Assembly: GCA_039195375.1 (NCBI GenBank)
Contig: JBCCVL010000004.1
Coordinates: forward strand, 8,173 to 72,172
Origin: Actinomycetota bacterium
Lineage (GTDB): Bacteria; Actinomycetota; Acidimicrobiia; Acidimicrobiales; SZUA-35
DNA length: 64,000 nucleotides
Direction of reading: 5' to 3'
Shown: one piece after another, positions 1 through 64,000 of the stretch
How positions within the stretch are numbered: the first letter of the stretch is position 1
How the letters are laid out: each line of letters starts with the position of its first letter
Program-made: the position numbers and the translations under genes
The notes under the pieces: model-generated
What the model was told of the DNA's origin: nothing
Databases searched by the model: none
Seen by the model: the letters and a program-made list of their open reading frames with translations, nothing else

Positions 1-1875
1 CGCAACGTGTTCTATCGCCAGACCACCGAGGTGGTCGTGTCGTTCACCCTGCCGGGCGGGCGGGCCAGGAGCGACGAATTGACCCGGGTCAACGAGGCCT
101 ACGCCGCCTTCGAGGCGTGGGTCGACCCGTGGTTGGAGGCGGCGACGGTGACCGTCGTCGTGCCGGAGGGTTTCGTCGACCGCGGCACCGGGTCTGACGG
201 GTTCGGTCGGCCGACGGCAACCGAGGACGCCGACGGTGACGAGGTGCTCGTGTTCGAGAACACCGGGATCGATCCCGAGGAGTACTGGGCCGCCGTCTCG
301 CTCGCCCGGGACGAGGAGCTCGTGACCACCGAGGTCGAGGTCGACGGGATCGAGATCGACATCCAGTCGTGGCCGGGCGACGAGCCGTGGACCCGGTTCG
401 TGGTCGACAGCCTGGAGGACGGTCTGCCGATCCTGATCGACGAGGTCGGGCTCGACTGGCCGCTCGACGAAGACCTGCTGATCATCGAGTCCTACACGCC
501 GTACCTCAACGGCTACGCCGGTTGGTACGACCTGTTGACCAACGAGATCGAGATCGGCGACGAGCTCGACACCCACGTCATGTACCACGAGCTGTCCCAC
601 GTGTGGTTCAACGGCGAGCTGTTCGCCGAGCGGTGGATCACCGAGGGCCTGGCCGACGAGTTCGGGGCCGAGGTGACCGAGGCGGTCGGGGAGGAACGGC
701 CGACGCCGCCACGGGCCCGGTCGAACGAGGCGGTGGCCCAGCCGTTGAACCGGTGGTCGAGCCTGACCGAGGACGTCGAGCTGGAGCAGTGGGGCTACGC
801 CGCCAGTTGGACCGTGACCCGGGCCCTGGTCGACCAGGTCGGATTCGACGTGCTGTCCGGCGCGGTGCAGGCCGCGGCCGTCGACCAGATCGCCTACGTC
901 GGCGATCTGCCACCCGAGACCGAGGTCCGTCGCAACGACTGGCGGCTGTACCTCGATCTCCTGGAGAACGGCGGTGTGGTGAGCGACGGGGCCGTTGCCG
1001 ACCTGTTCGTCGAGTGGGTGCTGACGCCGAGCGAGGCCGCCGACCTCGACCAGCGGGCGGTCAGCCGTGACCGCTACGCCGCCCTGGTCGGCGACGGCGG
1101 GGCGTGGGCTGCACCCCTGGCGGTCCGCAGCGCCATGTCGGACTGGGGGTTCGACGAGGCCGACCAGCTGATGGCGGACGCCGGCGAGATACTGGCCATC
1201 CGCGACGACGCCGCCGAGGTGGTCGACGGGCTGGCGGCGTCGTTGCCGGCCGGGTCGACGGCGGCGTTGCCGGACGAGCTGGAGTCGACGTACGCGGCGG
1301 CCGAGGACGCCGACGAGCTCGGGGAGGCCGAGGCGCGGACCGCCGAGGCCCTGGCCACGGCCGAGGCGCTTGCCGCCACCGCCGTTGCCGTCGATGACGC
1401 CGACGGGTTCGTGCAGCGCATCGGCGCCATCGGGACCGACCACACCGGGGAGCTGGTGCTGGCCGCCGAGCGCTTCAGCGACGGCGAGCTCGGCCAGGCC
1501 GCCGCCGAGTCGGCGAGGCTCGACGGCGAGGTCGACGACCTCGGTCGCCGCGGTTGGATCCGGATCGGGGTGGCACTTGGACTCGTCGTCCTGCTCGTTG
1601 CGGTCGCCATCGTGATCGTGCGCCGCCGGCGCCGCCGTCGGCCCGCGGACGAGCCGGTCATCGAGGCCGGGCCGCCGGCTCCGACCGAGCCGGTGACGCC
1701 GCCGGCGCTCCCGGCCACGACCGCCCCCGAGCCGCTCCCGGCCCTGCCGAGCGGCCCGGTCCCGGCGACCGAGGCTGGTCGCCGCCCGGTGAGCCCCGCG
1801 ACCGAGCCGGCGCCCGATCCCGGTCGCCGTCCGGCGAGTCCGGCCGACGACCCGGCACCGACGGCCGGCTCCTGA
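1..1875 (+). CDS. Membrane-anchored zinc metalloprotease-like protein (HExxH); 5' end probably outside the window
   Basis: ORF track 7..1875, and the frame stays open back to nt 1. MYHELSHVWF...WITEGLADEF gives HExxH plus a downstream Glu (gluzincin-like). A C-terminal hydrophobic helix WIRIGVALGLVVLLVAVAIVIV is followed by an RRRRRRR stop-transfer and a Pro/Ala-rich tail. Confidence 0.6.
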   Translation, partial: RNVFYRQTTEVVVSFTLPGGRARSDELTRVNEAYAAFEAWVDPWLEAATVTVVVPEGFVDRGTGSDGFGRPTATEDADGDEVLVFENTGIDPEEYWAAVSLARDEELVTTEVEVDGIEIDIQSWPGDEPWTRFVVDSLEDGLPILIDEVGLDWPLDEDLLIIESYTPYLNGYAGWYDLLTNEIEIGDELDTHVMYHELSHVWFNGELFAERWITEGLADEFGAEVTEAVGEERPTPPRARSNEAVAQPLNRWSSLTEDVELEQWGYAASWTVTRALVDQVGFDVLSGAVQAAAVDQIAYVGDLPPETEVRRNDWRLYLDLLENGGVVSDGAVADLFVEWVLTPSEAADLDQRAVSRDRYAALVGDGGAWAAPLAVRSAMSDWGFDEADQLMADAGEILAIRDDAAEVVDGLAASLPAGSTAALPDELESTYAAAEDADELGEAEARTAEALATAEALAATAVAVDDADGFVQRIGAIGTDHTGELVLAAERFSDGELGQAAAESARLDGEVDDLGRRGWIRIGVALGLVVLLVAVAIVIVRRRRRRRPADEPVIEAGPPAPTEPVTPPALPATTAPEPLPALPSGPVPATEAGRRPVSPATEPAPDPGRRPASPADDPAPTAGS

Positions 1876-1916
1876 CTACCCTCGTTGAGTCGACGACCGG
1901 GCTGGGAGGCGAATCG

Positions 1917-2909
1917 ATGGCCGAGGGAACGGACCGGGATCCGAGCCTGCGGGAGCTCGCACTCGAGGCGACGATCGGTGGGATCGGGGTCGATGCCGAC
2001 CGGCCGATCCCCGTCATCAGCCTCGAACGGTTCGAGGAGCGCCGACGTGGCATCACCGACGAGCTGTGGGCCGCGGCCACCGATGTCGGCTTCTTCCAGC
2101 TCGTCGACCACGGCATCGACGCCGAGCTGATCGACGGCTCGTTCGCCGCCGCCGAGGCCTTCTTCGCCCTCGCCGACGACGTCAAGGCCACGGTCCCGTG
2201 GCGGCGAGAGCTCAACGCCGGCTGGGAGTCCAGGAGCCAGGTCCGACCGTCGACCCGGGTCAACGACCAGAAGGAGTCGTACCAGATGACCCGGCCGAAC
2301 ATGGACGGGTTGTGGCCGGCCGACGACCTGCTCCCGGGGTTCCGGGCAACGCTCGAGGCGATGGAGCGGGCGTCGTGGCGGGTGGCGATGGACGTGCTGT
2401 CGTGCTTCGCCGACCGGCTCGGTTTCGACCGTGACTTCTTCGCCGGCGCCCACGATCCCGACGGCGACGGCTACCAGAGCACCGTGCGGCTGCTGCACTA
2501 CTTCCCGATGTCGGCCGCCGACTTCGAGGGGGGCCAGTGGCGGGCCGGCGCCCACACCGACTACGACTGCCTCACGCTGCTCTTCCAGCGCGACGGCCAG
2601 TCCGGCCTGCAGGTCTGCCCCGGGGACGATGCGGCCAGCGGGCGCTGGACGAGCGTCGCAACCGACCAGGACCGCATCACGTGCAACATCGGCGACATGC
2701 TGATGCGTTGGAGCGACGACCAGCTCCGCTCAACGCTGCACCGCGTCCGGGGCCCGCGGCCGGGTGAGTCCTCCCCGTCGCGCTACAGCGTCGCCTTCTT
2801 CGCCCAGGCCAACAAGCCGGCCCTGATCGAGAGCCCGTCTGGCAGCTTCGAGTCGATCACCGCCGCCGACTTCCTGCAGCAGCGGATCGCCGCCAACTTC
2901 GCCAGCTGA
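1917..2909 (+). CDS. 2-oxoglutarate/Fe(II)-dependent oxygenase (isopenicillin N synthase-like family)
   Basis: In-frame ATG at 1917 preceded by SD GGGAGG (1904-1909). Motifs: HTDYD (HxD), distal His in STLHRV, RYSVAFF (RxS). The 121-aa N-terminal extension in track ORF 1554..2909 overlaps gene 1 and is R/P/G junk. Confidence 0.8.
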   Translation: MAEGTDRDPSLRELALEATIGGIGVDADRPIPVISLERFEERRRGITDELWAAATDVGFFQLVDHGIDAELIDGSFAAAEAFFALADDVKATVPWRRELNAGWESRSQVRPSTRVNDQKESYQMTRPNMDGLWPADDLLPGFRATLEAMERASWRVAMDVLSCFADRLGFDRDFFAGAHDPDGDGYQSTVRLLHYFPMSAADFEGGQWRAGAHTDYDCLTLLFQRDGQSGLQVCPGDDAASGRWTSVATDQDRITCNIGDMLMRWSDDQLRSTLHRVRGPRPGESSPSRYSVAFFAQANKPALIESPSGSFESITAADFLQQRIAANFAS

Positions 2910-2950
2910 CCGAGCGGTCGGCGCGCAACCGGGCCGGTGCGATCGTCATC

Positions 2951-2977
2951 GCCGACGGGCCGGCGTCACCCGTCGGC
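2951..2977. terminator. Perfect 9-bp hairpin between convergent genes (possible bidirectional terminator)
   Basis: GCCGACGGG (2951-2959), 9-nt loop, CCCGTCGGC (2969-2977). It sits 42 nt after the oxygenase stop and overlaps the stop codon of the minus-strand hydrolase. There is no U-tract. Confidence 0.35.
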
Positions 2978-3682
2978 GGCGAGCTCGAGCAGCAGCTCGG
3001 CCAGCTCGACCGGGTGGGTGACCATCATGTCGTGGCCGGCGGCCAGCTCCCGGAAGGTCCACTCGGGATCGTGGCGGACCCAGGCAACGGTGCCGGCCAT
3101 GTTGGCGTAGGCCGGGTCGGCGGCGGCGATGTAGCTGCGGCGCAGGCCGTCGACCCCGCCGTTGGTCAGCTCGATCGGCTCGGTGTAGCAGCCCCGTGGC
3201 ATCGGGCTGAGGCGGGCGTCGACCGAGGCGGCCAGGTCGGGATCGTCGATACCGAACGCCGAGGCGGGGAACGGTGGCATCCCGAGCCCGTTGCCGGGAC
3301 CGTCGATGTCGGCCATGCGGGCATCCCACTGGTCGGGGTTGAGGTACGACCACCCCCAGCGGGTCGAACCGGGGGTCGGAACCGAGGCGTCGACGAACAC
3401 GTAGTGGCCGACCCGGTCACGGAGCCGGTCGGCGACCCCGGCCAGCACGCTGCCGGCGTAGCTGTGGCCGGCGAGCACGCAGCCGTCGAGCCTGTCGAGC
3501 TCGATGAGGTTGGCGATGTCGGTGACGTGGGTCGCCAGGTCGACCGACGGTGAGAACAGGTGGCGCCGGTCGCCGAGCCCGGTGAGGGACGGGGTATGGA
3601 CCCGCACGCCGTGGCGGGTCAGTTCCGCCGCCGTGGCCGACCAGCACCAGCCGCCGTGGAAGGCCCCGTGGACCAGGACCAT
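2966..3682 (-). CDS. Alpha/beta-fold hydrolase (esterase-like)
   Basis: Starts MVLVHGAFHGGWCW. Nucleophile elbow GHSYAG (GxSxG). The ATG at 3682 lies 1 nt after the stop of the upstream GNAT gene. The upstream part of track ORF 2966..4168 is an alternate-frame reading of the 36-bp repeat and is rejected. Confidence 0.75.
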   Translation of the reverse strand: MVLVHGAFHGGWCWSATAAELTRHGVRVHTPSLTGLGDRRHLFSPSVDLATHVTDIANLIELDRLDGCVLAGHSYAGSVLAGVADRLRDRVGHYVFVDASVPTPGSTRWGWSYLNPDQWDARMADIDGPGNGLGMPPFPASAFGIDDPDLAASVDARLSPMPRGCYTEPIELTNGGVDGLRRSYIAAADPAYANMAGTVAWVRHDPEWTFRELAAGHDMMVTHPVELAELLLELAADG

Positions 3683-3683
3683 G

Positions 3684-4421
3684 TCAGGCACGGTCGATGG
3701 CCTCCGAGGCCGCCGCCGGACCGGGTTCGAGTTGGCGCTCGTACAACACGTCGACGATCGACGGCGGCTCGTTGGCCAGGGTCGGCCCCGGGACCAGGCA
3801 CCAGCCGTGGCGCTCGTACAGGCTGCGGGCGGTGGCGTTGGCCTCGAGCACCCACAGGTTGATGGCCGTGGCGCCCCGCCGGGCGGCCCGGGCGAGCGCC
3901 AGGTCGTGCAGGGCGACCCCGAGCCCACGACCCTGGCACCCGGGGTCGACGTAGAGGCGGTGGAGCAGGAGGCCGGTCGGCACGTCATCGTTCGGGCCGA
4001 CGGCGACTGCGCCGACGACGGCATCGTTCGGACCGACGGCGACCGCGCCGACGACGGCATCGTTCGGGCCGACGGCGACCGCGCCGACGACATCGTCGTT
4101 CGGGCCGACGGGTACCGCGCCGACGACATCGTCGTTCGGGCCGACGGGTTCCGCGCCGACGACGGCATCGTGTTCGATCTCCGACGCCGGGCCCGACTCG
4201 GCGGGCCGACGGGGTCCGGTGGCGACGAGCACGTCGGCGAGGGGGTGCGGGTCGGCGAGGAGCGTCGCCCACCCGCCGGCCAACGCCTCGGGGGTCGGCG
4301 GGGTGGCGTCGGCTGGGAAGATGTTGGCGTAGGCCAGACGGGCGGCGACGGCGTGGACCCGGCCGATGGCGGCGAGGTCGTCCGCGGTGGCGGGTCGGAG
4401 CCGGTCGGTCGGGTCGGTCAT
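3684..4421 (-). CDS. GNAT-family N-acetyltransferase carrying an internal 12-aa tandem repeat
   Basis: Acetyl-CoA motif LYVDPGCQGRGLGVALHDLA. Start taken at MTDPTDRL (4421); the track start at 4481 is also possible. Contains (VGPNDxVVGAVx)x5. Confidence 0.7.
   Translation of the reverse strand: MTDPTDRLRPATADDLAAIGRVHAVAARLAYANIFPADATPPTPEALAGGWATLLADPHPLADVLVATGPRRPAESGPASEIEHDAVVGAEPVGPNDDVVGAVPVGPNDDVVGAVAVGPNDAVVGAVAVGPNDAVVGAVAVGPNDDVPTGLLLHRLYVDPGCQGRGLGVALHDLALARAARRGATAINLWVLEANATARSLYERHGWCLVPGPTLANEPPSIVDVLYERQLEPGPAAASEAIDRA
3984..4166. repeat. 36-bp direct tandem repeat, about 5 copies, in frame inside the GNAT CDS
   Basis: atcgttcggg/gtcgttcggg recurs at 3987, 4023, 4059, 4095 and 4131, exactly 36 nt apart. 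Copies differ by a few substitutions. Confidence 0.9.
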
Positions 4422-4464
4422 CGGCTCGAACGGTACCGCCGAGCCGATGGCCGGGAGCAAACGC

Positions 4465-4502
4465 TTGACAGGCACATACATCGGCGCGACATATATACAT
4501 CA
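4465..4502 (+). promoter_or_regulatory. AT-rich island with a -10-like TATATA 5 nt before the ATG (possible leaderless promoter)
   Basis: TATATA at 4492-4497 and ATG at 4502 with no SD. TTGACA at 4465-4470 is 21 nt upstream, too far for a canonical -35. This is the only AT-rich patch in the divergent intergenic region. Confidence 0.3.
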
Positions 4503-5113
4503 TGAGTACACATATCGATCCGATCGTCGATCTCGACGAACTCGTCGCCCGCATCGACCAGGTGGTGGCCGGTGGTCCGCTCGCCGTGGCCATGGCCGAT
4601 CTCGACGGGTTCCTGCAGCTCAACGAGACCTACGGCCGAGACGCCGGCGACCGGGTGCTCGTCGCCTGGCGTGAGACCCTGGCCGGTTCCCTGCCTGACG
4701 ATGCCATCATCGGCCGACTCGGCGCCGACGAGTTCGCGGTCGGACTCCCGGGGGCCTCGTCGGAGAACGCGCTCATCCTGCTCGACGAGATCCGCTCCCA
4801 CCTCGCCGAACACCCGATTGAGCACGCCGGCACCGAGGTGACGGTGAGCGCCACCTTCGGCGTCGCCTCCCGCCCGCCCCACGCCACCGATACCGCCGAG
4901 CTGTTCCGGTGCGCCGACGAGGCGCTCGCCCGGGGCAAGGCCGAGGGTGGCGGTCGGGTCGCCATCTACGTCGAGGAGAAGATGGTGCTCAAGAGCAACT
5001 ACTACTCCAGGGCGTCGCTCGCCCGCTTGTCGAAGCTCGCCGGCCGCCTCAACCGCACCGAGGCCTCATTGCTCCGCGAGGCACTCGACGATCTGTTCCG
5101 CAAGCTCCGCTGA
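4502..5113 (+). CDS. Stand-alone GGDEF-domain protein (GADEF variant) fused to a C-terminal ribbon-helix-helix DNA-binding module
   Basis: DLDGFLQLNETYGRDAGDRVL, RLGADEFAV and CADEALARGKAEGGGRV are GGDEF-domain landmarks. The tail KSNYYSRASLARLSKLAGRLNRTEASLLREALDDLFRKL looks CopG/Arc-type RHH. Confidence 0.7.
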   Translation: MSTHIDPIVDLDELVARIDQVVAGGPLAVAMADLDGFLQLNETYGRDAGDRVLVAWRETLAGSLPDDAIIGRLGADEFAVGLPGASSENALILLDEIRSHLAEHPIEHAGTEVTVSATFGVASRPPHATDTAELFRCADEALARGKAEGGGRVAIYVEEKMVLKSNYYSRASLARLSKLAGRLNRTEASLLREALDDLFRKLR

Positions 5114-5195
5114 GGTCAGCCATCGGCTCCATGAATAGTTTCTTACGCTGCGTGTCGAGGCGACTACGGTCCCCTTCGACAACCAGGAGGGAACC

Positions 5196-5663
5196 ATGGA
5201 ACTTCGTGACGACGCGCCCCGGGGACTGCCCCGGCGGCGCTTCCTCGGCGGCGCGGCTGCGGCTGCGGCGGTGGGAACGGCGACCACCATCGGGGTGGCG
5301 AGTCCGGCCGGGGCGACCAACGGCGGGCGGAACTTCGCCAAGCTGCCGATGCCGAAGCCGATCGCCTTCAGCACCCCACCGAGCGATCCGGGACCGCCGG
5401 ACCCGTTCAACTCGATCCACTGGACCCTGCCGGGGCCCGAGGGTTCGGCCACCCAGAAGATCGGCATCCCCGCTTTCGGCCCCGACACCGATCCGAACAC
5501 GATCGGCGACTTCGATGGCTTCACCGCCTACGCGGTGGTCGCCGGCGAGGCCACCAGCAGCGACGGCGAGACGTTCGACTGCGAGTTCGACGTCCGGGTG
5601 ATGCAGGGCCGCTACGTGGCCGAGGACGGCAACGAGTACCACGGCACGTTCGCCTTCATATGA
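5196..5663 (+). CDS. Tat-signal secreted protein of unknown function; ends at TGA 5661, and is possibly the N-terminal part of a selenoprotein
   Basis: SD AGGAGGG lies before the ATG at 5196. Twin-arginine signal PRRRFLGGAAAAAAVGTA. The stop is TGA followed by C. Confidence 0.65.
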   Translation: MELRDDAPRGLPRRRFLGGAAAAAAVGTATTIGVASPAGATNGGRNFAKLPMPKPIAFSTPPSDPGPPDPFNSIHWTLPGPEGSATQKIGIPAFGPDTDPNTIGDFDGFTAYAVVAGEATSSDGETFDCEFDVRVMQGRYVAEDGNEYHGTFAFI

Positions 5664-5703
5664 CTCGACCTGCTGCTTCCCGGTCAGGGAGGCCCCGGTC
5701 AGG
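5661..5703 (+). promoter_or_regulatory. SECIS-like hairpin immediately 3' of the in-frame TGA (candidate Sec recoding signal)
   Basis: Upper stem GCUUCCC (5675-5681) pairs with GGGAGGC (5687-5693): 7 bp with one G.U. The loop is GGUCA (5682-5686). Lower stem CCUG (5669-5672) pairs with CAGG (5700-5703). The loop G G U C falls at +22 to +25 counted from the U of UGA. Confidence 0.4.
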
Positions 5704-6101
5704 TGCACGACTTCAACCCCGGCATCACTCCGAACGGCTTGTTCTGGACGATGGAGATCCCGCCCGAGTCGTTCGTGGTCCGGCGGGGTGGGCGCGGTGC
5801 CCGCCTGCGGCTCCGCAACGCCCCGGTTCCCGACACGTTCTTCTTCGCCAACAACGTGTCGGTGGCGGCCGAGATCGACGTCGACCTCAACTGGATCGCC
5901 CGCTCAGACGTCATCACCCGCGGCAACGGCACCTCGGTCCCGCCGGACGCCCCGGACGCATATCTCGGCGAGATGCGTGACGCCACGTGTCGCGGCCGAG
6001 CCGACGGTCGCGAGACCGGCTTCGCCATGCGGTCGAGCTGGCTGACCGAGGAGGGGTTCGTCGCCTTCCTCGGCCACAGCCGCAACGGCGTGTACCTCTA
6101 G
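5703..6101 (+). CDS. Hypothetical protein in the same frame as 5196..5663; either an independent GTG-started ORF or the C-terminal part of the same protein
   Basis: 5703-5196 = 507 = 3x169. The 13 codons between the TGA and the GTG contain no stop and have high GC3. There is no signal peptide of its own. GGGAGG (5687-5692) could serve as an SD 10 nt upstream. Confidence 0.5.
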   Translation: MHDFNPGITPNGLFWTMEIPPESFVVRRGGRGARLRLRNAPVPDTFFFANNVSVAAEIDVDLNWIARSDVITRGNGTSVPPDAPDAYLGEMRDATCRGRADGRETGFAMRSSWLTEEGFVAFLGHSRNGVYL

Positions 6102-6160
6102 CCGGCCAGGCCCGGCGGGCCGCGATCGTGCGCCGCAGCGATCGGTGTCGTCGCCCGTCG

Positions 6161-6898
6161 TCACGTTGGATCGACGGCGGGGTCGATCCAGCGGGCGACC
6201 GTTGTCCGGGTGCCGGCCGGGATCTCGGTGAACCCGCCATCGCGTATCTCGACGTCGGCCCGGTCGGCCAGCCCGGCCCACCGGGCGGCGTCGGGATGCA
6301 CGATCTGGACCGGGCGACCAGCCGCCGTCCACGCCGCCTGCCGATCGGGCGAGGCCTGCTGCCAGGCCCGGTGGGCGGCGTGGGCGCACTGGGCCGCCCG
6401 CTTGCCCCACGTCATCGTGACCTCGGGTGTGACGGCGATCAGCAGTCCGGGCCGGGCCTCGATCGACGACACGGTCGGTGACTCCTGCAGCGGCGTTGCC
6501 TGGATCTGCAGGCGGGCCACCGGTCGGGGCACCCGGTCGATCGGACCGGGCACGAAGGCCCTGGTCGAGACGCCGTCGACGGTCACGGTGACCCCGTCGA
6601 CCTCCTGGGCCCGGCGCCAGTCGGCGCCGCGCCCCCGGCGGACGATCTTGCGGATCCTGGCCCCGTTCCACCGAGCCACGGCGTCGTGCCAGGGACCGTC
6701 CGGCCCGCTGCGCTCGTCGTCGAGCAGGGCGATGGTGGCCAGGGCGGCGGAGACGGCCGCCTGATCGGCGGTCGGCGGGGCGGTCTTCTCGACCCGGACC
6801 GCGAGCTGGAGGGCCAGCGGCGCCGTCGACGGGATCTCGAGATCCGGACCGGCGTCGGTTTCGTCGTCTTCCGGTGCGTCGGGTCCTGGTCGGCTCAT
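6161..6898 (-). CDS. PTH2-like (peptidyl-tRNA hydrolase 2 family) protein, apparently two tandem PTH2-like halves
   Basis: C-terminal half: WGKRAAQCAHAAHRAW ... IRDGGFTEIPAGTRTTVA, the GKxxAQxxHA and DxGxTEIxxGTxT landmarks. The N-terminal half is a degenerate copy (IRKIVRRGRG...VDGVSTRAFVPGP). Confidence 0.5.
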   Translation of the reverse strand: MSRPGPDAPEDDETDAGPDLEIPSTAPLALQLAVRVEKTAPPTADQAAVSAALATIALLDDERSGPDGPWHDAVARWNGARIRKIVRRGRGADWRRAQEVDGVTVTVDGVSTRAFVPGPIDRVPRPVARLQIQATPLQESPTVSSIEARPGLLIAVTPEVTMTWGKRAAQCAHAAHRAWQQASPDRQAAWTAAGRPVQIVHPDAARWAGLADRADVEIRDGGFTEIPAGTRTTVARWIDPAVDPT

Positions 6899-8130
6899 CA
6901 GGTCGCCAGTCCGGCCGGGCGGCGCCGCTCGGTCACGCCGAACAGGAAGACCGTGACCGCCAGGGCCAGGAACACGCCGTTGGCGGCCAGGGCCAACGGC
7001 AGGGACGTGGCGTCGGCCAACGCACCGCTGAGCGGCGGCGACAACACGATGCCGAGGTCGCCGTAGGTCCGGTAGACCCCCATGGCCGAACCCCGCAGCT
7101 GCTCGGGGGCGATGTCGGCGACGAAGGCAGCGGGGGCCGGGCCGCTGATGCCGGTCCCGATGGCCGAGAACAGCAGTCCGGCGACGAACAGCTCGACGGT
7201 CGGGGCGAACGCCGAGGCCACCACCCCGACGGCGGCGATGTAGCCGGTCGGGACGATCAGTGGCTTGCGCCCGATGCGGTCCGCGGCAACCCCGGCCGGC
7301 CCGATCAGCACCAGCCCGACGATCCCGAGCCCGGTGAAGATCAGCCCGATCCGTCCGGCCGTCAGTCCGAACTCCTCGCTGGCGTACAGCGGGACGAGCG
7401 TCTGGCGTGACCCTCGGATCGAGAACACGGCGGCCGCCACCAGCCCGACGGCGAGGAACGACGGCGAACGGAAGAACGCCCGCCTGGCCCGCGGGTCGAT
7501 CGGCTCGGCGGCCGCCTCGGCCTCGGCGGCGGCGTCACGGGTCTCCGGCAGCCGGTACCAGCCGTAGATCGCCGTCAGCACGGCAGCACCGCCGACCACG
7601 AGGAACGGCGCCCGCAGCCCGAAGCCGTCGGCCAGGAGGCCACCGATCGCCGGGCCGGCGCTCACCCCGACGAGCAGGGCCCCCTGGTTCGTGGCGATGT
7701 AGCGGGCCCGCTGCTCCGGGGCGGCGATGTCGATCACGTAGATCTGGGCCCCGGTCATGTAGAGGGCCGAGCCGGCCCCGGCGACGAGCCGCCAGGCGAG
7801 CAGGACCCAGATCGAGGGGGCCAGGCCGGAGCCGATCATGCCGATGGCGGTGATCAGCGGCCCGCCGACGAGCAGGAACCGCCGACCTCGGCGGTCGGCC
7901 CACAGCCCGGCCGGGATGTTGAGCAGCAGCCGAGCGAGCCCGAAGGCGGTGAACGTCAGCCCGACCACCGCAGCGCCGACCCCGAAGTCCCGAGCGAACA
8001 GCGGCAGCACCGGACCGACAACGCCCTGGCCGGCCATGACGAGCACGGTCGAGCCACAGATGACGAGTAGGCGTTCGTCGGCCCGCAGCCGGGACAGGCC
8101 GGCGACGAGCCGGCGGGGGAGCAACCTCAC
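6898..8130 (-). CDS. MFS transporter
   Basis: About 12 hydrophobic segments. MFS motif A: GLWADRRGRRFLLVGG. Its stop overlaps the start of the downstream PTH2-like gene. Confidence 0.8.
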   Translation of the reverse strand: MRLLPRRLVAGLSRLRADERLLVICGSTVLVMAGQGVVGPVLPLFARDFGVGAAVVGLTFTAFGLARLLLNIPAGLWADRRGRRFLLVGGPLITAIGMIGSGLAPSIWVLLAWRLVAGAGSALYMTGAQIYVIDIAAPEQRARYIATNQGALLVGVSAGPAIGGLLADGFGLRAPFLVVGGAAVLTAIYGWYRLPETRDAAAEAEAAAEPIDPRARRAFFRSPSFLAVGLVAAAVFSIRGSRQTLVPLYASEEFGLTAGRIGLIFTGLGIVGLVLIGPAGVAADRIGRKPLIVPTGYIAAVGVVASAFAPTVELFVAGLLFSAIGTGISGPAPAAFVADIAPEQLRGSAMGVYRTYGDLGIVLSPPLSGALADATSLPLALAANGVFLALAVTVFLFGVTERRRPAGLAT

Positions 8131-8149
8131 CCCGGCTGAACGTATCCGG

Positions 8150-9124
8150 TTACCTGGAGGTGCGGTACTTGGCGTCCGACCAGCTCTTCTTTCGGAGCTC
8201 CATCTCGGCCCGATTGACCCGCAACTGCACCGACCGCTTGAGCGGCTGGCTGCGGATGGCCCTGGCCGCCAGGTCGGCGGCGGTCAACCGGACGCCGAAG
8301 CGCTGGACCCGCCCGGCGATCCGGCCGGCCCGGTCGTGCCAGCGGAGCCAGTTGAGCTGGCGGTCGCTCGGGTCGAGACGATCCTGGCCCGATACCGGGA
8401 AGCCGGCCCGGACGAGCCGGTCGCCGACCCGGGCCTCGACCAGCCGGACGTCCTGTGACGACAGCGTGTCCCGCCAGTCGCCGGCCAGCATCGGGTTCGG
8501 CTCCTGGTAGTCGGTGTCGTTCACGTAGCTCAGCATCTGGCCGGTGTAGTCGACGCCGAGGAAGCGGCAGATCGTGGTCAGGGTGGAGTGGTGGTCCCGC
8601 ACGAGGTCGCCGAAGCGAACGGTCAGGCGTCGGTCCGGGGCCACGAGCGGTTCGACGGCGGCCCACTCGTCCTCGGCCCGGATCCAGTGCTCCACCGCGT
8701 GCCACGGATTGCCGGCCAGGCCGATGGCGATCCGAGCTGCGGCCACGTCGCGGGGGTCTCGCACGAGGTGGAGGAGGCGGACCCGAGGCCAGAGGTGCAG
8801 GGCCCGGGAGAAGCCGTGGTGCACCGTGGCGCCGACGACGAGGGCCTGCGAGCGGCGTTGCCGGGAGGCGAGGAAGCCGTTGACGAGCTCGGGGAAGTCG
8901 AGCGAGGGGTCGAACTCGAAGCCCGAGGTGGAGAAGGAGCGGTCGAGGGCGAGGCGGGCGCCGAGTTCGACCGTGCTCGGGAACTCCCCGTCCGCCGAGA
9001 TCACATCGATGGCGTAATCGAACTCCTCGGCGAACGAGACCTCCGGGTGGGAGTCGAGCATCAGGCGAAGCAACGTGGTGCCCGACTGCTCCGCTCCAAC
9101 GAGAAGCACCGGTTCCTCGATCAC
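8150..9124 (-). CDS. Sulfotransferase-family protein
   Basis: 5'-PSB-like loop GAEQSGTTLLRLML and 3'-PB-like LVRDPRDVAAARI. Confidence 0.7.
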   Translation of the reverse strand: MIEEPVLLVGAEQSGTTLLRLMLDSHPEVSFAEEFDYAIDVISADGEFPSTVELGARLALDRSFSTSGFEFDPSLDFPELVNGFLASRQRRSQALVVGATVHHGFSRALHLWPRVRLLHLVRDPRDVAAARIAIGLAGNPWHAVEHWIRAEDEWAAVEPLVAPDRRLTVRFGDLVRDHHSTLTTICRFLGVDYTGQMLSYVNDTDYQEPNPMLAGDWRDTLSSQDVRLVEARVGDRLVRAGFPVSGQDRLDPSDRQLNWLRWHDRAGRIAGRVQRFGVRLTAADLAARAIRSQPLKRSVQLRVNRAEMELRKKSWSDAKYRTSR

Positions 9125-9261
9125 GTCCCCAGTCTACGGAATTCGACTTCTTTTCGTAACGCAGCTGACAACGAATGTCGATCGGTGTCATGGGCGGCGG
9201 TCGCCAGGCGCGGCCGCCATGTCGATGGGGTCCTGTCGGTGATGCTGACTACTGTGGGGAG

Positions 9262-9828
9262 ATGGCCGATCGCGCCACCTTCGTCGAGGACACCGAGCCC
9301 TTCATGGGCTCGCTGTACTCCACCGCGGTCCGGCTGACCGGTAACCGGACCGACGCCGAGGACCTCGTCCAGGAGACCTATCTGCGGGCCTACCGCTCGT
9401 ATGACTCGTTCACCGCAGGCACCAACCTCCGGGCCTGGCTGTTCCGGATCCTCAACAACACCCACATCAACCGGTATCGGGCCCGGACCCGGCGCCCCGA
9501 GGAGGCGGAGCTCGACGACATCGAGGACCTCTACCTCTATCGCCGTCTCCAGGACTCGAGCCGCTACGGCCGCAGCGCCGAAGACCAGCTGATGGACGTG
9601 TTCTCCGAGGCCGAGGTGGTCGACGCCGTCGAGGGCCTGCCCGAGGCCTACCGCATGGCGGTGCTGCTGGCCGACGTCGAGGGCTTCAGCTACAAGGAGA
9701 TCGCCGAGATCCTCGACATCCCGGTCGGAACGGTCATGAGTCGGCTCCACCGGGGAAGAAAAGCCCTCCAGAAGGAGTTGTACGAATTCGCAGAGGCCCG
9801 AGGTCTCGTGTCGGCCCCGGCGGAGTAG
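9262..9828 (+). CDS. sigH: ECF sigma factor, SigH/SigR type
   Basis: DAEDLVQETYLRAY (region 2), NLRAWLFRILNNTHINRYR, and region 4 ADVEGFSYKEIAEILDIPVGTVMSRLHRGRKAL. Followed by an RsrA-like anti-sigma gene. Start taken at MADRATF (9262). Confidence 0.85.
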   Translation: MADRATFVEDTEPFMGSLYSTAVRLTGNRTDAEDLVQETYLRAYRSYDSFTAGTNLRAWLFRILNNTHINRYRARTRRPEEAELDDIEDLYLYRRLQDSSRYGRSAEDQLMDVFSEAEVVDAVEGLPEAYRMAVLLADVEGFSYKEIAEILDIPVGTVMSRLHRGRKALQKELYEFAEARGLVSAPAE

Positions 9829-9901
9829 TAGCTTCCATCCGGAGGCGGCGGCCCACCGCGCCGCCGACAGCCCCCCGCCCGGGAACCCGGGCTCGAACGT
9901 C

Positions 9902-10273
9902 ATGACTGAACCGAGCGATCAACCCATCGAGTCCGTCCCCCCGACCGGCCCGTCGCCAGACGTCGAGACCGACGCCGTCGCCAACCCGTACTGCACGGGA
10001 GTGCCGCCCGTTCGGTGCAACCCGTCGCTCGAGGAGCTCTACCACTACATGGACGGGTTCCTCGACGAGGGCCGCGCCGCCGAGGTGCGCCAGCGGCTGG
10101 CGGACTGTCGGGGCTGCGGGGAGATCTACGACGTGCAGACCCAGTTCCGGCGTCTCATCGAGCAGCGCTGCCAGACCGAGCTGCCGCCCGACCTCAAGGA
10201 CAAGGTCTTCGGCGCCATCGCCGAGATCTCGCTCGGCCCCGCTCGCCCGGACCGTCCGGACCGCTCGAGCTGA
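9902..10273 (+). CDS. rshA: Anti-sigma factor, RsrA/RshA-like (ZAS family, non-canonical motif)
   Basis: C..LEELYHYMDGFLDE...RQRLADCRGCGEIYD...EQRC aligns with the RsrA cysteines. The residue 4 before CxxC is Arg instead of His. Confidence 0.7.
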   Translation: MTEPSDQPIESVPPTGPSPDVETDAVANPYCTGVPPVRCNPSLEELYHYMDGFLDEGRAAEVRQRLADCRGCGEIYDVQTQFRRLIEQRCQTELPPDLKDKVFGAIAEISLGPARPDRPDRSS

Positions 10274-10360
10274 GTCATCGGGTCGGGCGGCGGATCCCCG
10301 GTTCCGGCCGGCGGTCGCCCGAGGCGCCGACCACCGGCCCCCACGTCCTACACTGGGTCC

Positions 10361-10489
10361 ATGTTCGCTGTGGTATGGCACTGGTGGCTCGGATTCTTCC
10401 TCGCAATCGGCGGGGTGCTCGGCGTCGTCGGCCTCATCGTCGGCTATTTGGCCAAGGTCCAGAATCCCCGCTATCCCCGCAAGCCCTGA
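10361..10489 (+). CDS. Small (42-aa) single-pass membrane protein, not in the ORF track; likely leaderless
   Basis: MFAVVWHWWLGFFLAIGGVLGVVGLIVGYLAKVQNPRYPRKP. The -10-like TACACT (10349-10354) ends 6 nt before the ATG. GC3-rich codons. Confidence 0.35.
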   Translation: MFAVVWHWWLGFFLAIGGVLGVVGLIVGYLAKVQNPRYPRKP

Positions 10490-10552
10490 GCACGTGCAGC
10501 TGTGGCGGACGCACCTGCGGCGAGTGGGCACGATCACGACAGGTGGTGACCA

Positions 10553-11761
10553 GTGAATCCTGAGGTCGACTGGGACTTCGCCAGGACGGTGGCCGGGCGC
10601 ATCGCCGGACGCGAACCGTTCGCCGACAGCTACCACCACGACTCGATCGAGGCCGACTTCCTGGAGCTGACCTCGCAGGCCGAGGAGCTGGTGGCGGCCG
10701 AGACCGGGCTGCACTCCGACGCCGGCAAGGCCAGGGCCAGGATCACCGACCGCATGGGCTGGGTCGACGCCAACCTGGCGTCGTTCGACCGGCTGCTCCG
10801 GCCGCTGCTCGGCAAGGCCGAGGCGGCCGCAGCCGAGAAGGAGGCCGAGGCCGCCGAGGCCGAAGCCGACGGCGAGGGTCGTCCCCGCTTCGCCGATTCG
10901 ACCATCGGTCGGGCCCTCGGGCCGCTGGCCGACGTGGTCGCCCCCGTCGGCAGTGCCGTCGGTGAGGTCTTCGGTCAGGTCGGCGACGCCGTCGGTCCGA
11001 AGGTCGCCGGCGCCGAGGCCGGCGCCCTGCTCGGGTGGATGTCGAGCCGGGTGCTGGGCCAGTACGACCTGCTGATCATCGAGGACGAGCGTCCCGAGGA
11101 CCAGGATCTCGTCTACTACGTCGGGCCCAACATCCTGTCGCTGGAGAAGCGCTACGGCTTCCCGCCCCGCGAGTTCCGGCTCTGGATCGCGGTCCACGAG
11201 TGCACCCACCGGGCCCAGTTCACCGGCGTCCCGTGGCTGCGGCCCTACTTCCTGTCGCTGGTCAACGAACTGGTCGACACGGTCGATCCCGACCCGGGCC
11301 GCTTCCTCGAGGTCGTGCGCGAGCAGGTGGCCGAGCGGCGGGCCGGCAACGGTCGATCGCTGGCCGACGGCGGCATCTCCGCCCTGCTCGCCACCCCGGA
11401 GCAGCGGGCGACGATGGACAAGGTCACCGGGCTCATGAGCCTGCTCGAGGGCCACGGCGACATCACGATGGACCGGGCGGCGAAGGACCTCATCCCGTCC
11501 CAGCCCCGCTTCGCCAAGGTGATGAGCCAGCGCCGCAAGAACGCCTCCGGTCTGAGCAAGCTCGTGCAGCGGCTCACGGGCATGGAGGCCAAGCTCGCCC
11601 AGTACGAGGAGGGCGAGGCGTTCGTCCATGCGGTCGAGGAGGCCGGCGGTCGGGAGCTGTTCGACCTCGTGTGGACCTCACCCGAAACGCTGCCATCGAT
11701 CGACGAGATCCGGGATCCGGCCCTGTGGATCGAGCGGGTGGGGGCCGGAGCCGCGGCCTGA
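10553..11761 (+). CDS. Zinc-dependent metalloprotease-like hydrolase (actinobacterial family usually found upstream of tilS)
   Basis: HExxH in IAVHECTHRAQFTGVPWL. GTG start with SD AGGTGG. Conserved position next to tilS. Confidence 0.7.
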   Translation: MNPEVDWDFARTVAGRIAGREPFADSYHHDSIEADFLELTSQAEELVAAETGLHSDAGKARARITDRMGWVDANLASFDRLLRPLLGKAEAAAAEKEAEAAEAEADGEGRPRFADSTIGRALGPLADVVAPVGSAVGEVFGQVGDAVGPKVAGAEAGALLGWMSSRVLGQYDLLIIEDERPEDQDLVYYVGPNILSLEKRYGFPPREFRLWIAVHECTHRAQFTGVPWLRPYFLSLVNELVDTVDPDPGRFLEVVREQVAERRAGNGRSLADGGISALLATPEQRATMDKVTGLMSLLEGHGDITMDRAAKDLIPSQPRFAKVMSQRRKNASGLSKLVQRLTGMEAKLAQYEEGEAFVHAVEEAGGRELFDLVWTSPETLPSIDEIRDPALWIERVGAGAAA

Positions 11762-11774
11762 CCGGAGCGGACCG

Positions 11775-12686
11775 GTGACCGCTGGCGATCGCGAGGTCGA
11801 TCGACTGGTTGCCGACCTCCTCAGCCGCTGCACGTTCCCCGAACCGGCCGCGCCGTCGTCCGGCCGGCCGGCCGAGGCCATCGCCGGTGTCTCGGGCGGC
11901 GCCGACTCGCTCGCCCTGCTGGTCCTGGCCACGGCTGCCGGCCTACCGGTCACCGCGGTGCACGTCGACCACGGGCTACGGCCCGGATCCGCAGCCGAGG
12001 CCGACGTGGTCGCCGTCGCAGCCGAGCGGTTCGGGGCCGGCTTCCGGTCCGAGCGGGTCGTCGTCGAGCCCGGCTCCGACCTGGAGCAGCGGGCCAGGGA
12101 CGCCCGCCTGGCGGTCCTCGGGGTGACGGCGATGACCGGGCACACCGCCGACGACCAGGCCGAGACCGTGCTGCTCAACCTGATGCGGGGCGCCGGCCCG
12201 CCCGGTCTGGCGGCGATGGCCCCCGGTCCCCGACATCCGATCCTGGGCCTGCGCCGCTCTGAGACCGAGGCGCTCTGCCGGGCGGTCGGACTCGACCCGG
12301 TTGCCGATCCGAGCAACCGCGACCCGCGGTTCCGTCGCAACCGGGTGCGCAACGAGCTCCTGCCGCTGATCGGGGACATCGCCGACCGGGACCCCGTGCC
12401 GCTGCTGGCCAGGACCGCGGCGCTGGCCAGGGCCGTCCGCGACCACGTCGACGGCGAGGCCGCCGATCTCGACCCGACCGACACCGCAACGCTGGCGCAG
12501 GCGCCGCTTCCGGTGGCCCAGGCCGCCCTGCGGCGGTGGCTGGCCGACGAGCGGGGCCATCCACCGTCGGCCGCCGAGCTCGATCGGGTCATGGCCGTCG
12601 TCGATCACGAGGTGGTCGCCTGCCAGATCTCCGGCGGCCGCCGGATCGCCCGAAGCCGCGGTCGGCTTCGGATCGAGGCGACCTGA
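11775..12686 (+). CDS. tilS: tRNA(Ile)-lysidine synthase
   Basis: PP-loop AGVSGGADSLALL, HVDHGLRP, GHTADDQAETVLLNLMRG. Start placed at GTG 11775, just after the upstream stop. Confidence 0.85.
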   Translation: MTAGDREVDRLVADLLSRCTFPEPAAPSSGRPAEAIAGVSGGADSLALLVLATAAGLPVTAVHVDHGLRPGSAAEADVVAVAAERFGAGFRSERVVVEPGSDLEQRARDARLAVLGVTAMTGHTADDQAETVLLNLMRGAGPPGLAAMAPGPRHPILGLRRSETEALCRAVGLDPVADPSNRDPRFRRNRVRNELLPLIGDIADRDPVPLLARTAALARAVRDHVDGEAADLDPTDTATLAQAPLPVAQAALRRWLADERGHPPSAAELDRVMAVVDHEVVACQISGGRRIARSRGRLRIEAT

Positions 12687-12687
12687 T

Positions 12688-12706
12688 CCGACCCGACACG
12701 GGTCGG
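12688..12706 (+). terminator. Perfect 8-bp GC hairpin 2 nt after the tilS stop
   Basis: CCGACCCG, loop ACA, CGGGTCGG. No U-tract. Followed by about 3.5 copies of a 10-nt unit GGGCCGC(A/C)TC (12705-12742). Confidence 0.4.
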
Positions 12707-12821
12707 GCCGCATCGGGCCGCCTCGGGCCGCATCGGGCCGACCAACCCCGATGGCGGTGCCCCGATGCGTCGACCCGGGCAGATCCGCTCCGGCCCCGGG
12801 CCGGAAGCGGCTCGCTAGAGT

Positions 12822-13691
12822 GTGGGTCTCGTGTCCCCGTCGACCGCTCCGCCAACCGCCCCGCCATCCGGTTCCACGTCGTCGACCCGGAACGTCCGAG
12901 CGCTGGTGCTCGGCATTCTCAACGTCACCCCCGACTCGTTCAGCGACGGCGGACGGTTCCTCGATCCCGACCGGGCGATCGAGCACGCCGAGACGATGCT
13001 GGGCGAGGGGGCCGACATGATCGACATCGGCGGCGAGTCAACCCGCCCCGGGGCCGAGCCGGTCGACGTCGCCACCGAGCTCGGTCGGGTCATTCCCGTC
13101 GTCGAGCGCCTCAGCTCTCGCTGCCGGGTGGCGATCGACACCCGCCGCCCCGAGGTGGCTCGGGCTGCGGTCACCGCCGGGGCCTCGCTGATCAACGACA
13201 CGACCGCCGAGCTGTGGCCGGTCGCCGCCGAGCTCGGCGTCGGCTGGATCGCCATGCACATGCAGGGCTCCCCGGCCACGATGCAGCAGCGACCGACCTA
13301 CACCGACGTCGTCGCCGAGGTGCGGGACTTCCTGGTCGAGCGGGCCGGGCAGGCCAGGGCCGCCGGGGTCGAGGAGGTCTGGATCGACCCCGGATTCGGG
13401 TTCGGCAAGACGCTCGACCACAACCTCGAGCTGCTGGCCAACCTCGATGCGCTGGTGTCGACCGGATGGCCGGTCGCCGTCGGCACGAGTCGCAAGTCGA
13501 TGCTGGGGCAGCTGTTGGCCCGCTCCGACGGGGCCGATCAGCACGTTCCCGCCGACGATCGGCTTGTAGGCTCGGTGGCGACGGCGACGTATGCGATGCT
13601 GCAGGGGGCGGGACTGGTCCGGGTACACGATGTGAAGGCGGCCAGACAGGCTGCGATGGTGGTCGCAGGCGAGGCCGCAGGAGAAAGGTGA
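12822..13691 (+). CDS. folP: Dihydropteroate synthase
   Basis: LGILNVTPDSFSDGG, DIGGESTRPGA, DPGFGFGKT. Confidence 0.9.
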   Translation: MGLVSPSTAPPTAPPSGSTSSTRNVRALVLGILNVTPDSFSDGGRFLDPDRAIEHAETMLGEGADMIDIGGESTRPGAEPVDVATELGRVIPVVERLSSRCRVAIDTRRPEVARAAVTAGASLINDTTAELWPVAAELGVGWIAMHMQGSPATMQQRPTYTDVVAEVRDFLVERAGQARAAGVEEVWIDPGFGFGKTLDHNLELLANLDALVSTGWPVAVGTSRKSMLGQLLARSDGADQHVPADDRLVGSVATATYAMLQGAGLVRVHDVKAARQAAMVVAGEAAGER

Positions 13692-13692
13692 C

Positions 13693-14214
13693 ATGGCCAA
13701 AGGCAAGTGGGCCCAGGGGATCCGCCCGAGAGCATTCCACTGGATCATCCAGGAACAGCTGGCGATCTGTGAGCGCCCCGGCGGCTACGGCGCCAACCAT
13801 CGTCGGGTCCGGCGCCAGGAGGAGGTCATCTGGATCCGGGAGAACGACTTCTCGTTCGTCGTCTCGCTGATCCCGTCCGACCACAACCTCCACAGCTACG
13901 ACGAGCAGGGCATGCCCTGGAAGCACTGGCCGTTCGCACCGTCGCTCGACCTCGATGCCGCCCTGCCCCAGATCTACAAGGAGATGCAGAGCCTGCTGGC
14001 CGACGGCAACAAGCTCCTCGTGCACATGGAGGAGGTCGGCGACCGCCTGGCCGGGCTGATGGCCGGCTACCTCCGTTGGACCGGCATGGTGCCGGTGACC
14101 TTCGACGCGGTGATGGTGGTCGAGCAGATCCTGAGCCGCCAGATGGGTCCCCCCGGCCGGTCGATCGTCGCCGCGGCCGAAGCCGCCGCCAACCGCCCGG
14201 CCTGCGAGGCCTGA
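13693..14214 (+). CDS. Dual-specificity-phosphatase-like protein lacking the catalytic Cys
   Basis: SD GGAGAAAGG before the ATG. P-loop-like LLVHMEEVGDRLAGLMAGYL, where HMx5R replaces HCx5R. Inserted between folP and folB. Confidence 0.5.
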   Translation: MAKGKWAQGIRPRAFHWIIQEQLAICERPGGYGANHRRVRRQEEVIWIRENDFSFVVSLIPSDHNLHSYDEQGMPWKHWPFAPSLDLDAALPQIYKEMQSLLADGNKLLVHMEEVGDRLAGLMAGYLRWTGMVPVTFDAVMVVEQILSRQMGPPGRSIVAAAEAAANRPACEA

Positions 14215-14221
14215 GCCAGAC

Positions 14222-14638
14222 GTGACCGACCGACAACGCGACGGCGGGCCGGCCCCGTCAGAGGGTCGACCGGGTGACCGGGTGGAAGTCCGTGGGTTGG
14301 AGATGTTGGTCATCTGCGGCGTGCTACCCGAGGAGCAGGCACGTCGGCAGCCGTTCATCGTCGACCTCGACCTCCACCTCGACCTGCGGGCCGCCGGCGC
14401 CAGCGACGACCTCGACGACACGGCCAACTACGGCGCCCTGATCGACGTGCTCGTCGAGCGACTGGCCGACGAGCGTTTCATGTTGTTGGAGCGCTTCGCG
14501 GCCCGGGTTGTCGAGCTGGTCTTCACCAACACCGACGCAGACGAGGTCACCGTCGCCGTCCGCAAGCTTCGACCCCCGGTGGCGGCCCACGTCGATACCA
14601 CCGGTGTCCGGATCCACCGGGTCAGGCCAGCCGGCTGA
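14222..14638 (+). CDS. folB: Dihydroneopterin aldolase
   Basis: VEVRGLEMLVICGVLPEEQARRQPFIVDLDL...DDLDDTANYGAL. Sits between folP and folK. Confidence 0.85.
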   Translation: MTDRQRDGGPAPSEGRPGDRVEVRGLEMLVICGVLPEEQARRQPFIVDLDLHLDLRAAGASDDLDDTANYGALIDVLVERLADERFMLLERFAARVVELVFTNTDADEVTVAVRKLRPPVAAHVDTTGVRIHRVRPAG

Positions 14639-14651
14639 CGTGACCGAACCG

Positions 14652-15104
14652 ATGCGGACGGCCTACCTTGGCCTCGGCTCCAACCTCGGCGACCGGCGAG
14701 CGACCCTGCGGCAGGCCGTCGCTGCGATCCCCGAGGTGGTGGCGGTGTCGCCGGTCTACGAGACCGACCCCGTCGGCGGTCCCGAGCAGGGGGCGTTCCT
14801 CAATATCGTGGTCGAGCTGGAGACCAGGCGGTCGCCCCGCGAGCTGCTGGAGCTCTGCCGGGAGCTGGAGGCCGCCGCCGGCCGGGTCCGGGTGGTCCGC
14901 TGGGGCCCGAGGACGCTCGACGTCGACGTGCTGCTGGTCGGCGAGGAGTCGGTCGACGAGGACGACCTGACCGTCCCCCATCCCCGCATGGCCGAACGCA
15001 ACTTCGTCGTGGTGCCGCTCCTCGACCTCGCCCCCGACCTCGACATCCCCGGGTACGACCCGGAGACCGCGATCGGTGCCGTGACCAACCTCGGCCCGCT
15101 CTAG
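14652..15104 (+). CDS. folK: 2-amino-4-hydroxy-6-hydroxymethyldihydropterin pyrophosphokinase
   Basis: MRTAYLGLGSNLGDR..., RWGPRTLDVDVLL, VPHPRMAERNFVVVPL. GTG 14640 is an alternative start. Confidence 0.85.
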   Translation: MRTAYLGLGSNLGDRRATLRQAVAAIPEVVAVSPVYETDPVGGPEQGAFLNIVVELETRRSPRELLELCRELEAAAGRVRVVRWGPRTLDVDVLLVGEESVDEDDLTVPHPRMAERNFVVVPLLDLAPDLDIPGYDPETAIGAVTNLGPL

Positions 15105-15124
15105 CTGCGGCGTCGGTCGGTCCG

Positions 15125-15697
15125 ATGCGAGCTGCGATCCGCCGCCTGGTCGATGATGTCGATCCGCTCGACCCGTTGGAGGCCGCGCACCGCGCCGATG
15201 CCCTGACCTGGATCGACAGCGGGGCCGACATCTTCCGCCTGGCCAAGCCGGCGACACCGCCGAAACACCTGGTCTCGTACTGCGTCCTCGTCGATCGGCC
15301 AGGCGAGCAGCTGCTCCTCGTCGATCATCGTGATGCCATGCGCTGGTTGCCGACCGGGGGGCACGTCGACCCTGGGGAACACCCGGTGGCGACGGCCAGG
15401 CGGGAGATCGCCGAGGAGCTCGGCATCTCGCCACCGTTCCACCCTCGCATCGGTGCGCGCCCGTTGTTCGTCACGGTGACGGAGACCGCCGGGCGTTCGG
15501 CTGGCCATACCGACGTGAGCCTGTGGTTCGTCTTCCAGTGCGGGCCCGACGCCGCCATCGCGCCGGATGAGCGGGAGTTCATCCGCGCTCGATGGTGGTC
15601 ACCAGACGAGATACTGGCCGCCGGGACCGAGCGGTTCGATCCCCACCTCCAACGGTTCGTCGACAAGCTCCGCCGCCGGGTGGCCGACCGGGTCTGA
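15125..15697 (+). CDS. NUDIX hydrolase
   Basis: Complete Nudix box GGHVDPGEHPVATARREIAEELGI. Confidence 0.8.
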   Translation: MRAAIRRLVDDVDPLDPLEAAHRADALTWIDSGADIFRLAKPATPPKHLVSYCVLVDRPGEQLLLVDHRDAMRWLPTGGHVDPGEHPVATARREIAEELGISPPFHPRIGARPLFVTVTETAGRSAGHTDVSLWFVFQCGPDAAIAPDEREFIRARWWSPDEILAAGTERFDPHLQRFVDKLRRRVADRV

Positions 15698-15826
15698 TCC
15701 CGACCGACATTCCCCTTTCGCCGGGCCGCCGACCGTGGTGTGATGGAGGTCGGGAGCGGCGGGCACGCACTTGGAACCGGGACCGCCGAGGGGCCCGGCG
15801 GCGACACCGGAGGGGAAGCGGACGCC

Positions 15827-16261
15827 ATGGACCACCTGGACGATCTCGACGGGATCGGTGAGCGTCGGGCCGAGATCGGCTCGGCTCTGGCCCGGCTGGA
15901 GGATGCGCTGGCCCGACCGATCGGGTCGCGCCGGGAGTGGACCGACCGGGTCGACCTGGCCCTCGACGAGCTCTTGATCGTCGGTCGCATCCAGGTCGGC
16001 GCCCTCCTGGCCGAGGGCGGCCCGCTCGACGAGGCCGTCCGATCGATGCCCCGGCTGCTGGCCACGGTCGAGCGGCTCCGGCGGGGGATGCCGGCGATCG
16101 AGGAGGAGATCGAGCTGCTCCAGAAGGAGCTGTGCGAGCTCCAGCCGGTCGAGATCCGGCGCCGGCTGGTGCCGCTGCTCGGTCGCACCGTCGGCCATCG
16201 CCAGCAGGTGGCCGACACCATCTGGGAGGCCTACAACGTCGATATCGGCGGCCCCGGATGA
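15827..16261 (+). CDS. Hypothetical helical protein
   Basis: High GC3 and no recognisable motif. Start uncertain (15740 or 15827). Confidence 0.4.
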   Translation: MDHLDDLDGIGERRAEIGSALARLEDALARPIGSRREWTDRVDLALDELLIVGRIQVGALLAEGGPLDEAVRSMPRLLATVERLRRGMPAIEEEIELLQKELCELQPVEIRRRLVPLLGRTVGHRQQVADTIWEAYNVDIGGPG

Positions 16262-16387
16262 CGGCGGTCTTCGGCCCGCTCGGTCACGGGCACTGCCGCT
16301 GATCCACCAGGGATCGGGGCGGCGGGCTCGTATGCTCGATGGCGCAACCGAGCCGAACCGGGGCTCGGCCGACTCGAACCGAGCATC

Positions 16388-17266
16388 GTGACCATCCGCA
16401 CCGACCTCCAAGCCCCCGTCGCCGACATCCGCTTCCTCGTCGAGCGGGCGCTGGCCGAGGACCTCACCCCGCTCGGCGACCTCACGTCGTCGTTGCTCGA
16501 CCCGGCCCGCCAGGCCACCGCAACGTTCGGGGCCCGCTCGGCCGGGGTGATCTCCGGGTGCCGCTGCGTCGAGGAGACGTTCGCGGCGGTCGACGAGGCG
16601 CTCAGCGTCGAGTGGTCGAAGACCGACGGCGATCGGGTCGAGGCCGGCGAGACCTTCGGTGTGGCCCGCGGCTCGTTCGCCACGCTGCTGACCGCCGAGC
16701 GGACGGCCCTCAACTTCCTCAGCCACCTCTCGGGGGTGGCGACCAACGCCGCCCGCTGGGTCGACCTGGCCGCCGGCCGGGTGATCGTGTGGGACACCCG
16801 CAAGACGCTCCCCGGCTACCGGTCGCTGCAGAAGGCGGCGGTGCGGGCCGGTGGGGCCAACAACCACCGGGGCAACCTGTCCGACTGGCTGATGCTGAAG
16901 GACAACCATCTCATCGGGACCACCGTTGCCGCCGCGGTCGGCGAGGCCAGGGGCCGCTGGCCCGGCCGCACGATCCACGTCGAGGCCGACACCGAGGGGC
17001 TGATGTTCGAGGCCCTGGAGGCCGGGGCCGACATCATCCTGCTCGACAACTTCACCCCGGCGGAGCTGACCGCCCTCGTGCCGAAGGTCGACGCCTGGGC
17101 CGCCGACGGCGGCGGAAAGCGGCCGCTGCTCGAAGCCTCGGGTGGTATCACGTTGGACACCCTCGACGCCTATGCCGGCACCGGGGTCGACCTCGTGTCG
17201 TCCGGCTCGATCACCAACTCCGCCCGGGTGCTCGACATCGGCCTCGACGTCGTGCCCGAGCGTTGA
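16388..17266 (+). CDS. nadC: Nicotinate-nucleotide pyrophosphorylase (quinolinate phosphoribosyltransferase)
   Basis: AERTALNFLSHLSGVAT, DTRKTLPGYR, KDNH, LLDNF, ASGGIT. Confidence 0.9.
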   Translation: MTIRTDLQAPVADIRFLVERALAEDLTPLGDLTSSLLDPARQATATFGARSAGVISGCRCVEETFAAVDEALSVEWSKTDGDRVEAGETFGVARGSFATLLTAERTALNFLSHLSGVATNAARWVDLAAGRVIVWDTRKTLPGYRSLQKAAVRAGGANNHRGNLSDWLMLKDNHLIGTTVAAAVGEARGRWPGRTIHVEADTEGLMFEALEAGADIILLDNFTPAELTALVPKVDAWAADGGGKRPLLEASGGITLDTLDAYAGTGVDLVSSGSITNSARVLDIGLDVVPER

Positions 17267-17289
17267 CCGAGACGCCAACTGGAAGCCCC

Positions 17290-18714
17290 ATGTCCGATTC
17301 CCCCACCATCCCCTACCGCTTCGAGCCGACCACCACCTCGGGTGAGATCCGCGACCGCTACGACTCGATCGACGACGGTCACGAGACCGGCGAGCAGGTC
17401 ACCATCGCTGGCCGCCTGATGTTGCGCCGGGTCCAGGGCAAGCTCGCCTTCGGCACCCTGCAGGACGGCGGCGGCCGCATCCAGCTCTTCGCCCCCGGCA
17501 AGGTGACCCCCGACTTCGATCGGTTCTGCTCGCTATCGCTCGGCGACTGGATCGGGGTCACGGGCGAGGTGATGAAGACCCGCAAGGGGGAGCTGTCGGT
17601 CAAGGTCGAGCAGTGGGTTGTGCTGGCCGAGGCCAGGCGCCCGTTCCCCGACAAGTTCCACGGCATCACCGACCAGGACCTCCGCTACCGCCAGCGCTAC
17701 GTCGACCTGTGGGTCACGCCCGAGAGCCGCGAGGTGTTCGTGCTCCGGTCGAAGCTGGTGTCGCTGACCAGGCGCTGGCTCGAGGACCGCGGTTTCATCG
17801 AGGTCGAGACGCCGATCTTCCACCCGATCCCCGGCGGGGCCCTGGCCCGACCGTTCACCACCCACCACAACGCGCTCGATGAGGACTTCTTCCTCCGCAT
17901 CGCCCCCGAGCTGTATCTCAAGCGGCTCATCGCCGGGGGCCTCGAGCGGGTGTTCGAGGTCGGTCGGGTGTTCCGCAACGAGGGGATCAGCACCCGCCAC
18001 AACCCCGAGTTCACGATGCTCGAGCTGTACCAGGCCTATGCCGACTACGCCGACATCATGGAACTGGTCGAGGAGCTCGTCGCCCACCTGGCCATCGAGC
18101 TCAAGGGAACCACCACGCTGAGCTACGGCGACCGGGAGATCGACGTCGCCCCGCCGTGGCGTCGGGCCACGATGACCGAGCTGATCGAAGAGGCCATCGG
18201 CACGCCGGTCGGGCTGATGATGGACCTCGACGAGCTGCGGCGCATCGCCATCGAGCACGGCGTCGAGGTGCGGGACAGCTACGGCCCCGGCAAGCTGATC
18301 CTCGAGATCTACGAGAAGACCGTCGAGCCCGAGCTGTGGGGTCCGGTGTTCGTCACCGACTACCCGGCCGAGGTCTCGCCCCTGTCCCGCGAGCACCGGG
18401 AGCGGCCCGGGTTCACCGAGCGGTTCGAGGCGGTCGTGGCCGGGCGGGAGCTGTGCAACGCCTTCTCCGAGCTGATCGACCCGGACGAGCAGCGAGCGCG
18501 GTTCGAGGACCAGGTCCGCCAGAAGGAGGCCGGCGACGACGAGGCGATGGTCGTCGACGAGGACTACCTCCGGGCCCTCGAGTACGGGCTGCCCCCAACG
18601 GGCGGGCTCGGCATCGGGATCGACCGGCTGGTGATGCTGCTGGCCGACGTGCAGACGATCCGCGACGTCGTGCTGTTCCCGACACTGCGGATCGAGCGCT
18701 TCGACGAGAGCTGA
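17290..18714 (+). CDS. lysS: Lysine--tRNA ligase, class II
   Basis: OB-fold N-terminus (GRLMLRRVQGKLAFGTLQDGGG), FRNEGISTRHNPEFTMLE, GGLGIGIDRLVMLL. The N-terminal 317 aa of track ORF 16339..18714 overlap nadC and are rejected. Confidence 0.9.
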   Translation: MSDSPTIPYRFEPTTTSGEIRDRYDSIDDGHETGEQVTIAGRLMLRRVQGKLAFGTLQDGGGRIQLFAPGKVTPDFDRFCSLSLGDWIGVTGEVMKTRKGELSVKVEQWVVLAEARRPFPDKFHGITDQDLRYRQRYVDLWVTPESREVFVLRSKLVSLTRRWLEDRGFIEVETPIFHPIPGGALARPFTTHHNALDEDFFLRIAPELYLKRLIAGGLERVFEVGRVFRNEGISTRHNPEFTMLELYQAYADYADIMELVEELVAHLAIELKGTTTLSYGDREIDVAPPWRRATMTELIEEAIGTPVGLMMDLDELRRIAIEHGVEVRDSYGPGKLILEIYEKTVEPELWGPVFVTDYPAEVSPLSREHRERPGFTERFEAVVAGRELCNAFSELIDPDEQRARFEDQVRQKEAGDDEAMVVDEDYLRALEYGLPPTGGLGIGIDRLVMLLADVQTIRDVVLFPTLRIERFDES

Positions 18715-18852
18715 GCCAGACCGACCGGCGCCGCCCGGTCCGTCACCTGCTCGTCGATGGCCCGTCACCGGGCCGCAATTCGCTTGCCCGGACCAAGGCA
18801 ACCGGGTTTCCTGGTCGCTCCATGTCCACGCCAACCTCCCCTCCCGACGCTG

Positions 18853-19875
18853 GTGGCCGAGAGCGGCCTGCACAGCGTGATCTGGGCCCGGTTCGTCGCG
18901 CCCGTCCTGTCGGGCGACGAGCCGATCGTCCGCCAGATCGACCTGCCCGGGCGGGAGGAGGGCGACGTCGAGATCGGTGGCGTCGGCGAGGTCGTGCTCG
19001 ACGTCAGTGGGTCGGGGTGGTCGGTCCGGCTCGTCGACGGCGTCGGTTGGACGGCCCTGGTCGACCAGCGTCAGCACGGGCATGGCTCGATCACGGTCCG
19101 GGCCCCCGATCTGGCCGGGGCGAAGGCCGGCGCCGCCCTGTTCGCCGAGCGCGTCCCCGACGAGGAGCCGACGCCCGGTGAGGTGCCGATCGACTTCTGG
19201 CAGGTCAGCGACGACGACGTGTACCGCCGCACCCGGGAGCTGGAGGCACCGACCTGGTCGGACATCGCCGGGAACTACCCCGACGAGGTGGCGGGTGCTG
19301 TGGCGTCGCTCGTCGACACCGACCTCGACGTCGCCGTCGGCCGGCTCGTGCTCTGGCACGGACCACCGGGGACCGGCAAGACGACTGCGCTACGGGCCCT
19401 GGCCCGGGCGTGGGCCGGCCGGTGCCGGGTACAGGTCCTGCTCGACCCCGAGCGGATCTTCTCGTCGTCGAGCAACCTGTTCGAGGTCGTGATCGACGCC
19501 GGCAGCGAGGCCTCCGCCTGGCGGCTGATCGTGATCGAGGATGCGGACGAGCTGATCCGGGCCGATGCCAAGGAGCGGGTCGGCCAGTCGCTGGCCCGGC
19601 TGCTGAACCTGTCCGACGGTCTGCTCGGCCAGGGACTTCGGGTCCTCACCCTCATCACCACCAACGAGCGGATCGACCGGCTCCATCCGGCGCTGGTCCG
19701 CCCCGGGCGCTGCCTGGCCGAGATCGAGTTCCGGGCCTTCGCCCCCGAGGAGGCCCGGGCTCGTTGGCCCGAGCGGTCGTTCGGCCCCGGGCCGGTGACG
19801 CTGGCCGAGGCGCTGCACCCCCCGTCCGGCGACGGCAGACGATCCGACGACGTCTCGACCGGCCTCTACCTGTAG
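18853..19875 (+). CDS. AAA+ ATPase with an uncharacterised N-terminal domain
   Basis: Walker A HGPPGTGKTT, Walker B LIVIEDADE, TTN sensor, RPGR. GC3 only becomes coding-like from about 18845, so the start is placed at GTG 18853 rather than ATG 18757. Confidence 0.7.
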   Translation: MAESGLHSVIWARFVAPVLSGDEPIVRQIDLPGREEGDVEIGGVGEVVLDVSGSGWSVRLVDGVGWTALVDQRQHGHGSITVRAPDLAGAKAGAALFAERVPDEEPTPGEVPIDFWQVSDDDVYRRTRELEAPTWSDIAGNYPDEVAGAVASLVDTDLDVAVGRLVLWHGPPGTGKTTALRALARAWAGRCRVQVLLDPERIFSSSSNLFEVVIDAGSEASAWRLIVIEDADELIRADAKERVGQSLARLLNLSDGLLGQGLRVLTLITTNERIDRLHPALVRPGRCLAEIEFRAFAPEEARARWPERSFGPGPVTLAEALHPPSGDGRRSDDVSTGLYL

Positions 19876-19964
19876 CGCCGCTCCGTCGGTCGGCACCGCG
19901 GGTGAACCGGGCGGGTCGGCACCGCTCGGGTCGATCGGCCCCGGGATCTCGGCCCCGCGGTGGC

Positions 19965-20561
19965 TCAGCCGACCGGGCTGGATCCCGGGCCGGCGTCCGC
20001 CCCTGGGCCGGGATCGGTGTCCTGGTCGAGCAGCTCCCGATCCCCGTCGTCGAAGGCCACCAGGCGTCCGCCGCCGAGCACCCAGGCGTCGCCGAGCGCC
20101 GCCTCGGCGTGGCGCAACAGGTCGGCAGGTTCGTCCTCGGCTCGGCTGACGGCGACGCCGATGGCCCAACGGGTCGGGCTGCGCTCGGCGTCGACGGCCA
20201 GCGATTCGAGCTCGGGGCCGAGCCGCTGGGCGATGCGGCGGGCGAGGCCCTCGGCCGCCGCCGGTGCATCGAGTGGCGCACGGACGACGGCCAGCTCGTT
20301 GGTCGAGGCGGCGATGATCTCGTCGGTGACCCGGGTGCAGGCCGTCACCGTGAACACCACGCTCCGCTCGACCTGCAACTCGTGGACGCCGTACACCTCG
20401 TCGAGACGATCCCACCCGATGAGGAGCACCCCGGCGGGCGGCCGGTCGAGGCTCGCGGTGAGGCGCGCCAGAACCCCGCCCCGGCCGACGGGGACGAGTT
20501 CGGACGGTGCACTCGGCTGTCGGTCCGGTTCAGCGCCTGTCTCGGGGTGGCCGCCGGTCAC
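19965..20561 (-). CDS. Degenerate GGDEF-like domain protein (signature replaced by STNEL)
   Basis: VLLIGWDRLDEVYG..., ASTNELAVVR where RxGGDEFxxx is expected, and HAEAALGDAWVLGGGR resembling ADxALYxAKxxGR. Confidence 0.45.
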   Translation of the reverse strand: MTGGHPETGAEPDRQPSAPSELVPVGRGGVLARLTASLDRPPAGVLLIGWDRLDEVYGVHELQVERSVVFTVTACTRVTDEIIAASTNELAVVRAPLDAPAAAEGLARRIAQRLGPELESLAVDAERSPTRWAIGVAVSRAEDEPADLLRHAEAALGDAWVLGGGRLVAFDDGDRELLDQDTDPGPGADAGPGSSPVG

Positions 20562-20623
20562 CCCGCAGGTATCGGCGCCGTCGACCCCGATCTGGAGCGG
20601 CGGCGGGGCGGGGAGGATCGACG

Positions 20624-21127
20624 TCAGATCGTCGGGCGATACCCCCCTGCCGCCGTCGGCACCACAACCGACGGTGGCGGTGTCGGCGGCCGAGGACGGA
20701 CCGGCGCGGTCAGGTAGATCGACGATGAGGGGTCGTTGGCGATCGCCTCGTTCCAGGCGTCGAACTCGCGCTGGTAGTCGGTGGTCGCCCGCCGGTGGTC
20801 GGACATCGCCTCGTCATGGAGCCGGTCCTGGCGGGCCTCGGTGGCGTCGGCCCAGAACCGAGCCCAGGCGTCGGCCTCCTCGACGAGGCGGTTCCTGGCG
20901 GTGACGGCCGAGGCCTGCTCATCGGCGTGCAGCTGCTCGAAGGTGTCCCGGTGGGGGCCGGTCCAGTGGCGGACGGCCAAGGCCGCGTCGCCCGCCCTCC
21001 CACCGGAACCGCCGGCGCCGAGGCTGAGCACCCGGACCTCCTCCGATGCCTCGTGCAGGACCCGCGCCAGGTCGAGGGCGAGCTCCAGCTCGGCCTGGCT
21101 GAGGTAGCTCATGGGCGGGTGGGACAT
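20624..21127 (-). CDS. Helical protein with a WxG-like turn and a Pro-rich tail (possible T7SS-type substrate)
   Basis: AVRHWTGPHRDTFEQL sits about 50 aa from the start, between predicted helices. The tail is PVRPRPPTPPPSVVVP. Divergent from the EccC-like gene. Start is 21127 or 21112. Confidence 0.4.
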   Translation of the reverse strand: MSHPPMSYLSQAELELALDLARVLHEASEEVRVLSLGAGGSGGRAGDAALAVRHWTGPHRDTFEQLHADEQASAVTARNRLVEEADAWARFWADATEARQDRLHDEAMSDHRRATTDYQREFDAWNEAIANDPSSSIYLTAPVRPRPPTPPPSVVVPTAAGGYRPTI

Positions 21128-21215
21128 GGAGGCGAGTATGGCCGACGCACCGGTCGACGACGATGGGGACCGGTCCCCCTCGCCCGATGGGGTGGGTCTC
21201 CCTACCGTCGGCGAC

Positions 21216-24200
21216 ATGGAGATCTCGCTTCGCATCGAAGACCGCCGGGGTGACGGGCCGCACCATGTCGGTGATGTGGTCGCCCGGGTCGAGCCCGGTC
21301 ATCGGGTCGGTGCCGTCGTCGACGCTGTCGCCGGTGAGCTCGGTCTGCTCGTCGACCGGGAGTGCCCCGTGGCGAAGGCCTCGACGGAAGGCGTCGGTGG
21401 CGACGGCGCCGATCGGGTGGTCGCACTCGATCGTCTGGCCACGGTCGTCGAGGCCGGGCTCGTGTCGGGTGATGCGCTGGTCGTCGGCGGGCGGGGTCCG
21501 GCCCGGCACGGGGCCGCCGTGGCGGGCCGGCCCCGACTGGTGGTTGCCTCGGGCCCCGATGCCGGTCGTTCGATCGAGCTTGGCTGGGGTGTGCACGTGG
21601 TCGGCCGGGACCCGGCCACCGACCTGGTGCTCACCGATCCCCAGGTCTCGCGCCGCCATCTCGAGGTGGAGGTCACACCGGGTGACGGCCTCGGCGAGGC
21701 CATCGTCACCGCCCGGGTGGTGGCGGCCGACCGCAACCAGGTCCGGAGCGGCGGGGCAGTGGTCGTCGACGGTGCCACGCTGCGGCCCGAGCAGGTCGTC
21801 CGGCTCGGTGCCAGCACGCTCGTCGTGCGGGGTGACCGGCTGGCCGACACCGGTCGCCGTGCTGCGGCGGGCGGCAACCCCACCCGCACCGATGTGTTCG
21901 GTCAGATCCCGTTCCACCGCACGCCCTACTTCCCTGCACCGGTTCGCGCTGCGGTCGTCGAGCCGCTCGGTGACATCCCGGCCAAGCCGGAGGGCTCCCG
22001 TTTCGCCTACCTGTCGGCGCTCCTGCCGGTGCTGATGGGGGTCTCGTTTGCGTTCGTGCTCGGCAATCCCCGCTACCTGTTGTTCGCCGCCTTCTCCCCG
22101 GTCATGGTGATCGGCAACTGGTTCGATCAGCGGCGGCGATCCGGCAAGGAGTTCGCCAGGGCGGTGGAGCGGTTCGAGGAGGAGCTGGCGGCCAAGGCGG
22201 TCGAGGTCGAGCGGGCTTTGGCCGACGAGCGTGACCGGCGCTTCGCCGCCGCCCCCGATGTCGCCGTCCTCGCCGATCGGGCAAGCGCCCGGTCGGGTCA
22301 GCTGTGGGTTCGCGATCGGTCGGCCGACGATTTTCTGCATCTGCGGGTCGGGGTCGGCGACGTCCCGGCTGCACTCGAGGTTCGTCACCTCGACCGTGGC
22401 GACGCCGACTACCGGGACCGGGTGGTCGACGCCTACGGCGAGACCGACACCGTGACCGATGTGCCCGTGCGGCTGCCACTCGGCGATCTCGGGGTCGTCG
22501 GCCTGGTCGGTCGATCGTCGGAGACCTCGGCGCTGATGACGTCGCTGGTCCTCCAGGCCGCCTGCCTCCACAGCCCCGAGGACCTGGTGGTGGTCGCCGC
22601 CACGGGACCCGAGCGCCGGGCCGGCCGCTGGTTGTGCTGGCTGCCCCACACCCGATCCACCAGCTCGCCGCTGGCCGGCCCCCACCTGGCCGAGACGACG
22701 GCGGGGATCGATGCGCTGGTCGGCGAGCTCGGGGCCGAGGCCGGCCGTCGGCTGGAGGGTTCGACCACCAGGCGGTTTCCCCGGATCCTCGCCGTGCTCG
22801 ACCGCTCCCTCGAACCCGATGCCGCCCTGGTCTCCCGCCTGCTCGACGCCGGCCCCGAGGTCGGGATCACGATCGTGTGGCTCACCGATCGGGCCGAGCG
22901 GGTCCCCCGCCAGGCCAGCGCCGTCGTCGACTGTCGACCGGCGGCCACCGGCGATCTGTCCCGGATCACGTCGACCGACCCCGAGATCGCCGATCAGCTG
23001 GTCGACCACGAGCGGGTCTCGCCCGAGCTGGCCCTGGCCACCGCAAGGGCCCTGGCCCCCGTCCGCGACGCCTCGTCGGCCAACGCCGTGACCGCCATCC
23101 CCCGAGTCGTCCCGCTGTTCACCGCCCTCGGCGTGTCGTCGATCGACGCCGACACGGTCGCCCGCCGGTGGTCGGTCGACCGGGGCCACTCACTGCGGGG
23201 CCCGATCGGCCACACCGAGTCGGGTCCCCTGCTGCTCGACCTGGTCGAGCACGGTCCGCACGGTCTGATCGGCGGCACGAGCGGGGCCGGCAAGAGCGAG
23301 CTGGGGATGTCGCTCGTGGCCGGGCTGATGGCGGAGAACCCGCCGACCCGGGTCAACTTCCTGTTCATCGACTACAAGGGCGGCGCCTCCAGCGACGTGT
23401 TCCGGCGGGCACCCCACACCGTCGGCTACGTCACCAACCTCGACGGGCTGCTGGCCATGCGGGCGCTCACGTCGCTGCGGGCCGAGCTGAATCGACGCAT
23501 GAACCTCCTCCAGGGGCGGGCCAAGGACCTGGCCGAGATGATCGAGCGCCACCCCGATGAGGCGCCGCCGTCGCTGGTCATCGTGGTCGACGAGTTCGCC
23601 ACGCTGGTCAAGGAGATCCCGGACTTCGTGGCCGGGATGGTCGACATCGCCCAGCGGGGCCGGAGCCTCGGCATCCACCTCCTGCTCGCCACCCAGCGGC
23701 CGTCCGGGGCGGTCAACGACAACATCAAGGCCAACACCAACCTCCGCATCGCCCTGCGGATGCTCGACGGCGGTGAGTCGACGGCGGTCATCGGTACGCC
23801 AGATGCCGCCGCCATCCCCACCCCACTCCGGGGTCGGGGCTACGCCCGGCTCGGGGCCGGTGAGCTGATCGCCTTCCAGTCGGCCTGGTCGGGTGCACCG
23901 CTGCTGGCCGAGTCGGGCCCGCCCCCGGTCGGGGTCGACCGCTTCGGGACCACGGTCGCGCTGCGTGACGCCGCCCGATCGGCCGCGGTCGCCGGTGGTG
24001 CAACCGGAGCGACGTCGCCCGCCGCCCGGTCGGACGCTTCGGGAGGCGCTGGGGCCACATCGGGTCGGACCCAGCTCGACGCCCTGCTCGACGCCGTCGT
24101 CGAGGCCGGCGAACGGCTCGGTCTCGGTCGGGGTCGGGCGCCGTGGCTGGAGGTGCTGCCCGAGGTCATCGCCCTCGACGAGGCCAGAGTTGGTCTCGCC

Positions 24201-26009
24201 ACGGGACCGGGGGAGCCGGCACCGGGGACCAGGGTCGTGCTCGGCATGGTCGACGACCCCGAGGCCCAGGCCCAGTACCCGGCGGTGGTCGACCTCACCC
24301 GCTCGGGTGGGTTGTTGATCGCCGGAACCGGCGGGTCGGGCAAGTCGACGGCGCTGATCACGGCGGCGGTGTCGGCGGCGCTCGACGATGCCGAGGCCGG
24401 TGGCGGCCACCTGACCATCGTCGGGCTCGACGTCGCCTCCCGCGAGCTGGTCGGGCTCGCCCGTCTACCGCAGTGCGCCGCCGTCGCCACCGGCGATGAC
24501 CTGGAGGCCGTCACCCGCATCATCGATCGCCTCGACCGCGACTTCGAGCGACGGCGCACCGCGCTGGCCGAGTCGGTGGCCCGCTCCGCGGCGCCGCCGG
24601 CCGAGACGGCCGTGCTGCTGGTGATCGACGGGCTCGATGCCCTGATCCAGACCCTGGAGCAGGGCGCGGGAGCGGCCGGGCTGGCCCCCACGCTCGCCGC
24701 ACTCCAGCGCCTGATCACCGAGGGTCGCCAGGTCGGCATCCATCCGCTGGTGGCCACATCACGGCTCTCGGCGCTGCGAGCGGCCGTCACGTCGGCCATC
24801 TCGGGTCGGCTGGTGCTGCGCCAGGCCGATGCCCAGGGCTACGGCGAGGCCGGCATCCCGGCGGCCCAGGCCAAGGATCTCGACCTGCGGCCGGGCCAGG
24901 GTTTCCTGGATGGCTCGACGTTGGTCCAGATCGCCTCGCTCACCGGGCCGGACCCCGTCGGGACGACCGCAGCCGTTGCGTCCGCCTCCGATGACGCCAG
25001 TGTCGCCACCGGGTCCAGGGCCCGCTCGGCGGCCGAAGCGCGCCGGCGACGCAACCGCCAGGCGCTCGTCGACCTGGCCGAGCATCTGCCCGGCCGGGTC
25101 GATCCTCGCCTCGCCACCCGGCCGCTCCCTCGTCGGGTCACGCTGCCGGTCGTCACCGGCGACCGTGTCGGCGAGGTCGCCGATCCCCGTCGCCCGATCG
25201 TTGCGGTCGCCGACCTGACCGGCGATGCGTACGCACTCGATCTGCGACACGCCAACCTCTCCGTCGTCGGCGACCCCCGCAGCGGCCGGTCGAGCGTCCT
25301 GGCCGCAATCGGCCGGCAAGCGGCAGCGGCCGGTGCCGAGGTGTGGGTGGTGGCCCCACCGGGGTCTCCGCTCGGCGAGTTGCGTGAGGCCACCCGCCGC
25401 TGCACGAACGAGGGAGAGGAGCGGGCGACGGCGCTGGAGGAGCTGGCGGAGCTGGCCGCCGAGCCGAGCGACGCACCTCGTCTCCTGCTGCTCGACGATC
25501 ACGACCTCCTGCCGGAGCACGACCGCAGCGTCACCGGCCCGCTCGAACGCCTGCTCGGTTGCCCGTCGCTGCGGTGGGCGGCGGCCGGGGCCAAGCCCCG
25601 TGGCTTCAGCGCCAGCCCGATCGCGCAACTGGTTCGGGCCGCCCGATCGGTCGTCTACCTGCGTCCCCACGATCCCCGGGAGGCCCACGAGGTGGTCGGC
25701 ATGCCGATCCCCTGGCATCCCGGCCTTCCGATGACCGAGGGTCGGGGTGTCGCCGTCGTCGATCGGTTGGCCGCGATCGTGCAATTCGCCGACCCCTTCG
25801 CCGAGCCCGACCCCCGGTCCCCGTTGGAGGCGGCGTCCGATGGCTCCGCCCTGGCAGCAGGCGTCGCCGGGGCGGCCGCACCGCGACCTCGCCCCGCAGC
25901 GCGACCGCGCCCACCCGTGATCCGGAGCGCCCGGCTGGTCGCAGCGCCGTCTCGGGCGGTCGAGCTGGCGGAGCGGCCGGCAGCGTCCGAGGTGGCCGTA
26001 CCGACCTGA
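21216..26009 (+). CDS. FHA-domain FtsK/SpoIIIE-family ATPase, EccC/EssC-like (type VII secretion-type motor)
   Basis: FHA: VHVVGRDPATDLVLTDPQVSRRHLEVEV. Two TM segments (YLSALLPVLMGVSFAFVL / LLFAAFSPVMVIGNWF). Three P-loop domains: GGTSGAGKSE, AGTGGSGKST and a degenerate GDPRSGRSS. Start uncertain (21111, 21138 or 21216). Confidence 0.85.
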   Translation: MEISLRIEDRRGDGPHHVGDVVARVEPGHRVGAVVDAVAGELGLLVDRECPVAKASTEGVGGDGADRVVALDRLATVVEAGLVSGDALVVGGRGPARHGAAVAGRPRLVVASGPDAGRSIELGWGVHVVGRDPATDLVLTDPQVSRRHLEVEVTPGDGLGEAIVTARVVAADRNQVRSGGAVVVDGATLRPEQVVRLGASTLVVRGDRLADTGRRAAAGGNPTRTDVFGQIPFHRTPYFPAPVRAAVVEPLGDIPAKPEGSRFAYLSALLPVLMGVSFAFVLGNPRYLLFAAFSPVMVIGNWFDQRRRSGKEFARAVERFEEELAAKAVEVERALADERDRRFAAAPDVAVLADRASARSGQLWVRDRSADDFLHLRVGVGDVPAALEVRHLDRGDADYRDRVVDAYGETDTVTDVPVRLPLGDLGVVGLVGRSSETSALMTSLVLQAACLHSPEDLVVVAATGPERRAGRWLCWLPHTRSTSSPLAGPHLAETTAGIDALVGELGAEAGRRLEGSTTRRFPRILAVLDRSLEPDAALVSRLLDAGPEVGITIVWLTDRAERVPRQASAVVDCRPAATGDLSRITSTDPEIADQLVDHERVSPELALATARALAPVRDASSANAVTAIPRVVPLFTALGVSSIDADTVARRWSVDRGHSLRGPIGHTESGPLLLDLVEHGPHGLIGGTSGAGKSELGMSLVAGLMAENPPTRVNFLFIDYKGGASSDVFRRAPHTVGYVTNLDGLLAMRALTSLRAELNRRMNLLQGRAKDLAEMIERHPDEAPPSLVIVVDEFATLVKEIPDFVAGMVDIAQRGRSLGIHLLLATQRPSGAVNDNIKANTNLRIALRMLDGGESTAVIGTPDAAAIPTPLRGRGYARLGAGELIAFQSAWSGAPLLAESGPPPVGVDRFGTTVALRDAARSAAVAGGATGATSPAARSDASGGAGATSGRTQLDALLDAVVEAGERLGLGRGRAPWLEVLPEVIALDEARVGLATGPGEPAPGTRVVLGMVDDPEAQAQYPAVVDLTRSGGLLIAGTGGSGKSTALITAAVSAALDDAEAGGGHLTIVGLDVASRELVGLARLPQCAAVATGDDLEAVTRIIDRLDRDFERRRTALAESVARSAAPPAETAVLLVIDGLDALIQTLEQGAGAAGLAPTLAALQRLITEGRQVGIHPLVATSRLSALRAAVTSAISGRLVLRQADAQGYGEAGIPAAQAKDLDLRPGQGFLDGSTLVQIASLTGPDPVGTTAAVASASDDASVATGSRARSAAEARRRRNRQALVDLAEHLPGRVDPRLATRPLPRRVTLPVVTGDRVGEVADPRRPIVAVADLTGDAYALDLRHANLSVVGDPRSGRSSVLAAIGRQAAAAGAEVWVVAPPGSPLGELREATRRCTNEGEERATALEELAELAAEPSDAPRLLLLDDHDLLPEHDRSVTGPLERLLGCPSLRWAAAGAKPRGFSASPIAQLVRAARSVVYLRPHDPREAHEVVGMPIPWHPGLPMTEGRGVAVVDRLAAIVQFADPFAEPDPRSPLEAASDGSALAAGVAGAAAPRPRPAARPRPPVIRSARLVAAPSRAVELAERPAASEVAVPT

Positions 26010-26115
26010 CCCCGTCGCGCCGACCACGGCCCGAGCCCGGTCGCCGGGGGGCACGGGAGCGTCCCAGCTTGTGATCGCCGGGGTGCCACGCCAAGGTGAC
26101 GGGGTGGTGTCGACG

Positions 26116-27333
26116 ATGCGGCGGCCGGTCCTGGGGATCGGCGTCGCCGCGCTGGTCATCCCGCTGACCACGATCGTCTCCCACTCGTTCGGACGCTCCA
26201 CCTACCCGCTGCTTCTGCCGGCGATGAAAGACGAGATCCTCGGCTCCAACACGGTCGCTGGCTTCGGGGGAACCGTCGTCTACCTCGCCTACCTGGCCGG
26301 GGTGACCGTGGTCACCGCCCTGGCCGGGCGGTGCGAACCGATGACCCTGATGCGGGGCGGGCTCGTGATCTGCATCGCCGGCCTCGGCCTCCTTGGCCTG
26401 GCCACCACCACCTCGATGGTGTTCGCCGGGTTGTTCCTGTCGAGCGCCGGCGGCGCCGGCATCTGGATCACCGCCCCCGGTCTGGCCTCCGAGGAGGTCC
26501 CGGCCGCGAGACGGGGTCTGGTCATCGGCTTCCTCACCGGTTCGATCGGGCTCGGTACCTCGTTGCTGGCCCTCGGTACGGGCCTGGCCCGTTCGGCCAC
26601 GGGCAACGACGACCTGTGGCGTCCGATCTACCTGGCCGAGGCCGTGGCAGCGGCCCTGATACTCGCCGCCGTCGTCGCCCTCGTCCGCTCCCGGACCACG
26701 GTCTCCACCCGGGACGGCATCTCGCTCCGGTCGCTCCGCCAGCTCCACCACTGGCGTCGCATCACCTGGGCCTACGGCATCTTCGGCGCCATCGCCGCCG
26801 GCTACCTGGCGTTCCTGGCCGAGGCGCTCGAGGTCGACGCCGGGCTGTCTCGGGCCGACGTGGCCAACCTCTACCTCGGTCTCGGGCTCGTCTCGATCGT
26901 GGCCGCCCCCGGGGTCGGCTGGTTGTCCGACCGCTACGGTCGGCTCGTGGCCAAGGTCGGGGTGATGGGCGGCCTCGCCTTCGGCGCCGGCGCTCTCGCC
27001 GTCGGTCCGACGTGGCTGGTCGTGGTCGGCGTGCTGGCCATGGGTGGCCTGTGGTCGAGCTACCCGACGCTCACCGCCACCTACGTCCGGGACCAGCTCG
27101 ACGACCGGGCCTTCGGCTCGGCCTATGGCACCATGACGATCTTCTACGGGTTGGCCGCCATGGCCGCACCGGCTGCGGTCGGCGTGCTGGCCGACCGTTT
27201 CGACGGCTTCACCGTTCCCTACCTCGCGGTGGCCGCCCTGGCCGTCGTCGGCCTGGTGACGTTGTTGACGGTGCCGGGCCGCTCGCCAGATGCGGCGGCT
27301 GCGCAACCGGCCGGCGGGCCGGCAGGTCGGTGA
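26116..27333 (+). CDS. MFS transporter
   Basis: About 12 hydrophobic segments and the motif-A-like LSDRYGRLVAKVG. Confidence 0.75.
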   Translation: MRRPVLGIGVAALVIPLTTIVSHSFGRSTYPLLLPAMKDEILGSNTVAGFGGTVVYLAYLAGVTVVTALAGRCEPMTLMRGGLVICIAGLGLLGLATTTSMVFAGLFLSSAGGAGIWITAPGLASEEVPAARRGLVIGFLTGSIGLGTSLLALGTGLARSATGNDDLWRPIYLAEAVAAALILAAVVALVRSRTTVSTRDGISLRSLRQLHHWRRITWAYGIFGAIAAGYLAFLAEALEVDAGLSRADVANLYLGLGLVSIVAAPGVGWLSDRYGRLVAKVGVMGGLAFGAGALAVGPTWLVVVGVLAMGGLWSSYPTLTATYVRDQLDDRAFGSAYGTMTIFYGLAAMAAPAAVGVLADRFDGFTVPYLAVAALAVVGLVTLLTVPGRSPDAAAAQPAGGPAGR

Positions 27334-27379
27334 CCGGCCGCCGGAGCCGTACGTGAGCGACCGTTGCTGGACGGAGGCC

Positions 27380-28723
27380 TCAGTCCCCGATCACCTCGTG
27401 CACGCCCCAGCGCTCGGGCAGGCCCTTGAACTCGTGGACACCCCTCGGTTCGAAGCGGATCGGTGAGCCGGCCACCAGGCCGCGGATCACGTCGGACACC
27501 ACGATCTCACCCGGCCCCGCCACCTCCAGGAGCCGGGCCGCCAGGTGGACGGCGATGCCGCTGATGTCGTCGCCCCGCCGCTCCACCTCACCGGTGTGGA
27601 TGGCGATGCGGATCGGCAGGTCGCTGGCGGTCAGCTCCCGACGCAGCTGCTGGGCGGCCCTGATGGCGGCCGCCGGTCCGTCGAACTGCACGAGGAACCC
27701 GTCACCCAGGTTCTTGAGCGGGCGCCCACCCTGGCGCTGGATCGCCTCGACGGTCAACGAGTCGTGCCGATCGAGCAGCTCCCGCCACCGGCTGTCGCCC
27801 AGGTCGCTCGCCGTCGCCGTCGAATCGACGAGATCGGTGAACATGATCGTCACCAGCTCCCGGGGGCTGGCCCGGGGCACGTGATCGCCCAGCAGGAACC
27901 GCTCGATGTGGTCGACGATCAGGTCGGCGTCGCCCGACCACCAGTAGTTGTCGGCCCCGTCGAGCTCGACCAGCTCGGCCCCCTCGATCTGTTGGGCCAG
28001 CCAGCGGGCACCGCCGAGTGGCCACCAGCTGTTGTCCCGCCGGTGCAGGATCAACGTCGGGGCGTGCACCGACGGGGCGATGTGGCGGACGTCGAGCTCT
28101 CCGAGCATCCGCATCAGCGCCAACCCGGCCTCGGGTGACGCCTGCTGGCGGCGGGACCGGGCGTACCAGTGGCGCCACCACGGATCGTGGGCGGTGGCGG
28201 CGATGTGGGACTCACCGCCGGTGCCCCGGGCCCACAGGTCGACGATGCCGTCGAGATCGGGCCGCCACAGCTCGGCGGCGACGCCGTGGGGCCAGTCGTC
28301 GGTCGCCGTCATCCGAGGTCCGGTGTTGGCCAGCACGACCGCCGCAGTCCGGTCGGGGAGGCTGGCCGCATGCAGCAGGGCGATCGGGCCGCCCTCGTGG
28401 GTACCGAACAGCACCGCCCGCTCGGTGCCGACGGCGTCGGCAACCGCCACCACATCCCGCACCCACAACTCCGGCGTCGCCACCTCCTCGTGGGACCCGT
28501 CCGACAGCCCGGTTCCCCGCTTGTCGAAGCTGATCAGCCGGGCGAACGACGCCAGCCGGTCGAGGCGCCCGGCGATGGCCGGCACGTCCCACCGGGCCTC
28601 CAGCGGGGTCGCCCACTCGTCGAGCAGGATCAGGTCGAGCGGGCCGTCACCGACCACCTGGTACGCCAGGTTGAGCCCGTCGACCCTGGCGTAGTGGACC
28701 GCCGGGGAACCCGAGCGACTCAT
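27380..28723 (-). CDS. Alpha/beta-hydrolase-fold domain fused to a class III adenylate/guanylate cyclase
   Basis: N-terminus: VHYARVDGLNLAYQVVGDGPLDLILLD...FGTHEGG. C-terminus: VTIMFTDLVDSTA..., KNLGDGFLVQF, IRIAIHTGEVE. Confidence 0.8.
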   Translation of the reverse strand: MSRSGSPAVHYARVDGLNLAYQVVGDGPLDLILLDEWATPLEARWDVPAIAGRLDRLASFARLISFDKRGTGLSDGSHEEVATPELWVRDVVAVADAVGTERAVLFGTHEGGPIALLHAASLPDRTAAVVLANTGPRMTATDDWPHGVAAELWRPDLDGIVDLWARGTGGESHIAATAHDPWWRHWYARSRRQQASPEAGLALMRMLGELDVRHIAPSVHAPTLILHRRDNSWWPLGGARWLAQQIEGAELVELDGADNYWWSGDADLIVDHIERFLLGDHVPRASPRELVTIMFTDLVDSTATASDLGDSRWRELLDRHDSLTVEAIQRQGGRPLKNLGDGFLVQFDGPAAAIRAAQQLRRELTASDLPIRIAIHTGEVERRGDDISGIAVHLAARLLEVAGPGEIVVSDVIRGLVAGSPIRFEPRGVHEFKGLPERWGVHEVIGD

Positions 28724-28766
28724 GGCCGGCGGCCGAGCAGGCCGGGCCGGGTCGGACCCGGATTGG

Positions 28767-29771
28767 TCACGCCCCGGCGGCCGATCCGTCGGGATCGGCG
28801 AGGCCGCGGAGCGGTAGCCCGGCCGCCGTGTACACCGCGTCGATAGCCGCCATGTTGGCGATCGAGTCGGCTCCAGCGGTCGGGAACGGGGCGCCGTGCA
28901 CGAGATGGTCGACGAACGCCCGCAGCATGTGGTCGTAGCTGATGCCGGCATCGACCGGCCCGGCCGTTGTCCCGGCGGCGGTGGTGATCCGCAGCAGGTT
29001 CCCGTTCTGCGGGGCCATCGGGTTGGTGGCGTGGATCCGCCCGTCACCCCCCTCGATCGTCAGCTCGAGGGCCGGGCCCCGGTCCATGGCGCTGGCCACG
29101 AGCCCGGTGGCACCGGACGGGAACCGCAACTCGGCCGAGATGGCGGCGTCGATGTGGGGCGGTCCGACCTCGGCCGTTGCCGACACCACCTCGGGCTCCT
29201 CGCCGGTCACGTGCCGGACCCAACTCATCGGGTAGCAGCCGAGGTCCATCAGCGAGCCGCCCGAGGTGGCGTAGTCCCAGCGAATGTCGGGTTGCCCGAT
29301 CGGCACCTCGAACCGGGCCTCGACCCGGTTGATCGTGCCGATCCGGCCGGACGCCACCTCGTCGAGGATGCGGAGGAACATCGGGTGGTAGCGGTAGTGG
29401 AAGGCCTCGCCGAGCACGAGCCCGGTCTCGTCGGCCACCCGGACCATCTCCGCCGCCTCCTCGGCGTTCGAGGCGAACGGCTTCTCGCAGAACACGTGCT
29501 TGCCAGCCCGCAGGGCGTTGATCGTCCACGCTGCGTGCAGCGACATCGGCAGCGGGTTGTAGACCACATCGACGTCGTCGGCCGCAACCAGTTCGGCGTA
29601 GTCGGCGGCGACGCCGGCGATGCCGTGCTCGTCGGCGAACGCCCTGGCCCGCTCGGGGTCGCGGGCCGCGACCCTGGTGACCTCGACGCCGTCGAGCTTG
29701 GCCGCCGGGTCGACCAGTGCTTTCGGTGCGATCCGGGCCGCCCCGAGGATGCCGATGCGAAGCTGTTCCAT
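28767..29771 (-). CDS. Gfo/Idh/MocA-family oxidoreductase
   Basis: Rossmann motif RIGILGAARIAPKAL and the EKP motif FCEKPFA. Confidence 0.85.
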   Translation of the reverse strand: MEQLRIGILGAARIAPKALVDPAAKLDGVEVTRVAARDPERARAFADEHGIAGVAADYAELVAADDVDVVYNPLPMSLHAAWTINALRAGKHVFCEKPFASNAEEAAEMVRVADETGLVLGEAFHYRYHPMFLRILDEVASGRIGTINRVEARFEVPIGQPDIRWDYATSGGSLMDLGCYPMSWVRHVTGEEPEVVSATAEVGPPHIDAAISAELRFPSGATGLVASAMDRGPALELTIEGGDGRIHATNPMAPQNGNLLRITTAAGTTAGPVDAGISYDHMLRAFVDHLVHGAPFPTAGADSIANMAAIDAVYTAAGLPLRGLADPDGSAAGA

Positions 29772-29830
29772 CCAGTCTGTCTACCGCCCGCCCATCCGCC
29801 CCACCACCGCCCCGACAGTAGGATCGACCC

Positions 29831-32554
29831 ATGCTGCTGGAGCGCGGCGACCTGCTCGGAGTGATGCGGGGCCACCTCGAACGGGCTGCGTCCGACGGGG
29901 GTGGGGCGCTCGTGCTGCTCGCCGGCGAGGCGGGTGCGGGCAAGACGTCGATGGTCCGCGCCCTCGCCGATTCGGTCGACCCGGCCACCCGGGTGCTGGT
30001 CGGCGCCTGCGACAACCTGACCACACCCCGTCCGCTCGGTCCGCTGCACGACATCGCAGCCGCACCCGGTTCTGGCCTGGCCGGGCTGATGGACGGCGAC
30101 CGCTCGGCCGTCGAGCGCTTTGCCGAGGTCCGTGATGTCCTTCGGTCGGGTGCCAGGGCCACGCTCATGGTCGTCGAGGACGCCCACTGGGCCGACGAGG
30201 CGACGCTCGATCTGCTGCGATTCCTCGGTCGGCGGATCGCCGAGACCCGGGCCGTCCTCGTCGTCACCTACCGGGACGACGAGGTGGGGGTCGACCACCC
30301 GCTGCGCCCGGTCCTCGGTCAGCTCCTCCCGATCGACTCGACCGATCGCATCGTCGTCGAGCCGTTGAGTCTCGCCGCCGTCTCCCGTCTCGTGCTCGAG
30401 ACACCGGTATCGGGTCCTGGCGTCGCCGACCCGGCCGAGCTGCACCGGGTGTCCGGCGGCAACCCGTTCTTCGTCACCGAGATCCTGGCCGCCGGCTCGA
30501 CGGGCTCAACCGGTTCGACCGGGCCGACCCGGCCAACCGCAGACCCGACCGCAACGTCGACCGTGTGGCCGACCGATGGCCCGACCACGGTGCCCGCCAC
30601 CGTGCAGGACGCCGTCCTGGCCCGGCTGGCCGCCGTCGACCCGGACGCCCGCCGGGTGGTCGAGGCCGTGTCGATCGCCCCACGCCACCTCGAGCTCGAT
30701 CGGGTGGTCGCCCTGACAGCCACCACCGCTGCCGCCGTCGACCGGGCCGTCGACGGCGGCATCCTGCTGGCCGAGGGAAACCGGCTCCGCTTCCGGCACG
30801 AGCTGGCCAGGGCCGCCGTCGAAGAAACGCTGCCGCCGGCCAGACGGCTCGGCCTGCACCGGGCGATGATCGACCTGCTCGACGGCGACGACGAGGACCG
30901 CGACCTTGCCGCATTGGCCCACCACGCCGTCCGGGCCGACGTGCCCGACCTGATCGTGCGGCACGCACGGGAGGCGGGCCGGGAGGCCGCGGCCCGCGGG
31001 GCCCGCCGCCAGGCCATCGAGTTCTACCGGGCCTGCCTGGCCCACCACCGCCGCCTCGACGCGTCAGCCGAGCTCGACGCTCGTCTCGCCCTGGTCGACC
31101 AACTGCGGATCGTCGACCGCCAGACCGAGGCGCTCCTGGAGCTCGACCGGGCGATTGCGCTCGGCCGGGAACTGGACGACGTCGAGAGCTTGGCCGAGGC
31201 CCTGAGCCTCCGTCCGACCATCGTGTGGAACACCGAGCTCGATGCGGCCGAGGGTCGCGAGGCGGCCGACGAGGCGCTCCGACTGCTCCGCCGGCGAGGA
31301 CCGAGTGAGGGCCTGGCCCGCCACCTGTACCGGACGGGCCATCTGCACATGCTGGCCCGCCGCCGCGAGCCGGCGTCGGCCGCGGTTCGGGAGGCGGCGG
31401 CCATGGCCGAGGAGGTCGGCAGCGAGGAGGTCCGGTGGTTGGCCTCGATGATGGCAGGCTGCATCGACCTGGTCCTGAGCCCGACCGACGGCGGGGCCGT
31501 CGAGGGTGCCGATCGGCTGGAGCTCGCCCTTGCCGAGGCGGAAGCGCTCGGTCGCCCCGGTTTCCGGTCGATCGCCCTCGGCATGCTCGGCACCGGCGGC
31601 GGCGAGGCTCGCCTGTACGCCAGGGCGATCCCCGCACTGGAGCAGGGCATCGCCCAGGGGCTGGCCACCGACGAGGACTACGCCGTCGCCTACAACCGGG
31701 CCTGGCTGGCCCGCATCGCCTTCGAGCAGGGGCGGTGGGACGACGCAACCGATCTCGTCGCCCTCGTCGAGCGCACCACCAACAATCAGACCGGGATCGC
31801 CGGTCTGACCGCCGGCAGCGTGCTCGGCCGGGTCCGGGTCCGGCGTGGTGACCCCGGGGGGATCGAGTTGCTCGACCGGATGATCGAGCTCGGTCGTGGC
31901 CATGAGCTCCAGCACGCCTGGACCGCCATCTGCGGCCGGGCCGAAGGCCACTGGCTCGCCGGGAACGACGAGGCGGTGGTCGACGTCGTGACCCCGGCCT
32001 ACGAGCGGGCGCTCGTCGCCGACAGCCCCTGGGCCAGGGGCGAGCTCGGGTTCTGGCTGTGGCGAGTCGGGGCGATCGACGAACCCCCCGCCGACTCGGC
32101 CGAGCCGTTCGCCCTCCAGATGGCCGGCCAGTGGCGGGAGGCGGCCGAGCATTGGGCCGACATCGGCTGCCCCTACGAGTCGGCGATGGCCCTGGCCGAC
32201 GGTGACGCCGACGCCGTCACCCGTGGGCTCGCCGCCATCGATGGCCTTGGCGCTGCGCCGGCGGGGCGACGACTCCGACGAGGTCTCCGGGCGGCTGGCG
32301 TCGATCGGGTGCCACGAGGCCCGGTTCCCGCCACCCGGGCCAACCCGGCCGGACTGACGGCTCGCCAGCTCGACGTGCTCCGCCTGATCGTCGACGGGCG
32401 GACCAACACCGAGATCGCAACCCAGCTGTTCGTGGCCAAGAAAACCGTCGAGCACCACGTGTCCGCCGTCTACGCCAAGCTCGGCGTGACCGACCGGGCC
32501 AAGGCCATCGCCGCGGCCCGGGACCGTGGTCTCGTGCTCCCGACGTCGGGGTAG
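29831..32554 (+). CDS. Large ATP-binding LuxR-family regulator (LAL/MalT-like)
   Basis: Walker A LLAGEAGAGKTSM, Walker B LMVVEDAHWAD, a helical-repeat middle region, and the C-terminal HTH LTARQLDVLRLIVDGRTNTEIATQLFVAKKTVEHHVSAVYAKLGV. Confidence 0.85.
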   Translation: MLLERGDLLGVMRGHLERAASDGGGALVLLAGEAGAGKTSMVRALADSVDPATRVLVGACDNLTTPRPLGPLHDIAAAPGSGLAGLMDGDRSAVERFAEVRDVLRSGARATLMVVEDAHWADEATLDLLRFLGRRIAETRAVLVVTYRDDEVGVDHPLRPVLGQLLPIDSTDRIVVEPLSLAAVSRLVLETPVSGPGVADPAELHRVSGGNPFFVTEILAAGSTGSTGSTGPTRPTADPTATSTVWPTDGPTTVPATVQDAVLARLAAVDPDARRVVEAVSIAPRHLELDRVVALTATTAAAVDRAVDGGILLAEGNRLRFRHELARAAVEETLPPARRLGLHRAMIDLLDGDDEDRDLAALAHHAVRADVPDLIVRHAREAGREAAARGARRQAIEFYRACLAHHRRLDASAELDARLALVDQLRIVDRQTEALLELDRAIALGRELDDVESLAEALSLRPTIVWNTELDAAEGREAADEALRLLRRRGPSEGLARHLYRTGHLHMLARRREPASAAVREAAAMAEEVGSEEVRWLASMMAGCIDLVLSPTDGGAVEGADRLELALAEAEALGRPGFRSIALGMLGTGGGEARLYARAIPALEQGIAQGLATDEDYAVAYNRAWLARIAFEQGRWDDATDLVALVERTTNNQTGIAGLTAGSVLGRVRVRRGDPGGIELLDRMIELGRGHELQHAWTAICGRAEGHWLAGNDEAVVDVVTPAYERALVADSPWARGELGFWLWRVGAIDEPPADSAEPFALQMAGQWREAAEHWADIGCPYESAMALADGDADAVTRGLAAIDGLGAAPAGRRLRRGLRAAGVDRVPRGPVPATRANPAGLTARQLDVLRLIVDGRTNTEIATQLFVAKKTVEHHVSAVYAKLGVTDRAKAIAAARDRGLVLPTSG

Positions 32555-32671
32555 GGGTCGCCCGATCTGGGGGTGGGCCCCGATGCGGGGGATGGGGGAT
32601 CCGTCGTAGCGTCGCCGTTGGGCCGGATCGACCGGCCGCCCGGATGGCCGGGACGACGAGAGGAGGGGCCG

Positions 32672-32953
32672 ATGCCCCGCTACATGGTGGAGCGCACGTT
32701 TCCCGACGGGGTCGAGATCCCGACCGACGACGGGGGGCTCGATGCCCTCCGCGGCATCATCGAGCGCAATGCGGCCGAGGACGTGACCTGGGTGCGCTCG
32801 TTCGTGACCGACGACCACCGCCGGACGTTCTGCGTGTACGACGCGCCGACCCCGGAGGCGATCCGCCGGGCCGCCGGCAGCAGTGAACTCCCGGTCGACT
32901 CGATCTCGGAGGTCAGCGTCCTCGACCCCTACTTCTACGTCGGCCGGACCTGA
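32672..32953 (+). CDS. DUF4242-like small protein
   Basis: MPRYMVERTFPDG...WVRSFVTDD..FCVYDAPTPEAIRRAA...P...ISEV. SD GAGAGGAGG before the ATG. Confidence 0.55.
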   Translation: MPRYMVERTFPDGVEIPTDDGGLDALRGIIERNAAEDVTWVRSFVTDDHRRTFCVYDAPTPEAIRRAAGSSELPVDSISEVSVLDPYFYVGRT

Positions 32954-33005
32954 CCGGCAACCGGCGGCCCCGTGACCCGCCTCCGACACCGATCTCGTCG
33001 GCTAC

Positions 33006-34322
33006 TCAACCGACGACGTCGGTATCGGGGTGGTAGCGGGACCAGGCGAACCAGAACGTGTCGAGGTGGGGGAGCGGGTCGAGGCGCCGGCCGGCGAGTG
33101 GTCCGTCGATCGCCCGGCCGAGCACGTCCCACGTCGAACCGGTGGTCGAATCGACGACCGTGCCACGGCCGTCGCCACCCGGCTCGAACGTGAGCCGCTC
33201 ACCGTCGAGCTCGCCGAGGAACACACCGACCGCGCCGACCGCCAGGCCGTCGGCGATGGCCTCACCGTCGAGGGCCGAGGTCGTGCCCGGCTCCCATCGG
33301 ACCACGACGGGCTGACCGCCGACGTCGAGCTCGACCACGCCGTCGTCGGCCAGGGCTCGGCGGTCGATGGCCACCCGCTCGCCGGCGAGGTTGATGCCGA
33401 CCACCCGCTGCTTCGGGTCGAGCCGGTCGTCGATCTCGCCGGTGACGTGCCCGGCCGACGGCGGTGCCGTCTCGTAGTTGGGATACGGGGCCTCGCCGTA
33501 CGGCCGGCCGACGAGGCCGGTCGGTCGGTCGAGCACGAGGGCGTCTGGGTTGGCGGCCCTGGCGTCGCGCCACGACACCATCGCCGCCGGCAGGATCGTC
33601 AGTTCGGTCCCGAGCAGGTCGCCGACAACGGCAACGCCGTCGAAGTGGGTCCACAGCGACTCGGTCTGGCGGTCGTACATCACCAGCGCCGACTGGTAGA
33701 GGGCACCGCTGGTGCCGAACTCGAGCACCGTCCCGCCGTCGCCGTCGATCGTCGACTCGAATGCCACCACCGAGTTGCACAGCGGGCAGTAGGTCATGGC
33801 CACCGGGACGCCGGCGACGACGTCGTTCACGATCTCGTGCCACACGAGGATCTGGGCCGGGTAGATCCTGGTCTCGCCACCGACGGTCAACACCGCGACC
33901 GGTTCGTCGTCGGCCAGCCAGTCGACGGCGTCGATCGGCAGGTGGGTCGGGTCGTCGATGCTCTGGATCCCGTCCGGCGGCGGCCCGCCGGAGACGATGG
34001 CGAACCGGTCGACCAGGGTGTCGGGGTGGCGCTCGGGTTCCAGGTGTCGTGGCGGGAGGGCCGAGTTGTCGACCGGGCGGGCCTGCCTGGCCCGGACGGC
34101 GAGGGCCCGGGTCTGGGCGTCGGGGTAGTCCTCGATGGTCGTTGAGGTCGAGTCCGAGGTCGACGTGGTCCCGTCGCCACGCATGTCGCCTGTCGCGGCC
34201 ACGGCCCCTTCCGCCACCTCCTCGGCTGCGGCGGCGTCGTCATCCGACGACCCCGAGCCGCCGGCGCACGCCGACCCGACGAGCGCGACGGCCAGCAGCG
34301 TTGCGGGGAGGCGAGGGGTCAT
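33006..34322 (-). CDS. DUF3179-family lipoprotein
   Basis: Lipobox LVGSAC. Core GGETRIYPAQILVWHEIVNDVVAGVPVAMTYCPLCNS. Confidence 0.7.
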   Translation of the reverse strand: MTPRLPATLLAVALVGSACAGGSGSSDDDAAAAEEVAEGAVAATGDMRGDGTTSTSDSTSTTIEDYPDAQTRALAVRARQARPVDNSALPPRHLEPERHPDTLVDRFAIVSGGPPPDGIQSIDDPTHLPIDAVDWLADDEPVAVLTVGGETRIYPAQILVWHEIVNDVVAGVPVAMTYCPLCNSVVAFESTIDGDGGTVLEFGTSGALYQSALVMYDRQTESLWTHFDGVAVVGDLLGTELTILPAAMVSWRDARAANPDALVLDRPTGLVGRPYGEAPYPNYETAPPSAGHVTGEIDDRLDPKQRVVGINLAGERVAIDRRALADDGVVELDVGGQPVVVRWEPGTTSALDGEAIADGLAVGAVGVFLGELDGERLTFEPGGDGRGTVVDSTTGSTWDVLGRAIDGPLAGRRLDPLPHLDTFWFAWSRYHPDTDVVG

Positions 34323-34402
34323 GGCACCAGGAACCGCCGTCGGCCGCTGCGGCTTCCCGGCTCGACCGGACCAGCACGGAGGCCCCGAAGTAGCATCGGT
34401 TC

Positions 34403-35758
34403 ATGGCCGTCACCGACAAACTTCCGTTCCATCTGCGGGGGAACTACGCCCCGATCGGCGACGAGATCACCGCAACCGAGCTGGAGGTGACCGGCGAGAT
34501 CCCGCCCGAGCTGGATGGCCGCTACCTCCGCAACGGCGCCAACCCGATCACCGGGGAGAGCGAGCACTGGTTCTTCGGCGACGGCATGATCCACGGCGTG
34601 CGCCTGTCCGACGGTCGGGCCGAGTGGTACCGCAACCGCTACGTCAGGACCCCGTTCGTCGACCCGCTGGCTAGCGCCGACGGTGAGACGCCAACACCCG
34701 ACTCGGCGAACTCGAAGGCCAACACCCACGTCGTCGCCCACGCCGGTCGGATCCTCTGCCTGGAGGAGGGCCACGTTCCTTACGAGATCGACGGCGAGCT
34801 CGACACGGTCGGTCCCCACACCTTCGGCGGCCGGCTCGATTCGTCGTTCACCGCCCATCCGAAGATCTGCCCCCGCACCGGCGAGATGATCGGCTTCGGC
34901 TACGGATTCGGGCCGCCGTACCTGACCTATCACCGGGTCTCGGCCGACGGCGAGCTGGTCCAGAGCTCCGAGATCGACCTGCCGGCCCCGGTGATGATGC
35001 ACGACTTCAACGTCACCGACCGTCGGGTGGTGTTCATGGACCTGCCGGTGGTGTTCAGCATGGACCGGGCGATGGCCGGAACGATGCCCTTCGCCTTCGA
35101 GCCAGACAATGGGGCTCGTCTCGGGGTCATGCCCCGCGATGGTGACAACAACTCCGTGCAGTGGATCGATGTCGAGCCCTGCTACGTCTTCCACCCGGTG
35201 AACTCCTACGACCACCCGAGCGATCCGGACCGGGTGATCGTCGACGTCGCCCGCTACCCGTCGATGTGGGCCGCCTCCCCCGAGTTCGACGAGGTGGCCG
35301 CCCTGTGGCGCTGGGACATCGATCTGACCACGGGCTCGGTCGCCGAGACACAACTCGACGACCGGCCGATCGAGTTCGGTCGGGTCCCAGACGGCCGAGT
35401 GGCCCAGGACTACCGCTACGGCTACGCCGTGTCCTCCGGCGATGACGCCGGCCTCGTCTCCGGCGGCGGCTCCGCCATCGTGAAGTACGACCTGGAGGCC
35501 GGCACCTCGTCGGCCCACGAGTTCGGTGGCGGCCGTCAGCCGGGGGAGATGGTGTTCGTGCCGGCCGACGGCGTCGATGCCGACGACCGTGGCGCCGAGG
35601 ATCACGGCTACCTGCTCGGCTACGTGTACGACCGGGCCGCGGATCGGAGCGACCTCGTCATCCTCGATGCCGCCGACGTGGCGGCCGAGCCCCTCGCCAC
35701 CGTGCACCTGCCCCGCCGGGTGCCGTTCGGGTTCCACGGTTCGTGGGTCCCGGCCTGA
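34403..35758 (+). CDS. Carotenoid/apocarotenoid cleavage oxygenase family (RPE65-like)
   Basis: FHLRGNYAPI..E, plus four His landmarks (FTAHPK, MMHDF, VFHPVN, PFGFHG). Confidence 0.85.
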   Translation: MAVTDKLPFHLRGNYAPIGDEITATELEVTGEIPPELDGRYLRNGANPITGESEHWFFGDGMIHGVRLSDGRAEWYRNRYVRTPFVDPLASADGETPTPDSANSKANTHVVAHAGRILCLEEGHVPYEIDGELDTVGPHTFGGRLDSSFTAHPKICPRTGEMIGFGYGFGPPYLTYHRVSADGELVQSSEIDLPAPVMMHDFNVTDRRVVFMDLPVVFSMDRAMAGTMPFAFEPDNGARLGVMPRDGDNNSVQWIDVEPCYVFHPVNSYDHPSDPDRVIVDVARYPSMWAASPEFDEVAALWRWDIDLTTGSVAETQLDDRPIEFGRVPDGRVAQDYRYGYAVSSGDDAGLVSGGGSAIVKYDLEAGTSSAHEFGGGRQPGEMVFVPADGVDADDRGAEDHGYLLGYVYDRAADRSDLVILDAADVAAEPLATVHLPRRVPFGFHGSWVPA

Positions 35759-35807
35759 GCCTGGCCGCCGGCCTCCGTCACCCGCCTGGCCCGGCCGGTC
35801 ATCGCTG

Positions 35808-36167
35808 ATGTTGCCCCGTTCGGTCGAGCTGCCGATCGACGCCGCTGCGGCCATGCGCCAGATCATCGGCATCATGAGCGACCACGGCTGGGCCGGTGTC
35901 GGTTACGACGAGGCGGTCCGCGGTGAGCTGCTCGACGCCCGCCTGCTGCAGGCGTGGACGTCGGAGGAGTGGGCGCAGCTCCGCGGCGAGGATCGTTCGA
36001 TCGAGTTGGAGCTGGAGGATGCGGCGATGCTGCTCGGCGGGCTGTCGTTCACCGAGATGATGAGCGTCGACTTCCCGTGGATCGACCTCGTCCGGTGGAG
36101 CGTCGACTTCATCACCGCCGAGTTGCGGCCCCTGTGGACCGACGATGAGTGGGCGCTGGTCGGGTGA
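35808..36167 (+). CDS. Hypothetical protein
   Basis: GC3-rich with no motif. Start at 35808 or 35875. Confidence 0.4.
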   Translation: MLPRSVELPIDAAAAMRQIIGIMSDHGWAGVGYDEAVRGELLDARLLQAWTSEEWAQLRGEDRSIELELEDAAMLLGGLSFTEMMSVDFPWIDLVRWSVDFITAELRPLWTDDEWALVG

Positions 36168-37129
36168 CCGAGGGGGCAGAGGGGGCAGAGGGGGCGGCCG
36201 GGGAGGCCGGCGTCACCTCGATCGAGGAGGCCGCGGCCCGGCTCTACGACCTCCCGCTCGGCGAGTTCGTCGGTGCCCGCGATGACCTGGCCAAGCGGAC
36301 CCGGGTCGACGGCGACCGGGAGCTGGCCGGTGCGATCAAGGCGCTGCGCAAGCCGACGGTGGCCGCCGATGCGCTCAATCGCGCCGTCCGGGCGGATCGA
36401 GCGGCCGTCGACGCGCTGCTGGAGGCGGCCGACCGGCTGCGGTTGACCCAGGAGGCGCTGCTGGCCGGGAAGGAGGCGCCGGCCGGCGCCGATTTCGGTG
36501 CCGACCAGGCTGCCTACCGCGCTGCGGTCGATGCCGTCGCCGCCGGTGCGCCGAGTCACGAGGTCGAGGTCCGGGCCGCGATCGAGGCGGCGGCAACCGG
36601 CGGCCTCGGCGCCGAGCTCCGGGCGGGGTGCTTCGCCGTGCCGCCCGAGCCGACCGGCGGTCTCGGCCCGTTCGTCCCCGGCGCCGGTGCCCTCACCCCG
36701 ATCGGGTCATCGCCGGGCCGGTCGGGACGTCGGGCCGACACCTCCCGGCGCCGCCGTGCGACTGCGCGGTCCGCCGGCTCGGGTCTGGCCGATGGGGGTG
36801 ACGGCGTCGGCGAGGCGGACGACGCCGACGCAGCGCCTCCCGGGCCGTCGGCGGCCGAGCGTCGGCTGGCCGAACGGGCCCGGGTGGCCGCCGAGCGGTC
36901 GCTCGGCGAGGCCGAGGCAGCCGAACGGGACGCCCGTGAGGCGGCCGCCGCTGCCGGCGAGGTCGTCGCCGGCCTCGACGCCGAGGTGGCCGAGCTGGTC
37001 GAGCGACTCGACGCCCTTCGGGTCAGGCGGGACGAGGCGGTGATGGCCCGAGCCGAGGCCGAGGCGGCCCACTCGGCGGCCGTCGAACGGGCGACGCGGG
37101 CCAGGGCCGTGCTCGACGAGCTCAGCTGA
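36164..37129 (+). CDS. Hypothetical Ala/Glu-rich coiled-coil protein
   Basis: GTGA overlap with the upstream stop (36164-36167). N-terminus RLYDLPLGEFVGARDDLAKR. The C-terminus is coiled-coil-like. Confidence 0.5.
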   Translation: MTEGAEGAEGAAGEAGVTSIEEAAARLYDLPLGEFVGARDDLAKRTRVDGDRELAGAIKALRKPTVAADALNRAVRADRAAVDALLEAADRLRLTQEALLAGKEAPAGADFGADQAAYRAAVDAVAAGAPSHEVEVRAAIEAAATGGLGAELRAGCFAVPPEPTGGLGPFVPGAGALTPIGSSPGRSGRRADTSRRRRATARSAGSGLADGGDGVGEADDADAAPPGPSAAERRLAERARVAAERSLGEAEAAERDAREAAAAAGEVVAGLDAEVAELVERLDALRVRRDEAVMARAEAEAAHSAAVERATRARAVLDELS

Positions 37130-37140
37130 CCGCTGGCGCC

Positions 37141-37164
37141 GCACCGGACGACGTGTTCCGGTGC
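37141..37164 (+). terminator. Perfect 8-bp hairpin 11 nt after the stop
   Basis: GCACCGGA, 8-nt loop, TCCGGTGC. No U-tract. Confidence 0.45.
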
Positions 37165-37324
37165 ACCGGTTGGACCTGCGTGGAACCGACGTTCCAGACC
37201 CGTCGGCCCGGGCCATCGCCGAGACGCCAGGCGCCGCAACGGCCACGAGCAGGCTGAGAACCAGCTGAGACGCCGGGTCATGGCCTCAGGCTGCTCTCAG
37301 CCGCAGCGTGGTCTCCTGCGCCGT

Positions 37325-38770
37325 ATGAGCAGCACACGGAACCTCCGAGTCCTCCCCGCCGTGATCGTGACCTCGCTGGTCGTCGCCGCCTGCGGGGCGG
37401 CGGGGTCGTCGGCGGACGACGCCGTACCGTCAACCGTCGACCGCCAGGTCGAGGGGGCCGGTGCCGGCGATCCGGGCGGTCCCGACGGACAGACCGACAC
37501 CGGCGATCCAGGCGACCTCGACCCGGCCGACCTCGACCCGGCCGACCTCGACACCGCCATGAGTCGCATCGCCGTCGCCTACGACCGGATCGACGGTGCC
37601 TGGACGGGCTTCGTCCCGAACGAGCACCCGGTCGTGCTCGCCTGGAAGGCCCCCGATGGCACCCTGTTGTCCGCCATCACCATCAACCACCCCGACCCTG
37701 GCGCCATCGGGTCGGCGACCCCGGTCGAGGTCGACGGGTTCACCCCCGGTACGGTCCACCGGATCGACGACGTCGGCGCGGGCGCCGCCGAACGTCTCGA
37801 CGGGATCGACACGTTCGACTTCGGGACCGAGATCGGCGGTGTCGACTCGTTCGTGCAGGTGGCCGGCGGCCCGGACGCCTTCTTCGACCCGACCACCGTC
37901 GACTACGCCAGCACGCTGCTGCACGAGCTGTTCCACCGCTACCAGTTCCAGTCGTTCGCCGCCGGCGACGGGCCCCAGGATGTCGAGGGATACGACTACC
38001 GGGCCTCGAACCTGGAGCTGGCGGCGCTGGAGGAACGGGCGCTGTCGGCCGCACTGGCTGCTGCGGGTGACGGCGACGCCGATCGGCGGGACGAGGCCGC
38101 TCGCCGGTTCGTCGCCATCCGCCTGACCCGTCTGGACGCCGACGAGCGGGTCCGGCTCGACGAGTCGCAGGAGGCGCTGGAGGGCACGGCGAGGTTCCTC
38201 GAGCACCGGCTCGGCCGGACCGACGACGCCTACACCTATCACGACGGCAACTTCGCCGCCGAGCTCAGAACCGACCCGACGACCGGACCGGTCAAGGAGC
38301 ACTATGGGTTCGGTCGCTGGTATGCGACCGGCGCCGCCGTGGTCCACCTGGCCGAGTCGGCCGGGGCCGACGACGTCGCCGCCCGGGTCGAGGACGGGGC
38401 CAGCCCGGCCGAGGTGCTCCGCCAGGCGCTCGGGCTCGACGGCGCCCCCGACGCCACGATCGCCGAGCTGGTGGCCGACGCCCGCCTGGCCTACGACCCC
38501 GACGGCGAGCTGCCGGACCTGGCGGTGGAGGCCGCCGCCACCGCCGAGGACGAGGGTCCGGTCTTCGGCGGGGACGGGAACGGCGACGGTGACAGCGACT
38601 CCCGCGGCGAGAGCGACGTCGACGGCGTCGAGACCGACGGCGATGGGGACGGGATGGCGATCACCGACGAGGAGCTTGCCTGTCTCGACGACTTCGGCGT
38701 CGAGTTGGAGCCGGACGACGACGGCTTCGTCGAGATCCCCGATGATGCCGTCGAGGCCTGCTTCGCTTGA
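37325..38770 (+). CDS. Secreted lipoprotein with an HExxH motif (putative metallopeptidase) and an acidic Cys-containing tail
   Basis: Lipobox SLVVAAC. LLHELFHRYQF. The tail is GDGNGDGDSDSRGESDVDG...ELACLDD...VEACFA. Confidence 0.6.
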   Translation: MSSTRNLRVLPAVIVTSLVVAACGAAGSSADDAVPSTVDRQVEGAGAGDPGGPDGQTDTGDPGDLDPADLDPADLDTAMSRIAVAYDRIDGAWTGFVPNEHPVVLAWKAPDGTLLSAITINHPDPGAIGSATPVEVDGFTPGTVHRIDDVGAGAAERLDGIDTFDFGTEIGGVDSFVQVAGGPDAFFDPTTVDYASTLLHELFHRYQFQSFAAGDGPQDVEGYDYRASNLELAALEERALSAALAAAGDGDADRRDEAARRFVAIRLTRLDADERVRLDESQEALEGTARFLEHRLGRTDDAYTYHDGNFAAELRTDPTTGPVKEHYGFGRWYATGAAVVHLAESAGADDVAARVEDGASPAEVLRQALGLDGAPDATIAELVADARLAYDPDGELPDLAVEAAATAEDEGPVFGGDGNGDGDSDSRGESDVDGVETDGDGDGMAITDEELACLDDFGVELEPDDDGFVEIPDDAVEACFA

Positions 38771-38865
38771 GCCTGGCCTGAGCCCGGTCCGAGCCCGGCC
38801 GATCGACCGCCGACCGACCGTCGACCGGCCCGCCGGAGCCGGATGGCGGTCGGTAGCGTGGGGCG

Positions 38866-40287
38866 GTGAGCAAGCGGTACGCACAGGTCCTGGTCTTCGT
38901 CACCTCGGGGGCGGTGCTGGTCCTGGAGATCCTGGCCGGCCGGTTGATGGCCCCCTACGTCGGCGTCTCCCTCGAGACCTTCACCGGGATCATCGGCACG
39001 ATCCTCGCCGGCATCGCCCTCGGCGCCGCCGTCGGCGGGAGCCTGGCCGACCGCCACGACCCCAACAAGCTGATCGGCCCGGCGCTCATGCTCGGGGGGA
39101 TCCTCGCCTGGATCTCGATCCCGGTGGTGACGGTGCTCGGGCCCGGGCTCGGCAACGCGGTCCCCGCCATCATCCTCCTCGCCTTCTTCGGCTTCTTCCC
39201 CTCGGCCCTCGTGCTGAGCGCCATCAGCCCGATGGTGGCCAAACTGCGGCTGCAGAGTCTGGAGGAGACCGGCGAAGTCGTCGGTGGCCTGTCGGCCGCC
39301 GGCACCTTCGGCGCCCTGTTCGGCACGTTCTTCACCGGCTTCGTCCTCGTGTCGGCCGCGCCGACCCGCCCGGTCGTCATCGTGGTCGGCATGGCGTTGC
39401 TGGTCTGGGGGGCGGCGTTCCACCTGCGCCGCGGGTTCGACCTCAGCGCCCGCTACGGCCTCGGCGGCATGGCCGCCCTGTTCCTGGCGCTGGTCGCCGT
39501 CGATCCCTGCGAGTTCGAGTCGGCCTACGCCTGCGGCCGGGTCGTCGCCGACGAGACCGACGAGTCGATCCGGTTCCTCCATCTCGACACCCTGCGCCAC
39601 GGCGCCGTCGACCTCGACGATCCGACCCACCTCGAGTTCCGCTACATCAAGCTGATCGGCGACGTGATCGACGCCATGCCGGACGGCCCCATCGACAGCC
39701 TGCACGTCGGCGGCGGTGCCTTCTCCCTCCCGGCCTACATCAACGCAACCAGACCCGGCTCGACCAACCTGGTTTCGGAGATCGATCCGCTGCTCGTCGA
39801 CGTCGGCCGCGATGAGCTCGGCCTCGTCACCGGCGACGACCTCGAGATCATCACCGGCGATGCCCGTCTCGCCATCCCCGACCTCGACGACGACGCCTAC
39901 GACCTCATCATCGGCGACGTCTACGGCGGACTGGCCGTCCCCTGGCACCTGACGACCACCGAGTTCATCGCCGAGCTCGACCGGGTCCTCCGGCCCGGTG
40001 GGATCTACGTCATGAACGCGATCGACGGCGATGAGAACCGATTCGTCGAGGCCCAGTTGGCCACCCTGGCGGAGCACTTCGAGCACCGGACGGTGATCGT
40101 CCCGCCCGAGTGGCCGACCGTCCGCCCCGCCAACCAGATCCTGATCGCCTCACACGAGCCGCTCCCCGCGATCGTCGTCGATGCCGACGACGGTTCGCTC
40201 ATCGACGACGTGGTGGCGTTCACCGGCGATGCCCCGGTCCTGCGCGACGACTTCGCCCCCGTCGAGCAGCTCGCCGCCAACCTCTAG
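38866..40287 (+). CDS. Fused polytopic membrane / spermidine-synthase-like (class I methyltransferase-fold) protein
   Basis: About 7 N-terminal TM segments, then a polyamine aminopropyltransferase-like region (HVGGGAFSLPAY, DLIIGDVYGG). Confidence 0.7.
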   Translation: MSKRYAQVLVFVTSGAVLVLEILAGRLMAPYVGVSLETFTGIIGTILAGIALGAAVGGSLADRHDPNKLIGPALMLGGILAWISIPVVTVLGPGLGNAVPAIILLAFFGFFPSALVLSAISPMVAKLRLQSLEETGEVVGGLSAAGTFGALFGTFFTGFVLVSAAPTRPVVIVVGMALLVWGAAFHLRRGFDLSARYGLGGMAALFLALVAVDPCEFESAYACGRVVADETDESIRFLHLDTLRHGAVDLDDPTHLEFRYIKLIGDVIDAMPDGPIDSLHVGGGAFSLPAYINATRPGSTNLVSEIDPLLVDVGRDELGLVTGDDLEIITGDARLAIPDLDDDAYDLIIGDVYGGLAVPWHLTTTEFIAELDRVLRPGGIYVMNAIDGDENRFVEAQLATLAEHFEHRTVIVPPEWPTVRPANQILIASHEPLPAIVVDADDGSLIDDVVAFTGDAPVLRDDFAPVEQLAANL

Positions 40288-40442
40288 CACCGGCCTCCAG
40301 ACCTCGCACCTCCCTGGCCGCCGTCGGCGGAGGAGAGCCATCGAGAGAAGAAGGCTCCAGCTCTGCCCTCGGGGCCTCCAACCCCTCAAAGATCGCGCCG
40401 TCGCGGCCGATCGGGTTCGTGAAACCCGAGGAGACGACGACC

Positions 40443-43400
40443 GTGCATCGAGCCGACAAGCGTGGAGGCGCGCCAATCGATGCTCCGTCGCGCCCACGAA
40501 CGTTGGCTGTTCTCGCCCTTGGAGTCGGCGCCTGCTACCTGTGGTGGCGGACCACCACGCTCGGCTCCGGCTCCCAGCTGGCCATCGCCGTGCCGGTGCT
40601 CGTGCTGGAGTTCTGGGCCTACGTCGAGCTGCTCCTGCTGACGCTCCAGTCCTGGCGCCTTCCACCGGCCACCGCCCGAAGCCGGAGCGGACGACCGGAC
40701 GGCACCGTCGACATCGTTGTCATCGCCGCCGGCGCCGACCCGGACGACCTGGAACGTACGCTGATCTCGTGCCGGGCGGTCCGGGGCCGCGACCGCATCA
40801 TCGTCGTCGACGACGAGCGGCGGATCCGTCACCGCGCCCTCGCCACCGACGCCGGCGCCTCGTACCGGATCGACCGAAGGGCCCTCTCCGCCCCCGGACT
40901 GGCCGCTCACCGGAACACCACCGCTGCGCTGTACCTGTGGCTGATGGCGGGGCAGCTCCCCACCGCCGATCTGCTCGAGGTCGCCGGCCCCCGCTTCGTC
41001 GAACGCGATCTGGCCGTGTGCCAGCTCGCCATCCGCCTGCTGAACCAGGAGGACCTGGCCCACCTCGGGCGCGACGCCGACGACGATGCCCTCGTCAACA
41101 ACGTGGTCGGCCCCGGCCTCTCCCGCTGGGGTGCGGGACCGTGGATCGGCCCAGCCTCGGTCGTTCGGCGCCGGGCCATCGAAGCGATCGGCGGATTCGA
41201 CCGTCACGTCCCGATCGACCGCCTCGGCGCCAGGCTCCACGGGGCCGGCTGGACGACGGCGTTCGAGCGACGCCAGCTCGTGGCCGCCACCGCTCCCGAG
41301 TCGATCGACCTGTACCTGGCCAAGCGCCGACGGGACGGCGGGGCCGCGCTCTCGGTCCTGCTCTCGCCCGATGGCCCCCTGAACCCTCGGCACGCCATGA
41401 CCGTCGGCCAGCGGGTGGCCCACCTCGCCGCCGCCGCTCGGCACGCCACGAGCCTCCGCCTCCTCGGCCTGGCCACCGCCGCGGTGGCCGTCGTGCTCAG
41501 CGGCGCGTTCCCGGCCGAGACGCCGGCCTTTGCGCTGCTCGTCTCCTGGGCGGCCGTCACCGCCCTGTCGTCGGCGGCCAAGCGAGCCCTGGCCCGGGGC
41601 ACGATGGGCTACGGCGATTGGCTCCGGCAGGGCTGGAGGGTCCTCGGGGCCGACGTCGCCGCCGCCGTCGATGCGGCAACCAAGCGGGTCGGGACGACCG
41701 TCGTCGACGTCGAACCGGACCGGGCCACCGGCGGGTGGCGGTCGTTGCTACACCTGCCGCTGGTCCAGATCGTCGTGCTGACGGTCGACGCCGCCCTGCT
41801 CGTCCGGGCCGCCAGCCTGCTCGATCGCGACCTGCTGCCAGCCTTCACCGGCGCCCAGCGGGTGGTCACCATCGGCTTCGCCATCGCCCTGCTGGTCCCG
41901 ATCGTCGACATGCTGCAGGTCATCGTGGTCCGTCAGCAGCAGCGGACGAGCTACCGGATCCAGGCCGAGCTCGACGCCACGGTCGACGGCACCCCGGCCC
42001 GCACCGTCGACATCACCCCGGAGGGTGCCGGCGTGCTGCTCGCCGCCGAGCCCGCGATCGGCTCCACCGTGTCGCTCGAGATCTCGCTGCCCGGCGCCGA
42101 TGGCGTCATCCGCCGGATCGTGGCCACCGCCGTCACCCGCGCCGCAAGACCGGAGGGCACCGACCGGTGGCGGGCCGGGTTCGAGCTGACCCAGATGGCG
42201 GCCCCGGCCAGGCAGGCGTTGGTTGCGTTCTGCGCCGAGCTGGAGTCGGACGACATCGACGAGGACCAGGCCACGGCCCTCGATCCCGTCGCGGCCCAGG
42301 AGCTGCGTCGCCGCCGGTCGCTCCGCCGGATCACCCTCGGTGCCGGCGTTGCCGGCCTGGCGACGATGGTCTTCGGCCCGACCGTCGCCTCCGCCTCGAC
42401 CACCACCCCCCATCTCGTCGAGTCCGTCTGCGTCGTCGACCCGGACGGCGGTCCCGTCCCCGAGGTCGGGATCAGCCGCCTGACCGGCGACGTCGCCGAC
42501 GTCCTCGGCGCCACGACCCTGACCGGCTGCCTCGATGTCGGCGCCGTCGAGACCACCACCGGGTTCACGATCGACCACCGGGGCCTGGTCCACGAGCTCC
42601 AGCCGGCCGACTACCGCACGACGGAGGCCGTGGTCACGCTGCGCCGCTGGGCGGTCCGGGTCTACGACCTCGATGCGACTCCCCGTGGCGACGTCGAGGT
42701 CCGGTACTTCAGCGACCGCTGGTTGGCCACGGCGCCGCCGACCGCCGTTGACGAGGGCCACCGGTTCGATGCGCCACCGGTCGACGGCGGCGCACTCTCG
42801 GTCGAGGTCACACTCGACGGGTCCCGCCTGGTCCGGGCCTTCGGTGCCGACGGTGTGATCGTGCTGTCGCGGGTCCGGCTGGAGCCCGAGGTCGACGAGG
42901 CCGGTCAGCCGGTGACCACCTGGCTCGACCGCGGTCGTGGCTGGGAGCCGGCGGGCGACGGCATGGAGTTGGTGCCGGGCCGGATCGTGGTCCGGACCGG
43001 TGACGGCACCATCCTGCGCCTCGACGTGCCCGAGGCGTCCGAGCTGCGGCTGCCGGCCGGTGACATCGTGCCCGTCGAGGTCGAGCTGCCCGAGCTGCCG
43101 GTCGACGAGCAACCCCAGCAACCGGCCGACGGCGAGGTGCCGGCCGACGACCCGGACGGCGGTCCGCTCGACGACCCGATCGAGGGAACCACGTCGACCT
43201 CGGTCGTCGACGAGGACACCCCGGCCTCGACCGCAGTGCCGACCGACGACGGTGACGTCTCGACATCGGAGCCGGCGTCCGAGCCAGGCGACGCCGTCGA
43301 TCCCGGCTCCACCTCGACGGCACCGCCGTCGGCCGAGCCGACGCCGACCACGGTCCCGTCCACCACCTCACCGACCCCCTCGCCGTCCTCGACCGCACCG

Positions 43401-43508
43401 ACGACGGCGCCGCCAACGGACGTATCGTCCTCGACGACGGCGACGACCGGTGGGGCCGAGACGTCGTCGACCGCCACCGGCGGTGATCCCGGAGGCGGCG
43501 GTCCATGA
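40443..43508 (+). CDS. BcsA-like GT2-family membrane protein with a PilZ domain and a roughly 430-aa extracytoplasmic S/T/P-tailed C-terminus; catalytic motifs look degenerate
   Basis: SD GAGGAG (40428-40433) before GTG 40443. Two TM segments, then a GT2-like region (VDIVVIAAG..IIVVDDERR, GPASVVRRRAIEAIGGF). PilZ: RQQQR, 21 aa, DITPEG. A further TM segment (ITLGAGVAGLATMVFG) is followed by the C-terminal region. Confidence 0.7.
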   Translation: MHRADKRGGAPIDAPSRPRTLAVLALGVGACYLWWRTTTLGSGSQLAIAVPVLVLEFWAYVELLLLTLQSWRLPPATARSRSGRPDGTVDIVVIAAGADPDDLERTLISCRAVRGRDRIIVVDDERRIRHRALATDAGASYRIDRRALSAPGLAAHRNTTAALYLWLMAGQLPTADLLEVAGPRFVERDLAVCQLAIRLLNQEDLAHLGRDADDDALVNNVVGPGLSRWGAGPWIGPASVVRRRAIEAIGGFDRHVPIDRLGARLHGAGWTTAFERRQLVAATAPESIDLYLAKRRRDGGAALSVLLSPDGPLNPRHAMTVGQRVAHLAAAARHATSLRLLGLATAAVAVVLSGAFPAETPAFALLVSWAAVTALSSAAKRALARGTMGYGDWLRQGWRVLGADVAAAVDAATKRVGTTVVDVEPDRATGGWRSLLHLPLVQIVVLTVDAALLVRAASLLDRDLLPAFTGAQRVVTIGFAIALLVPIVDMLQVIVVRQQQRTSYRIQAELDATVDGTPARTVDITPEGAGVLLAAEPAIGSTVSLEISLPGADGVIRRIVATAVTRAARPEGTDRWRAGFELTQMAAPARQALVAFCAELESDDIDEDQATALDPVAAQELRRRRSLRRITLGAGVAGLATMVFGPTVASASTTTPHLVESVCVVDPDGGPVPEVGISRLTGDVADVLGATTLTGCLDVGAVETTTGFTIDHRGLVHELQPADYRTTEAVVTLRRWAVRVYDLDATPRGDVEVRYFSDRWLATAPPTAVDEGHRFDAPPVDGGALSVEVTLDGSRLVRAFGADGVIVLSRVRLEPEVDEAGQPVTTWLDRGRGWEPAGDGMELVPGRIVVRTGDGTILRLDVPEASELRLPAGDIVPVEVELPELPVDEQPQQPADGEVPADDPDGGPLDDPIEGTTSTSVVDEDTPASTAVPTDDGDVSTSEPASEPGDAVDPGSTSTAPPSAEPTPTTVPSTTSPTPSPSSTAPTTAPPTDVSSSTTATTGGAETSSTATGGDPGGGGP

Positions 43509-44086
43509 GCGTCCGCCGACTGCTGTTCAGCGTCCTCGGTGCTGCCATCGTGCTCGGCGCCGCCGGGTTGCTGACCCTGCGTGCCGTGACCACGTCGAGC
43601 GCCCGACTCAGCGCCTCGACCTCGGGGTCGGGCACGTTCGAGGCCGGCACCGTCGACCTCGCGCAGCCGGAGTCGATCGTCAACCTGCTGTTCGACGCAG
43701 ACGGCCTCTACCCCGGGGTCGTGATCCCGTCGTGTCTGGTGATCGGCTACGACGGCAGTCTCGACGCCGGCGTCCGCCTGCACGCAGCCAACGCCGGGGG
43801 CGACGGGCTGGAGGACCACGTCGACCTGCGGCTGTGGCTCCGGCGCTCCGGCGACTGCCCGGACGACGCAGGCCAGACCGCCGCCGACCGGGGACCGCCG
43901 ACCTTCGACGGACTCCTCGGCGACCTCTGGCGCACCCACCCCGACTACGACCGTGGCCTGATCCTCATCGATCAGGCCACAGCCGGCGATCGCCTGGTAC
44001 TCGACGCCGAGGTGGAGCTGCGCCACGACCCCGACGCCCAGGGTCGGACGACCGAGTTCACCATCACCCTCGAGGCCAGGCCATGA
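43505..44086 (+). CDS. TasA/camelysin-like protein 1 with a SipW-type signal peptide
   Basis: ATGA overlap with the upstream gene. Signal anchor plus ...SGSGTFEAGTVDL..., a YPG strand, and a C-terminal EFTITLEA. Two Cys. Confidence 0.65.
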   Translation: MSVRRLLFSVLGAAIVLGAAGLLTLRAVTTSSARLSASTSGSGTFEAGTVDLAQPESIVNLLFDADGLYPGVVIPSCLVIGYDGSLDAGVRLHAANAGGDGLEDHVDLRLWLRRSGDCPDDAGQTAADRGPPTFDGLLGDLWRTHPDYDRGLILIDQATAGDRLVLDAEVELRHDPDAQGRTTEFTITLEARP

Positions 44087-47000
44087 GGTGGCTCACTGGC
44101 ATCCCGCTCGATCGGGTCCGTCGCGCCGCAGCGAGACCGGACCAGCTGGCGCGCCTGGTCGCCGGCTTCGTCGCCTACCTCTACCTCGCCGTCGTGTTGT
44201 TGCTCGGCGCATGGCTGGTGGTCATCAGCCTGACGACCGGCTGGCGGCCGGTGGTGATCACCGGTGGCTCGATGCTGCCGACGCTTCGGGTCGGCGACGT
44301 CCTCCTGGTCGAGGACCACCCGGACGGGCTCCTCGGCCAGCGCTCGGTCATCACCTTCGAGCCGACCAGGGGCGATGGGGCGATCACCCACCGCATCCAC
44401 GAGGTGTTGCCCGAGTCCCAGACCTACCTCACCAAGGGCGACGCCAACGCCGACGTCGACAGCGATCCGGTCAGCCCGTCGCAGGTGCTCGGGGTCGGAC
44501 GGCTGGTCATCCCGCTGCTCGGCCTGCCCGTCATCTGGGGGCTGAACGGCGACTGGCCGGCTCTGGCCGCCATCGGTGTGCTCTCGATCGGTGCCGTCGT
44601 CATCGTGGTGTCCAACGCCGTCGGTGACCGGTCGAGCAACCGGTCCGGGTCGGGGCGGACCTCGGAGATGGCGAACCGGGGGATCCGCCGCGTCCGGTTC
44701 CTGGCCGGCCTCATGATCGTCAGTGGCCTGTACCTCGACGGCTCCAGCATCGAGGAGGTCGGCTGGGGGCCCGGCCGCAACCAGGTGGTGGCCCTCACCC
44801 TCGCCGTGCTGATCGCCGTCAACCTGATCTCGACCACCGCCTCCAGCCGGGGTCGCCACCTCGGTCGTGATGGCCCGCCCGACTGGCTCGTCCTGGCCGA
44901 GCTCGGCGCCGACACCGTCCTCGCCGGCGTCCTGATCGCCCTCACCGGCGGCTCGGGCATCGCCTGGGCCTTCATCGCCCTGCCGATCGTCGAGGCCGCC
45001 GTGCGGTTCCGACTGGTTGGCGCACTCCTCCACTGGGTCCTGATGACGCTGCTCACCGTCGGGGCCCGCTTGTTCGCGCTCGACCGCGGCGGCGTGCCGC
45101 TGTCGGAGATCATCAACGAGCTGGAGCAGTTGCTCGACCAGCTCGGGATCCTCCTGCTGCTGGTCATCCCCGGCGCCTACCTGACCGAGCAGCTCGTCAC
45201 CGACGTGATCCGCCAGGATCGGGCCACCGCGGTCGCCATCGAGCGGGCCCGGCTGCTCGAGAAGGTGGCCGAGACCGGCTACGAACTGAACCGGATCGGC
45301 AACGAGCTGTTCCAGACCCTCACCAGGGCCGTGACGTCGCTCGGGTTCGACCTCGGCGACGCTCATCTGCTGCTACCGGACGGGCGCTGGAAGGCGCTGG
45401 CTGCGTCACCCATCGAGCGGGATCGGGCGTTGCCGGAACCCGGCGAGGCCGGGAGCGGTCTCCGCACGGACGACCTCGGCATGAACGAGGTCCTCGTCGA
45501 CCACGACGATCCCGAGTTGTCCGAGGTCCTCAGCCTGCAGGCCCACGACCTGGAGATGCTGGCCCGGCTGACCGTGTCGACCGAGGAGGGGCGCCACGTC
45601 GTCGTCCGGGCCGCCAACCTGACCGGTTCCGGCCTCCGGGCCGGCAGCATCGATGCGCTCCGCCTCCTGACCGGCCAGGCCGCGGTGGCGATGCAGAACG
45701 AGCAGCTCGTCGACGAGCTGCAGGGCGTCCAGGAGGAGCTGGCCCAGCAGGCGTTGCACGACGCGCTGACCGGGCTGCCGAACCGGGCGCAGTTCCTCGA
45801 TCGGCTCGAGCGGGGCCTGGCGATGGCAACCGACCCCGAGCGGCGTCATGTCGTGATGTTCATGGACCTCAACGGGTTCAAGGCGATCAACGACTCGCTC
45901 GGTCACGATGCCGGCGATGCGCTGCTCATCGGGGTGGCCGGCCGGCTCACGTCTGCGGTCGCCGACGACGGCCTGGTCGCCCGGCTCGGCGGCGACGAGT
46001 TCACCGTGCTGTTGGAGCCGGTGGCCGACATCAACCGGGCCATGGCGGTGGCCCAACGCATCCACGATGCGGTGGCCGAACCGTTCCAACTCGGCGACGA
46101 GCGGGCCGAGGTCAGCGGCAGCATCGGGCTGGCCCCGGCCGAGCTCGGGCTCGGCGGGAGTGAGATCCTGCGCCGGGCCGACGTGGCCATGTATGCCGCG
46201 AAGTCGTCGAGGGCAACGCCCCGCATCACGATCTACCATGCCTCGCTCGACGGGCAGGACCAGCGGCGTGGTCGGCTCAGCGCCGAGTTCGTCAAGGCGC
46301 TCGAAGCCGGTGAGCTGCACCTCGTCTACCAGCCCCTCGTCGACCGCGACGGCGACATCCGTGGCGTCGAGGCGCTCCTGCGCTGGACCCACCGCGAGAT
46401 GGGGCCCGTCAGCACCGCCACCATCCTCGAACTGGCCGAGGCCGCCGACCGGGTCGACGAGCTGGCCGCCTTCATCTTCGGCACCGCGACGGCCAGCATC
46501 GCCGGGCTCGGTATCCCCCGCCACGTCGACTTCACCCTGGCGGTCAACGTCACCCCGACCGAGTTGGGCTCCCCGAACCTGGTCGAGTTGGTTCGCCAGT
46601 CGCTGGCCGACAGCCGTCTCGGAGCCGAACGGCTGATCATCGAGCTCAACGAGCGGGTGGTGGCCGACGGCGAGGGCTCGCTCGACAACATCCACCGGGT
46701 CGTCGCCATGGGGGTCCGGCTCGCCCTCGACGACTTCGGCGAGGGACGTACCTCACTCGGGCACCTCCGTGGCCTGCCGATCAGCCAGCTCAAGCTCGAC
46801 CTCGGCCTGGTGCAGCAGGCGGCCGAGTCCGACTCGGATCGCATCATCCTCGACTCGATGGTTGGCCTGGCCCACGACCTGCAGTTCGAGGTCGTAGCCG
46901 AGGGCATCGAGACCGAGAAGCAGCTGGAGGTCGTGCTCGGCGCCGGCGCTGATCTCCTCCAGGGGTACGGTCTCTACCGGCCGATGGAGCTCGATCGGCT

Positions 47001-47331
47001 CCGTCGGGTGCTCGGCGAGTTCGACCTGACCGGGCCGGTGACCCGGGCACTTCCCTTGCGTCCGCCAACGGGCCCGGGCCCGATCTCGGCGACGCGGCCG
47101 CCCCCGATGCCGACGCCGATCGTCGTCGACGAACCGGTCGCCCCGGTCGAACCGGCCATGCCCGAGGCCCCGACCAGACCGCCGGCCCGGGGCCCGGATC
47201 CGCCGGTTGCGATGTTGGCCGGCTCGCCCGGTGATGTCGGACCGCCGATCGATGATCCGCCGGCCGATCGGCGGTCGGTTCCGGCACCGCCGGCGCCCCC
47301 GACCCCGCCGAGCAGACGGGGGGTTGGCTGA
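44083..47331 (+). CDS. SipW-type (S26B) signal peptidase I fused to a polytopic membrane domain, a GGDEF domain and an EAL domain
   Basis: ATGA overlap. Peptidase: ITGGSMLPT, AITHRIHEV, TKGDANADVDSD. At least 6 further TM segments. GGDEF: NGFKAINDSLGHDAGD...RLGGDEFTV (about 45988-46002). EAL: YQPLV...EALLRW (46369), DDFGEGRTSLGHL, LKLD, VAEGIET, QGY. Pro-rich tail. Confidence 0.85.
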   Translation: MRWLTGIPLDRVRRAAARPDQLARLVAGFVAYLYLAVVLLLGAWLVVISLTTGWRPVVITGGSMLPTLRVGDVLLVEDHPDGLLGQRSVITFEPTRGDGAITHRIHEVLPESQTYLTKGDANADVDSDPVSPSQVLGVGRLVIPLLGLPVIWGLNGDWPALAAIGVLSIGAVVIVVSNAVGDRSSNRSGSGRTSEMANRGIRRVRFLAGLMIVSGLYLDGSSIEEVGWGPGRNQVVALTLAVLIAVNLISTTASSRGRHLGRDGPPDWLVLAELGADTVLAGVLIALTGGSGIAWAFIALPIVEAAVRFRLVGALLHWVLMTLLTVGARLFALDRGGVPLSEIINELEQLLDQLGILLLLVIPGAYLTEQLVTDVIRQDRATAVAIERARLLEKVAETGYELNRIGNELFQTLTRAVTSLGFDLGDAHLLLPDGRWKALAASPIERDRALPEPGEAGSGLRTDDLGMNEVLVDHDDPELSEVLSLQAHDLEMLARLTVSTEEGRHVVVRAANLTGSGLRAGSIDALRLLTGQAAVAMQNEQLVDELQGVQEELAQQALHDALTGLPNRAQFLDRLERGLAMATDPERRHVVMFMDLNGFKAINDSLGHDAGDALLIGVAGRLTSAVADDGLVARLGGDEFTVLLEPVADINRAMAVAQRIHDAVAEPFQLGDERAEVSGSIGLAPAELGLGGSEILRRADVAMYAAKSSRATPRITIYHASLDGQDQRRGRLSAEFVKALEAGELHLVYQPLVDRDGDIRGVEALLRWTHREMGPVSTATILELAEAADRVDELAAFIFGTATASIAGLGIPRHVDFTLAVNVTPTELGSPNLVELVRQSLADSRLGAERLIIELNERVVADGEGSLDNIHRVVAMGVRLALDDFGEGRTSLGHLRGLPISQLKLDLGLVQQAAESDSDRIILDSMVGLAHDLQFEVVAEGIETEKQLEVVLGAGADLLQGYGLYRPMELDRLRRVLGEFDLTGPVTRALPLRPPTGPGPISATRPPPMPTPIVVDEPVAPVEPAMPEAPTRPPARGPDPPVAMLAGSPGDVGPPIDDPPADRRSVPAPPAPPTPPSRRGVG

Positions 47332-47942
47332 TGGCCCGATCCCTGCTCGACCTGCACGACGCCGACGACGGCGGCACCATCGATGATCGCGAGAATCGGG
47401 TTGGCCGACTGGCCGCCGCTGCCTTGGCGGCGGCGGTTTCGGCGTTGATCATCGGTTCGCTCGTGGTGACGTTCAGCGACCGGGCGCTCGGGCCGGACGG
47501 CACGGTCGCGGCGGCCACGGTCACGTCGGGCACGATCTCGCTGGTCGACGACGACCAGGGGCGGTCGTTGTTCGACCTCGCCGACATGGCCCCCGGGCGT
47601 CCCGTCGTCCATTGCATCGAGCTGGTCTACGACGGCACGATCGTGCCCGTCGACCTGGCCATGCGGGCCGAGGCGTCCGGCGACCTGACCCGCTTCCTCG
47701 ACGTCGCCGTCGAGTCGGGCAAGGGCGGCGGCTTCGATGACTGCAGCGGTTTCGAGTCGACCGGCCAGGTCTACGGCGGGACGCTGGCCGAGCTCGCCGC
47801 CTCGGGGTGGCTCGATCTCGGGACGCTGGTCAATGCGGGCCAGCGCAGTAGCTACCGGATCTCGTTCGAGCTCCAGGATCGCCAGGAGGCACTCGGCCGC
47901 GCCGCCAACGCCTCGTTCGTCTGGGAGGTGACGCCGACATGA
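47331..47942 (+). CDS. TasA/camelysin-like protein 2
   Basis: TGATG junction. ...LVVTFSDRAL...ATVTSGTISL..., MAPGRPVVHCIELVYDG, and a C-terminal SFVWEVTP. Two Cys. Confidence 0.6.
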   Translation: MARSLLDLHDADDGGTIDDRENRVGRLAAAALAAAVSALIIGSLVVTFSDRALGPDGTVAAATVTSGTISLVDDDQGRSLFDLADMAPGRPVVHCIELVYDGTIVPVDLAMRAEASGDLTRFLDVAVESGKGGGFDDCSGFESTGQVYGGTLAELAASGWLDLGTLVNAGQRSSYRISFELQDRQEALGRAANASFVWEVTPT

Positions 47943-48721
47943 CCGAAACGACCGACACCAGCGGCAGGGGGCCGGACCCCGGGCCGATACGCGACGGGCG
48001 GGACACCCCCTCGGGCTCCGGCCCGACAGCCGGTCCGACCGCCGACCCGACGGCCGCGGCCGGCGATCGTCGACGCGTTGCGCTCCTCGTCGCCGCCTCG
48101 GTGGTGGTGGCGCTGCTCGGCGTGTCCGTCCCCGTCGGTGTCGCCCTGGTGAGCCGCAGCTCGTCGGCAAGCTTCGCCGATCGGGAGGTCCTGGCCACGA
48201 ACCGCCTCGGCGCTGCCACCCTCGACCTCCAGGTCGACGGCGGGTCGTCGAACTCCCCGCTCGTCGAGCTCGGCGAGGGTCCGCAGGCGATCGACGAGGA
48301 CACGAGCAACGCGGTGTTCGTCGCCACCAACCTCGCGCCCGGCGATCGTGTGTCCGGCCACCTGGAGATGACCAACCGGGGTGACCTCCCGTTGCGGTAC
48401 GGCCTCCAGGCGGTCAGTTCCGACGGGATGCTCGCCGAGTGGCTGCGGTTCGAGGCGTGGGTCGGGAGCGGAATCTGCTCGCCGGACCAGGCCGGACCCC
48501 GGTTGGTGAGCGAGGCCAGGGTCTCCGCCGAGCCGGCGGTCCTGCTGCCGCTCGCCACACCGGCGGGAGCGACCCCGCTGAACGTGTTGGAGCCCGGCGA
48601 GTCGACCCTGTGGTGCCTCGGCGCCACGCTGTTGCTGGAGACCCCGAACGAGGCCCAGGGTCAGGCGCTCGACGTGACCCTCTTCGTGCCGATCGAGCAG
48701 GTCGTCGAGGTCGGGCCGTGA
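47939..48721 (+). CDS. TasA/camelysin-like protein 3
   Basis: ATGA overlap. ...SSSASFADREVLATNRLGAATLDL..., NLAPGDRVSGHLEMTNRGDLPLRY. Two Cys. Confidence 0.65.
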   Translation: MTETTDTSGRGPDPGPIRDGRDTPSGSGPTAGPTADPTAAAGDRRRVALLVAASVVVALLGVSVPVGVALVSRSSSASFADREVLATNRLGAATLDLQVDGGSSNSPLVELGEGPQAIDEDTSNAVFVATNLAPGDRVSGHLEMTNRGDLPLRYGLQAVSSDGMLAEWLRFEAWVGSGICSPDQAGPRLVSEARVSAEPAVLLPLATPAGATPLNVLEPGESTLWCLGATLLLETPNEAQGQALDVTLFVPIEQVVEVGP

Positions 48722-51700
48722 CCGGCGCCGACGAGCTCGCCTCGCCTCCACCGGTGTCTCGCCGAGCCCGGATCACCGGGATCCTGGTCACGACCACATC
48801 GCTTGTCGTCCTCGGGCTGGTCGGGGTGGTCGTCGGTGGGCTCCTGGCCGGCTATCGCCCGGTCGTGATCCTGACCGGCAGCATGGGCGACACCGCTCCT
48901 CCCGGGTCGCTGGTCGTCGCCGCACCGGTCGACGGCGACGCCGTGGCCACCGGTGACATCCTCGTGATGCGCCGACCGGACGCAGCGACCGTCACCCACC
49001 GGGTGATCGAGATCGAATCCGCCGGCGCCGACCGTTTCGCCATCACCCGGGGCGACGCCAACGAGGCACCGGACGCCGCCCCGTACCCCTTGACCGGTGA
49101 CCAGCTGGTCGGCCGGTTCGCCGTCCCACGACTGGGCGAGCTGGCCCTCACCGTGTTCCAGCCCGGTCTGGTCTTCGCCCTGGTCGGCCTGGCCACGTTC
49201 GTGTTCGCCCTTGGGGCGCTGCGTCGGATCTGGGCCGGACCGGATCTGCCCGCCGACCTCGACCCCGACGTCGACCCCGACCCTGACGTCGATCCCGAGT
49301 ACGAGCACGGCGCCGGCGTCGACCCCGGGCTGCACCACGACGAGACCGGGTCCGGTACCCACGATCGGGGTGGGGCGGCCCCCGCGCCCCGGCGGGGGCG
49401 TCGCAAGCTTGCCCTGTTCGTCGTGCCGGTCGTGCTCGCCGGCAGCGCCGGGGTGGCGTGGGCGCTGGCCCAGGCCACCGCCCCGGTCGACGCCAACACC
49501 TTCGGCACCGCCCAGTGCTTCGACCCCGAGCTCCACTCGGTCCAGCAGGGCGAGACCGTCCATTCGATCAGCGGCACGATCAACGTGCCGATCGCGGCCG
49601 TCGACCCGACCACGTCGTTTGTCGTCGCATCGCTCCGCAGCAACGCCTCCGACCCGGCCGACTCGATGGTCCAGGTCGAGCTCGGCGGCGGGGGCACGAC
49701 CGTCGACCTGGTCAGGGCCACCGATGCCGGCTCGCCTCCGCCGGTGGTCGTGAACTGGTCGGTCGTCTCCTACGCCTGCGGCGTCACCGTGCAGCGGGGC
49801 TCGCTCAACGGCGATGGCACCGCCCAGCTCGACACGGCGATCACCGCCGTCGACCCGGGCTCGTCGTTCGTGCTGGTCAGCTCCGCCCCCGACTCGACCG
49901 CCTCGAGCTACGCCGGCAACGACCTGTTCGTCGGCGAGTTGGCCGACCCGTCGACGGTCCGGATCCGGGCCACCGGCTCGACGTTCCCGACCGGCCAGAG
50001 CTTCGCCTGGCAGGTGGTCGAGTTCGACGACTCCGCCGATGCCACCGTTCAGACGATCTCCGCCACCCTCGGCCTCGGCGTCACCTCGACGACGGCGACG
50101 ATCCCGAGCCCGGCCGACCCGGACACCACGCTGCTGCTGGCATCCGCCCTCTCGGCCGCTTCGGGGGCCGACATCGGCGAGCGGCTGATCCGGACCCATC
50201 TGGTCGACGCCACGACGGTGGCCGTCGACCGGGCCGTCGGCGGCGACCCCGTCGAGGTCCGCATCCAGGTCGTGACTCTGGCCGACGGCTCGATCGTGCG
50301 CCACGGGACCGTCGACCTGGCCGCGGCCCAACCGGCGGCCACCGTCACGATCGACGCCGTCGACCCCGGCCGGGCCGTCGCCTTCTCGACCGTGGCCCAG
50401 CCCGGCGTCCCAGCCGGCGGCCTCAGCGACCACGTGGCCGACGACGTGCCCGGCGAGGCCAGCGCCACCTTCGACGTGACCGACCCGACCACCGTGTCGA
50501 TCACCCGCGATGCGTCGTCCTCCAACGCCTCCTTCGGCTGGCAGGTGGTCGAGTGGGCCGGGCCCCGCTGGTGGGACAGCGCCTACAGCTTCCGGCAGCG
50601 CATCGACGTCGTCACCTCGGCAACCGCTGCTCCCGACGCCTACACCGTGCCTCTCGTCCTCGACCACGCCTCGCTGGTCGGCTCGGGCCTGGCCCAGGGG
50701 AGCGGTGACGACCTGCGGGTCCTGCGGTGGGACGGCACGGCCTGGGCCGAGCTCGACCGCGTGCTCGAGGACGGCTCCGCCTGGAACCGGGCCGACACCG
50801 AGCTCTGGTTCCGCACCACCGACCCGATCGCCGCCGACACCACCAACACCTACTGGCTGTACTTCGGCAACGGGGCCGCCGGCACCGCCCCCGCCGACCC
50901 CGAGGCGGTGTTCCTGCTCACGGAGGACTTCGACGCCGGGACGCTCGGCGACTTCGAGGACCGGACCGGCGGCACCGGCTGGTATCAAGCCATGCCGTGG
51001 ACCCGCCGGATCCCGGTCACCGTCGCCGCCGGCACCGCCAGCGCTGACCTCACCGACTTCCCGCTGCTCGTCTCGCTGACCTCGGCCGACCTTGCGGCCA
51101 ACGCCAACGGCGACGGGAGCGACATCCGCTTCACGTCCGCAGACGGGGTCACCCCCCTCGCCCACGAGATCGAGTCGTACGATGACGGCACCGGGGCTCT
51201 CGCCGCCTGGGTTCGGGTGCCGACGGTCAGCGCCGGTTCGGCCACGACGGTGTACCTCTACTACGGCGCGAGCGACGCCCCGGCCCAGCAGGACGTCCGG
51301 GGCACCTGGCCAGAGGAGATCCGGGCCGCCTGGCACCTGGCTCGCGACCCGTCCGGCTCTGCCCCCCAGCTCGACGACTCGACGCCGTTCAACAACGACG
51401 GCCTCAGTTCCGGGGCCATGACCTCCGGTGACCTCGTCAACGGGGCGGCCGGACCGGCGGTCGACCTCGACGGCGGCGACGACCACCTCCGAGCCGCGCC
51501 GTTCGACGTCGCCGGTGCCGGCGGGCTCACCGTCTCGGCCCTGGTCCGGCTCGACGCCCTGCCGGCCGGCGAAGGCCGGGTCGTGGCCAAGGCCGCCGAC
51601 GGCTCGACCAGGATCGTCGAATTGGCGATCACCGCCGCCGGCGATCTGGTCGGTCGGCTCTCGCTCGACGGGTCCGAATCCCAGCTCACCGCTGGCACGG

Positions 51701-52365
51701 TTTCGACCGGTGTGTGGCGCCACCTGGCCATGACCTGGGACGGCACGACCCAACGGCTGTTCGTCGACGGTGTCGAGGTCGGCTCACAGCCGGCCAGCGG
51801 GGCCATCGACGCCGCAGCCACGATGCCGATCACGATCGGTGACCTGGTCACCGGCGGCGGTGCGATCGACGGTGCCGTCGACGAGGTCCGGATCGAGACG
51901 GTGGCCCGGTCGGCTGCCTGGCTGGCCGCGACCCAGGCCAACCAGCGGACCCCCGGCTCGTTCCTGTCGATCGGCGCAACCGAGGGTGGCTCCTGGTTCG
52001 ACCAGGGCACCTGGTCGTACCGCAAGCCGATCCGGGTCGAATCGGACCTCATCACCGCCGACCAGTCGGCCTACCCGCTGCTGGTCCAGGTGACCGACGC
52101 CGAGCTGTCGGCCGCAGCCACCGTCAACGGTCGCGATCTCGTGTTCACCGCCGCCGACGGCACCACCAGGCTCGACCACACCGTCGAGTCGTGGGACCGG
52201 GGCTCGGGGGCGCTGACCGCCTGGGTGCTGCTGCCGACGCTGTCGTCGAGCACCGACACCGAGCTGTTCCTCTACTACGGGAACGCCTCCGCCGCAGCCC
52301 AGGAGGACCCCACCGCCGTGTTCGGGCCCGAGGCCGACCTGGTCCTCACCGGGGCCGACTCATGA
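48718..52365 (+). CDS. Second SipW-type signal peptidase fused, through an internal SipW-type signal peptide, to a large beta-sandwich / DUF2341 / LamG passenger
   Basis: GTGA overlap. Peptidase: LTGSMGDT, VTHRVIEI, TRGDANEAPD. TM2, a DP-repeat linker, then RRGRRKLALFVVPVVLAGSAGVAWALAQATAPVDANTFGTA. Three W-x-V-V-E repeats follow. Three DUF2341-like units (W.YR..I.V ... DIRF/DLVF ... LYYGN) flank a LamG-like block (VWRHLAMTWDG...LFVDG). Confidence 0.8.
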   Translation: MTGADELASPPPVSRRARITGILVTTTSLVVLGLVGVVVGGLLAGYRPVVILTGSMGDTAPPGSLVVAAPVDGDAVATGDILVMRRPDAATVTHRVIEIESAGADRFAITRGDANEAPDAAPYPLTGDQLVGRFAVPRLGELALTVFQPGLVFALVGLATFVFALGALRRIWAGPDLPADLDPDVDPDPDVDPEYEHGAGVDPGLHHDETGSGTHDRGGAAPAPRRGRRKLALFVVPVVLAGSAGVAWALAQATAPVDANTFGTAQCFDPELHSVQQGETVHSISGTINVPIAAVDPTTSFVVASLRSNASDPADSMVQVELGGGGTTVDLVRATDAGSPPPVVVNWSVVSYACGVTVQRGSLNGDGTAQLDTAITAVDPGSSFVLVSSAPDSTASSYAGNDLFVGELADPSTVRIRATGSTFPTGQSFAWQVVEFDDSADATVQTISATLGLGVTSTTATIPSPADPDTTLLLASALSAASGADIGERLIRTHLVDATTVAVDRAVGGDPVEVRIQVVTLADGSIVRHGTVDLAAAQPAATVTIDAVDPGRAVAFSTVAQPGVPAGGLSDHVADDVPGEASATFDVTDPTTVSITRDASSSNASFGWQVVEWAGPRWWDSAYSFRQRIDVVTSATAAPDAYTVPLVLDHASLVGSGLAQGSGDDLRVLRWDGTAWAELDRVLEDGSAWNRADTELWFRTTDPIAADTTNTYWLYFGNGAAGTAPADPEAVFLLTEDFDAGTLGDFEDRTGGTGWYQAMPWTRRIPVTVAAGTASADLTDFPLLVSLTSADLAANANGDGSDIRFTSADGVTPLAHEIESYDDGTGALAAWVRVPTVSAGSATTVYLYYGASDAPAQQDVRGTWPEEIRAAWHLARDPSGSAPQLDDSTPFNNDGLSSGAMTSGDLVNGAAGPAVDLDGGDDHLRAAPFDVAGAGGLTVSALVRLDALPAGEGRVVAKAADGSTRIVELAITAAGDLVGRLSLDGSESQLTAGTVSTGVWRHLAMTWDGTTQRLFVDGVEVGSQPASGAIDAAATMPITIGDLVTGGGAIDGAVDEVRIETVARSAAWLAATQANQRTPGSFLSIGATEGGSWFDQGTWSYRKPIRVESDLITADQSAYPLLVQVTDAELSAAATVNGRDLVFTAADGTTRLDHTVESWDRGSGALTAWVLLPTLSSSTDTELFLYYGNASAAAQEDPTAVFGPEADLVLTGADS

Positions 52366-52387
52366 CCGGCGGCACCGCGCCGATGCT

Positions 52388-52402
52388 GTGGCCAGTGGCC
52401 AC
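52388..52402. promoter_or_regulatory. Perfect 7-1-7 palindrome in the only intergenic gap of the operon
   Basis: GTGGCCA g TGGCCAC, 43 nt upstream of the ATG of TasA-like gene 4. Confidence 0.25.
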
Positions 52403-52444
52403 CCGATCCGCGCCGGCCACGACGCCGGTGCAGAAAGGCACGAC

Positions 52445-53068
52445 ATGTCCACCTCCCCTCAGGCCCCCTCCAGGCGGGCGCCGGCTCGGCGCCGGGGCAA
52501 CGGTGCCCGCATGCTGGCCAGTGTCGCCGTGCTTGCCCTCGCCGGCGGTGTGTTCACCGTGTCGTCGCTCGCGTTGTTCACCGACTCCGAGGACGTGTCC
52601 GGCAACGCCTTCACCACCGGAACGGTCGACCTGACCGCCACCCCGGCCACCGCCGTGGTGACGGCGGCAAACATGGCTCCTGGTGACCAGGTGACCAATC
52701 CGCTCGACGTCGCCAACTCGGGCACGCTCGAGCTTCGTTACTCGATGGCGTCGGCCACCACCGAGGACGTCCTGGCGGCCGAGTTGGTGCTCACCGTCAA
52801 GGAGGGGGTCACCACGTGTGACGACTCGAACTGGAGCGCCGACGGGACCACCCTCTACTCGGGGCCGCTCGGCTCGACCGGAGGCACGCCCGTCATCGGC
52901 GACCCGACGCAGGGATCGCAGGCCGGTGATCGGGTGCTGGCCGCCGGGGCCGACGAGACGCTCTGCTTCAACGTGACGCTGCCCCTGTCGGCCGGGAGCA
53001 ACGCCGAGGGCCAGTCGACGTCGGCCACGTTCACCTTCGAAGGCGAGCAGACCGCCAACAACCCGTAG
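52445..53068 (+). CDS. TasA/camelysin-like protein 4 (the most canonical SipW-type signal)
   Basis: ...VSSLALFTDSEDVSGNAFTTGTVDL..., NMAPGDQVTNPLDVANSGTLELRY, and a C-terminal ATFTFEGEQ. Two Cys. Confidence 0.75.
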   Translation: MSTSPQAPSRRAPARRRGNGARMLASVAVLALAGGVFTVSSLALFTDSEDVSGNAFTTGTVDLTATPATAVVTAANMAPGDQVTNPLDVANSGTLELRYSMASATTEDVLAAELVLTVKEGVTTCDDSNWSADGTTLYSGPLGSTGGTPVIGDPTQGSQAGDRVLAAGADETLCFNVTLPLSAGSNAEGQSTSATFTFEGEQTANNP

Positions 53069-53125
53069 CCGGGCGGCTCATCTCGACCGGTGACGTCGGG
53101 GTCACGGGACCAGCTGCGCTCGTGC

Positions 53126-54271
53126 TCAGGGCCTGGCGTCGAAGGCGACCCGCTCGTCTGAGATCGCCCGCAGCTCCCGATGGTGCTCGGCCAGTTCGCC
53201 CATGGCGGCGGTGATGTCGTCGATCGTCGAGACCGTGTCGGCCACCTGACCGCCGATCCGGCGTAGCGTGTCGGCGATCTCGGTCCCACTGGCTGCGGAC
53301 TGGCGGGCCAGCTCCTGGACCTCGTTGGCGACCACGGCGAAACCTCGACCGGCCTCACCGGCCCTGGCCGCCTCGATGGTTGCATTGAGGGCCAACAGGT
53401 TGGTCTGGGCTGCGATCTCTTGGATGACATCGCTGGCGGCCATGATCCCGGTGCTGGTGGCTTCGAGCTCTCCGATGGCACCGGAGGCGGCCTGGGTCCG
53501 CTCGTTGACCCGGGACACGATCTCCTCGCCGGTCTGGGCGGCCTCGACCATCCGGTCCTGGAGGCGGATCCGCTCCTGGAGCTCGGCTGCGGCCAGGTCC
53601 AGGCGCTCCCGCTCCGCCTCCTCGGCCGCGGCCGCCGCTTCGGCCTCGGCCTGCCTGGCCTGCTCGTCGGCCAGCGACCTGGCGGCGGCGGCCTCGATCT
53701 CGGCCTCCCGTGCCTTCTCCAGCATCTCGGCTCGGGCGGCGGCCGATGCCTGCTCGTTGGCGACCGCCTCCTCGGCCATCTCCTCGAGCCGCCGTCGCTG
53801 CCAGGCGGCGACGAGGCTGATGAACGACACCAGCAGCCACGAGCTGGCGAACAGCGGGATCGCCTCGAGCAGCGGCTTGGTGAGGAGCTGGGGGACGAGC
53901 AGCGGGGCGGCGACACCACCGATGCAGGCGTACACGTGGTTGCGGGGCAGGACCATGCCAACCCAGAGCATCGTCAGGCCCATGCCGGCACCGAGTCCGG
54001 GGTCGGCGTCGGGGTTGAGGTACTGCACGACCGTGACCAGGGCGAACGCCAGCCACGCCTGGGCTGCTGCAATCCCGGTCGACACGGTCTGCCGTTCGGC
54101 CACCGCGAGCGACACGCCGACGGCGGCGATGATGCCGGCGACCCCGAGCGAGGCCGTTCTCGGATAGCCCTCGGTGCTCATCGAGCCGAGGGCGATGGCG
54201 ACCGCAGCCGCCATCCACGTTCGTGACAGGAACGAGGTCGACATGAGGAGGTCGTCTGATCGGTGCTCCAC
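53126..54271 (-). CDS. Polytopic membrane protein with a short methyl-accepting-chemotaxis-type signalling domain (no HAMP seen)
   Basis: About 6 N-terminal TM segments and an Ala/Glu coiled coil. MCP hairpin tip [40 protein letters not shown]. Start is GTG 54271 or ATG 54244. Confidence 0.7.
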
Positions 54272-54437
54272 GCCGATCCCATCGGCCCAGGTCCCCTGGT
54301 CCTGAGGACTCAGGCGGGTCCCGCTCGGCTGCGACCCGACTCAGTTCCGGGCCGGCTCCGCCGACGGGATGGGGTGCGGCCCGTCCAGCGCGGGCCTGTC
54401 GCCGATCAGCGAGAGCAGCAGCGAAGGAGGTACGGCG

Positions 54438-54515
54438 ATGTCGACATCCGGTGGTCCGGCAGCGGACACCGATCGATCACCGGCCGCCGGACCGCGCTCT
54501 CGCTCCGGATGGTGA
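54438..54515 (+). CDS. 25-codon upstream ORF with the strongest SD in the region, overlapping the start of the giant ORF
   Basis: GAAGGAGG (54423-54430), 7 nt, then ATG 54438. Peptide MSTSGGPAADTDRSPAAGPRSRSGW. Its stop TGA 54513-54515 overlaps ATG 54509 and GTG 54512 of the giant ORF (GTGA). Confidence 0.35.
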   Translation: MSTSGGPAADTDRSPAAGPRSRSGW

Positions 54516-57500
54516 GCCGGTCCGACCTCCGGCGTCGGGTGGCGACCTCGGTCGTCGCCTTCGTCGCGCTCCTGAGCCTGGTGGCGGGAACCCCGAGCCC
54601 CGTCCGGGCCCAGCCGATCGGGAACCAGGACGAGACCCCGACCACGACCGACCCGGGTGAGGCGAGCGATCCGGGTGGGTCGAGCGACCCGGGCGAATTG
54701 AGCGAGCCGACGCGGACGTCGTCGACGGACCCAGACGAGGCGACCGAGCCGGGGTCAGACGACCAAACGGGCCTGACACCAGCGGGTGAGGCGCCGGCCG
54801 ACGACGCCGAGCCGTCCACCGATGGTGAGGCGTCGCCGACCAATGAGGAGACGGCGTCGAGCGACGGGGAGGCGCCGACCGACCGCCCGGCACCGCCGGC
54901 GGCCCTGTTCCTCACCAGGACCGGCCGGTCGACGATCCTGATCACCGACCCGGCGACCGGCTCGACGACGGGGGAGCGCCCGCTCACCGGCGTCGACGCC
55001 GCAGCGCCGTCCGGCCTGACGGTCGACGGCGATGGCGAGGTCTACGCGGCCGACGGCGTCGCCGGGACGGTCGAGCGGTTCGACACCGATGACTCGACGT
55101 CGACGGTGGTCCTCGACCGGGTCGATCGAACCGATGCCGCCGTGCAGGCCGGGCTCGGGGACGCGCCGTTCCTGCCCCGCGGGCTCGCCGCTGGCGACGA
55201 CGGCACGCTCTACGTGGTCGACGCCGGCATCGACCGGGTCCTCGGCTTCGTCCCCGCCGGGCGGACCGGGACCCGGTACAACCGGCGCCCCGGGGTCGAA
55301 GCGCCACCGGTCCCGACGCTCGGCGCCGTCACCGGTGGGGCCCTCCGCGATCCGGTCGACGTGGTCGTCGTCGACGGCGAGCTGCTGGTCTCGGACCGCG
55401 GTGACGACGACATCGAGCGCTACGACGCCGTCACCGGCGAGCACCTCGGCACCCTGGCCACCCTCGAGCCGGGTGATCGACCGGCCGGTCTCGCGCTCAC
55501 CGACGACGGGCGCCTGCTCGTCGCGCTGTCCGGCCGGGGCGCGGTCGCCGCGATCGACCTGGCCGCCGGCGCTGTCGACGACGAGCCGCTGGTCGACGGC
55601 CTCGTCGGCCCGTCCGACGTGACGGTCGCCGCCGCCGGCAACGGCGACCCAGCCGACGACGTGCTGTGGGTCGCCGACGCCTGGGCCGGCACGGTGACCG
55701 CCCACGACACCGACTCCGGCGACCCGACCGGTCTGGCCATGACCGTCGACGACGGCACGCTCCCGTCGCTCCTGGCCGCCCGCTCCGAGCCGGCGCCGGC
55801 CGCCGAGCCGGGCGAACCGCTCGACGGCGACCCCGCCGTCGACGGCGATCCGGCAACAGACGATTCGGCCACCGGCGACGCACTGGACGCCCCACCCGGC
55901 GACGATCCCGTCCTCCCGACCAAGGACATCGACAACGCCGTCGACGGCACCCTCGACCTGTCGGAGCGGACCGACCAGTGGCTCGACCAGCTCGGCGACC
56001 CGGACGAGGGCGTCGAGTTCGCAACCAACACCGGCGCGGCCGACGTCGACGTCGACTTCGCCCTGGTCACGGAGACCTACGACGCCGTCATCGGCGAGGG
56101 TGAGGTCGCGCTGGTGGCCGAAGGCGAGTCGGTCACCGATGCGGTGGTCATGGAGGTGATCGGCTCGGCCCCCGACCCGGACGGCCGGATCCTCGAGACG
56201 TCGCCGATCCGGACCGACGTCGACCCGTCGTCGGAGAACGCCGTCGCCGACGCCCTCCCACCGGTGGTCGACGAACCGGGTGCCGCCGCCGCACCGGGCG
56301 GCAACCCGACCGTGGACCCCGACCTGGCCGACGAGGACGACGCCATCGAGGTCGAGGAGGTCCTCCCCGGCGTCGACGTGGTGTACTCGGCCGACGACGG
56401 CGACGTCGAGTACAGCTTCGTGATCGAACCGGGCGCCGACCCGGACGAGATCACGCTCGACTTCGACGGAGCCGAGGCCGTCAGCCTCCTCCCGAACGGC
56501 GACCTGCTGATCGAGTCGGAGTCCGGGCCCGACTACCGCTCGACCGCGCCGATCACGTATCAGGAGGTCGATGGCGAGCCGGTCATCATCCCGAGCGGCT
56601 ATCTGATCCGCGACGACGGCACCGTCGGCTTCACGCTCGGCGCCTACGACCCGTCGCTGCCGGTTGTCATCGACCCGACGTTCGTCGCCGTGAACAGCGC
56701 GAGCGGCTCGTACACCTCGGGCTCGACGATCGACCTGCCGGTGCCGACGACCGTGGCCACCGACGATCTGATGCTCGCCCACGTCGCCTGGAACATGTGG
56801 GGCAACACGAACGACATCACCCCGCCGGCCGGGTGGAACACCGTCAACGAGACGGCGGCCAACGGCCTGGTCCACGGCGTCTACTGGCGGATCGCCACCT
56901 CGTCGGAGCCGTCGAGCTACAGCTTCACCCTCACCGGCTCGACCGAGACCGCGGCCGGCTCGATCACCGTCTACGACGGGGTCGACACCAGCTCACCGAT
57001 CGATGTGTCCGCAACGCAGGGCAACTCGGCTGGCGCCGCCATCGTCGCGCCGTCGGTCACCACGACGGTCGACGACGCCACGCTGGTGGCGCTGTGGTCG
57101 GTCAGGGACGATGGCTCGTTGACCCAACCGGGTGCCATGACCGAGCGGATCGACGTGACCAGCTCGACCGGCGACACGGCCGACGAGGAGACGGTGGCGG
57201 CCGTGGCCGAGGAGACCATCGGCGCCGCCGGCTCGACCGGTACCCGGACCGCCACCGTCGACGCCTCAGCCGGTTCGATCGGCACCCTGGTGGCCCTCAA
57301 CCCGGCCAGCGGCGGTGGCGGCGGCAGCAATCTGGTGATGGTCACGGCCAACGGAGGATTCACCAGCGGCAACGACTCGGCCAAGCGCACCCTGTTCGAG
57401 GGCTGGGGTTGGACCGTGACCGCCATCGACGACAACTCGTCGGCCAGCGCCTACAGCTCCGCGGCGGCGGCCAACGACGTGATGTTCCTCTCGGACACGG

Positions 57501-60500
57501 CGGGCAATGTCCAGAACAACGCCCGCTCGCTCGACGTCGGGCTCGTCGTCGAGGCGTACAGCAACATCGAGAACAACCTGTTCGCCAGTTCCTCGTCGCA
57601 GTCGTTCACCTCGAACACGTCGATCACGATCACCGACAACAGCCACTACATCACGTCGCCGGTCTCCACCGGTTCGCTCACGATCCAGACCTCGTCCGAC
57701 GACGTCAACTACTGGCGGTCCGACGTGACGGCGTTGCCGGCCGGCGTCGACGTCCTCGCCACGTCGCCAACGTCGTCTCAGCACTCGGCGCTCTTCGTTG
57801 CCGAAACCGGTGGCACCTTGTATTCGGCCAACACGGCGCCGAATCGACGGGTCTGGTTCCCGAGCGACGCCGCCAATCCCTCGCTGTTCACGTCCGACTA
57901 CGAGACCCTGCTGGAGCGGTCACTCGACTGGGCCGCCGGCAACGATGTCGTCGCCGCCGTCGCCTCACCGACCGCCACGGTGAACTCGACCGGCGACTCG
58001 AGCGACAACAACGCCGGCGACGACATCTGCGACACCGGTAACACCAACGCCGCCGGCGAGCCCGAGTGCACCCTGCGGGCCGCCATCCAGGAGGCCAACG
58101 CCTCCTCGCTGACCAACACCATCCGCTTCCTGATCCCGACCGCCGACTCCGGCCAGTCGTCCGGCGTCTGGACCATCAGCTCGGGCTCGGCGCTGCCGAC
58201 GATCACCGCGCCGGTCGTCGTCGACGGCACGACCCAGGACGGCTACTCGACGCCGGTCGTCGCCATCGACGGCTCGAGTCAGGGCTCGGGCGACGGGCTG
58301 GTCGTCTCCGGCGACGACGTGACGATCCGAGGCCTCAACATCCACTCGATGCCAGGCGACGGCGTGCAGGTGACGGGAGACCGGATCACCTTCACCGACA
58401 ACCACATCGGGACCAACGCCGCTGGCACCGCGGTCGACGGCAACGGCGACGAGGGCGTGCAGATCGACGGGGCCGACGCCGTCGTCAGCGGCAACATCAT
58501 CTCGGCCAGCGGCCAGAACGGCCTGACCATCCTGGGCGACGGCCACCGAGCCAGGGTCGTCGGGAACAAGATCGGCACCGATGTCACCGGCAACGTCGGC
58601 TTCGGCAACGGCCAGGAGGGCATCGAGATCACCGGGGCCGACGACGTCGTCATCGGTGAGCCAGGCAACGGCAACGTCATCTCGGGCAATGCCTACGCCG
58701 CCATCAACGGCTGGAACAACACCCCGAGCAACACGGTCGTCCAGGCCAACCTGATCGGTGTCGGTGCCGACGGCACCACGTCGCTGCCGAACAGCACCAC
58801 GGCGGGTGAGGGTGGCATCACCATCCGGACGAGCGCCCAGGACTGGCTCATCGGCGGGACCGGGGCCGGCGAGGGCAACACCATCGCCAACAACATCGGC
58901 GACGGCATCCAGCTCGAAGCGATCAACGGCACCGGCGACAACGTCGCCATCCTCGGCAACTCGATCCGGGCCAACACCGGGCTCGGCATCGACCTGGTCG
59001 ATGACGGCGTCACCGCCAACGACGCCTCCGACCTCGACACCGGCCCAAACGACCTCCTCAACTTCCCGGTCGTCACCTCGACGTCGGAGTCGGGCGGGAC
59101 GATCACCGTCGACTACGACCTCGACGTCCCCTCCGGCAACTACCGCATCGAGTTCTCCACCAACCCTTCCGGGGCCGACCCGGACGGCCATGGCGAGGGC
59201 GAGACGTTCGTCCACGCCCACTCGATCGCCCACACCGGTTCGGGTGTCGAGTCGTTCTCCACGACGTTCGCCGGCTCGACGGGTGCGGTGGTGACGGCAA
59301 CGGCCACCGAGGACCTCGGCAGCGGCAACTACGGGTCCACGTCGGAGTTCTCGCTCGAGGCCTACGTCGCCCCGACGTCGCTCGACCCGGTCGTGCTCGA
59401 CGGGGTGCAGTCGGGGACGACGACCCTCCCGAGCGGTTCGACGTCGGTGACGGTCACGATCGACGCCGTCGACACGACGAGCTCGTTCCTCGAGTTCGGC
59501 GTGCGGGGGACCGGGACCGAACCGGGCCGGCTCCAGATCATCGGCGAGCTGACCAACTCGACCACGGTGACGTTCACTCGCGACAACACCGGCGTCGACG
59601 TGGTGATCGACTGGTCGGTCGTCGAGTTCAGCTCGGGGGTGACCGTCCAGCGCGGCGTGAGCTCCAACTCCGGTGGCGCCGTGGTCGACACGACGATCAG
59701 TGCCGTCGACCGCAGCCGGAGCTTCGTGCTCCTCGGCGGCTACCAGGTCGACGGCGTGACCTTCGACGGCAACGACTTCGTCCAGGCCAGCCTGACCTCG
59801 GCCACCAACCTGCGGCTCGCCGTCGACTTCGCCACGCCGAGCACCGTCCCCTGGCAGGTGATCACGTACAACGACGCCACGGTGCAGCGGGGGACGGCGA
59901 GCTTCGGCGCAAGCGACGCGTCGGCGACGGCCGCGGTCTCGACCGTCGACACGACGAAGGCCTGGCTCGTCTACAACTACTCGACCACGGCCGGCACGAC
60001 GACGAACATCGGCCAGAAGCTGGTCCGCGGCCGCATCACCGACGCAACGACTCTGACGTTCGACCGATCGAGCACCGGGCAGGCCGTCGACCTCCGGTGG
60101 GAGTTGATCGAGTTCACCGACTCGACGACGGTGCAACACGCCTCGGCCTCGTTCGGGACCTCGGTCTCGGCCCAGGGGGTGACGATCAGCGCCGTCGATC
60201 GCGGCCGGGCCATCGCCACCGGCGGTTACCTCGGCCAGGGTGGCCGAACCCCGTTCGCCTCCGACGACAACCCCAACTACGCCTGGTTCACCTCGGAACT
60301 GATCGGCGCAACCGAGCTCCGCCTCCAGCGGGGGGTCACCGGAGCGGCCGCCGACCTCGGATGGTTCGTCATCGAGTGGGTCTGCGCCGACAGCGACGCC
60401 GACGGGATCACCGACTGCCACGAGGATGCGAACACCGACGGCGACAACGACCCGTCGACCAACCCGGGTCCCGACACCGACGGCGACACGACGCCGGACT

Positions 60501-63500
60501 ATCTCGACAGCGACGACGACGGCGACGGCTCGGCAACCAGCTCCGAGAACGCCGATCCGAACGGCGACGGTGACCCCCGGGATGCGCTCGATGCCGACCG
60601 GGACGCTCAGCCCGACTACCTCGACGTCGAGGTCACCAGCAGCGGGCTCCCGGTGCTGGGTGAGCAGAAGATCTCGGCCTCCGTCGGTGGTCTGAGCGGT
60701 CCGACGAACTCCGGCGGCAACTTCGGGTCATCAGCGGCGGCCATCGGGGACATCGACGGGGACGGGATCAACGACGTCGCCGTCGGTGCGCAGAACGATG
60801 GCGACGGGGGCACCGCTCGCGGCGCAGTGTACGTGCTGTTCCTCAACGCGGACGGCACCGTCAAGGGCGAGCAGAAGATCAGCTCGACCCAGGGTGGGCT
60901 CACCGGCCCGCTGACCAACGCCGACCTGTTCGGTCGTGACATCGAGGGGCTCGGCGACGTCGACGGCGACGGGATCGGCGACATCGCCGTCGGCGCGTTC
61001 GGCGACGACACCGGTGGCGGTTCGTCCGGCGCGATCTACGTCCTGTTGCTCAACGCGGACGGCACGGTCAAGGGCGAGCAGCTGATCTCCGAGGGGGCCG
61101 GCGGCTTCACCACCGCGCTCGACCCGGAGGACCGCTTCGGTCTCGGCATCGCCGCCATCGGCGACGTCGACGGGAACGGCGTCCGGGACGTGGCCGTCGG
61201 TGCCCCCCGAGACGACGACGGCGGGACCGATCGGGGCGCGGTCTACGTGCTCTTCCTCGAGGCCGACGGCACGGTCGTCGGCGAGCAGAAGATCTCGGAC
61301 ACCACGGGCGGGCTCGCCGCCGCGCTGGACAACGAGGACCACTTCGGCGAGTCGCTCACCTCACCCGGTGACGTGGATGGCGATGGGGTCGTCGACCTGG
61401 CGGTCGCCGTCGGCGGCGACGATGACGGCGGGACCGATCGGGGCGCGGTCTACGTGCTCTTCCTCAACAGCGACGGCACCGTCAAGGGCGAGCAGAAGAT
61501 CTCCCAGTCGACCGGCGGCGGCCCTGGGCTCGACGACGGCGACGCCTTCGGTTCGGACGTGACCGGTATTGGTGACCTCGATGGCGACGGTGTCGAGGAC
61601 CTGGCCGTCGGCGCCATCGGTGACGACGACGGCGGTACTGATCGCGGAGCCCTCTACCTGCTGACCCTGGCAAGCGACGGCACCGTCAGTGCAACCGAGA
61701 AGCTCAGCTCGACCGCGGGCAGCCTGACCGGACCGCTCGACGACAGCGACGAATTCGGCAGTGGTCTGGCCGGGATCGGTGACCTCGACGGCGATGGGGG
61801 GCTGAACCTCGTCGTCGGCGCCCACCTCGACGACGACGGCGGTTCCGCCCGCGGTGCGGTCTACGTCCTCGACCTCAGCAGCGGGTGCCTCGACACCACC
61901 GACACCGACTCCGACGGCCTCTACGACTGCTTCGAGACCCCGTTCGGCGACACCGACGGCGACACGACTCCGAACGAGCTCGACGCCGACGACGACGGCG
62001 ACGGCACCAACACCTCGGCCGAGAACGCCGACCCGAACGGCGACGGCAGCCCGCAGGACGCCGTCGACACCAACCGGAACGGCATCCCCGACTACCTCGA
62101 CGTCGGCGCCTCCCCAAGCCATGCCTCGGTCGCCGGCGAGCAGAAGATCAGTGACTCGCTCGGCGGGCTGACCGCCACGATCGACGACAGCGACATGCTC
62201 GGTCAGTCCCTGGCCTCGATCGGCGACGTCGACGGCGACGGGATCGCCGATCTCGCCATCGGGGCGCCGGGCGACGACGACGGCGGGTCGGCCAGGGGCG
62301 CAGTCCACATCCTGTTCCTCAACACAGACGGGACCGTGAAGGGTGAGCAGAAGATCAGCGACACCGCGGGTGGGCTGACTGCGACGCTGACCAACAGTGA
62401 CGAGTTCGGTCATGCGATCTCGGGCCTCGGCGACGTCGACGGCGACGGGATCGCCGACATCGCCGTCGGGACCTGGGGTGACGACGACGGGGGCACCGAT
62501 CGCGGCGGGATCCACGTGCTGTTCCTGAACGCCGACGGCACGGTGAAGGGTGAGCAGAAGATCAGCGACACGGCGGGTGGGCTCGCCGCGACGCTCGACG
62601 ACGGCGACCGCTTCGGTGCCGCGTTGTCCGGACTGGGTGACGTCGATGGGGACGGCATCAACGATCTCGCCGTCGACGCCCGCTACGACGATGACGGTGG
62701 CACCGGCCGCGGCGCCGTCTACGTGCTGTTCCTCGACGACGATGGCACGGTCAAGGGTGAGCAGAAGATCAGTGACACCGCCGGTGGGCTCACCGCGGCA
62801 CTCGAGAACGGCGACAACTTCGGGTCAGGAACGGCTGGCATCGGCGACCTCGACGGCGACGGCGTGCCCGATCTCGTCGTCGGCGCGACCGGAGACGACG
62901 ACGGTGGTTCGGCCACCGGCGCCGTCTACGTCCTGCTGCTCAACAGCGACGGCACCGTGAAGGGTGAGCAGAAGATCTCGGACACCACGGGTGGCCTCGT
63001 CAACCCGATTGCCGACAACCAGCTCTTCGGCCGTGACGTCACCGGCCTTGGTGACTATGACGGGGACGGCACGATCGACATCGCCGTCGGCAACTGGGCT
63101 GCACCGGGCACCGGCTCCGCCCGCGGCGGGATCCGCGTCCTGTCCCTCGACGCCGCCGGCCGGGTCATCGAGGATCGGATCATCGACGACGTGTACGGCG
63201 GCCTGACCGCGTTGCTCGACGCCAACGACCGGTTCGGGACAAGCGTCGCCAGCCTCGGCGACCTCGACGGCGACGGCGGCCTGAACCTGGCCGTCGGCGC
63301 CCGCTACGACGACGACGGCGGCACCGATCGTGGCGCCGCCTACATCCTGGATCTGCGGACCCGGGCCGACGCCGACGGCGACGGCCTCTGGGACCACCGG
63401 GAGGACGCCGACACCGATCTCGACGGCAATCCGGCCACCAGCCCGGGGCCGGACACCGACGGCGACACCACCGTCGACTACCTGGACCCGGACGACGACG

Positions 63501-64000
63501 GCGACGGCGCGGCCACCACCACCGAGAACGCCGACCCGAACGGCGACGGCCATCAACGCGATGCCCGCGACTCCGACCACGACGGCCAGCCCGACTACCT
63601 CGACCCCGACGTCGGCTCCGGTGCAACGCCGGTCCGATCGGAGCAGAAGATCAGTGACACGACGGGCGACCTCTCGGCCACGCTCGACGACAGCGACGCC
63701 ATCGGAACCGCCGTTGCCTCGATCGGTGACCTCGACGGCGACGGGATCGGCGACCTGGTGGTCGGTGCGCCCGAAGACGACGACGGAGGCGCCGGTCGTG
63801 GTGCCGTGCACGTGCTCTTCCTCGACGCAGACGGCACGGTCGCATCGGAGCAGAAGCTCAGCTCAACCACCGGTGGGCTGACCGGGCCGCTCGACAACGG
63901 CGACCGGTTCGGGGCGTCGGTGGCCGCCATCGGTGACGTCGACGGCGACGGCGTGCTCGATCTCGCGGTCGGCGCCGACCAGGACGACGACGGTGGCTCG
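54509..64000 (+). CDS. Giant secreted multidomain adhesin-like protein, at least 3164 aa, 3' end outside the window; not in the ORF track
   Basis: My own translation of the + frame (positions = 2 mod 3) is open from 54260 to 64000, and no + ORF in this frame is listed. In order: signal peptide RRRVATSVVAFVALLSLVAGTPSPVRAQP; an acidic S/T/P region; NHL-like repeats (LYVVDAGIDRV, LLVSDRGDDDIERYD); a CSLREA-like CTLRAAIQEAN plus parallel beta-helix repeats; NDASDLDTGPNDLLNFPV; three W-x-V-I/E-F repeats; then TSP3-like Ca-binding blocks and FG-GAP repeats. Confidence 0.85.
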   Translation, partial: MVSRSDLRRRVATSVVAFVALLSLVAGTPSPVRAQPIGNQDETPTTTDPGEASDPGGSSDPGELSEPTRTSSTDPDEATEPGSDDQTGLTPAGEAPADDAEPSTDGEASPTNEETASSDGEAPTDRPAPPAALFLTRTGRSTILITDPATGSTTGERPLTGVDAAAPSGLTVDGDGEVYAADGVAGTVERFDTDDSTSTVVLDRVDRTDAAVQAGLGDAPFLPRGLAAGDDGTLYVVDAGIDRVLGFVPAGRTGTRYNRRPGVEAPPVPTLGAVTGGALRDPVDVVVVDGELLVSDRGDDDIERYDAVTGEHLGTLATLEPGDRPAGLALTDDGRLLVALSGRGAVAAIDLAAGAVDDEPLVDGLVGPSDVTVAAAGNGDPADDVLWVADAWAGTVTAHDTDSGDPTGLAMTVDDGTLPSLLAARSEPAPAAEPGEPLDGDPAVDGDPATDDSATGDALDAPPGDDPVLPTKDIDNAVDGTLDLSERTDQWLDQLGDPDEGVEFATNTGAADVDVDFALVTETYDAVIGEGEVALVAEGESVTDAVVMEVIGSAPDPDGRILETSPIRTDVDPSSENAVADALPPVVDEPGAAAAPGGNPTVDPDLADEDDAIEVEEVLPGVDVVYSADDGDVEYSFVIEPGADPDEITLDFDGAEAVSLLPNGDLLIESESGPDYRSTAPITYQEVDGEPVIIPSGYLIRDDGTVGFTLGAYDPSLPVVIDPTFVAVNSASGSYTSGSTIDLPVPTTVATDDLMLAHVAWNMWGNTNDITPPAGWNTVNETAANGLVHGVYWRIATSSEPSSYSFTLTGSTETAAGSITVYDGVDTSSPIDVSATQGNSAGAAIVAPSVTTTVDDATLVALWSVRDDGSLTQPGAMTERIDVTSSTGDTADEETVAAVAEETIGAAGSTGTRTATVDASAGSIGTLVALNPASGGGGGSNLVMVTANGGFTSGNDSAKRTLFEGWGWTVTAIDDNSSASAYSSAAAANDVMFLSDTAGNVQNNARSLDVGLVVEAYSNIENNLFASSSSQSFTSNTSITITDNSHYITSPVSTGSLTIQTSSDDVNYWRSDVTALPAGVDVLATSPTSSQHSALFVAETGGTLYSANTAPNRRVWFPSDAANPSLFTSDYETLLERSLDWAAGNDVVAAVASPTATVNSTGDSSDNNAGDDICDTGNTNAAGEPECTLRAAIQEANASSLTNTIRFLIPTADSGQSSGVWTISSGSALPTITAPVVVDGTTQDGYSTPVVAIDGSSQGSGDGLVVSGDDVTIRGLNIHSMPGDGVQVTGDRITFTDNHIGTNAAGTAVDGNGDEGVQIDGADAVVSGNIISASGQNGLTILGDGHRARVVGNKIGTDVTGNVGFGNGQEGIEITGADDVVIGEPGNGNVISGNAYAAINGWNNTPSNTVVQANLIGVGADGTTSLPNSTTAGEGGITIRTSAQDWLIGGTGAGEGNTIANNIGDGIQLEAINGTGDNVAILGNSIRANTGLGIDLVDDGVTANDASDLDTGPNDLLNFPVVTSTSESGGTITVDYDLDVPSGNYRIEFSTNPSGADPDGHGEGETFVHAHSIAHTGSGVESFSTTFAGSTGAVVTATATEDLGSGNYGSTSEFSLEAYVAPTSLDPVVLDGVQSGTTTLPSGSTSVTVTIDAVDTTSSFLEFGVRGTGTEPGRLQIIGELTNSTTVTFTRDNTGVDVVIDWSVVEFSSGVTVQRGVSSNSGGAVVDTTISAVDRSRSFVLLGGYQVDGVTFDGNDFVQASLTSATNLRLAVDFATPSTVPWQVITYNDATVQRGTASFGASDASATAAVSTVDTTKAWLVYNYSTTAGTTTNIGQKLVRGRITDATTLTFDRSSTGQAVDLRWELIEFTDSTTVQHASASFGTSVSAQGVTISAVDRGRAIATGGYLGQGGRTPFASDDNPNYAWFTSELIGATELRLQRGVTGAAADLGWFVIEWVCADSDADGITDCHEDANTDGDNDPSTNPGPDTDGDTTPDYLDSDDDGDGSATSSENADPNGDGDPRDALDADRDAQPDYLDVEVTSSGLPVLGEQKISASVGGLSGPTNSGGNFGSSAAAIGDIDGDGINDVAVGAQNDGDGGTARGAVYVLFLNADGTVKGEQKISSTQGGLTGPLTNADLFGRDIEGLGDVDGDGIGDIAVGAFGDDTGGGSSGAIYVLLLNADGTVKGEQLISEGAGGFTTALDPEDRFGLGIAAIGDVDGNGVRDVAVGAPRDDDGGTDRGAVYVLFLEADGTVVGEQKISDTTGGLAAALDNEDHFGESLTSPGDVDGDGVVDLAVAVGGDDDGGTDRGAVYVLFLNSDGTVKGEQKISQSTGGGPGLDDGDAFGSDVTGIGDLDGDGVEDLAVGAIGDDDGGTDRGALYLLTLASDGTVSATEKLSSTAGSLTGPLDDSDEFGSGLAGIGDLDGDGGLNLVVGAHLDDDGGSARGAVYVLDLSSGCLDTTDTDSDGLYDCFETPFGDTDGDTTPNELDADDDGDGTNTSAENADPNGDGSPQDAVDTNRNGIPDYLDVGASPSHASVAGEQKISDSLGGLTATIDDSDMLGQSLASIGDVDGDGIADLAIGAPGDDDGGSARGAVHILFLNTDGTVKGEQKISDTAGGLTATLTNSDEFGHAISGLGDVDGDGIADIAVGTWGDDDGGTDRGGIHVLFLNADGTVKGEQKISDTAGGLAATLDDGDRFGAALSGLGDVDGDGINDLAVDARYDDDGGTGRGAVYVLFLDDDGTVKGEQKISDTAGGLTAALENGDNFGSGTAGIGDLDGDGVPDLVVGATGDDDGGSATGAVYVLLLNSDGTVKGEQKISDTTGGLVNPIADNQLFGRDVTGLGDYDGDGTIDIAVGNWAAPGTGSARGGIRVLSLDAAGRVIEDRIIDDVYGGLTALLDANDRFGTSVASLGDLDGDGGLNLAVGARYDDDGGTDRGAAYILDLRTRADADGDGLWDHREDADTDLDGNPATSPGPDTDGDTTVDYLDPDDDGDGAATTTENADPNGDGHQRDARDSDHDGQPDYLDPDVGSGATPVRSEQKISDTTGDLSATLDDSDAIGTAVASIGDLDGDGIGDLVVGAPEDDDGGAGRGAVHVLFLDADGTVASEQKLSSTTGGLTGPLDNGDRFGASVAAIGDVDGDGVLDLAVGADQDDDGGS
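60640..64000 (+). repeat. 207-bp (69-aa) FG-GAP/VCBS-type coding tandem repeats arranged in roughly 1.48-1.50 kb super-modules
   Basis: gagcagaagatc recurs at 60662, 60869, 61283, 61490, 62138, 62345, 62552, 62759, 62966 and 63641. Steps within a module are 207 or 414 nt. Consensus: FGxxxxxIGDxDGDGxxDxAVGAxxDDDGGxxRGAVYVLFLNxDGTVKGEQKIS. Confidence 0.9.

Follow-up and report, generated by a model that had tools for sequence, protein, structure and literature searches.

A Predicted Two-Module TasA-Superfamily Fibre Operon in Acidimicrobiales With Signal Peptidases Fused to c-di-GMP Enzymes and to a Probable Substrate

Overview of the Locus

Seven genes (g1 to g7) of an uncultured Acidimicrobiales bacterium (SZUA-35; GCA_039195375.1, contig JBCCVL010000004.1) are read here, with moderate confidence, as a two-module operon for TasA-superfamily fibres with donor-strand assembly and a link to c-di-GMP. 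Module A (g2, g3, g4) would consist of two class-A subunits around a signal peptidase and module B (g5, g6, g7) of two class-B subunits around a second signal peptidase. The genes occupy positions 40443-53068, all on the forward strand (Table 1), of the window, i.e., the whole stretch of 64,000 nt analyzed (contig positions 8,173 to 72,172). The operon is specific to Acidimicrobiales, and a gene-neighbourhood survey recovered the core g2-g7 in the same order in about 44 species-level Acidimicrobiales metagenome-assembled genomes (MAGs). All compared genomes are MAGs, and the locus is known here from sequences and predicted models alone.

Loci of the TasA superfamily with a dedicated signal peptidase I, both minor and tip subunits, and c-di-GMP enzymes encoded nearby were described in a 2026 preprint (10.64898/2026.01.04.697558). 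The novelty claimed in the initial annotation is therefore confined to the physical fusions. Whereas the c-di-GMP enzymes of the loci in that preprint are neighbours, they are fused to the peptidase in g3, and a second fusion, that of the g6 peptidase to its own probable substrate, is absent from the preprint's description. Likewise, a literature search found no description of a fusion of peptidase and c-di-GMP enzyme, or of peptidase and substrate, in a TasA-type locus.

Table 1. Genes, domains and motifs of the locus (window positions).
Feature	Position	Strand	Description
g1	40443..43508	+	BcsA-like pseudo-glycosyltransferase + PilZ + C-terminal ectodomain
g1 LMAGQLP	40941..40961	+	Aligns with BcsA FDCDHVP (DxD); acidic residues gone
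g1 PilZ (PF07238)	41931..42236	+	Residues 497-598; 30.4 bits (cut-off 22.5)
g1 internal signal-anchor/signal-peptide-like segment	42306..42395	+	RRRRSLRR-ITLGAGVAGLATMVFGPTV-ASA
g2	43505..44086	+	TasA-like, class A; hhalign 99.8% vs g4 family, 97.5% vs g7 family
g3	44083..47331	+	Signal peptidase I, multi-TM domain, GAF, GGDEF, EAL, Pro-rich tail
g3 signal peptidase	44083-44637	+	TIGR02228, 55.5 bits (cut-off 51.85)
g3 TM domain	44638-45297	+	About 7 helices
g3 GAF	45298-45720	+	Fold search with model
g3 GGDEF	45751-46209	+	6e-41
g3 EAL	46288-46983	+	3e-52
g4	47331..47942	+	TasA-like, class A; hhalign 99.8% vs g2, 94.6% vs g7
g5	47939..48721	+	TasA-like, class B; hhalign 99.9% vs g7
g6	48718..52365	+	Second signal peptidase I, fused to preprotein
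g6 signal peptidase	48718-49233	+	TIGR02228, 61.1 bits (cut-off 51.85)
g6 acidic cytoplasmic linker	49234-49386	+	
g6 internal signal peptide	49390-49470	+	SipW-type, RRGRRK-LALFVVPVVLAGSAGV-AWA|LA
g6 signal peptide + TasA-like N-terminal motif	49390..49509	+	V-x-x-N-x-F-x-T = VDANTFGT
g6 four beta repeats	49468-50577	+	About 90 aa each
g6 three DUF2341 + LamG	50578-52362	+	DUF2341 1e-30; Laminin_G_3 1e-23
g7	52445..53068	+	TasA-like, class B; Peptidase_M73 42 bits, TIGR04088 29 bits
Giant secreted protein	54509..64000	+	>3160 aa, runs off window; Pfam NHL, DUF7948, beta-helix, FG-GAP

Gene Order and Translational Coupling

The gene order and coordinates previously claimed for g1-g7 agree with the open reading frames, and all five claimed stop/start overlaps of 1-4 nt are present: ATGA at 43505 (g1/g2), 44083 (g2/g3) and 47939 (g4/g5), TGATG at 47329-47333 (g3/g4; start at 47331), and GTGA at 48718 (g5/g6). 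The g6/g7 junction is the sole one without an overlap, with a gap of about 80 nt between the g6 stop and the likely g7 start (ATG 52445), which is preceded by a Shine-Dalgarno-like AAAGG. Accordingly, the notion of seven translationally coupled genes was slightly overstated, as it applies to six of them, but not to g7. A possible alternative g7 start, favoured in the initial annotation, is GTG 52388.

In related loci, a junction was scored as overlapping if the upstream stop shared 1-4 nt with an in-frame start codon of the downstream gene. Such overlaps recur at g2/g3 (41 of 42 loci), g4/g5 (36 of 38), g5/g6 (34 of 35), g1/g2 (13 of 15) and g3/g4 (26 of 42), while g6/g7 shows a gap in most loci. 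Due to this recurrence, the stop/start coupling exceeds chance. A search of the locus for promoters and terminators detected none.

A Signal Peptidase Fused to GGDEF-EAL

Sequence comparison places both peptidases in the ER/archaeal (SipW-like) type with Ser, His and Asp as catalytic residues. The proposal of two dedicated enzymes of this kind thus stands, with TIGR02228 scoring above its cut-off in g3 as well as g6 and the catalytic residues being conserved. In g3, at least 90% of the aligned family retain Ser63, and His103, Asp120 and Asp126 are invariant; the Ser, His and Asp motifs of g6 are conserved among its orthologues with one exception (KGSAN). A fold search with the g3 model recovered the GAF and a Sec11-like peptidase domain, the latter with a match to human SEC11C, and the model features a long stalk helix between the membrane domain and the cytoplasmic part.

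The fusion of the peptidase to a GGDEF-EAL enzyme, as annotated initially, is confirmed by the HMM matches and the intact catalytic residues. Nearly all of 40 orthologues retain the GGDEF motif as well as the catalytic residues of EAL, and there is no I-site. The module of peptidase and membrane domain occurs in only 37 representative clusters (mostly 960-1050 aa), where it is almost always followed by GGDEF-EAL. In the proposed operon, subunits would leave the cell via Sec and be processed by the two dedicated enzymes, each of which probably serves one subunit class, an assignment made from gene order only. As a fusion, g3 would join the processing of fibre subunits to c-di-GMP turnover at a single membrane site.

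The direction of signalling through g3 allows two further readings. Information might flow from outside to inside, with the balance of cyclase and phosphodiesterase set either by preprotein occupancy of the peptidase (export flux) or by an envelope signal that the membrane domain detects. The resulting local c-di-GMP pool would be read by the PilZ domain of g1 and other receptors, and sessile commitment would be limited to periods of fibre-subunit export. This is possible, though we consider it improbable. The seemingly intact GGDEF and EAL domains, their nearly constant association with the peptidase and membrane module, and the presence in one clade of a translationally coupled PilZ protein two genes upstream are in its favour, and the SipW of Bacillus subtilis is reported to act in biofilm formation in a regulatory capacity as well (Terra et al. 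2012). Nevertheless, g1 is present in about 40% of the related loci and missing from more than half, and PilZ can therefore not be the universal output; moreover, the GAF domain suggests a cytoplasmic ligand as at least one input, and allostery in g3 is conjectural.

Conversely, and with slightly lower probability still, control might be exerted from inside to outside, as in a LapD-LapG-like system contained in one polypeptide. The GGDEF-EAL-GAF part would sense c-di-GMP or a cytoplasmic ligand and switch the outer peptidase, so that subunits mature solely at high or low c-di-GMP and the enzymatic output is secondary. The succession of ectodomain, conserved multi-helix membrane domain, stalk helix, GAF and GGDEF-EAL is indeed a transmembrane signalling layout, and LapD provides an established precedent for a GGDEF-EAL receptor regulating a periplasmic protease. 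However, the GGDEF and EAL motifs of LapD-type receptors are degenerate, whereas both domains of g3 appear catalytically intact and lack an I-site, which favours an enzymatic role over that of a receptor only. The match of the LapD NCBIfam model to g3 (1e-34) reflects generic GGDEF-EAL homology. The enzyme and receptor readings of g3 are compatible with each other.

A Signal Peptidase Fused to Its Probable Substrate

The gene g6 is a single open reading frame in at least 20 species. Its internal signal peptide and the following V-x-x-N-x-F-x-T motif are conserved across 20 aligned orthologues; in the mature passenger, N10 and F12 are invariant (26 sequences). The motif is in register with the N-terminus of g7; this match covers 14 residues and is insignificant alone (hhalign 3.8%), and the similarity of the passenger to TasA is limited to it. 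In two related loci (L036 and L046), a g6-type peptidase is joined directly to a g7-type preprotein, and unrelated SipW-like peptidases elsewhere carry LamG or RCC1 passengers via similar internal 'AxA|(A)F.S.T' peptides. The signal peptide and TasA-like motif suggest that the passenger is probably a substrate of its own fused peptidase. Thus, the initial view of a peptidase with a giant passenger holds for the fusion, but the passenger appears to be more than cargo.

The passenger (960 aa) would be cut by this peptidase, either in cis or in trans, and its predicted mature N-terminus carries the class-B donor-strand-like motif. It is probably a tip or anchor adhesin comparable to TapA; once freed, it might serve as a nucleator or tip adhesin in the manner of TapA/AbpB, produced one-for-one with the peptidase. 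TapA is reported to act by strand complementation (PMC10151520), and AbpB is discussed as a candidate initiator of filaments, with distal domains that might function as adhesins (PMC9245690). The DUF2341 and LamG domains may constitute the adhesive portion, as DUF2341 proteins were earlier proposed to be pilus tip adhesins (PMC4858521). Equally, the passenger could remain membrane-anchored through its third TM helix.

TasA-Like Paralogues and Fibre Assembly

The four claimed TasA-like paralogues are upheld by different lines of evidence. For g7, both Peptidase_M73 and TIGR04088 cognate_SipW match above their cut-offs (22.5 and 19 bits, respectively), and its family profile finds TasA (8AUR/5OF1) at 8e-8. 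The proteins g2, g4 and g5 fall below the Peptidase_M73 cut-off (13, 13 and 20 bits) and are assigned by profile and structure evidence. Peptidase_M73 matches 21 of 33 g5 orthologues, and the g5 family profile finds TasA (5OF1/8AUR) at 2e-5 and AbpX at 0.013. The AlphaFold model of g2 (pLDDT 85.5) has TasA (5OF1/5OF2) as its top three PDB matches, with moderate similarity (TM 0.40-0.49, probability 1.0, E ~1e-4). Its N-terminal residues 28-45 are disordered (pLDDT <50), as would be expected for a free donor strand. Each of the four features a signal peptide and two invariant Cys, and an N-terminal strand motif is common to all of them and the g6 passenger. HMM, profile and model evidence together establish that g2, g4, g5 and g7 are homologous to each other and to TasA. 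They fall into two classes, A (g2, g4) and B (g5, g7), each flanking one peptidase. As the best conserved paralogue (60% mean column identity) with its own ribosome-binding site, g7 is the probable major subunit, and g2, g4 and g5 may be minor or adaptor subunits.

The initial annotation had referred to TasA fibres as amyloid-like. This view is superseded, since they are now understood as donor-strand-exchange polymers (PMC9674648). The subunits of the present locus would polymerize extracellularly through their freed N-terminal strands. That the small proteins are instead camelysin-like (Peptidase_M73) proteases or monomeric surface or spore-coat-like proteins, and the locus a cassette that secretes and processes surface enzymes together with a large protein resembling a lectin, seems very unlikely. 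The matching Pfam family does take its name from the metalloprotease camelysin, and TasA was originally described as a spore-associated protein (PMC4551309). Nevertheless, all structurally characterized members of the superfamily (TasA, AbpA, AbpX, cannulae) form donor-strand polymers, and the shared strand motif, the disordered g2 segment and the combination of several paralogues with a tip-like protein, a pattern reported for fibre loci, further argue for fibre subunits.

A BcsA-Like Pseudo-Enzyme With PilZ

Where present, g1 encodes two TM helices, a degenerate GT2 domain, about four TM helices, PilZ, an internal signal-anchor, a beta-rich ectodomain and a Ser/Thr/Pro-rich tail. Homology to BcsA is clear from the CelA model (2.5e-16) and from E. 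coli BcsA (7LBY, 9e-15), although the match to GT2 (Glyco_trans_2_3) remains weak at 19.9 bits, below the cut-off of 27. The domain order (GT, TM helices, PilZ) is that of cellulose synthase, but the catalytic motifs are lost. In an alignment of 17 sequences (the window and 16 orthologues) against E. coli BcsA, none retained them: DCD is replaced by AGQ, HAKAGN and TED are lost, and QxxRW has become xRRxR without Trp. No other polysaccharide genes, BcsB-like ones included, were found at or near the locus. Consequently, the label of a glycan-synthase-like gatekeeper had to be abandoned, while the claimed PilZ domain scores above its cut-off. Its c-di-GMP-binding motifs RxxxR (RTSYR, 41943-41957) and D-x-[S/T]-x-x-G (DITPEG, 42009-42026) are kept in all orthologues. 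In most aligned orthologue tails, the internal segment has a basic n-region followed by a hydrophobic core and ends in an AxA-type site, and it is predicted to place the C-terminal domain outside the cell.

Most likely, g1 is a pseudo-enzyme acting as a c-di-GMP receptor or scaffold rather than a synthase, and would serve as a local receptor relaying the signal to the cell surface. An active, divergent processive glycosyltransferase, producing exopolysaccharide under c-di-GMP control and thereby a joint matrix of fibres and glycan, would account for the BcsA homology, which extends from the GT domain through the subsequent TM helices to PilZ, but is the least probable of all readings considered given the motif losses, the low GT2 score and the missing polysaccharide genes. 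The absence of g1 from most loci makes the PilZ wiring an accessory outside the conserved core.

A Giant Protein Downstream

Homologues of the giant FG-GAP protein are found downstream of g7 in most related loci. It carries an ordinary Sec signal peptide at its N-terminus, shares 31-35% identity with the g6 beta repeats over part of its length, and is likely an associated matrix protein or adhesin.

Organization and conservation of the locus

In the window, which has a G+C content of 72%, the locus is filled by seven open reading frames on one strand (g1 to g7), all with a strong third-position GC bias. As initially annotated, successive genes overlap through ATGA at 43505, 44083 and 47939, TGATG with the start at 47331 and GTGA at 48718. 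Translational coupling had been proposed for all seven genes and holds for six of them: g6 stops at 52365, while the likeliest start of g7 is the ATG at 52445 with AAAGG ahead, so that g7 initiates separately from a site of its own. Scans of 40-54.6 kb gave zero promoter-like sites and one terminator-like site, located inside g6, a count below chance expectation; both scans were uninformative on transcription units. An Rfam scan of 36-56 kb for c-di-GMP or other riboswitches yielded two sub-threshold chance matches and nothing more, thus no c-di-GMP riboswitch upstream.

The g3 protein of the window has no exact-sequence match on record, and its relatives were found through homology. Homologues of its peptidase and membrane part are rare, with 14 obtained in a word-indexed search and just 37 clusters at E <= 1e-30 among 1.84 billion representatives, most of these being 960-1050 aa long. 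In the source databases, those homologues that bear a name are listed as "EAL domain-containing protein", "signal peptidase I", "hypothetical protein" or "diguanylate cyclase (GGDEF)-like protein", nothing more specific. A scan covering one genome per species revealed 44 related loci, all in metagenome-assembled genomes (MAGs) and nearly all labeled as Acidimicrobiales/Acidimicrobiia or, more broadly, Actinomycetota, the exceptions being one binned as Chthoniobacterales and one "uncultured bacterium". According to tblastn with each window protein, the order g2-g3-g4-g5-g6-g7 is kept in essentially every sufficiently long locus. Likewise, stop/start overlaps are retained at g2/g3 (41 of 42 related loci), g4/g5 (36 of 38), g5/g6 (34 of 35), g1/g2 (13 of 15) and g3/g4 (26 of 42), and a gap separates g6 from g7 as a rule. 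The gene g1 is confined to 17 loci, which form the clade nearest to the window. One relative with 67% identity (L002:12334-17710) features g1-g2-g3, after which the ORFs are unrelated and g4-g7 gave no tblastn match. Its contig name carries "3x", possibly denoting low coverage, and the locus may be degraded or misassembled, or a genuine variant.

Four TasA-like paralogues

The small proteins g2, g4, g5 and g7 were first described as TasA-like, an assignment confirmed for g7 by HMM searches and for the other three by profile comparison, in the case of g2 also by fold. For g7, Peptidase_M73 (PF12389) scored 42.1 bits against a cut-off of 22.5 and the SipW-cognate signal-peptide model TIGR04088 scored 29 bits against a cut-off of 19. 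With 13.4, 13.3 and 19.8 bits, respectively, g2, g4 and g5 stayed below the PF12389 cut-off and were tested further via family alignments built from related loci. Comparison of the family profiles with hhalign linked g5 to g7 (99.9%), g2 to g4 (99.8%), g2 to g7 (97.5%) and g4 to g7 (94.6%). Bacillus subtilis TasA (8AUR, 5OF1) was matched by the g7 family profile at 8e-8 and by that of g5 at 2e-5, the latter also matching AbpX weakly (0.013); moreover, 21 of 33 g5 orthologues match Peptidase_M73. For g2, considered the weakest case, an AlphaFold (AF2) model was obtained (pLDDT 85.5), and the top three PDB matches of the model were all TasA (5OF2/5OF1; probability 1.0, E 1.4e-4 to 5e-4, TM 0.40-0.49), in keeping with a TasA-like jelly-roll fold. 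The segment after the signal peptide is disordered in this monomer model, matching the expectation for a free donor strand. Taken together, the profile comparisons, the matches of g5 orthologues and the g2 model identify all four as TasA-superfamily proteins.

Each of them possesses a hydrophobic N-terminal helix followed by a conserved motif, which reads SLALFTDxExVxxNxFxTGT in g7, in keeping with a signal peptide ahead of a donor-strand segment, as well as two invariant cysteines. Two classes can be distinguished among the paralogues, A (g2, g4) and B (g5, g7), and the gene order is symmetric, with A-peptidase-A followed by B-peptidase-B. A search for the alternate-type signal peptide model TIGR04089 gave zero NCBIfam matches in the seven proteins at E values up to 0.1.

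A signal peptidase fused to c-di-GMP enzymes

Both peptidases announced in the initial annotation as SipW-type exceed the cut-off of TIGR02228 signal peptidase I (51.85), g3 with 55.5 and g6 with 61.1 bits. The Bacillus SipW equivalog NF046067 scored 41 against a cut-off of 190, and hence neither peptidase is an orthologue of Bacillus SipW. In g3, the peptidase motifs are GGSM, THR and GDAN; across the aligned family, His103, Asp120 and Asp126 do not vary, and Ser63 is found in 90% or more of the members. The motifs GSM, THR and GDAN of g6 are kept across 36 aligned sequences with one KGSAN exception. By these motifs, both peptidases are predicted to be of the Ser-His and not the Ser-Lys type. 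Their conserved adjacency to the TasA-like proteins suggests that they cleave the signal peptides of the latter.

The model of g3 (pLDDT 72.6) begins with a TM helix, after which come a beta-rich ectodomain and TM helix 2; about five more helices then lead via a long stalk to an alpha/beta domain. The ectodomain, i.e., the peptidase part, matches human SEC11C (7P2Q_A), and the alpha/beta domain was recognized as GAF by fold search. Matches to GGDEF and EAL together with TIGR02228 bear out the proposed SipW-GGDEF-EAL architecture. Of 40 orthologues, almost all retain the catalytic motifs of both c-di-GMP domains (RLGGDEF, EALLRW, DDFGEG, KLD, EGIET and QGY in the window), and there is no RxxD I-site. 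Given the intact peptidase and GGDEF/EAL motifs, g3 apparently joins an active ER-type signal peptidase to an active bifunctional c-di-GMP enzyme. A distant version in the representative library, P0078, consists of peptidase, TM domain and GGDEF without EAL.

A signal peptidase fused to a putative preprotein

The second peptidase gene, g6, forms one ORF in each of 20 or more independent genomes, which rules out an assembly or frameshift artefact as the origin of the fusion. Split versions occur mostly in MFD-series MAGs (L001, L007, L021, L022, L037), plus L003, and may be frameshift errors. All g6 orthologues share the same series of elements between TM helix 2 of the peptidase and the passenger, namely an acidic, variable linker, an Arg-rich segment, a hydrophobic core and the motif GVAWA↓L-x-x-S-x-x-x-V-x-x-N-x-F-x-T (arrow, predicted cleavage). 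This internal element is a predicted signal peptide with an AxA cleavage site. The same motif succeeds the signal peptide of g7 (SLA↓LFTDSEDVSGNAFTT); both align in register, although these 14 residues are not significant on their own. A TasA-like passenger body was ruled out, as profile comparison with the g7 family aligned just this 14-residue N-terminal motif. The passenger consists of four beta repeats of ~90 aa, followed by three DUF2341 and LamG (Laminin_G_3), in agreement with the SipW-giant passenger gene originally annotated. Its sole match in a PDB sequence search was the S-layer-domain protein 4QVS, to the LamG region. The initial description of a peptidase with a passenger was revised to that of a peptidase fused to its probable substrate.

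Two other species (L036:10885-12105 and L046:4710-5804) carry the second peptidase in one ORF with an entire g7-type preprotein, signal peptide included; in L043, it is unfused. Besides, a representative search detected unrelated SipW-like peptidases with LamG_3 (P0183) or RCC1 repeats (P0186) as passengers, joined through internal TasA-type peptides ("AxA↓(A)F.S.T") similar to that of g6. Hence, peptidase-substrate fusion recurs, and P0183, P0186 and P0078 hint at a wider class of signal peptidase-substrate fusions. The passenger of g6 is read as a putative tip or nucleator adhesin, by analogy with the following proteins. DUF2341 proteins were suggested to be pilus tip adhesins (PMC4858521). 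AbpB of the Pyrobaculum bundling pilus is discussed as a possible initiator supplying the complementing strand, and its distal domains could be adhesins (PMC9245690). TapA is reported to act by strand complementation (PMC10151520).

In most related loci, g7 is followed by a homologue of the giant secreted FG-GAP protein of the window; over part of its length, the giant protein shares 31-35% identity with the beta repeats found in the g6 passenger. As a SipW-type substrate the giant protein was ruled out, since it carries an ordinary Sec signal peptide ending VRA↓QP and the TasA-like motif is absent.

A BcsA homologue without catalytic motifs

The product of g1 aligns with Escherichia coli BcsA (7LBY) at 9e-15, with homology spanning the GT2 domain, the subsequent TM helices and PilZ, while Pfam Glyco_trans_2_3 scored 19.9 bits, under the cut-off of 27. 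An alignment of the window protein with 16 orthologues (17 sequences) was compared with E. coli BcsA, where FDCDHVP corresponds to WLxAGQVP in the g1 family, with DCD replaced by AGQ in 17 of 17. HAKAGN and TED are not conserved in the aligned sequences, TED being PID or variable, and QRIRW is replaced by KRRRD or xRRxR, with the Trp missing throughout (17/17). The PilZ domain (PF07238) reached 30.4 bits against a cut-off of 22.5. Its motifs are RTSYR and DITPEG (Ser to Thr) in the window, and all orthologues retain them as QRRxxxR and D-[LIV]-[TSA]-x-x-G. Orthologues in three related loci (L008, L015, L038) feature tandem PilZ domains instead of one. After PilZ, most orthologues bear a signal-anchor made up of a basic segment and a hydrophobic core and terminating in AxA, and past this the C-terminus forms a beta-rich ectodomain and a Ser/Thr/Pro-rich tail. 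No polysaccharide genes were found near g1.

The protein is thus read as a predicted c-di-GMP receptor or scaffold with a surface-exposed output and not as a glycan synthase. The glycan-synthase-like gatekeeper of the initial annotation is not upheld, given the loss of catalytic motifs in all 17 sequences. The c-di-GMP receptor postulated there is retained as far as the PilZ domain and its motifs are concerned; however, its gene is only accessory to the locus.

Comparison with known systems

The founding example of the general kind is tapA-sipW-tasA of B. subtilis. There, as in sipW-tasA-calY with CapP of Bacillus cereus, a dedicated ER-type signal peptidase adjoins TasA-family subunits, as it does here; in Bacillus it cleaves their signal peptides, which is also predicted for the present locus. 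A further likeness is the presence of more than one subunit paralogue (TasA, CalY), and probable ones are the sortase-independent assembly and an accessory protein with a TasA-like N-terminal strand (TapA in Bacillus). In contrast to Bacillus, the present locus encodes two peptidases and four paralogues in two classes. One of its peptidases is fused to a TM domain, GAF, GGDEF and EAL and the other to its probable substrate, whereby the putative TapA-like component has no separate gene. Moreover, the operon is coupled to a gene for a pseudo-BcsA/PilZ protein, its host belongs to the Actinomycetota (class Acidimicrobiia), and subunit identity to TasA is very low, being detectable only with profiles or fold.

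The AbpX/AbpA/Tafi loci of archaea and bacteria encode a dedicated TIGR02228 signal peptidase I bearing additional TM helices, as seen here, along with major and minor subunits and a predicted tip protein that have putative counterparts in the present locus, and a fusion of signal peptidase I to the accessory domain DUF5305 was noted in loci of this type (10.64898/2026.01.04.697558; PMC9245690). There, however, c-di-GMP enzymes are encoded by separate neighboring genes, whereas GGDEF-EAL is situated within the peptidase polypeptide here, and neither a peptidase-tip-protein fusion nor a PilZ pseudo-synthase is reported. In addition, the subunits described here are nearer to TasA proper than to AbpX. 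Compared with BcsA, g1 retains the RxxxR and DxSxxG motifs, but the whole family lacks DxD, TED and QxxRW, and g1 possesses fewer N-terminal TM helices, the additional C-terminal signal-anchor and ectodomain, and no BcsB partner. A conceptual likeness exists to LapD-LapG-LapA of Pseudomonas, which connects c-di-GMP to attachment through a membrane GGDEF-EAL protein in link with an extracytoplasmic protease whose target is a giant surface adhesin. Nevertheless, LapD is a degenerate receptor and LapG a separate cysteine protease, whereas here a signal peptidase serves as the protease, in fusion with GGDEF and EAL domains that appear active; homology with g3 is limited to the generic GGDEF-EAL domains.

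The general kind of locus, that of the TasA superfamily, is already known, and the fusions appear to be new. In line with the claim that the fused architecture is undescribed, the literature gave no description of a signal peptidase fused to GGDEF-EAL, of one fused to its substrate, or of a PilZ-bearing dead BcsA homologue that is coupled to an operon of this kind. The initial interpretation stands in part and was revised regarding the glycan synthase, now a pseudo-synthase, the status of g1, now accessory, and the passenger, now a probable substrate.

Proposed mechanism and implications

From the homologies, motifs, architecture and conservation observed, we infer the cleavage and polymerization steps, subunit roles and direction of signaling as follows. 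Fibre subunits would be exported by Sec, and the two dedicated peptidases would release their N-terminal strands. The subunit g7 would then polymerize through donor-strand complementation, minor or adaptor roles would fall to g5, g2 and g4, and the fibre would be capped, nucleated or anchored by the g6 passenger. Fibre processing would be tied by g3 to local c-di-GMP turnover, and g1, where present, would sense this signal and convey it to the surface. A role as partner in the matrix is probable for the giant FG-GAP protein.

A more far-reaching joint reading, which we consider rather unlikely, combines an allosteric coupling of the g3 peptidase cycle to the protein's own c-di-GMP synthesis and breakdown with the assignment of g6 to a wider, unrecognized "self-substrate" class of signal peptidases. 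If true, g3 would let the cell gauge or gate its export flux of fibre subunits and convert this into a local second-messenger signal read by the dead cellulose-synthase homologue g1. A self-substrate peptidase, in one chain with its cargo, would cut the internal signal peptide and provide exactly one tip or nucleator per processing site. No description of either mechanism was found in the literature.

It is poorly understood how Gram-positive bacteria choose the time and place at which TasA-type matrix fibres are built, and a direct protein-level link of such fibres to c-di-GMP was not found in the literature. A c-di-GMP enzyme that includes a signal peptidase would tie protein export to the decision for sessile life in a concrete and testable way. 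The peptidase-substrate fusions, i.e., g6, those of L036 and L046 and the unrelated LamG and RCC1 proteins, suggest a simple way to fix the ratio and position of a nucleator. Moreover, the dead BcsA homologue would be one more example, besides those already known, of an enzyme scaffold that has been reused as a receptor for a second messenger. Acidimicrobiales represent an order of abundant, mostly uncultured Actinomycetota of soil, marine and wastewater habitats, and owing to its conservation across this order the locus may explain attachment and aggregation of these organisms. All hosts are uncultured and the evidence is computational throughout; the fusions are both unusual and conserved and provide testable hypotheses.

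Genomic surroundings

Coordinates of the locus and of genes in its vicinity are summarized in the table.

Positions in the window of the locus and surrounding genes
Feature	Position	Strand	Remarks
1633-aa protein	21108-26009	+	FHA, Yop-YscD-like, FtsK/SpoIIIE ATPase domains
Alpha/beta-hydrolase-cyclase fusion	27380-29059	-	Adenylate/guanylate cyclase domain
Large regulator	29822-32554	+	AAA_16, LuxR (GerE)
Fused multi-TM and spermidine-synthase-like protein	38866-40287	+	Directly upstream of g1; position kept only in L004
g1 to g7	40443-53068		Seven same-strand genes
Membrane protein with MCP (methyl-accepting chemotaxis) signaling domain	53126-54271	-	Between g7 and giant gene
Giant secreted protein, >3160 aa	54509-64000	+	Runs off window; NHL, DUF7948, beta-helix, many FG-GAP repeats

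A gap of 155 nt separates g1 from the spermidine-synthase-like fusion gene, and the MCP gene is restricted to the window and its closest relative, L004 (91% identical). Further upstream, the 1633-aa protein resembles EssC/EccC-type secretion ATPases, and the cyclase fusion and the LuxR regulator are signaling genes near the locus.

Follow-up and report, generated by a model that had tools for sequence, protein, structure and literature searches.

The locus raises the question of why a signal peptidase should share one polypeptide with enzymes of c-di-GMP turnover. The window, the whole 64,000-nucleotide stretch of an Acidimicrobiales genome that was analysed, encodes at 44083–47331 (+) a protein of 1082 aa in which TM1, an S26B peptidase, TM2, a polytopic membrane module, a GAF-fold domain, a GGDEF domain, an EAL domain and a Pro-rich tail follow one another. 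Translation gave one ORF with zero internal stops, and the region 44600–45300, where the earlier note had considered that a frameshift or stop might split the gene in two, contains neither. All motifs quoted in that note were found (GGSMLPT, THRIHEV, TKGDANADVDSD, GGDEF, EALLRW, DDFGEGR, LKLD, EGIET, and QGY), and HMM matches support the presence of both S26B peptidase and GGDEF-EAL parts in the same chain.

The gene was also recovered from 50 other species-level Acidimicrobiales/Acidimicrobiia genomes, with all parts in a single ORF in 42 of them. That a frameshift error in sequencing or assembly merged adjacent genes for a SipW and a membrane GGDEF-EAL protein is vanishingly improbable: although the gene is split in a few related loci (L003, L031, L041, and L049), it is one ORF in the window and in 42/50 independent species assemblies, and, contig-end fragments aside, no membrane-GAF-GGDEF-EAL part was found standing alone with a start of its own. 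Judged from sequence and structural models, the fusion is truly one polypeptide, and it is conserved throughout Acidimicrobiales. The family forms about 45 clusters at 50% identity and was confined in these searches to Acidimicrobiales/Acidimicrobiia. Public databases label its members only as “signal peptidase I” (as for the NCBI relative) or “EAL domain-containing protein”, and no published description of the fusion was found in the literature searched. The domain combination, which the earlier note did not recognize, is thus real and apparently undescribed, but it is not unique to the window and defines a family already deposited in public databases.

The peptidase starts with TM1 (residues 30–48, 44170–44226, +; Kyte-Doolittle 2.62), an N-in signal anchor that is preceded by 29 residues containing six K/R and is modeled as a helix spanning 19–52. 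The S26B (SipW/Sec11-type) catalytic domain follows on the extracytoplasmic side (residues 53–155, 44239–44547, +), and TM2 (residues 159–177, 44557–44613, +; Kyte-Doolittle 2.38; model helix 158–185), a C-terminal anchor typical of SipW/Sec11, returns the chain to the cytoplasm, where an Arg-rich loop (178–203) follows. NCBIfam TIGR02228 (“signal peptidase I, archaeal/SipW type”) covers residues 33–150, scoring 55.5 bits (curated cut-off 51.85), and Pfam Peptidase_S26 scored below threshold (17.8–21.4 bits vs 22.9). Both by sequence and by fold the domain is closest to Sec11 (human SEC11A/C, PDB 7p2p/7p2q): the GSM, HR, and KGDaN boxes, which carry the Ser-His-Asp residues, align in register, and SEC11C/A are the best Foldseek matches of the domain model (TMt 0.58). 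Whereas Sec11 uses accessory membrane subunits, the fusion has a covalently attached polytopic module.

Conservation was scored in an alignment of 43 sequences with 36–91% identity, in which no part of the protein is better conserved than the S26 domain (mean pairwise identity 0.56). The catalytic residues Ser63, His103, Asp120, and Asp126, whose alignment the earlier note had named as a point on which its reading could fail, align in both HMM and PDB comparisons, and S63, M64, H103, R104, D120, N122, and D126 are invariant in 43/43 relatives. Invariance of these boxes down to 36% identity argues for retained catalysis in the core clade.

Divergent relatives (P0041/P0163, P0042, P0045, and P0056) have lost the Ser, His, and Asp residues and kept the membrane module and GGDEF; P0056 lacks most of the S26 domain, and P0041 retains a TasA2-like neighbor despite its pseudo-peptidase. 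This loss of peptidase residues with retention of module, GGDEF and TasA2-like neighbor suggests that S26 acts as an input domain. Such relatives, together with a second SipW in the operon (SipW2), also fit a non-catalytic role for S26 as a binding or chaperone domain, with SipW2 performing all cleavage. Streptococcus pyogenes SipA/LepA (PDB 4n31), which has the S26 fold, acts in pilus assembly without catalysis and ranks third in the Foldseek search, would be the model. SipA resembles the degenerate relatives P0041, P0163, P0042, and P0045; the fusion in the window, in contrast, retains its full catalytic set, and SipA lacks a signaling module. Given the invariant active site of the core clade, we regard a purely non-catalytic S26 domain as very unlikely.

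The polytopic membrane module (residues 204–372, 44692–45198, +) is specific to this family and was delimited from hydropathy, models and invariant columns. It comprises four to six helices, a range that arises because AlphaFold models draw residues 292–335 as a single long helix, in disagreement with the hydropathy count. It had no Pfam matches, and a PDB fold search gave nothing significant. Its conserved polar residues include E273, D277, P301, E304, R308, H317, W318, D352, Q353, E369, and Q370. Among 158 retrieved proteins, the module always occurs with an S26 N-terminus, the exceptions being contig-end or partial fragments, and GGDEF occurs only together with the module. Hydropathy, the models and the positive-inside rule all agree with the arrangement proposed in the earlier note, in which the protease faces outward and c-di-GMP is turned over in the cytoplasm, and GAF-GGDEF-EAL is predicted to be cytoplasmic under every parity-consistent topology.

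The cytoplasmic part opens with a GAF-fold domain (residues about 395–548, 45265–45726, +) flanked by long signaling helices (AlphaFold2 pLDDT 84.9). Foldseek matched this region to GAF domains (3w2z, 5m85, and 3p01; prob 1.0, TMt 0.64–0.69), while Pfam and PDB searches at the sequence level returned no match; the domain carries a conserved LPxPGxxxSGLR loop. In the GGDEF domain (residues 557–709, 45751–46209, +; Pfam E 6e-41), the active-site motif is intact and invariant in 43/43 sequences, and an RxxD I-site is absent, positions −9 to −6 before GGDEF reading ADDG. The EAL domain (residues 736–967, 46288–46983, +; Pfam E 3e-52) has all metal-binding and catalytic residues, conserved across the 43 sequences at E763 (43/43), N822 (40/43), E854 and E857 (42/43 each), DDFG (41–42/43), K904 (42/43), E940 (38/43), E943 (39/43), and Q960 (42/43). 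A poorly conserved Pro-rich tail (residues 976–1082, 47008–47328, +; mean pairwise identity 0.18) without a single invariant column ends the protein. From their conserved active-site residues, the S26 peptidase, GGDEF and EAL are all predicted to be catalytically competent. GGDEF-EAL tandems with both motifs intact often work in one direction only, and the NCBIfam matches of the fusion include DibA, PdeR, and DosP-like tandem proteins.

In its succession of N-terminal input, signaling helix, GAF, GGDEF and EAL, the fusion resembles membrane sensor GGDEF-EAL proteins and phytochrome-GAF-linked cyclases (PDB 5lly). It differs in that the input on the extracytoplasmic side is a protease whose active site is intact, in place of a ligand-binding sensor of the CHASE, Cache, MASE, or PAS kind; no protease-type input to GGDEF/EAL was found in the literature searched. 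The signal could also run from inside to outside. In Pseudomonas, c-di-GMP governs the LapA adhesin through protease control, and LapD-LapG likewise ties c-di-GMP inside the cell to an external protease acting on a surface/biofilm protein. By analogy, c-di-GMP at EAL/GGDEF would alter the conformation of the GAF domain and membrane module, switch the peptidase on or off, and so gate when membrane-anchored TasA-like subunits are set free. This direction is compatible with a protein that binds c-di-GMP in the cytoplasm and exposes a protease on its outer side, and NCBIfam LapD gives a weak match (119.8 bits vs a cut-off of 1020). LapD, however, is degenerate in GGDEF/EAL and sequesters a separate Cys protease, whereas the fusion has intact enzymes, an invariant GGDEF without an I-site, and an attached Ser/His signal peptidase. 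Pseudo-peptidase lineages moreover keep GGDEF beside a dead protease, contrary to what would be expected if the protease were the output, and we consider inside-out control distinctly unlikely.

The gene lies in a conserved operon with the order TasA1, fusion, TasA2, TasA3, SipW2 fused to DUF2341-LamG, and TasA4; profile matches and comparison of loci bear out the earlier description of the neighbors as TasA-like. TasA1 (43505–44086, +; 193 aa, N-terminal signal peptide), a paralogue of TasA2 and TasA4 by phmmer, precedes the fusion in 46/50 loci, and its stop overlaps the fusion start (ATGA). The fusion stop in turn overlaps the start of TasA2 (47331–47942, +; 203 aa; TGATG), whose hydrophobic segment is preceded by an acidic N-terminal extension. 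TasA2 is the most constant partner (49/50 loci); even in two distant relatives, L051 and L056, it directly follows the gene, with L055 giving a weak match there. Judging by these junctions, the fusion gene is translationally coupled to both TasA1 and TasA2. TasA3 (47939–48721, +; 260 aa) has a weak Pfam Peptidase_M73 match (E 7.6e-4) and is a phmmer paralogue of TasA4 (52445–53068, +), which matches Peptidase_M73 with 42.1 bits (>22.5) and has a SipW-dependent signal peptide (TIGR04088 cognate_SipW, 29 bits, >19). SipW2 (48718–52365, +; TIGR02228 61.1 bits, >51.85), 33% identical to the peptidase of the fusion, is joined to a large extracellular DUF2341 (E 1e-30) and LamG (Laminin_G_3, E 1e-23) protein via a TM, then a loop in the cytoplasm, then an internal SipW-type signal peptide, whose pattern RRRR / hydrophobic region / GVAWAL[FY] / V.SN.F is conserved in the 32 loci inspected.

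This setting recalls Bacillus subtilis tapA-sipW-tasA, where SipW, likewise a Ser/His signal peptidase of the S26B type anchored by a TM at either end, is encoded between TasA-family matrix-fiber genes and removes their SipW-dependent signal peptides. SipW has about 190 aa and no signaling domain, whereas the fusion continues into the module, GAF, GGDEF and EAL; the window locus has two SipW and four TasA paralogues, and its host belongs to Acidimicrobiia, not Bacillota. The NCBIfam matches listed for the fusion do not include the SipW-Bacillus equivalog NF046067, for which SipW2 reached 41 bits (cut-off 190).

Upstream, at 40443–43508 (+), lies a gene for a BcsA-like membrane protein, identified by Pfam and phmmer (E 9e-15 to E. 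coli BcsA, 7lby); its ORF is open from 40110, with a likely GTG start at 40443 preceded by a GAGGAG RBS. As in BcsA cellulose synthase, a membrane GT2 fold is followed by PilZ (30.2 bits, GA 22.5), with GT2 and CelA matches weak. Unlike BcsA, it has one further TM and an extracellular Pro/Thr-rich C-terminus, and none of the glycosyltransferase motifs is conserved in any of 20 orthologues: DxD is replaced by MAGQ or [DE]AGQ, TED is unconserved, and QxxRW is lost. The PilZ motifs RxxxR and D-x-[STA]-x-x-G are retained in 20/20, and RxxxR and DxSxxG are shared with BcsA. The protein is likely the c-di-GMP receptor of the locus, and probably a receptor or scaffold rather than a synthase. It precedes the operon in the window's sub-clade and accompanies it in only 19/50 loci, with unrelated genes upstream in distant species, so it cannot be a universal read-out.

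From architecture and conservation, we infer that peptidase processing or occupancy may be coupled to c-di-GMP, an idea indirectly supported by the surrounding operon and by relatives in which the peptidase is dead but the remaining parts persist. Our favored account, to which we give about an even chance, is a dedicated signal peptidase whose engagement of substrate sets local c-di-GMP. The S26 domain would process the co-encoded TasA-like precursors, foremost TasA2, and double as the input to the c-di-GMP module. The event of a precursor signal peptide being engaged or cleaved in the membrane would be signaled through the polytopic module, signaling helix and GAF, shifting the cyclase/phosphodiesterase balance of GGDEF/EAL, so that local c-di-GMP would report export of fiber subunits. 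The input role is proposed because, among the retrieved proteins, the module, fragments aside, never occurs without the S26 N-terminus and GGDEF never without the module; the substrates because of the gene overlaps, the constancy of TasA2 and TasA1, and the TIGR04088 match of TasA4; and the transmission route because long helices and a GAF fold precede GGDEF, as in phytochrome-linked cyclases. A precedent is B. subtilis SipW, reported to be bifunctional, with a biofilm-regulatory role separate from its peptidase activity (Terra et al. 2012, cited in PMC4238804). Against this account, it could be the SipW2 paralogue that in fact processes the TasA-like proteins.

Tethering might alternatively serve co-localization without allostery, the messenger being made or degraded beside the fiber export site and the GGDEF/EAL balance being set by input to the polytopic module or GAF rather than by peptidase occupancy. 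Numerous polar or charged residues of the module are invariant within the membrane (E273, D277, E304, H317, D352, and E369); these, like the conserved GAF loop, are consistent with a ligand of their own, and local c-di-GMP signaling by membrane GGDEF/EAL proteins is established (e.g. PMC5635695). We judge this unlikely: it leaves unexplained why the module is tied to the S26 N-terminus and why a degenerate S26 domain persists in the pseudo-peptidase lineages, although P0056 has lost most of it. Under the favored account of substrate-set c-di-GMP, PilZ in the neighboring BcsA-like pseudo-glycosyltransferase would, in the window's sub-clade, read the messenger and coordinate matrix assembly, a receptor being placed in the operon because its PilZ motifs persist while its GT motifs are lost. 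The fusion thus probably links TasA-like fiber export to biofilm signaling.

The open reading frame at 44083-47331 (+) encodes a single 1082-residue polypeptide in which an S26B signal peptidase is followed by a polytopic membrane module, a GAF domain, a GGDEF domain, an EAL domain, and a proline-rich tail. Within a window of ∼72% G+C, the plus-strand frame is open from 42937, and the fusion starts at the ATG at 44083, sharing bases with the TGA stop codon of the gene before it (ATGA); a GAGG lies nine bases 5' of this ATG. The fusion's own stop codon (TGA, 47329-47331) overlaps the ATG start of the gene that follows (TGATG), and the arrangement at both ends points to translational coupling. 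Every motif quoted in an earlier note, which had proposed an S26 peptidase, a GGDEF, and an EAL in one polypeptide, was found in the translated product. All five parts also lie in a single ORF in 42 of 50 related genomic loci, the others being interrupted by contig ends or apparent frameshifts. This recurrence rules out a frameshift artefact as the source of the fusion, and we give an assembly artefact a negligible probability. The fusion is thereby confirmed as a member of a real, clade-wide family and operon, beyond an isolated oddity.

The peptidase domain is the best-conserved part of the protein (mean pairwise identity 0.56). The NCBIfam model TIGR02228 (signal peptidase I, archaeal/SipW type) matches residues 33-150 with 55.5 bits (curated cut-off 51.85). 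Pfam Peptidase_S26 scores 17.8-21.4 bits on the fusion, under its gathering score of 22.9, so Pfam-based architecture listings would miss it. A comparison with PDB sequences matched the N-terminus to human SEC11A and SEC11C (E ∼1e-5), the GSM, HR, and KGDaN boxes lining up. The catalytic serine is S63 of the G-S-M box, aligned with the SEC11A/C GSM; the general base is a histidine, not the lysine of S26A LepB, H103-R104 being aligned with SEC11 'vHRv'; and D120, N122, and D126 of the GDaN...D box align with SEC11 'KGDNN..D'. These residues and Met64 are invariant (43/43) in an alignment of relatives 36-91% identical to the window protein, which, together with the TIGR02228 score, upholds the peptidase landmarks read earlier from the sequence. 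An AlphaFold2 model of residues 1-400 reached a pLDDT of ∼80 over the peptidase part, and its best Foldseek matches were SEC11C/A (TMt 0.58), followed by the Streptococcus pyogenes pseudo-peptidase SipA and then by LepB/SpsB enzymes. With an S26 fold between N- and C-terminal membrane anchors and a predicted active site outside, the peptidase part has, by alignment and model, all the S26B sequence and fold features that could be tested.

Hydropathy and charge predict a positively charged N-terminus, TM1 at 30-48, the peptidase (53-155) outside, TM2 at 159-177, an Arg-rich cytoplasmic loop, a hydrophobic block at 204-372, and then a soluble remainder. TM1 and TM2 agree with the positive-inside charge pattern in this prediction, and the C-terminal domains are predicted to be cytoplasmic in every parity-consistent topology, as GGDEF/EAL chemistry requires; the proposal of a protease outside and c-di-GMP enzymes inside thus matches the predicted topology. 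The block at 204-372 constitutes the family-specific membrane module. Hydropathy and the positive-inside rule give it six helices, whereas residues 292-335 form one 44-residue helix in both AlphaFold models, and we therefore estimate four to six. The module matched no Pfam family at E ≤ 10 and gave no significant Foldseek match (best ImcA 8wcn, E 0.35). It is strongly conserved, with invariant polar residues in the predicted helices (E273, D277, P301, E304, R308, H317/W318, D352/Q353, and E369/Q370).

On the cytoplasmic side is an unremarkable GAF-GGDEF-EAL tandem. Its GAF assignment comes solely from structure modeling: residues 186-560, modeled with AlphaFold2 from 27 sequences (pLDDT 84.9), show a GAF fold at residues ∼395-548 between long helices. 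Foldseek matched this model to many phytochrome and cyanobacteriochrome GAFs with probability 1.0, and comparison with the isolated GAF domains 3w2z, 5m85, and 3p01 gave TMt values of 0.64-0.69; the same linker region matched no Pfam family at E ≤ 10, and its profile found nothing in PDB sequences. GGDEF (PF00990) covers residues 557-709 (140.3 bits vs 23.8, E 6e-41), and its active-site motif is intact and invariant (43/43). The RxxD I-site is absent, positions -9 to -6 reading ADDG in the window and showing no RxxD in the aligned relatives. EAL (PF00563) covers residues 736-967 (177.7 bits vs 31.3, E 3e-52), with the catalytic and metal residues E(AL), N, E..E, DD(FG), K(LD), E(GVE), and Q(G) all present in the window and the catalytic residues kept in 38-43 of the 43 relatives. 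The proline-rich tail (976-1082) is not conserved. Given this active-site conservation across the 43-sequence alignment, all three enzyme domains look functional in the core clade. LapD-type receptors carry degenerate, non-catalytic GGDEF and EAL domains, whereas both motifs are intact in the fusion, which rules out its identity as a LapD-like receptor; the LapD model NF045673 scored 119.8 bits on it against a cut-off of 1020.

In these searches the family has a narrow distribution. Residues 1-548, used as the query in a word-indexed search of 5.8 billion proteins, brought up only 14 relatives; every one with a named source belonged to a MAG of Actinomycetota, Acidimicrobiia, or Acidimicrobiales, and some bore the name 'signal peptidase I', as does the 1021-aa relative MDH5519346.1 at NCBI. 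The 50 loci came from a scan, by N-terminal alignment, of GTDB species represented by one genome each; nearly all are labelled Acidimicrobiales/Acidimicrobiia, and they include two Ilumatobacter sp. MAGs (L033 and L035); one is 91% identical. When 1.84 billion cluster representatives were searched exhaustively by HMM, ∼45 clusters matched over both peptidase and module, and the lower-scoring matches were ordinary SipW-like peptidases only. The window's own fusion protein forms a singleton cluster. Among 158 retrieved proteins, GGDEF occurs only with the module, and the module lacks the S26 N-terminus only in obvious fragments. A tblastn search of plasmids gave generic GGDEF-EAL matches only, none covering ≥ 80%. 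Acidimicrobiales are represented here almost wholly by metagenome-assembled genomes.

The genes around the fusion form a conserved, same-strand, tightly packed cluster, whose order is kept across the 50 loci and for which per-gene counts among the 50 loci are lower bounds because contig ends cut many of them. TasA-like 1 (43505-44086 +; at least 46/50 loci) precedes the fusion (50/50), which is followed by TasA-like 2 (47331-47942 +; at least 49/50) and a divergent TasA-like 3 (47939-48721 +; at least 22/50). Next come SipW2, a second SipW-type peptidase fused to DUF2341-LamG (48718-52365 +; SipW2 in at least 41/50 and DUF2341-LamG in at least 35/50), and TasA-like 4 (52445-53068 +; at least 39/50). 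TasA4 matches Pfam Peptidase_M73 (TasA/camelysin, PF12389) with 42.1 bits (threshold 22.5) and the TIGR04088 'SipW-dependent signal peptide' model with 29 bits (threshold 19); TasA1-3 are its paralogues by phmmer. By gene content, a SipW-type peptidase adjoining TasA/camelysin-family genes identifies a tapA-sipW-tasA-like matrix-fibre operon, with the same operon logic as B. subtilis tapA-sipW-tasA. Against the PDB, phmmer with TasA2 returned chance filamin matches only. TasA2, the constant partner of the fusion, and its orthologues (L051 3605-4237 and L056 3461-4084) have an unusual N-terminus: an acidic extension, 25-45 residues long, precedes the hydrophobic segment and could serve as a cytoplasmic handle.

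SipW2 shares 33% identity with the fusion's peptidase and has identical catalytic boxes. In the 32 loci inspected (including L001 14261-18208), it is fused to an apparent substrate of its own: S26 and a TM segment are followed by 'LRRIW', a variable acidic low-complexity cytoplasmic loop, an RRRR n-region, and a hydrophobic segment ending GVAWAL[FY], and then by a TasA-type 'V.SN.F' start and a large extracellular DUF2341 and LamG part. This order suggests that self- or trans-cleavage frees the extracellular part. By analogy with SipW2, we considered self-cleavage of the fusion after the module's first helix, and rejected it as a low-probability event, there being no small-x-small or F[ST]D-type site after that helix. 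Other retrieved proteins, among them P0146 (1203 aa) and P0157 (904 aa), carry a long extracellular region (RCC1 repeats, LamG) C-terminal to a SipW-type S26B peptidase, and such fusions recur among the best S26-only matches of the exhaustive HMM search; the joining of an N-terminal SipW to a putative substrate may therefore be more widespread than has been noticed.

In the window's sub-clade, the cluster is preceded by a BcsA-like gene (40443-43508 +, likely start GTG at 40443), found in 19/50 loci. Its product aligns with E. coli BcsA (E 9e-15) and has DxD replaced by MAGQ in the window and by [DE]AGQ elsewhere among 20 orthologues; TED is not conserved and QxxRW is lost in 20/20. The protein retains PilZ (PF07238; 30.2 bits vs 22.5), with the RxxxR-type motif kept in 20/20 (RQQQR in the window; RRxxxR or RxxxR in orthologues), as is the D/NxSxxG motif in the form D[ILV][TSA]xxGxG. 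It also has an extra TM segment and an extracellular Pro/Thr/Ser-rich C-terminus; the 20 orthologues lie in L001-L047. The loss of catalytic motifs rules out an active cellulose-type synthase, and with the PilZ motifs kept, the protein is best read as a putative c-di-GMP receptor on a pseudo-glycosyltransferase scaffold, not a polysaccharide synthase. It was rejected as a universal partner of the fusion, given its presence in only 19/50 loci and the unrelated housekeeping genes found upstream in more distant species.

Directly upstream of the BcsA-like gene lies a fused MFS/spermidine synthase gene (38866-40287 +; NF037959, 309.6 bits), which accompanies the cluster in the window and L001 alone and is therefore probably outside the system; spermidine has a known effect on biofilm formation in B. 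subtilis (PMC5519356). Just downstream of the cluster, a convergent gene (53126-54271 -) encodes an MCP signalling domain protein (Pfam MCPsignal, E 1.8e-25). The large nearby ORFs at 54755-56875, 57965-60421, and 37280-38770 have no Pfam family, and a promoter/terminator scan of 36.5-54.5 kb of the window was uninformative.

Four divergent lineages keep the module and GGDEF with a degenerate peptidase. In P0041 (L051, 726-3608), GSM has become DAM, HR has become RR, and GDAN has become GDQP; P0042 (L055, 3251-5647) has lost the His and the GDAN Asp; P0045 has Asp for His; and P0056 (L052, 10001-12790) has most of the S26 domain deleted. The state of P0041 is genuine: P0163, 80% identical to it and from a different source, carries the same Ser-to-Ala and His-to-Arg changes. 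P0056 occurs in identical form on three contigs, each from a different source. A TasA2-like gene lies directly downstream with a stop/start overlap both in P0041 (dead peptidase) and in P0043 (intact peptidase), at loci with no other cluster genes, and the minimal conserved unit is therefore the fusion plus TasA2. P0042 has a weak TasA2-like match downstream; P0056 has lost the TasA context, adjoins trkH/trkA, and has a partly degenerate EAL (EAI, DAFG). Ahead of an intact cyclase, the S26 domain can be retained in a non-catalytic form. That it is non-catalytic in the fusion itself as well is improbable in our estimation, given the 43/43 invariance of its catalytic residues.

The model we propose, to which we give roughly even chances, is that the S26 domain is both a peptidase for TasA precursors and the input domain of the c-di-GMP module. 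It would be devoted to processing the TasA-like precursors encoded alongside it, TasA2 before the others; occupancy or cleavage would be relayed through the co-evolving membrane module, the signalling helix, and the GAF domain to the GGDEF/EAL pair; and local c-di-GMP would report fibre-subunit export, with the PilZ protein reading the signal where present. This outside-in direction is favoured by the strict coupling of module and S26 domain, by the dead-peptidase lineages, which retain the S26 domain and the TasA2 neighbour with GGDEF intact, and by the helix-GAF-helix-GGDEF layout typical of sensor cyclases. Against that coupling, we regard co-localisation of the two activities without allostery as unlikely. 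Inside-out control of the peptidase by c-di-GMP, in the style of LapD/LapG, would run the same connection in reverse; that both catalytic motifs are intact, that the I-site is missing, and that dead-peptidase lineages exist all argue against it, and we consider it a little less plausible still. The wider formulation of the outside-in model, in which a signal peptidase domain serves as c-di-GMP sensory input, the flux or membrane occupancy of signal peptides from fibre subunits being read by the very protease that cuts them and converted to messenger, with a catalytically dead signal-peptide receptor left in the offshoots, is one we hold tentatively, at somewhat less than even confidence.

We rate the domain combination as new; it can be described as a sensor-type c-di-GMP enzyme with a signal peptidase input or, equally, as a SipW whose signalling output is hard-wired. 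The c-di-GMP enzymes known so far take their input from any of dozens of ligand-binding domains. Our full-text literature searches found neither a signal peptidase as the input of such an enzyme nor a description of a SipW/S26-GGDEF fusion or its Acidimicrobiia TasA context, and the database names 'signal peptidase I' and 'EAL domain-containing protein' conceal the architecture. According to PMC4238804, which cites Terra et al. 2012, B. subtilis SipW is reported to have two functions, the second being a distinct part in forming surface-adhered biofilms. If the outside-in model is true, the fusion would be a hard-wired counterpart of this unexplained regulatory moonlighting and a tractable model for SipW-type peptidases that regulate besides cleaving. 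Should processing or occupancy set the cyclase/phosphodiesterase balance, it would directly tie protein export to the biofilm second messenger at the molecular level and would add 'secretion-load sensing' as a new class to the known c-di-GMP inputs. For Acidimicrobiales, the cluster represents a conserved, previously undescribed matrix-fibre system with four TasA paralogues and two fused SipW peptidases, to which one sub-clade adds a putative PilZ pseudo-glycosyltransferase.

Follow-up and report, generated by a model that had tools for sequence, protein, structure and literature searches.

The window, meaning the whole 64,000-nucleotide stretch of DNA analysed, contains a gene (Table 1) in which a SipW/SEC11-type signal peptidase is joined to what is probably its own substrate. 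Cleavage of the product would free a TapA-like initiator or adhesin of a TasA-like fibre, a reading to which a probability of about 0.62 is assigned. The arrangement is kept by about 40 uncultured Acidimicrobiales species. At the sequence level, the comparative tests able to refute fusion and self-cleavage all favoured this interpretation, which is thus supported.

Reading frame and orthologues

The open reading frame runs from stop to stop over 48439-52365, with the GTG at 48718 as the only sensible start, in a GTGA overlap with the stop codon of the preceding gene. GC3 was 0.80-1.00 in this frame and continuous through the peptidase-passenger junction. The two junction peptides quoted in a previous sequence-only reading, DLPADLDPDVDPDPDVDPE and RRGRRKLALFVVPVVLAGSAGVAWALAQATAPVDANTFGTA, were both found in the protein, and its statement that neither a stop nor a plausible start separates the halves held: the stretch from TM2 to the n-region of the internal signal lacks stops and in-frame ATG, GTG and TTG codons, the earliest candidate start after TM2 being a GTG within the h-region. 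In the comparison of fused with split orthologues, which that reading had put forward as a check, 41 of the 44 orthologous loci containing both halves had them fused. These 41 loci, with peptidase and passenger in one ORF, come from species-representative genomes labelled nearly all as Acidimicrobiales/Acidimicrobiia, and all the relatives compared are metagenome-assembled genomes.

A sequencing or assembly frameshift or a lost stop joining two genes in this assembly, or an internal start of the passenger, finds support in the remaining three loci (L001, L049 and L054), where a stop or frame change was found in the linker at the junction, and in several database entries that end within the linker. 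However, L049 and L054 look like assembly errors, since their passengers have further frame changes downstream, and many of the short database entries are truncated by a contig end or translated in the wrong frame; only L001 shows a single junction change and is otherwise clean. The orthologues have no conserved start or Shine-Dalgarno sequence at the junction. Given also the continuous GC3, the lack of an in-frame start in the window and the fusion in 41 independent species-level assemblies, such an artefact is extremely improbable and effectively refuted already. The fused gene is real, and an assembly artefact is ruled out by the same-ORF fusion in 41 loci.

A stand-alone peptidase of 178-181 aa, without passenger, was found in the syntenic operons L059-L062, always followed by a TasA homologue with the same +1 to +16 pattern as the passenger. 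The internal signal segment was also found at the N-terminus of distant, passenger-only homologues (P0014, P0020, P0023, P0024, P0026 and L044). To judge from these sequences, peptidase and passenger act as separable modules, each also found alone.

Operon and domain architecture

The glycosyltransferase gene at the head of the operon matched PilZ (5e-7), weakly Glyco_trans_2_3, and TIGR03030 CelA (2.5e-16, with a score well under the cutoff). SipW#1 matched TIGR02228 (55.5 vs a cutoff of 51.85), GGDEF (6e-41) and EAL (3e-52), and its hydrophobic region is probably membrane-embedded. Most related loci have a second SipW-type peptidase match upstream, in an ORF of roughly 700-1400 aa, while L001, L059 and L063 have a GGDEF+EAL gene of 973-987 aa at the SipW#1 position. 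TasA-like 1 gave no significant match in Pfam and NCBIfam; related operons have it at the same position. From their overlapping stops and starts, TasA-like 2 and TasA-like 3 are read as translationally coupled with each other and with the fused gene. TasA-like 4, adjoining the fused gene downstream, matched Peptidase_M73 (1.1e-10) and TIGR04088 (29 bits, cutoff 19), and a profile of its orthologues matched TasA (8aur_A and 5of1, E about 8e-7), which by sequence identifies it as a true TasA relative.

Table 1. Positions in the window of the operon genes and of the parts of the fused protein.
Feature	Position	Strand	Description
Cellulose-synthase-like GT2 with PilZ domain	40443..43508	+	Operon head
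TasA-like 1	43505..44086	+	Small secreted protein; ...TFEAGTVDL motif
SipW#1	44083..47331	+	1082 aa; paralogous SipW-type peptidase fused to hydrophobic region, GGDEF and EAL
TasA-like 2	47331..47942	+	Stop/start codon overlaps
TasA-like 3	47939..48721	+	Stop/start overlaps; weak Peptidase_M73 (19.8 bits, cutoff 22.5)
Fused peptidase-passenger gene	48718..52365	+	1215 aa; SipW-type peptidase, linker, internal signal peptide, passenger
TM1	48775..48849	+	N-in anchor by hydropathy, preceded by RRAR
Extracytoplasmic catalytic domain	48850..49161	+	ER/archaeal-type signal peptidase I (TIGR02228, motifs, Foldseek)
Ser55	48880-48882		Catalytic motif residue
His94	48997-48999		Catalytic motif residue
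Asp113	49054-49056		Catalytic motif residue
TM2 and cytoplasmic RRIW	49168..49233	+	RRIW at aa 169-172; hydropathy, orthologue alignment
Cytoplasmic linker	49234..49389	+	aa 173-224; acidic in this genome; pLDDT <50
Linker 'DP' repeat	49254-49298		18-nt imperfect tandem repeat (TRF)
Internal signal peptide	49390..49464	+	aa 225-249; n-region RRGRRK, h-region LALFVVPVVLAGSA, c-region G-V-A-W-A
Predicted cut	49464/49465		A249|L250
Predicted new passenger N-terminus	49465..49515	+	aa 250-266, LAQATAPVDANTFGTAQ; TasA-type donor-strand-like segment
Passenger N-domain	49516..50577	+	aa 267-620; all-beta array of about four repeated sandwich units
Passenger C-terminal region	50578..52362	+	DUF2341 modules either side of Laminin_G_3
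DUF2341, best stretch	51112-51306		aa 799-863 (Pfam)
Laminin_G_3	51469-51921		aa 918-1068 (Pfam)
TasA homologue (TasA-like 4)	52388..53068	+	Adjoins fused gene; Peptidase_M73, TIGR04088

Hydropathy gave three hydrophobic segments in the fused protein (about aa 20-44, 151-168 and 231-249), the first modelled by AF2 as a helix over residues 15-43. The peptidase half scored 61.1 bits against TIGR02228 (cutoff 51.85, aa 23-135). Fused orthologues retain its GSM, THR and GDAN motifs, the Ser motif being a variant in four, and its model matched human SEC11C/A (7p2q_A and 7p2p_A) in Foldseek with probability 1.0 and TMt 0.52-0.56. TM2, followed by an RRIW conserved in the orthologue alignment, would bring the chain back into the cytoplasm.

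The linker carries the DP repeat stressed in the sequence-only reading; it has no conserved role, and the repeat is absent from the other fused loci. In the closest relative (L003, 87% identical), the linker has diverged and is alike only in acidity, and orthologue linkers of 16-68 aa have no conserved sequence.

The passenger downstream of the predicted cut has 966 aa and is built, as had been proposed, of beta-sandwich, DUF2341 and LamG domains (Pfam and structure model). Its first segment, aa 250-266, is disordered in the AF2 model (pLDDT <50), and the N-domain that follows (pLDDT mostly >90) matched the C-terminal domain of PCSK9 (7anq_A, TMt 0.48) and TgPLP1 APC-beta in Foldseek, where no TasA-like fold was found for the passenger. 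Cys267 and Cys354 are invariant among orthologues, which fits an exported domain. DUF2341 (1.3e-30) was matched in two stretches and Laminin_G_3 at 9.6e-24.

Internal signal peptide and the segment after it

Across the 41 orthologues, the n-region of the internal signal is Arg-rich, and the predicted cleavage site shows A or S at -1 in all 41 (A31/S10), A33/V4/T3/G2 at -3, W32 at -2 and G35 at -5. The segment thus has a canonical predicted signal-peptidase site, and it is more than a chance resemblance since it is conserved in 41 loci of species-representative genomes. An alternative AQA|T site four residues past A249 was rejected as specific to the window; the conserved motif gives A249|L250.

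The 16 residues past this cut match the N-terminus of TasA-like 4 (SSLA|LFTDSEDVSGNAFTTGTVDL) in exact register, sharing L+1, F/Y+2, V+8, N+11, F+13 and T+15, and in TasA this motif lines up with residues 34-43, F39 among them. With an HMM built from passenger +1 to +16 alone, 27 of 35 TasA-like-4 proteins outscored the best decoy; with one of the pre-cleavage part, 0 of 35 did. In sequence terms, the specific likeness to TasA-like 4 therefore sits in the 16 post-cleavage residues, outside the signal itself. Mimicry of the N-termini of all four TasA-like proteins had been proposed; it is statistically supported for TasA-like 4, but not for the other three. In Bacillus TasA, the donor strand follows the SipW site immediately (residues 28-38) and makes contacts through F29, I32 and F39 (PMC9674648). 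At +2, the window protein, L003 and L012 have Ala instead of Phe/Tyr, the counterpart of TasA F29, so this genome in particular may have a weaker donor strand. The conservation of +1 to +16 could also reflect peptidase recognition instead of strand donation.

The same peptidase was found joined to other partners. In the syntenic operon L063 and on the short contig L064, it is fused directly to a TasA homologue (P0118 and P0138, respectively; L064 is too short to give the operon position). Peptidase_M73 passed in both (31.3 and 35.6 vs a cutoff of 22.5), and the internal signal of P0118 passed the SipW-dependent signal model TIGR04088 in NCBIfam (23.6 vs a cutoff of 19). If Bacillus TasA is a guide, polymerisation of such a protein would require its N-terminus to be freed. 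Further fusions of peptidase and internal signal carry LysM, cupredoxin, LamG or unknown domains, and the fused partner opens with an A|LFTD-type motif characteristic of SipW substrates in P0118, P0138, P0203, P0206 and P0224.

Proposed processing and its relation to known systems

Hydropathy and the positive-inside rule predict that TM1 crosses from inside to outside, leaving the catalytic domain outside; TM2 would return, the flexible linker would be cytoplasmic and TM3 would cross outwards again. Since the C-terminal anchor of this peptidase type leaves the C-terminus cytoplasmic, a downstream preprotein can be fused without changing the topology. TM3 would act as an ordinary cleavable signal peptide, with an Arg-rich n-region, an h-region of roughly 14 aa and G-V-A-W-A|L. 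After its insertion and translocation of the passenger, the chain would be cut at A247-W-A249|L250, either in cis by the peptidase domain of the same chain, in trans by that of a neighbouring copy, or by SipW#1. A three-TM peptidase of roughly 25 kDa would stay in the membrane, free for TasA-like subunits, and the passenger would be released. Its N-terminus copies that of TasA-like 4, and Bacillus TasA and TapA use the corresponding segment as donor strand; therefore, by analogy with TapA and AbpB, the passenger may give its N-terminal strand to a TasA-like subunit as fibre initiator, anchor or tip adhesin. The exopolysaccharide of the operon's synthase, which would be under c-di-GMP control, or another surface may be the target of the passenger's beta-sandwich, DUF2341 and LamG lectin-like modules.

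Permanent tethering, with TM3 as an uncleaved anchor, the passenger as a membrane-held surface lectin/adhesin or fibre platform and the peptidase domain serving only the separate TasA-like proteins, is unlikely. It draws on the AF2 model, in which the cleavage region (pLDDT <60) is not docked into the active site, and on other fusions: SipW#1 is joined to a non-substrate module, GGDEF-EAL, and the SipW homologues P0183 and P0204 carry plain cytoplasmic tails, so fusion alone is no proof of a substrate. An anchor, however, needs neither the invariant small residue at -1 nor the small -3 and the G at -5; the h-region is only about 14-15 residues, and the identical segment is the N-terminal signal of stand-alone homologues. 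SipW::TasA fusions would be non-functional if left uncleaved, and a conserved, disordered +1 to +16 segment copying a fibre-subunit N-terminus is hard to explain if it is never free. Release could instead be the work of a LepB-type housekeeping peptidase or of SipW#1, the fusion ensuring only 1:1 synthesis and co-localisation. The internal segment of the window protein and its close orthologues gave no TIGR04088 score, which together with the pre-cleavage HMM result means that the signal could be generic, and the actual processing could be done by the operon's second SipW paralogue. This is quite unlikely, as partners of this peptidase lineage repeatedly open with the SipW-substrate motif and the stand-alone peptidase always precedes a TasA homologue sharing the +1 to +16 pattern.

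Among known systems, the fused gene stands close to tapA-sipW-tasA of Bacillus subtilis, where an ER/archaeal-type peptidase with N- and C-terminal anchors also lies among TasA-family genes, beside a secreted accessory protein with an N-terminus that, after cleavage, mimics the donor strand of the fibre subunit. TapA is processed by SipW (PMC9674648), begins at A44 once its signal peptide is removed and donates its N-terminal strand at filament start (PMC10151520); its N-terminus is reported as disordered, like the passenger segment in the AF2 model. The two Bacillus genes are already tightly coupled, since the stop codon of tapA and the start codon of sipW overlap (PMC10151520). Here, in contrast, there is one polypeptide, peptidase then accessory, with the signal peptide internal. 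The passenger is four times larger than TapA and of unrelated fold, combining an array of PCSK9 V-domain-like beta-sandwiches with DUF2341 and LamG. The operon, which belongs to an actinobacterium (class Acidimicrobiia), encodes two paralogous peptidases and four TasA-like proteins. Against NF046067, the Bacillus SipW equivalog, the fused peptidase scored 41 (cutoff 190).

The AbpA/AbpB bundling pili of Pyrobaculum calidifontis likewise pair a TasA-fold subunit with a larger beta-rich protein, AbpB, proposed as initiator and adhesin and as source of the first donor strand (PMC9245690), but the archaeal operon has neither a nearby dedicated peptidase nor a fusion. With SEC11 and archaeal signal peptidase I (S26B, TIGR02228), the fused protein shares the fold, the Ser/His(/Asp) residues and a membrane-proximal active site, whereas about 1040 residues follow its second anchor; no S26B member with a substrate in cis was found described. 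Nor was a description found in the literature of a signal peptidase-substrate fusion of this type or of SipW::TasA-like fusions such as P0118 and P0138. These two are the nearest in design, with the same peptidase lineage, TM2-linker-internal signal order and A|LFTD...N.F.T motif, and P0118 has the same operon position; their passenger is the fibre subunit, whereas here it is the DUF2341/LamG protein.

Domain structure of the fused gene

The reading frame of the window gene is open from 48439 to 52365, in a window with a G+C content of ~72%, and yields a protein of 1215 aa from the chosen start. This GTG at 48718 is the only start fitting the neighbours, and it shares the sequence GTGA with the stop codon of the gene before it. 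The hydropathy profile contained three hydrophobic segments, aa 20-44 and 151-168 (TM1 and TM2, the anchors of the peptidase) and aa 231-249 (TM3, the internal signal). The sequence-only reading had described peptidase and passenger, the C-terminal part that would be secreted, as joined with no stop or start between them, and this was borne out: the stretch from TM2 to the basic n-region contains neither a stop nor an ATG, GTG or TTG in frame, and the first candidate in-frame start after TM2 is a GTG within the hydrophobic core. Since GC3 remains at 0.80-1.00 in the frame of the gene across the junction, nothing points to a shift between frames. The peptides quoted in that reading were all found in the sequence.

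The NCBIfam profile TIGR02228 (archaeal/ER-type signal peptidase I) matched aa 23-135 at 61.1 bits (cutoff 51.85). The catalytic residues are S55 (TGSM), H94 (THR) and D113 (GDAN), that is, Ser and His, not Lys, plus the Asp of GDxN; the motifs are retained in the fused orthologues, with a variant Ser motif in four. Foldseek matched the predicted peptidase to human SEC11C and SEC11A (7p2q_A, 7p2p_A) with a probability of 1.0 and a TMt of 0.52-0.56. By profile, motifs and SEC11-like fold, the enzyme is predicted to be an active archaeal/ER signal peptidase I (MEROPS S26B, 'SipW-type'). Since the Bacillus SipW equivalog NF046067 gave only 41.4 bits where 190 are required, it is considered of the same type as Bacillus SipW, not its orthologue.

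In the AF2 model of aa 1-632 (mean pLDDT 77), the peptidase has a pLDDT of 60-90, the linker is disordered, the TM3 helix is of low confidence, aa 250-264 are disordered and aa 268-620 are all-beta and very confident. The model was also examined for a cleavage region docked in the active site, where confidence was low. The proposed composition of the passenger, beta-sandwich, DUF2341 and LamG (966 aa predicted), agrees with this all-beta domain and with Pfam matches in the C-terminal half, DUF2341 in two stretches (106.1 against a cutoff of 23.4) and the ConA-like Laminin_G_3 (84.7 against 27.6). For the N-terminal domain of the passenger, Foldseek returned the three-lobed C-terminal domain (V-domain) of PCSK9 and the APC-beta domain of TgPLP1, with TasA absent; judged on the model, these are generic repeated beta-sandwiches or prisms that imply no function. 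Neither a Pfam match to Peptidase_M73 (TasA/camelysin) nor a jelly-roll TasA domain was found in the passenger, and its likeness to TasA is confined to the first 16 mature residues. Two cysteines, Cys267 and Cys354, do not vary and would be consistent with a disulfide bond within an exported domain.

Conservation and modularity of the fusion

A database protein search with aa 1-632 returned about 20 proteins with the peptidase-linker-signal-passenger layout, all from metagenome-assembled genomes of Acidimicrobiia. In a locus scan with one genome per species, 56 loci were obtained, and peptidase and passenger lie within one stop-to-stop ORF in 41 of them, the closest (L003, from an Acidimicrobiales bin) with 87% identity. 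In three loci (L001, L049 and L054) the linker is interrupted by a stop codon or a shift of frame. The breaks in L049 and L054 are probably assembly errors, because additional frame changes occur further down the passenger. L001 is the one locus where the gene is split cleanly: its peptidase ends in the linker, and its passenger is read in another frame from a GTG lying 16 nt before the peptidase stop. This may be a genuine gene fission or a single indel or single-base assembly error; a real fission would show, as a natural experiment, that the halves work apart. No conserved internal translation start or Shine-Dalgarno sequence was found in the linkers of the orthologues. Since a single ORF is kept in 41 species-level loci, the fusion is a conserved trait and not an artefact, and the comparison of fused with split orthologues, which the sequence-only reading had proposed, thus came out in favour of the fused gene. 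A word-indexed search with the peptidase domain only returned only short proteins; twelve were inspected and left out of the tally of genuine split forms, since several break off where a contig ends or are read in the wrong frame.

The architecture is also modular. In syntenic operons, with the order TasA-like, SipW#1-GGDEF-EAL, TasA-like, TasA-like, SipW#2 (the peptidase of the window gene) and TasA homologue, there are stand-alone SipW#2 proteins of 178 or 181 aa that end soon after TM2, with no passenger (P0042 on three contigs, P0040 on one). Distant passenger homologues carry the same signal at their own N-terminus. Passenger-alone proteins have 1153 aa in locus L044 (...AISFA|LFDDTDDVGANTFDTTDCF) and ~1015 aa in P0024 and P0026, and the beta-sandwich array only is found in P0020, P0023, L048, L050 and L052.

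Passengers of other kinds are joined to the same peptidase type. In L063, otherwise syntenic with the window operon, SipW#2 is fused straight to the TasA homologue (P0118, 386 aa), with TIGR04088, the SipW-dependent signal, at internal aa 208-239 (23.6 against 19) and Peptidase_M73 above its cutoff. A second fusion of a SipW#2-type peptidase with a TasA-family protein, with an internal signal of the SipW-dependent type, comes from another metagenome (P0138 in L064). An exhaustive search with the peptidase domain gave more fusions of the TM2-linker-signal design, in which the passenger is a LysM protein (P0203, ...YA|LFSDSE), a protein whose fold is unknown (P0206, P0224), a cupredoxin behind two tandem peptidases (P0117) or a LamG protein (P0030). 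It also gave double peptidases in tandem (P0132, P0209) and peptidases with plain cytoplasmic tails (P0183, P0204). In a rough neighbour-joining tree of the peptidase domains (135 aa, distance method, without support values), the stand-alone forms appear nested in the fused clade and P0030 falls outside it, which suggests an ancestral fusion in this lineage and a separate origin of the others. Several independent fusions would point to a general, recurrent and overlooked architecture.

The internal signal and its likeness to TasA

The TGSM, THR and GDAN boxes and the TM2-RRIW element are conserved in the orthologue alignment. The linker that follows is 16-68 aa long, with a median of 29, and no sequence in it is common to the orthologues. 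The DP repeat, singled out in the sequence-only reading, did not hold up as a conserved feature: it is an 18-nt imperfect tandem repeat of the window, missing from the other fused loci, and the L003 linker resembles it only in being acidic. Between the window and L003 the linker has diverged and the DNA of the signal region is nearly identical. A functional repeat, for example as a protease site or metal-binding segment, was rejected, the linker being unconserved even against the closest relative.

The internal signal with its basic n-region and following h-region was recovered in 41 orthologues. It has the form of a textbook signal peptide and opens with 4-6 consecutive Arg, followed by a hydrophobic core of ~14-15 residues in which a central Pro is common, and by Gly at -5 in 35 of 41. 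Next come A/V/T/G at -3, W at -2 and A/S at -1, with Ala or Ser at -1 in each of the 41 sequences, then L at +1 and F/Y at +2, the latter replaced by Ala in the window, L003 and L012. This pattern predicts a cut of the window protein between A249 and L250. AQA|T, four residues past A249, is window-specific and not the conserved site.

TIGR04088 (at least 19 required) gave no match on the internal segments of the window protein and three close orthologues, 13.7 bits on the distant stand-alone homologue P0020 and 29 bits on the TasA homologue downstream in the window. The other NCBIfam models run on the isolated internal segments likewise gave nothing for the window protein. Since the profile is silent on the window segment, the segment was not filed under that family, and separate HMM tests with a reversed-database control were built. 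An HMM of the 41-residue internal segment, from the n-region to N-x-F-x-T-A and with the folded passenger excluded, was searched against the 3011 ORFs of all loci. It matched the N-terminus of the directly downstream gene end to end in about 30 loci (E from 3e-5 to 3e-2; 0.0057 in the window), with no significant match to the other TasA-like genes of the operon. The mimicry of four TasA-like N-termini noticed earlier thus has statistical support for the gene directly downstream and not for the other three. The pre-cleavage part of the HMM gave nothing above the reversed-database decoy; with the 16 post-cleavage residues, 27 of 35 downstream TasA homologues scored above the best decoy, together with 4 other matches.

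Counted from the predicted cut, the register is identical in the 41 passengers and the 35 downstream homologues (L+1, F/Y+2, V+8, N+11, F+13, T+15), so that the n-h-c signal, small-x-small|[LA]-[FY] and the N-x-F-x-T motif are in register with TasA-family substrates. After T+15, the sequence continues as G-T-V-D-L in the TasA homologue and as A-x-C-F-D in the passenger. The shared motif aligns with TasA residues 34-43, F39 included. By its sequence, the downstream gene itself is a genuine TasA relative, with Peptidase_M73 at 1e-10 and a profile match to the TasA structures 8aur and 5of1 at ~8e-7.

As a separate observation, the Arg run of the n-region, at the same position in the 41 orthologues, is followed by a moderately hydrophobic, Ala/Gly/Thr-rich core and resembles, to judge by composition, a twin-arginine (Tat) signal. 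In actinobacterial Rieske proteins, the first two TM segments are inserted by Sec and the third by Tat. For the passenger, Tat in place of Sec may be the export route.

Proposed processing and fibre assembly, and operon context

SipW-type peptidases have N- and C-terminal membrane anchors, so their C-terminus is cytoplasmic. Since this is the site where the N-terminus of a preprotein starts, a substrate can be fused head to tail without topological cost, and many independent fusions would fit this explanation. The window gene most likely encodes an enzyme-substrate fusion that would be cut at A249/L250, presumably by its own peptidase domain, in cis or in trans. It is possible that the passenger instead stays joined to the peptidase as an uncleaved tether, but this leaves unexplained the strict -1/-3 pattern, the same segment serving as an N-terminal signal elsewhere and the SipW::TasA fusions. 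Processing of the passenger by another peptidase, SipW#1 or LepB, is possible as well. An assembly artefact is effectively excluded, given the unbroken frame in the 41 loci.

In B. subtilis, TasA residues 28-38, right after the SipW site, are the donor strand, with contacts of F29, I32 and F39 (PMC9674648). Mature TapA begins at A44 once the signal peptide is removed and starts filaments via its donated N-terminal strand, and the stop codon of tapA overlaps the start of sipW (PMC10151520); removal of the signal peptide is assigned to SipW (PMC9674648). For archaeal bundling pili, the larger AbpB was proposed as initiator and adhesin (PMC9245690). With a cleaved enzyme-substrate fusion, the freed DUF2341/LamG protein would, through an N-terminal strand of the TasA type, start, anchor or cap the fibre of the downstream TasA homologue, and the remaining three-TM peptidase would go on to process TasA-like subunits. 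We infer strand donation by the passenger N-terminus, a segment that mimics the TasA sequence and is predicted to be disordered; the passenger is a candidate TapA-like initiator, meant as a functional class and not a sequence family.

A wider and tentative reading, with a probability of roughly 0.3, joins an obligate self-processing polyprotein that seeds fibres with a recurrent class of SipW-type enzyme-substrate fusions (TasA, LysM, cupredoxin and LamG passengers). The peptidase domain would make a single cut in the internal signal of its own chain, in cis and during translation, freeing an active SipW and, adjacent to it, a passenger whose new N-terminus would seed TasA-like polymerisation. 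TasA-like subunits would then be processed by the same enzyme, and a single gene product would determine how many sites of fibre assembly there are and where they lie. SipW-type peptidases have both ends in the cytoplasm and would for this reason form the recurrent fusion class.

The SipW/TasA/TapA biofilm-fibre system is known; what is new is the joining of the enzyme with an initiator-like substrate. In databases, these fused proteins are annotated either as 'signal peptidase I' or as 'DUF2341 domain-containing protein'. In the full-text literature, with most subscription journals outside its coverage, no description of a SipW-substrate fusion, of SipW in Acidimicrobiia/Actinobacteria or of SipW with DUF2341 was found, nor a paper recognising a class of SipW-type enzyme-substrate fusions. 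Signal peptidases are usually seen as free-standing enzymes that meet their substrates by membrane diffusion. A conserved peptidase-substrate fusion would be a natural single-chain system for substrate recognition and cis versus trans cleavage in the ER/archaeal-type enzyme, a family including human SEC11, with enzyme and substrate fixed at 1:1 and a clear size shift reporting cleavage. It would also add Acidimicrobiia, an abundant, mostly uncultured actinobacterial class of soils, sediments and waters, to the Firmicutes and Archaea covered by the TasA/TapA donor-strand model of how biofilm fibres assemble, and suggest a large lectin-like protein as fibre initiator or adhesin, in an operon also holding a c-di-GMP-linked polysaccharide synthase.

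Features of the window and of related loci
Feature	Position	Strand	Description
MFS/spermidine-synthase-like protein	38866-40287	+	Fused membrane protein directly upstream of operon; NF037959, 309.6 bits
Cellulose-synthase-like glycosyltransferase + PilZ	40443-43508	+	Heads operon; long Pro/Thr/Ser/Asp-rich C-terminal tail ...TTSPTPSPSSTAPTTAPPTDVSSSTTATTGG...
SipW#1	44083-47331	+	1082 aa; TIGR02228 55.5 against cutoff 51.85; GGSM, THR, GDAN motifs
Window gene (SipW#2 and passenger)	48718-52365	+	
n-region of internal signal	49390-49407	+	
Predicted cut, A249/L250	49464|49465	+	Mature passenger of 966 aa predicted
TasA homologue	52388-53068	+	Directly downstream
Downstream ORF	53126-54271	-	Sequence presumably the signature of methyl-accepting chemotaxis protein signalling domains
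L001 peptidase	7411-8016		Split form
L001 passenger	8001-11042		Split form
L063 SipW#2::TasA fusion	6001-7161		P0118
L064 SipW#2-type::TasA-family fusion	125-1201		P0138

Six consecutive genes (40110-48721, +) have stop/start overlaps of 1-4 nt, at 43505/43508, 44083/44086, 47331, 47939/47942 and 48718/48721. Since this chain of overlaps begins at the GT2-PilZ synthase and takes in the TasA-like genes as well as both peptidases, the block looks like one translationally coupled operon. The glycosyltransferase may be a c-di-GMP-activated exopolysaccharide synthase. In SipW#1 the peptidase is fused with GGDEF and EAL and with a long hydrophobic stretch, probably a membrane region; the joining of a signal peptidase with c-di-GMP turnover domains is unusual. 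Most related loci have a second SipW-type peptidase match upstream, in an ORF of ~700-1400 aa, and a GGDEF+EAL gene of 973-987 aa occupies the SipW#1 position in L001, L059 and L063. The SipW#1-GGDEF-EAL protein recalls the C-terminus of B. subtilis SipW, which reportedly has a second, regulatory role.
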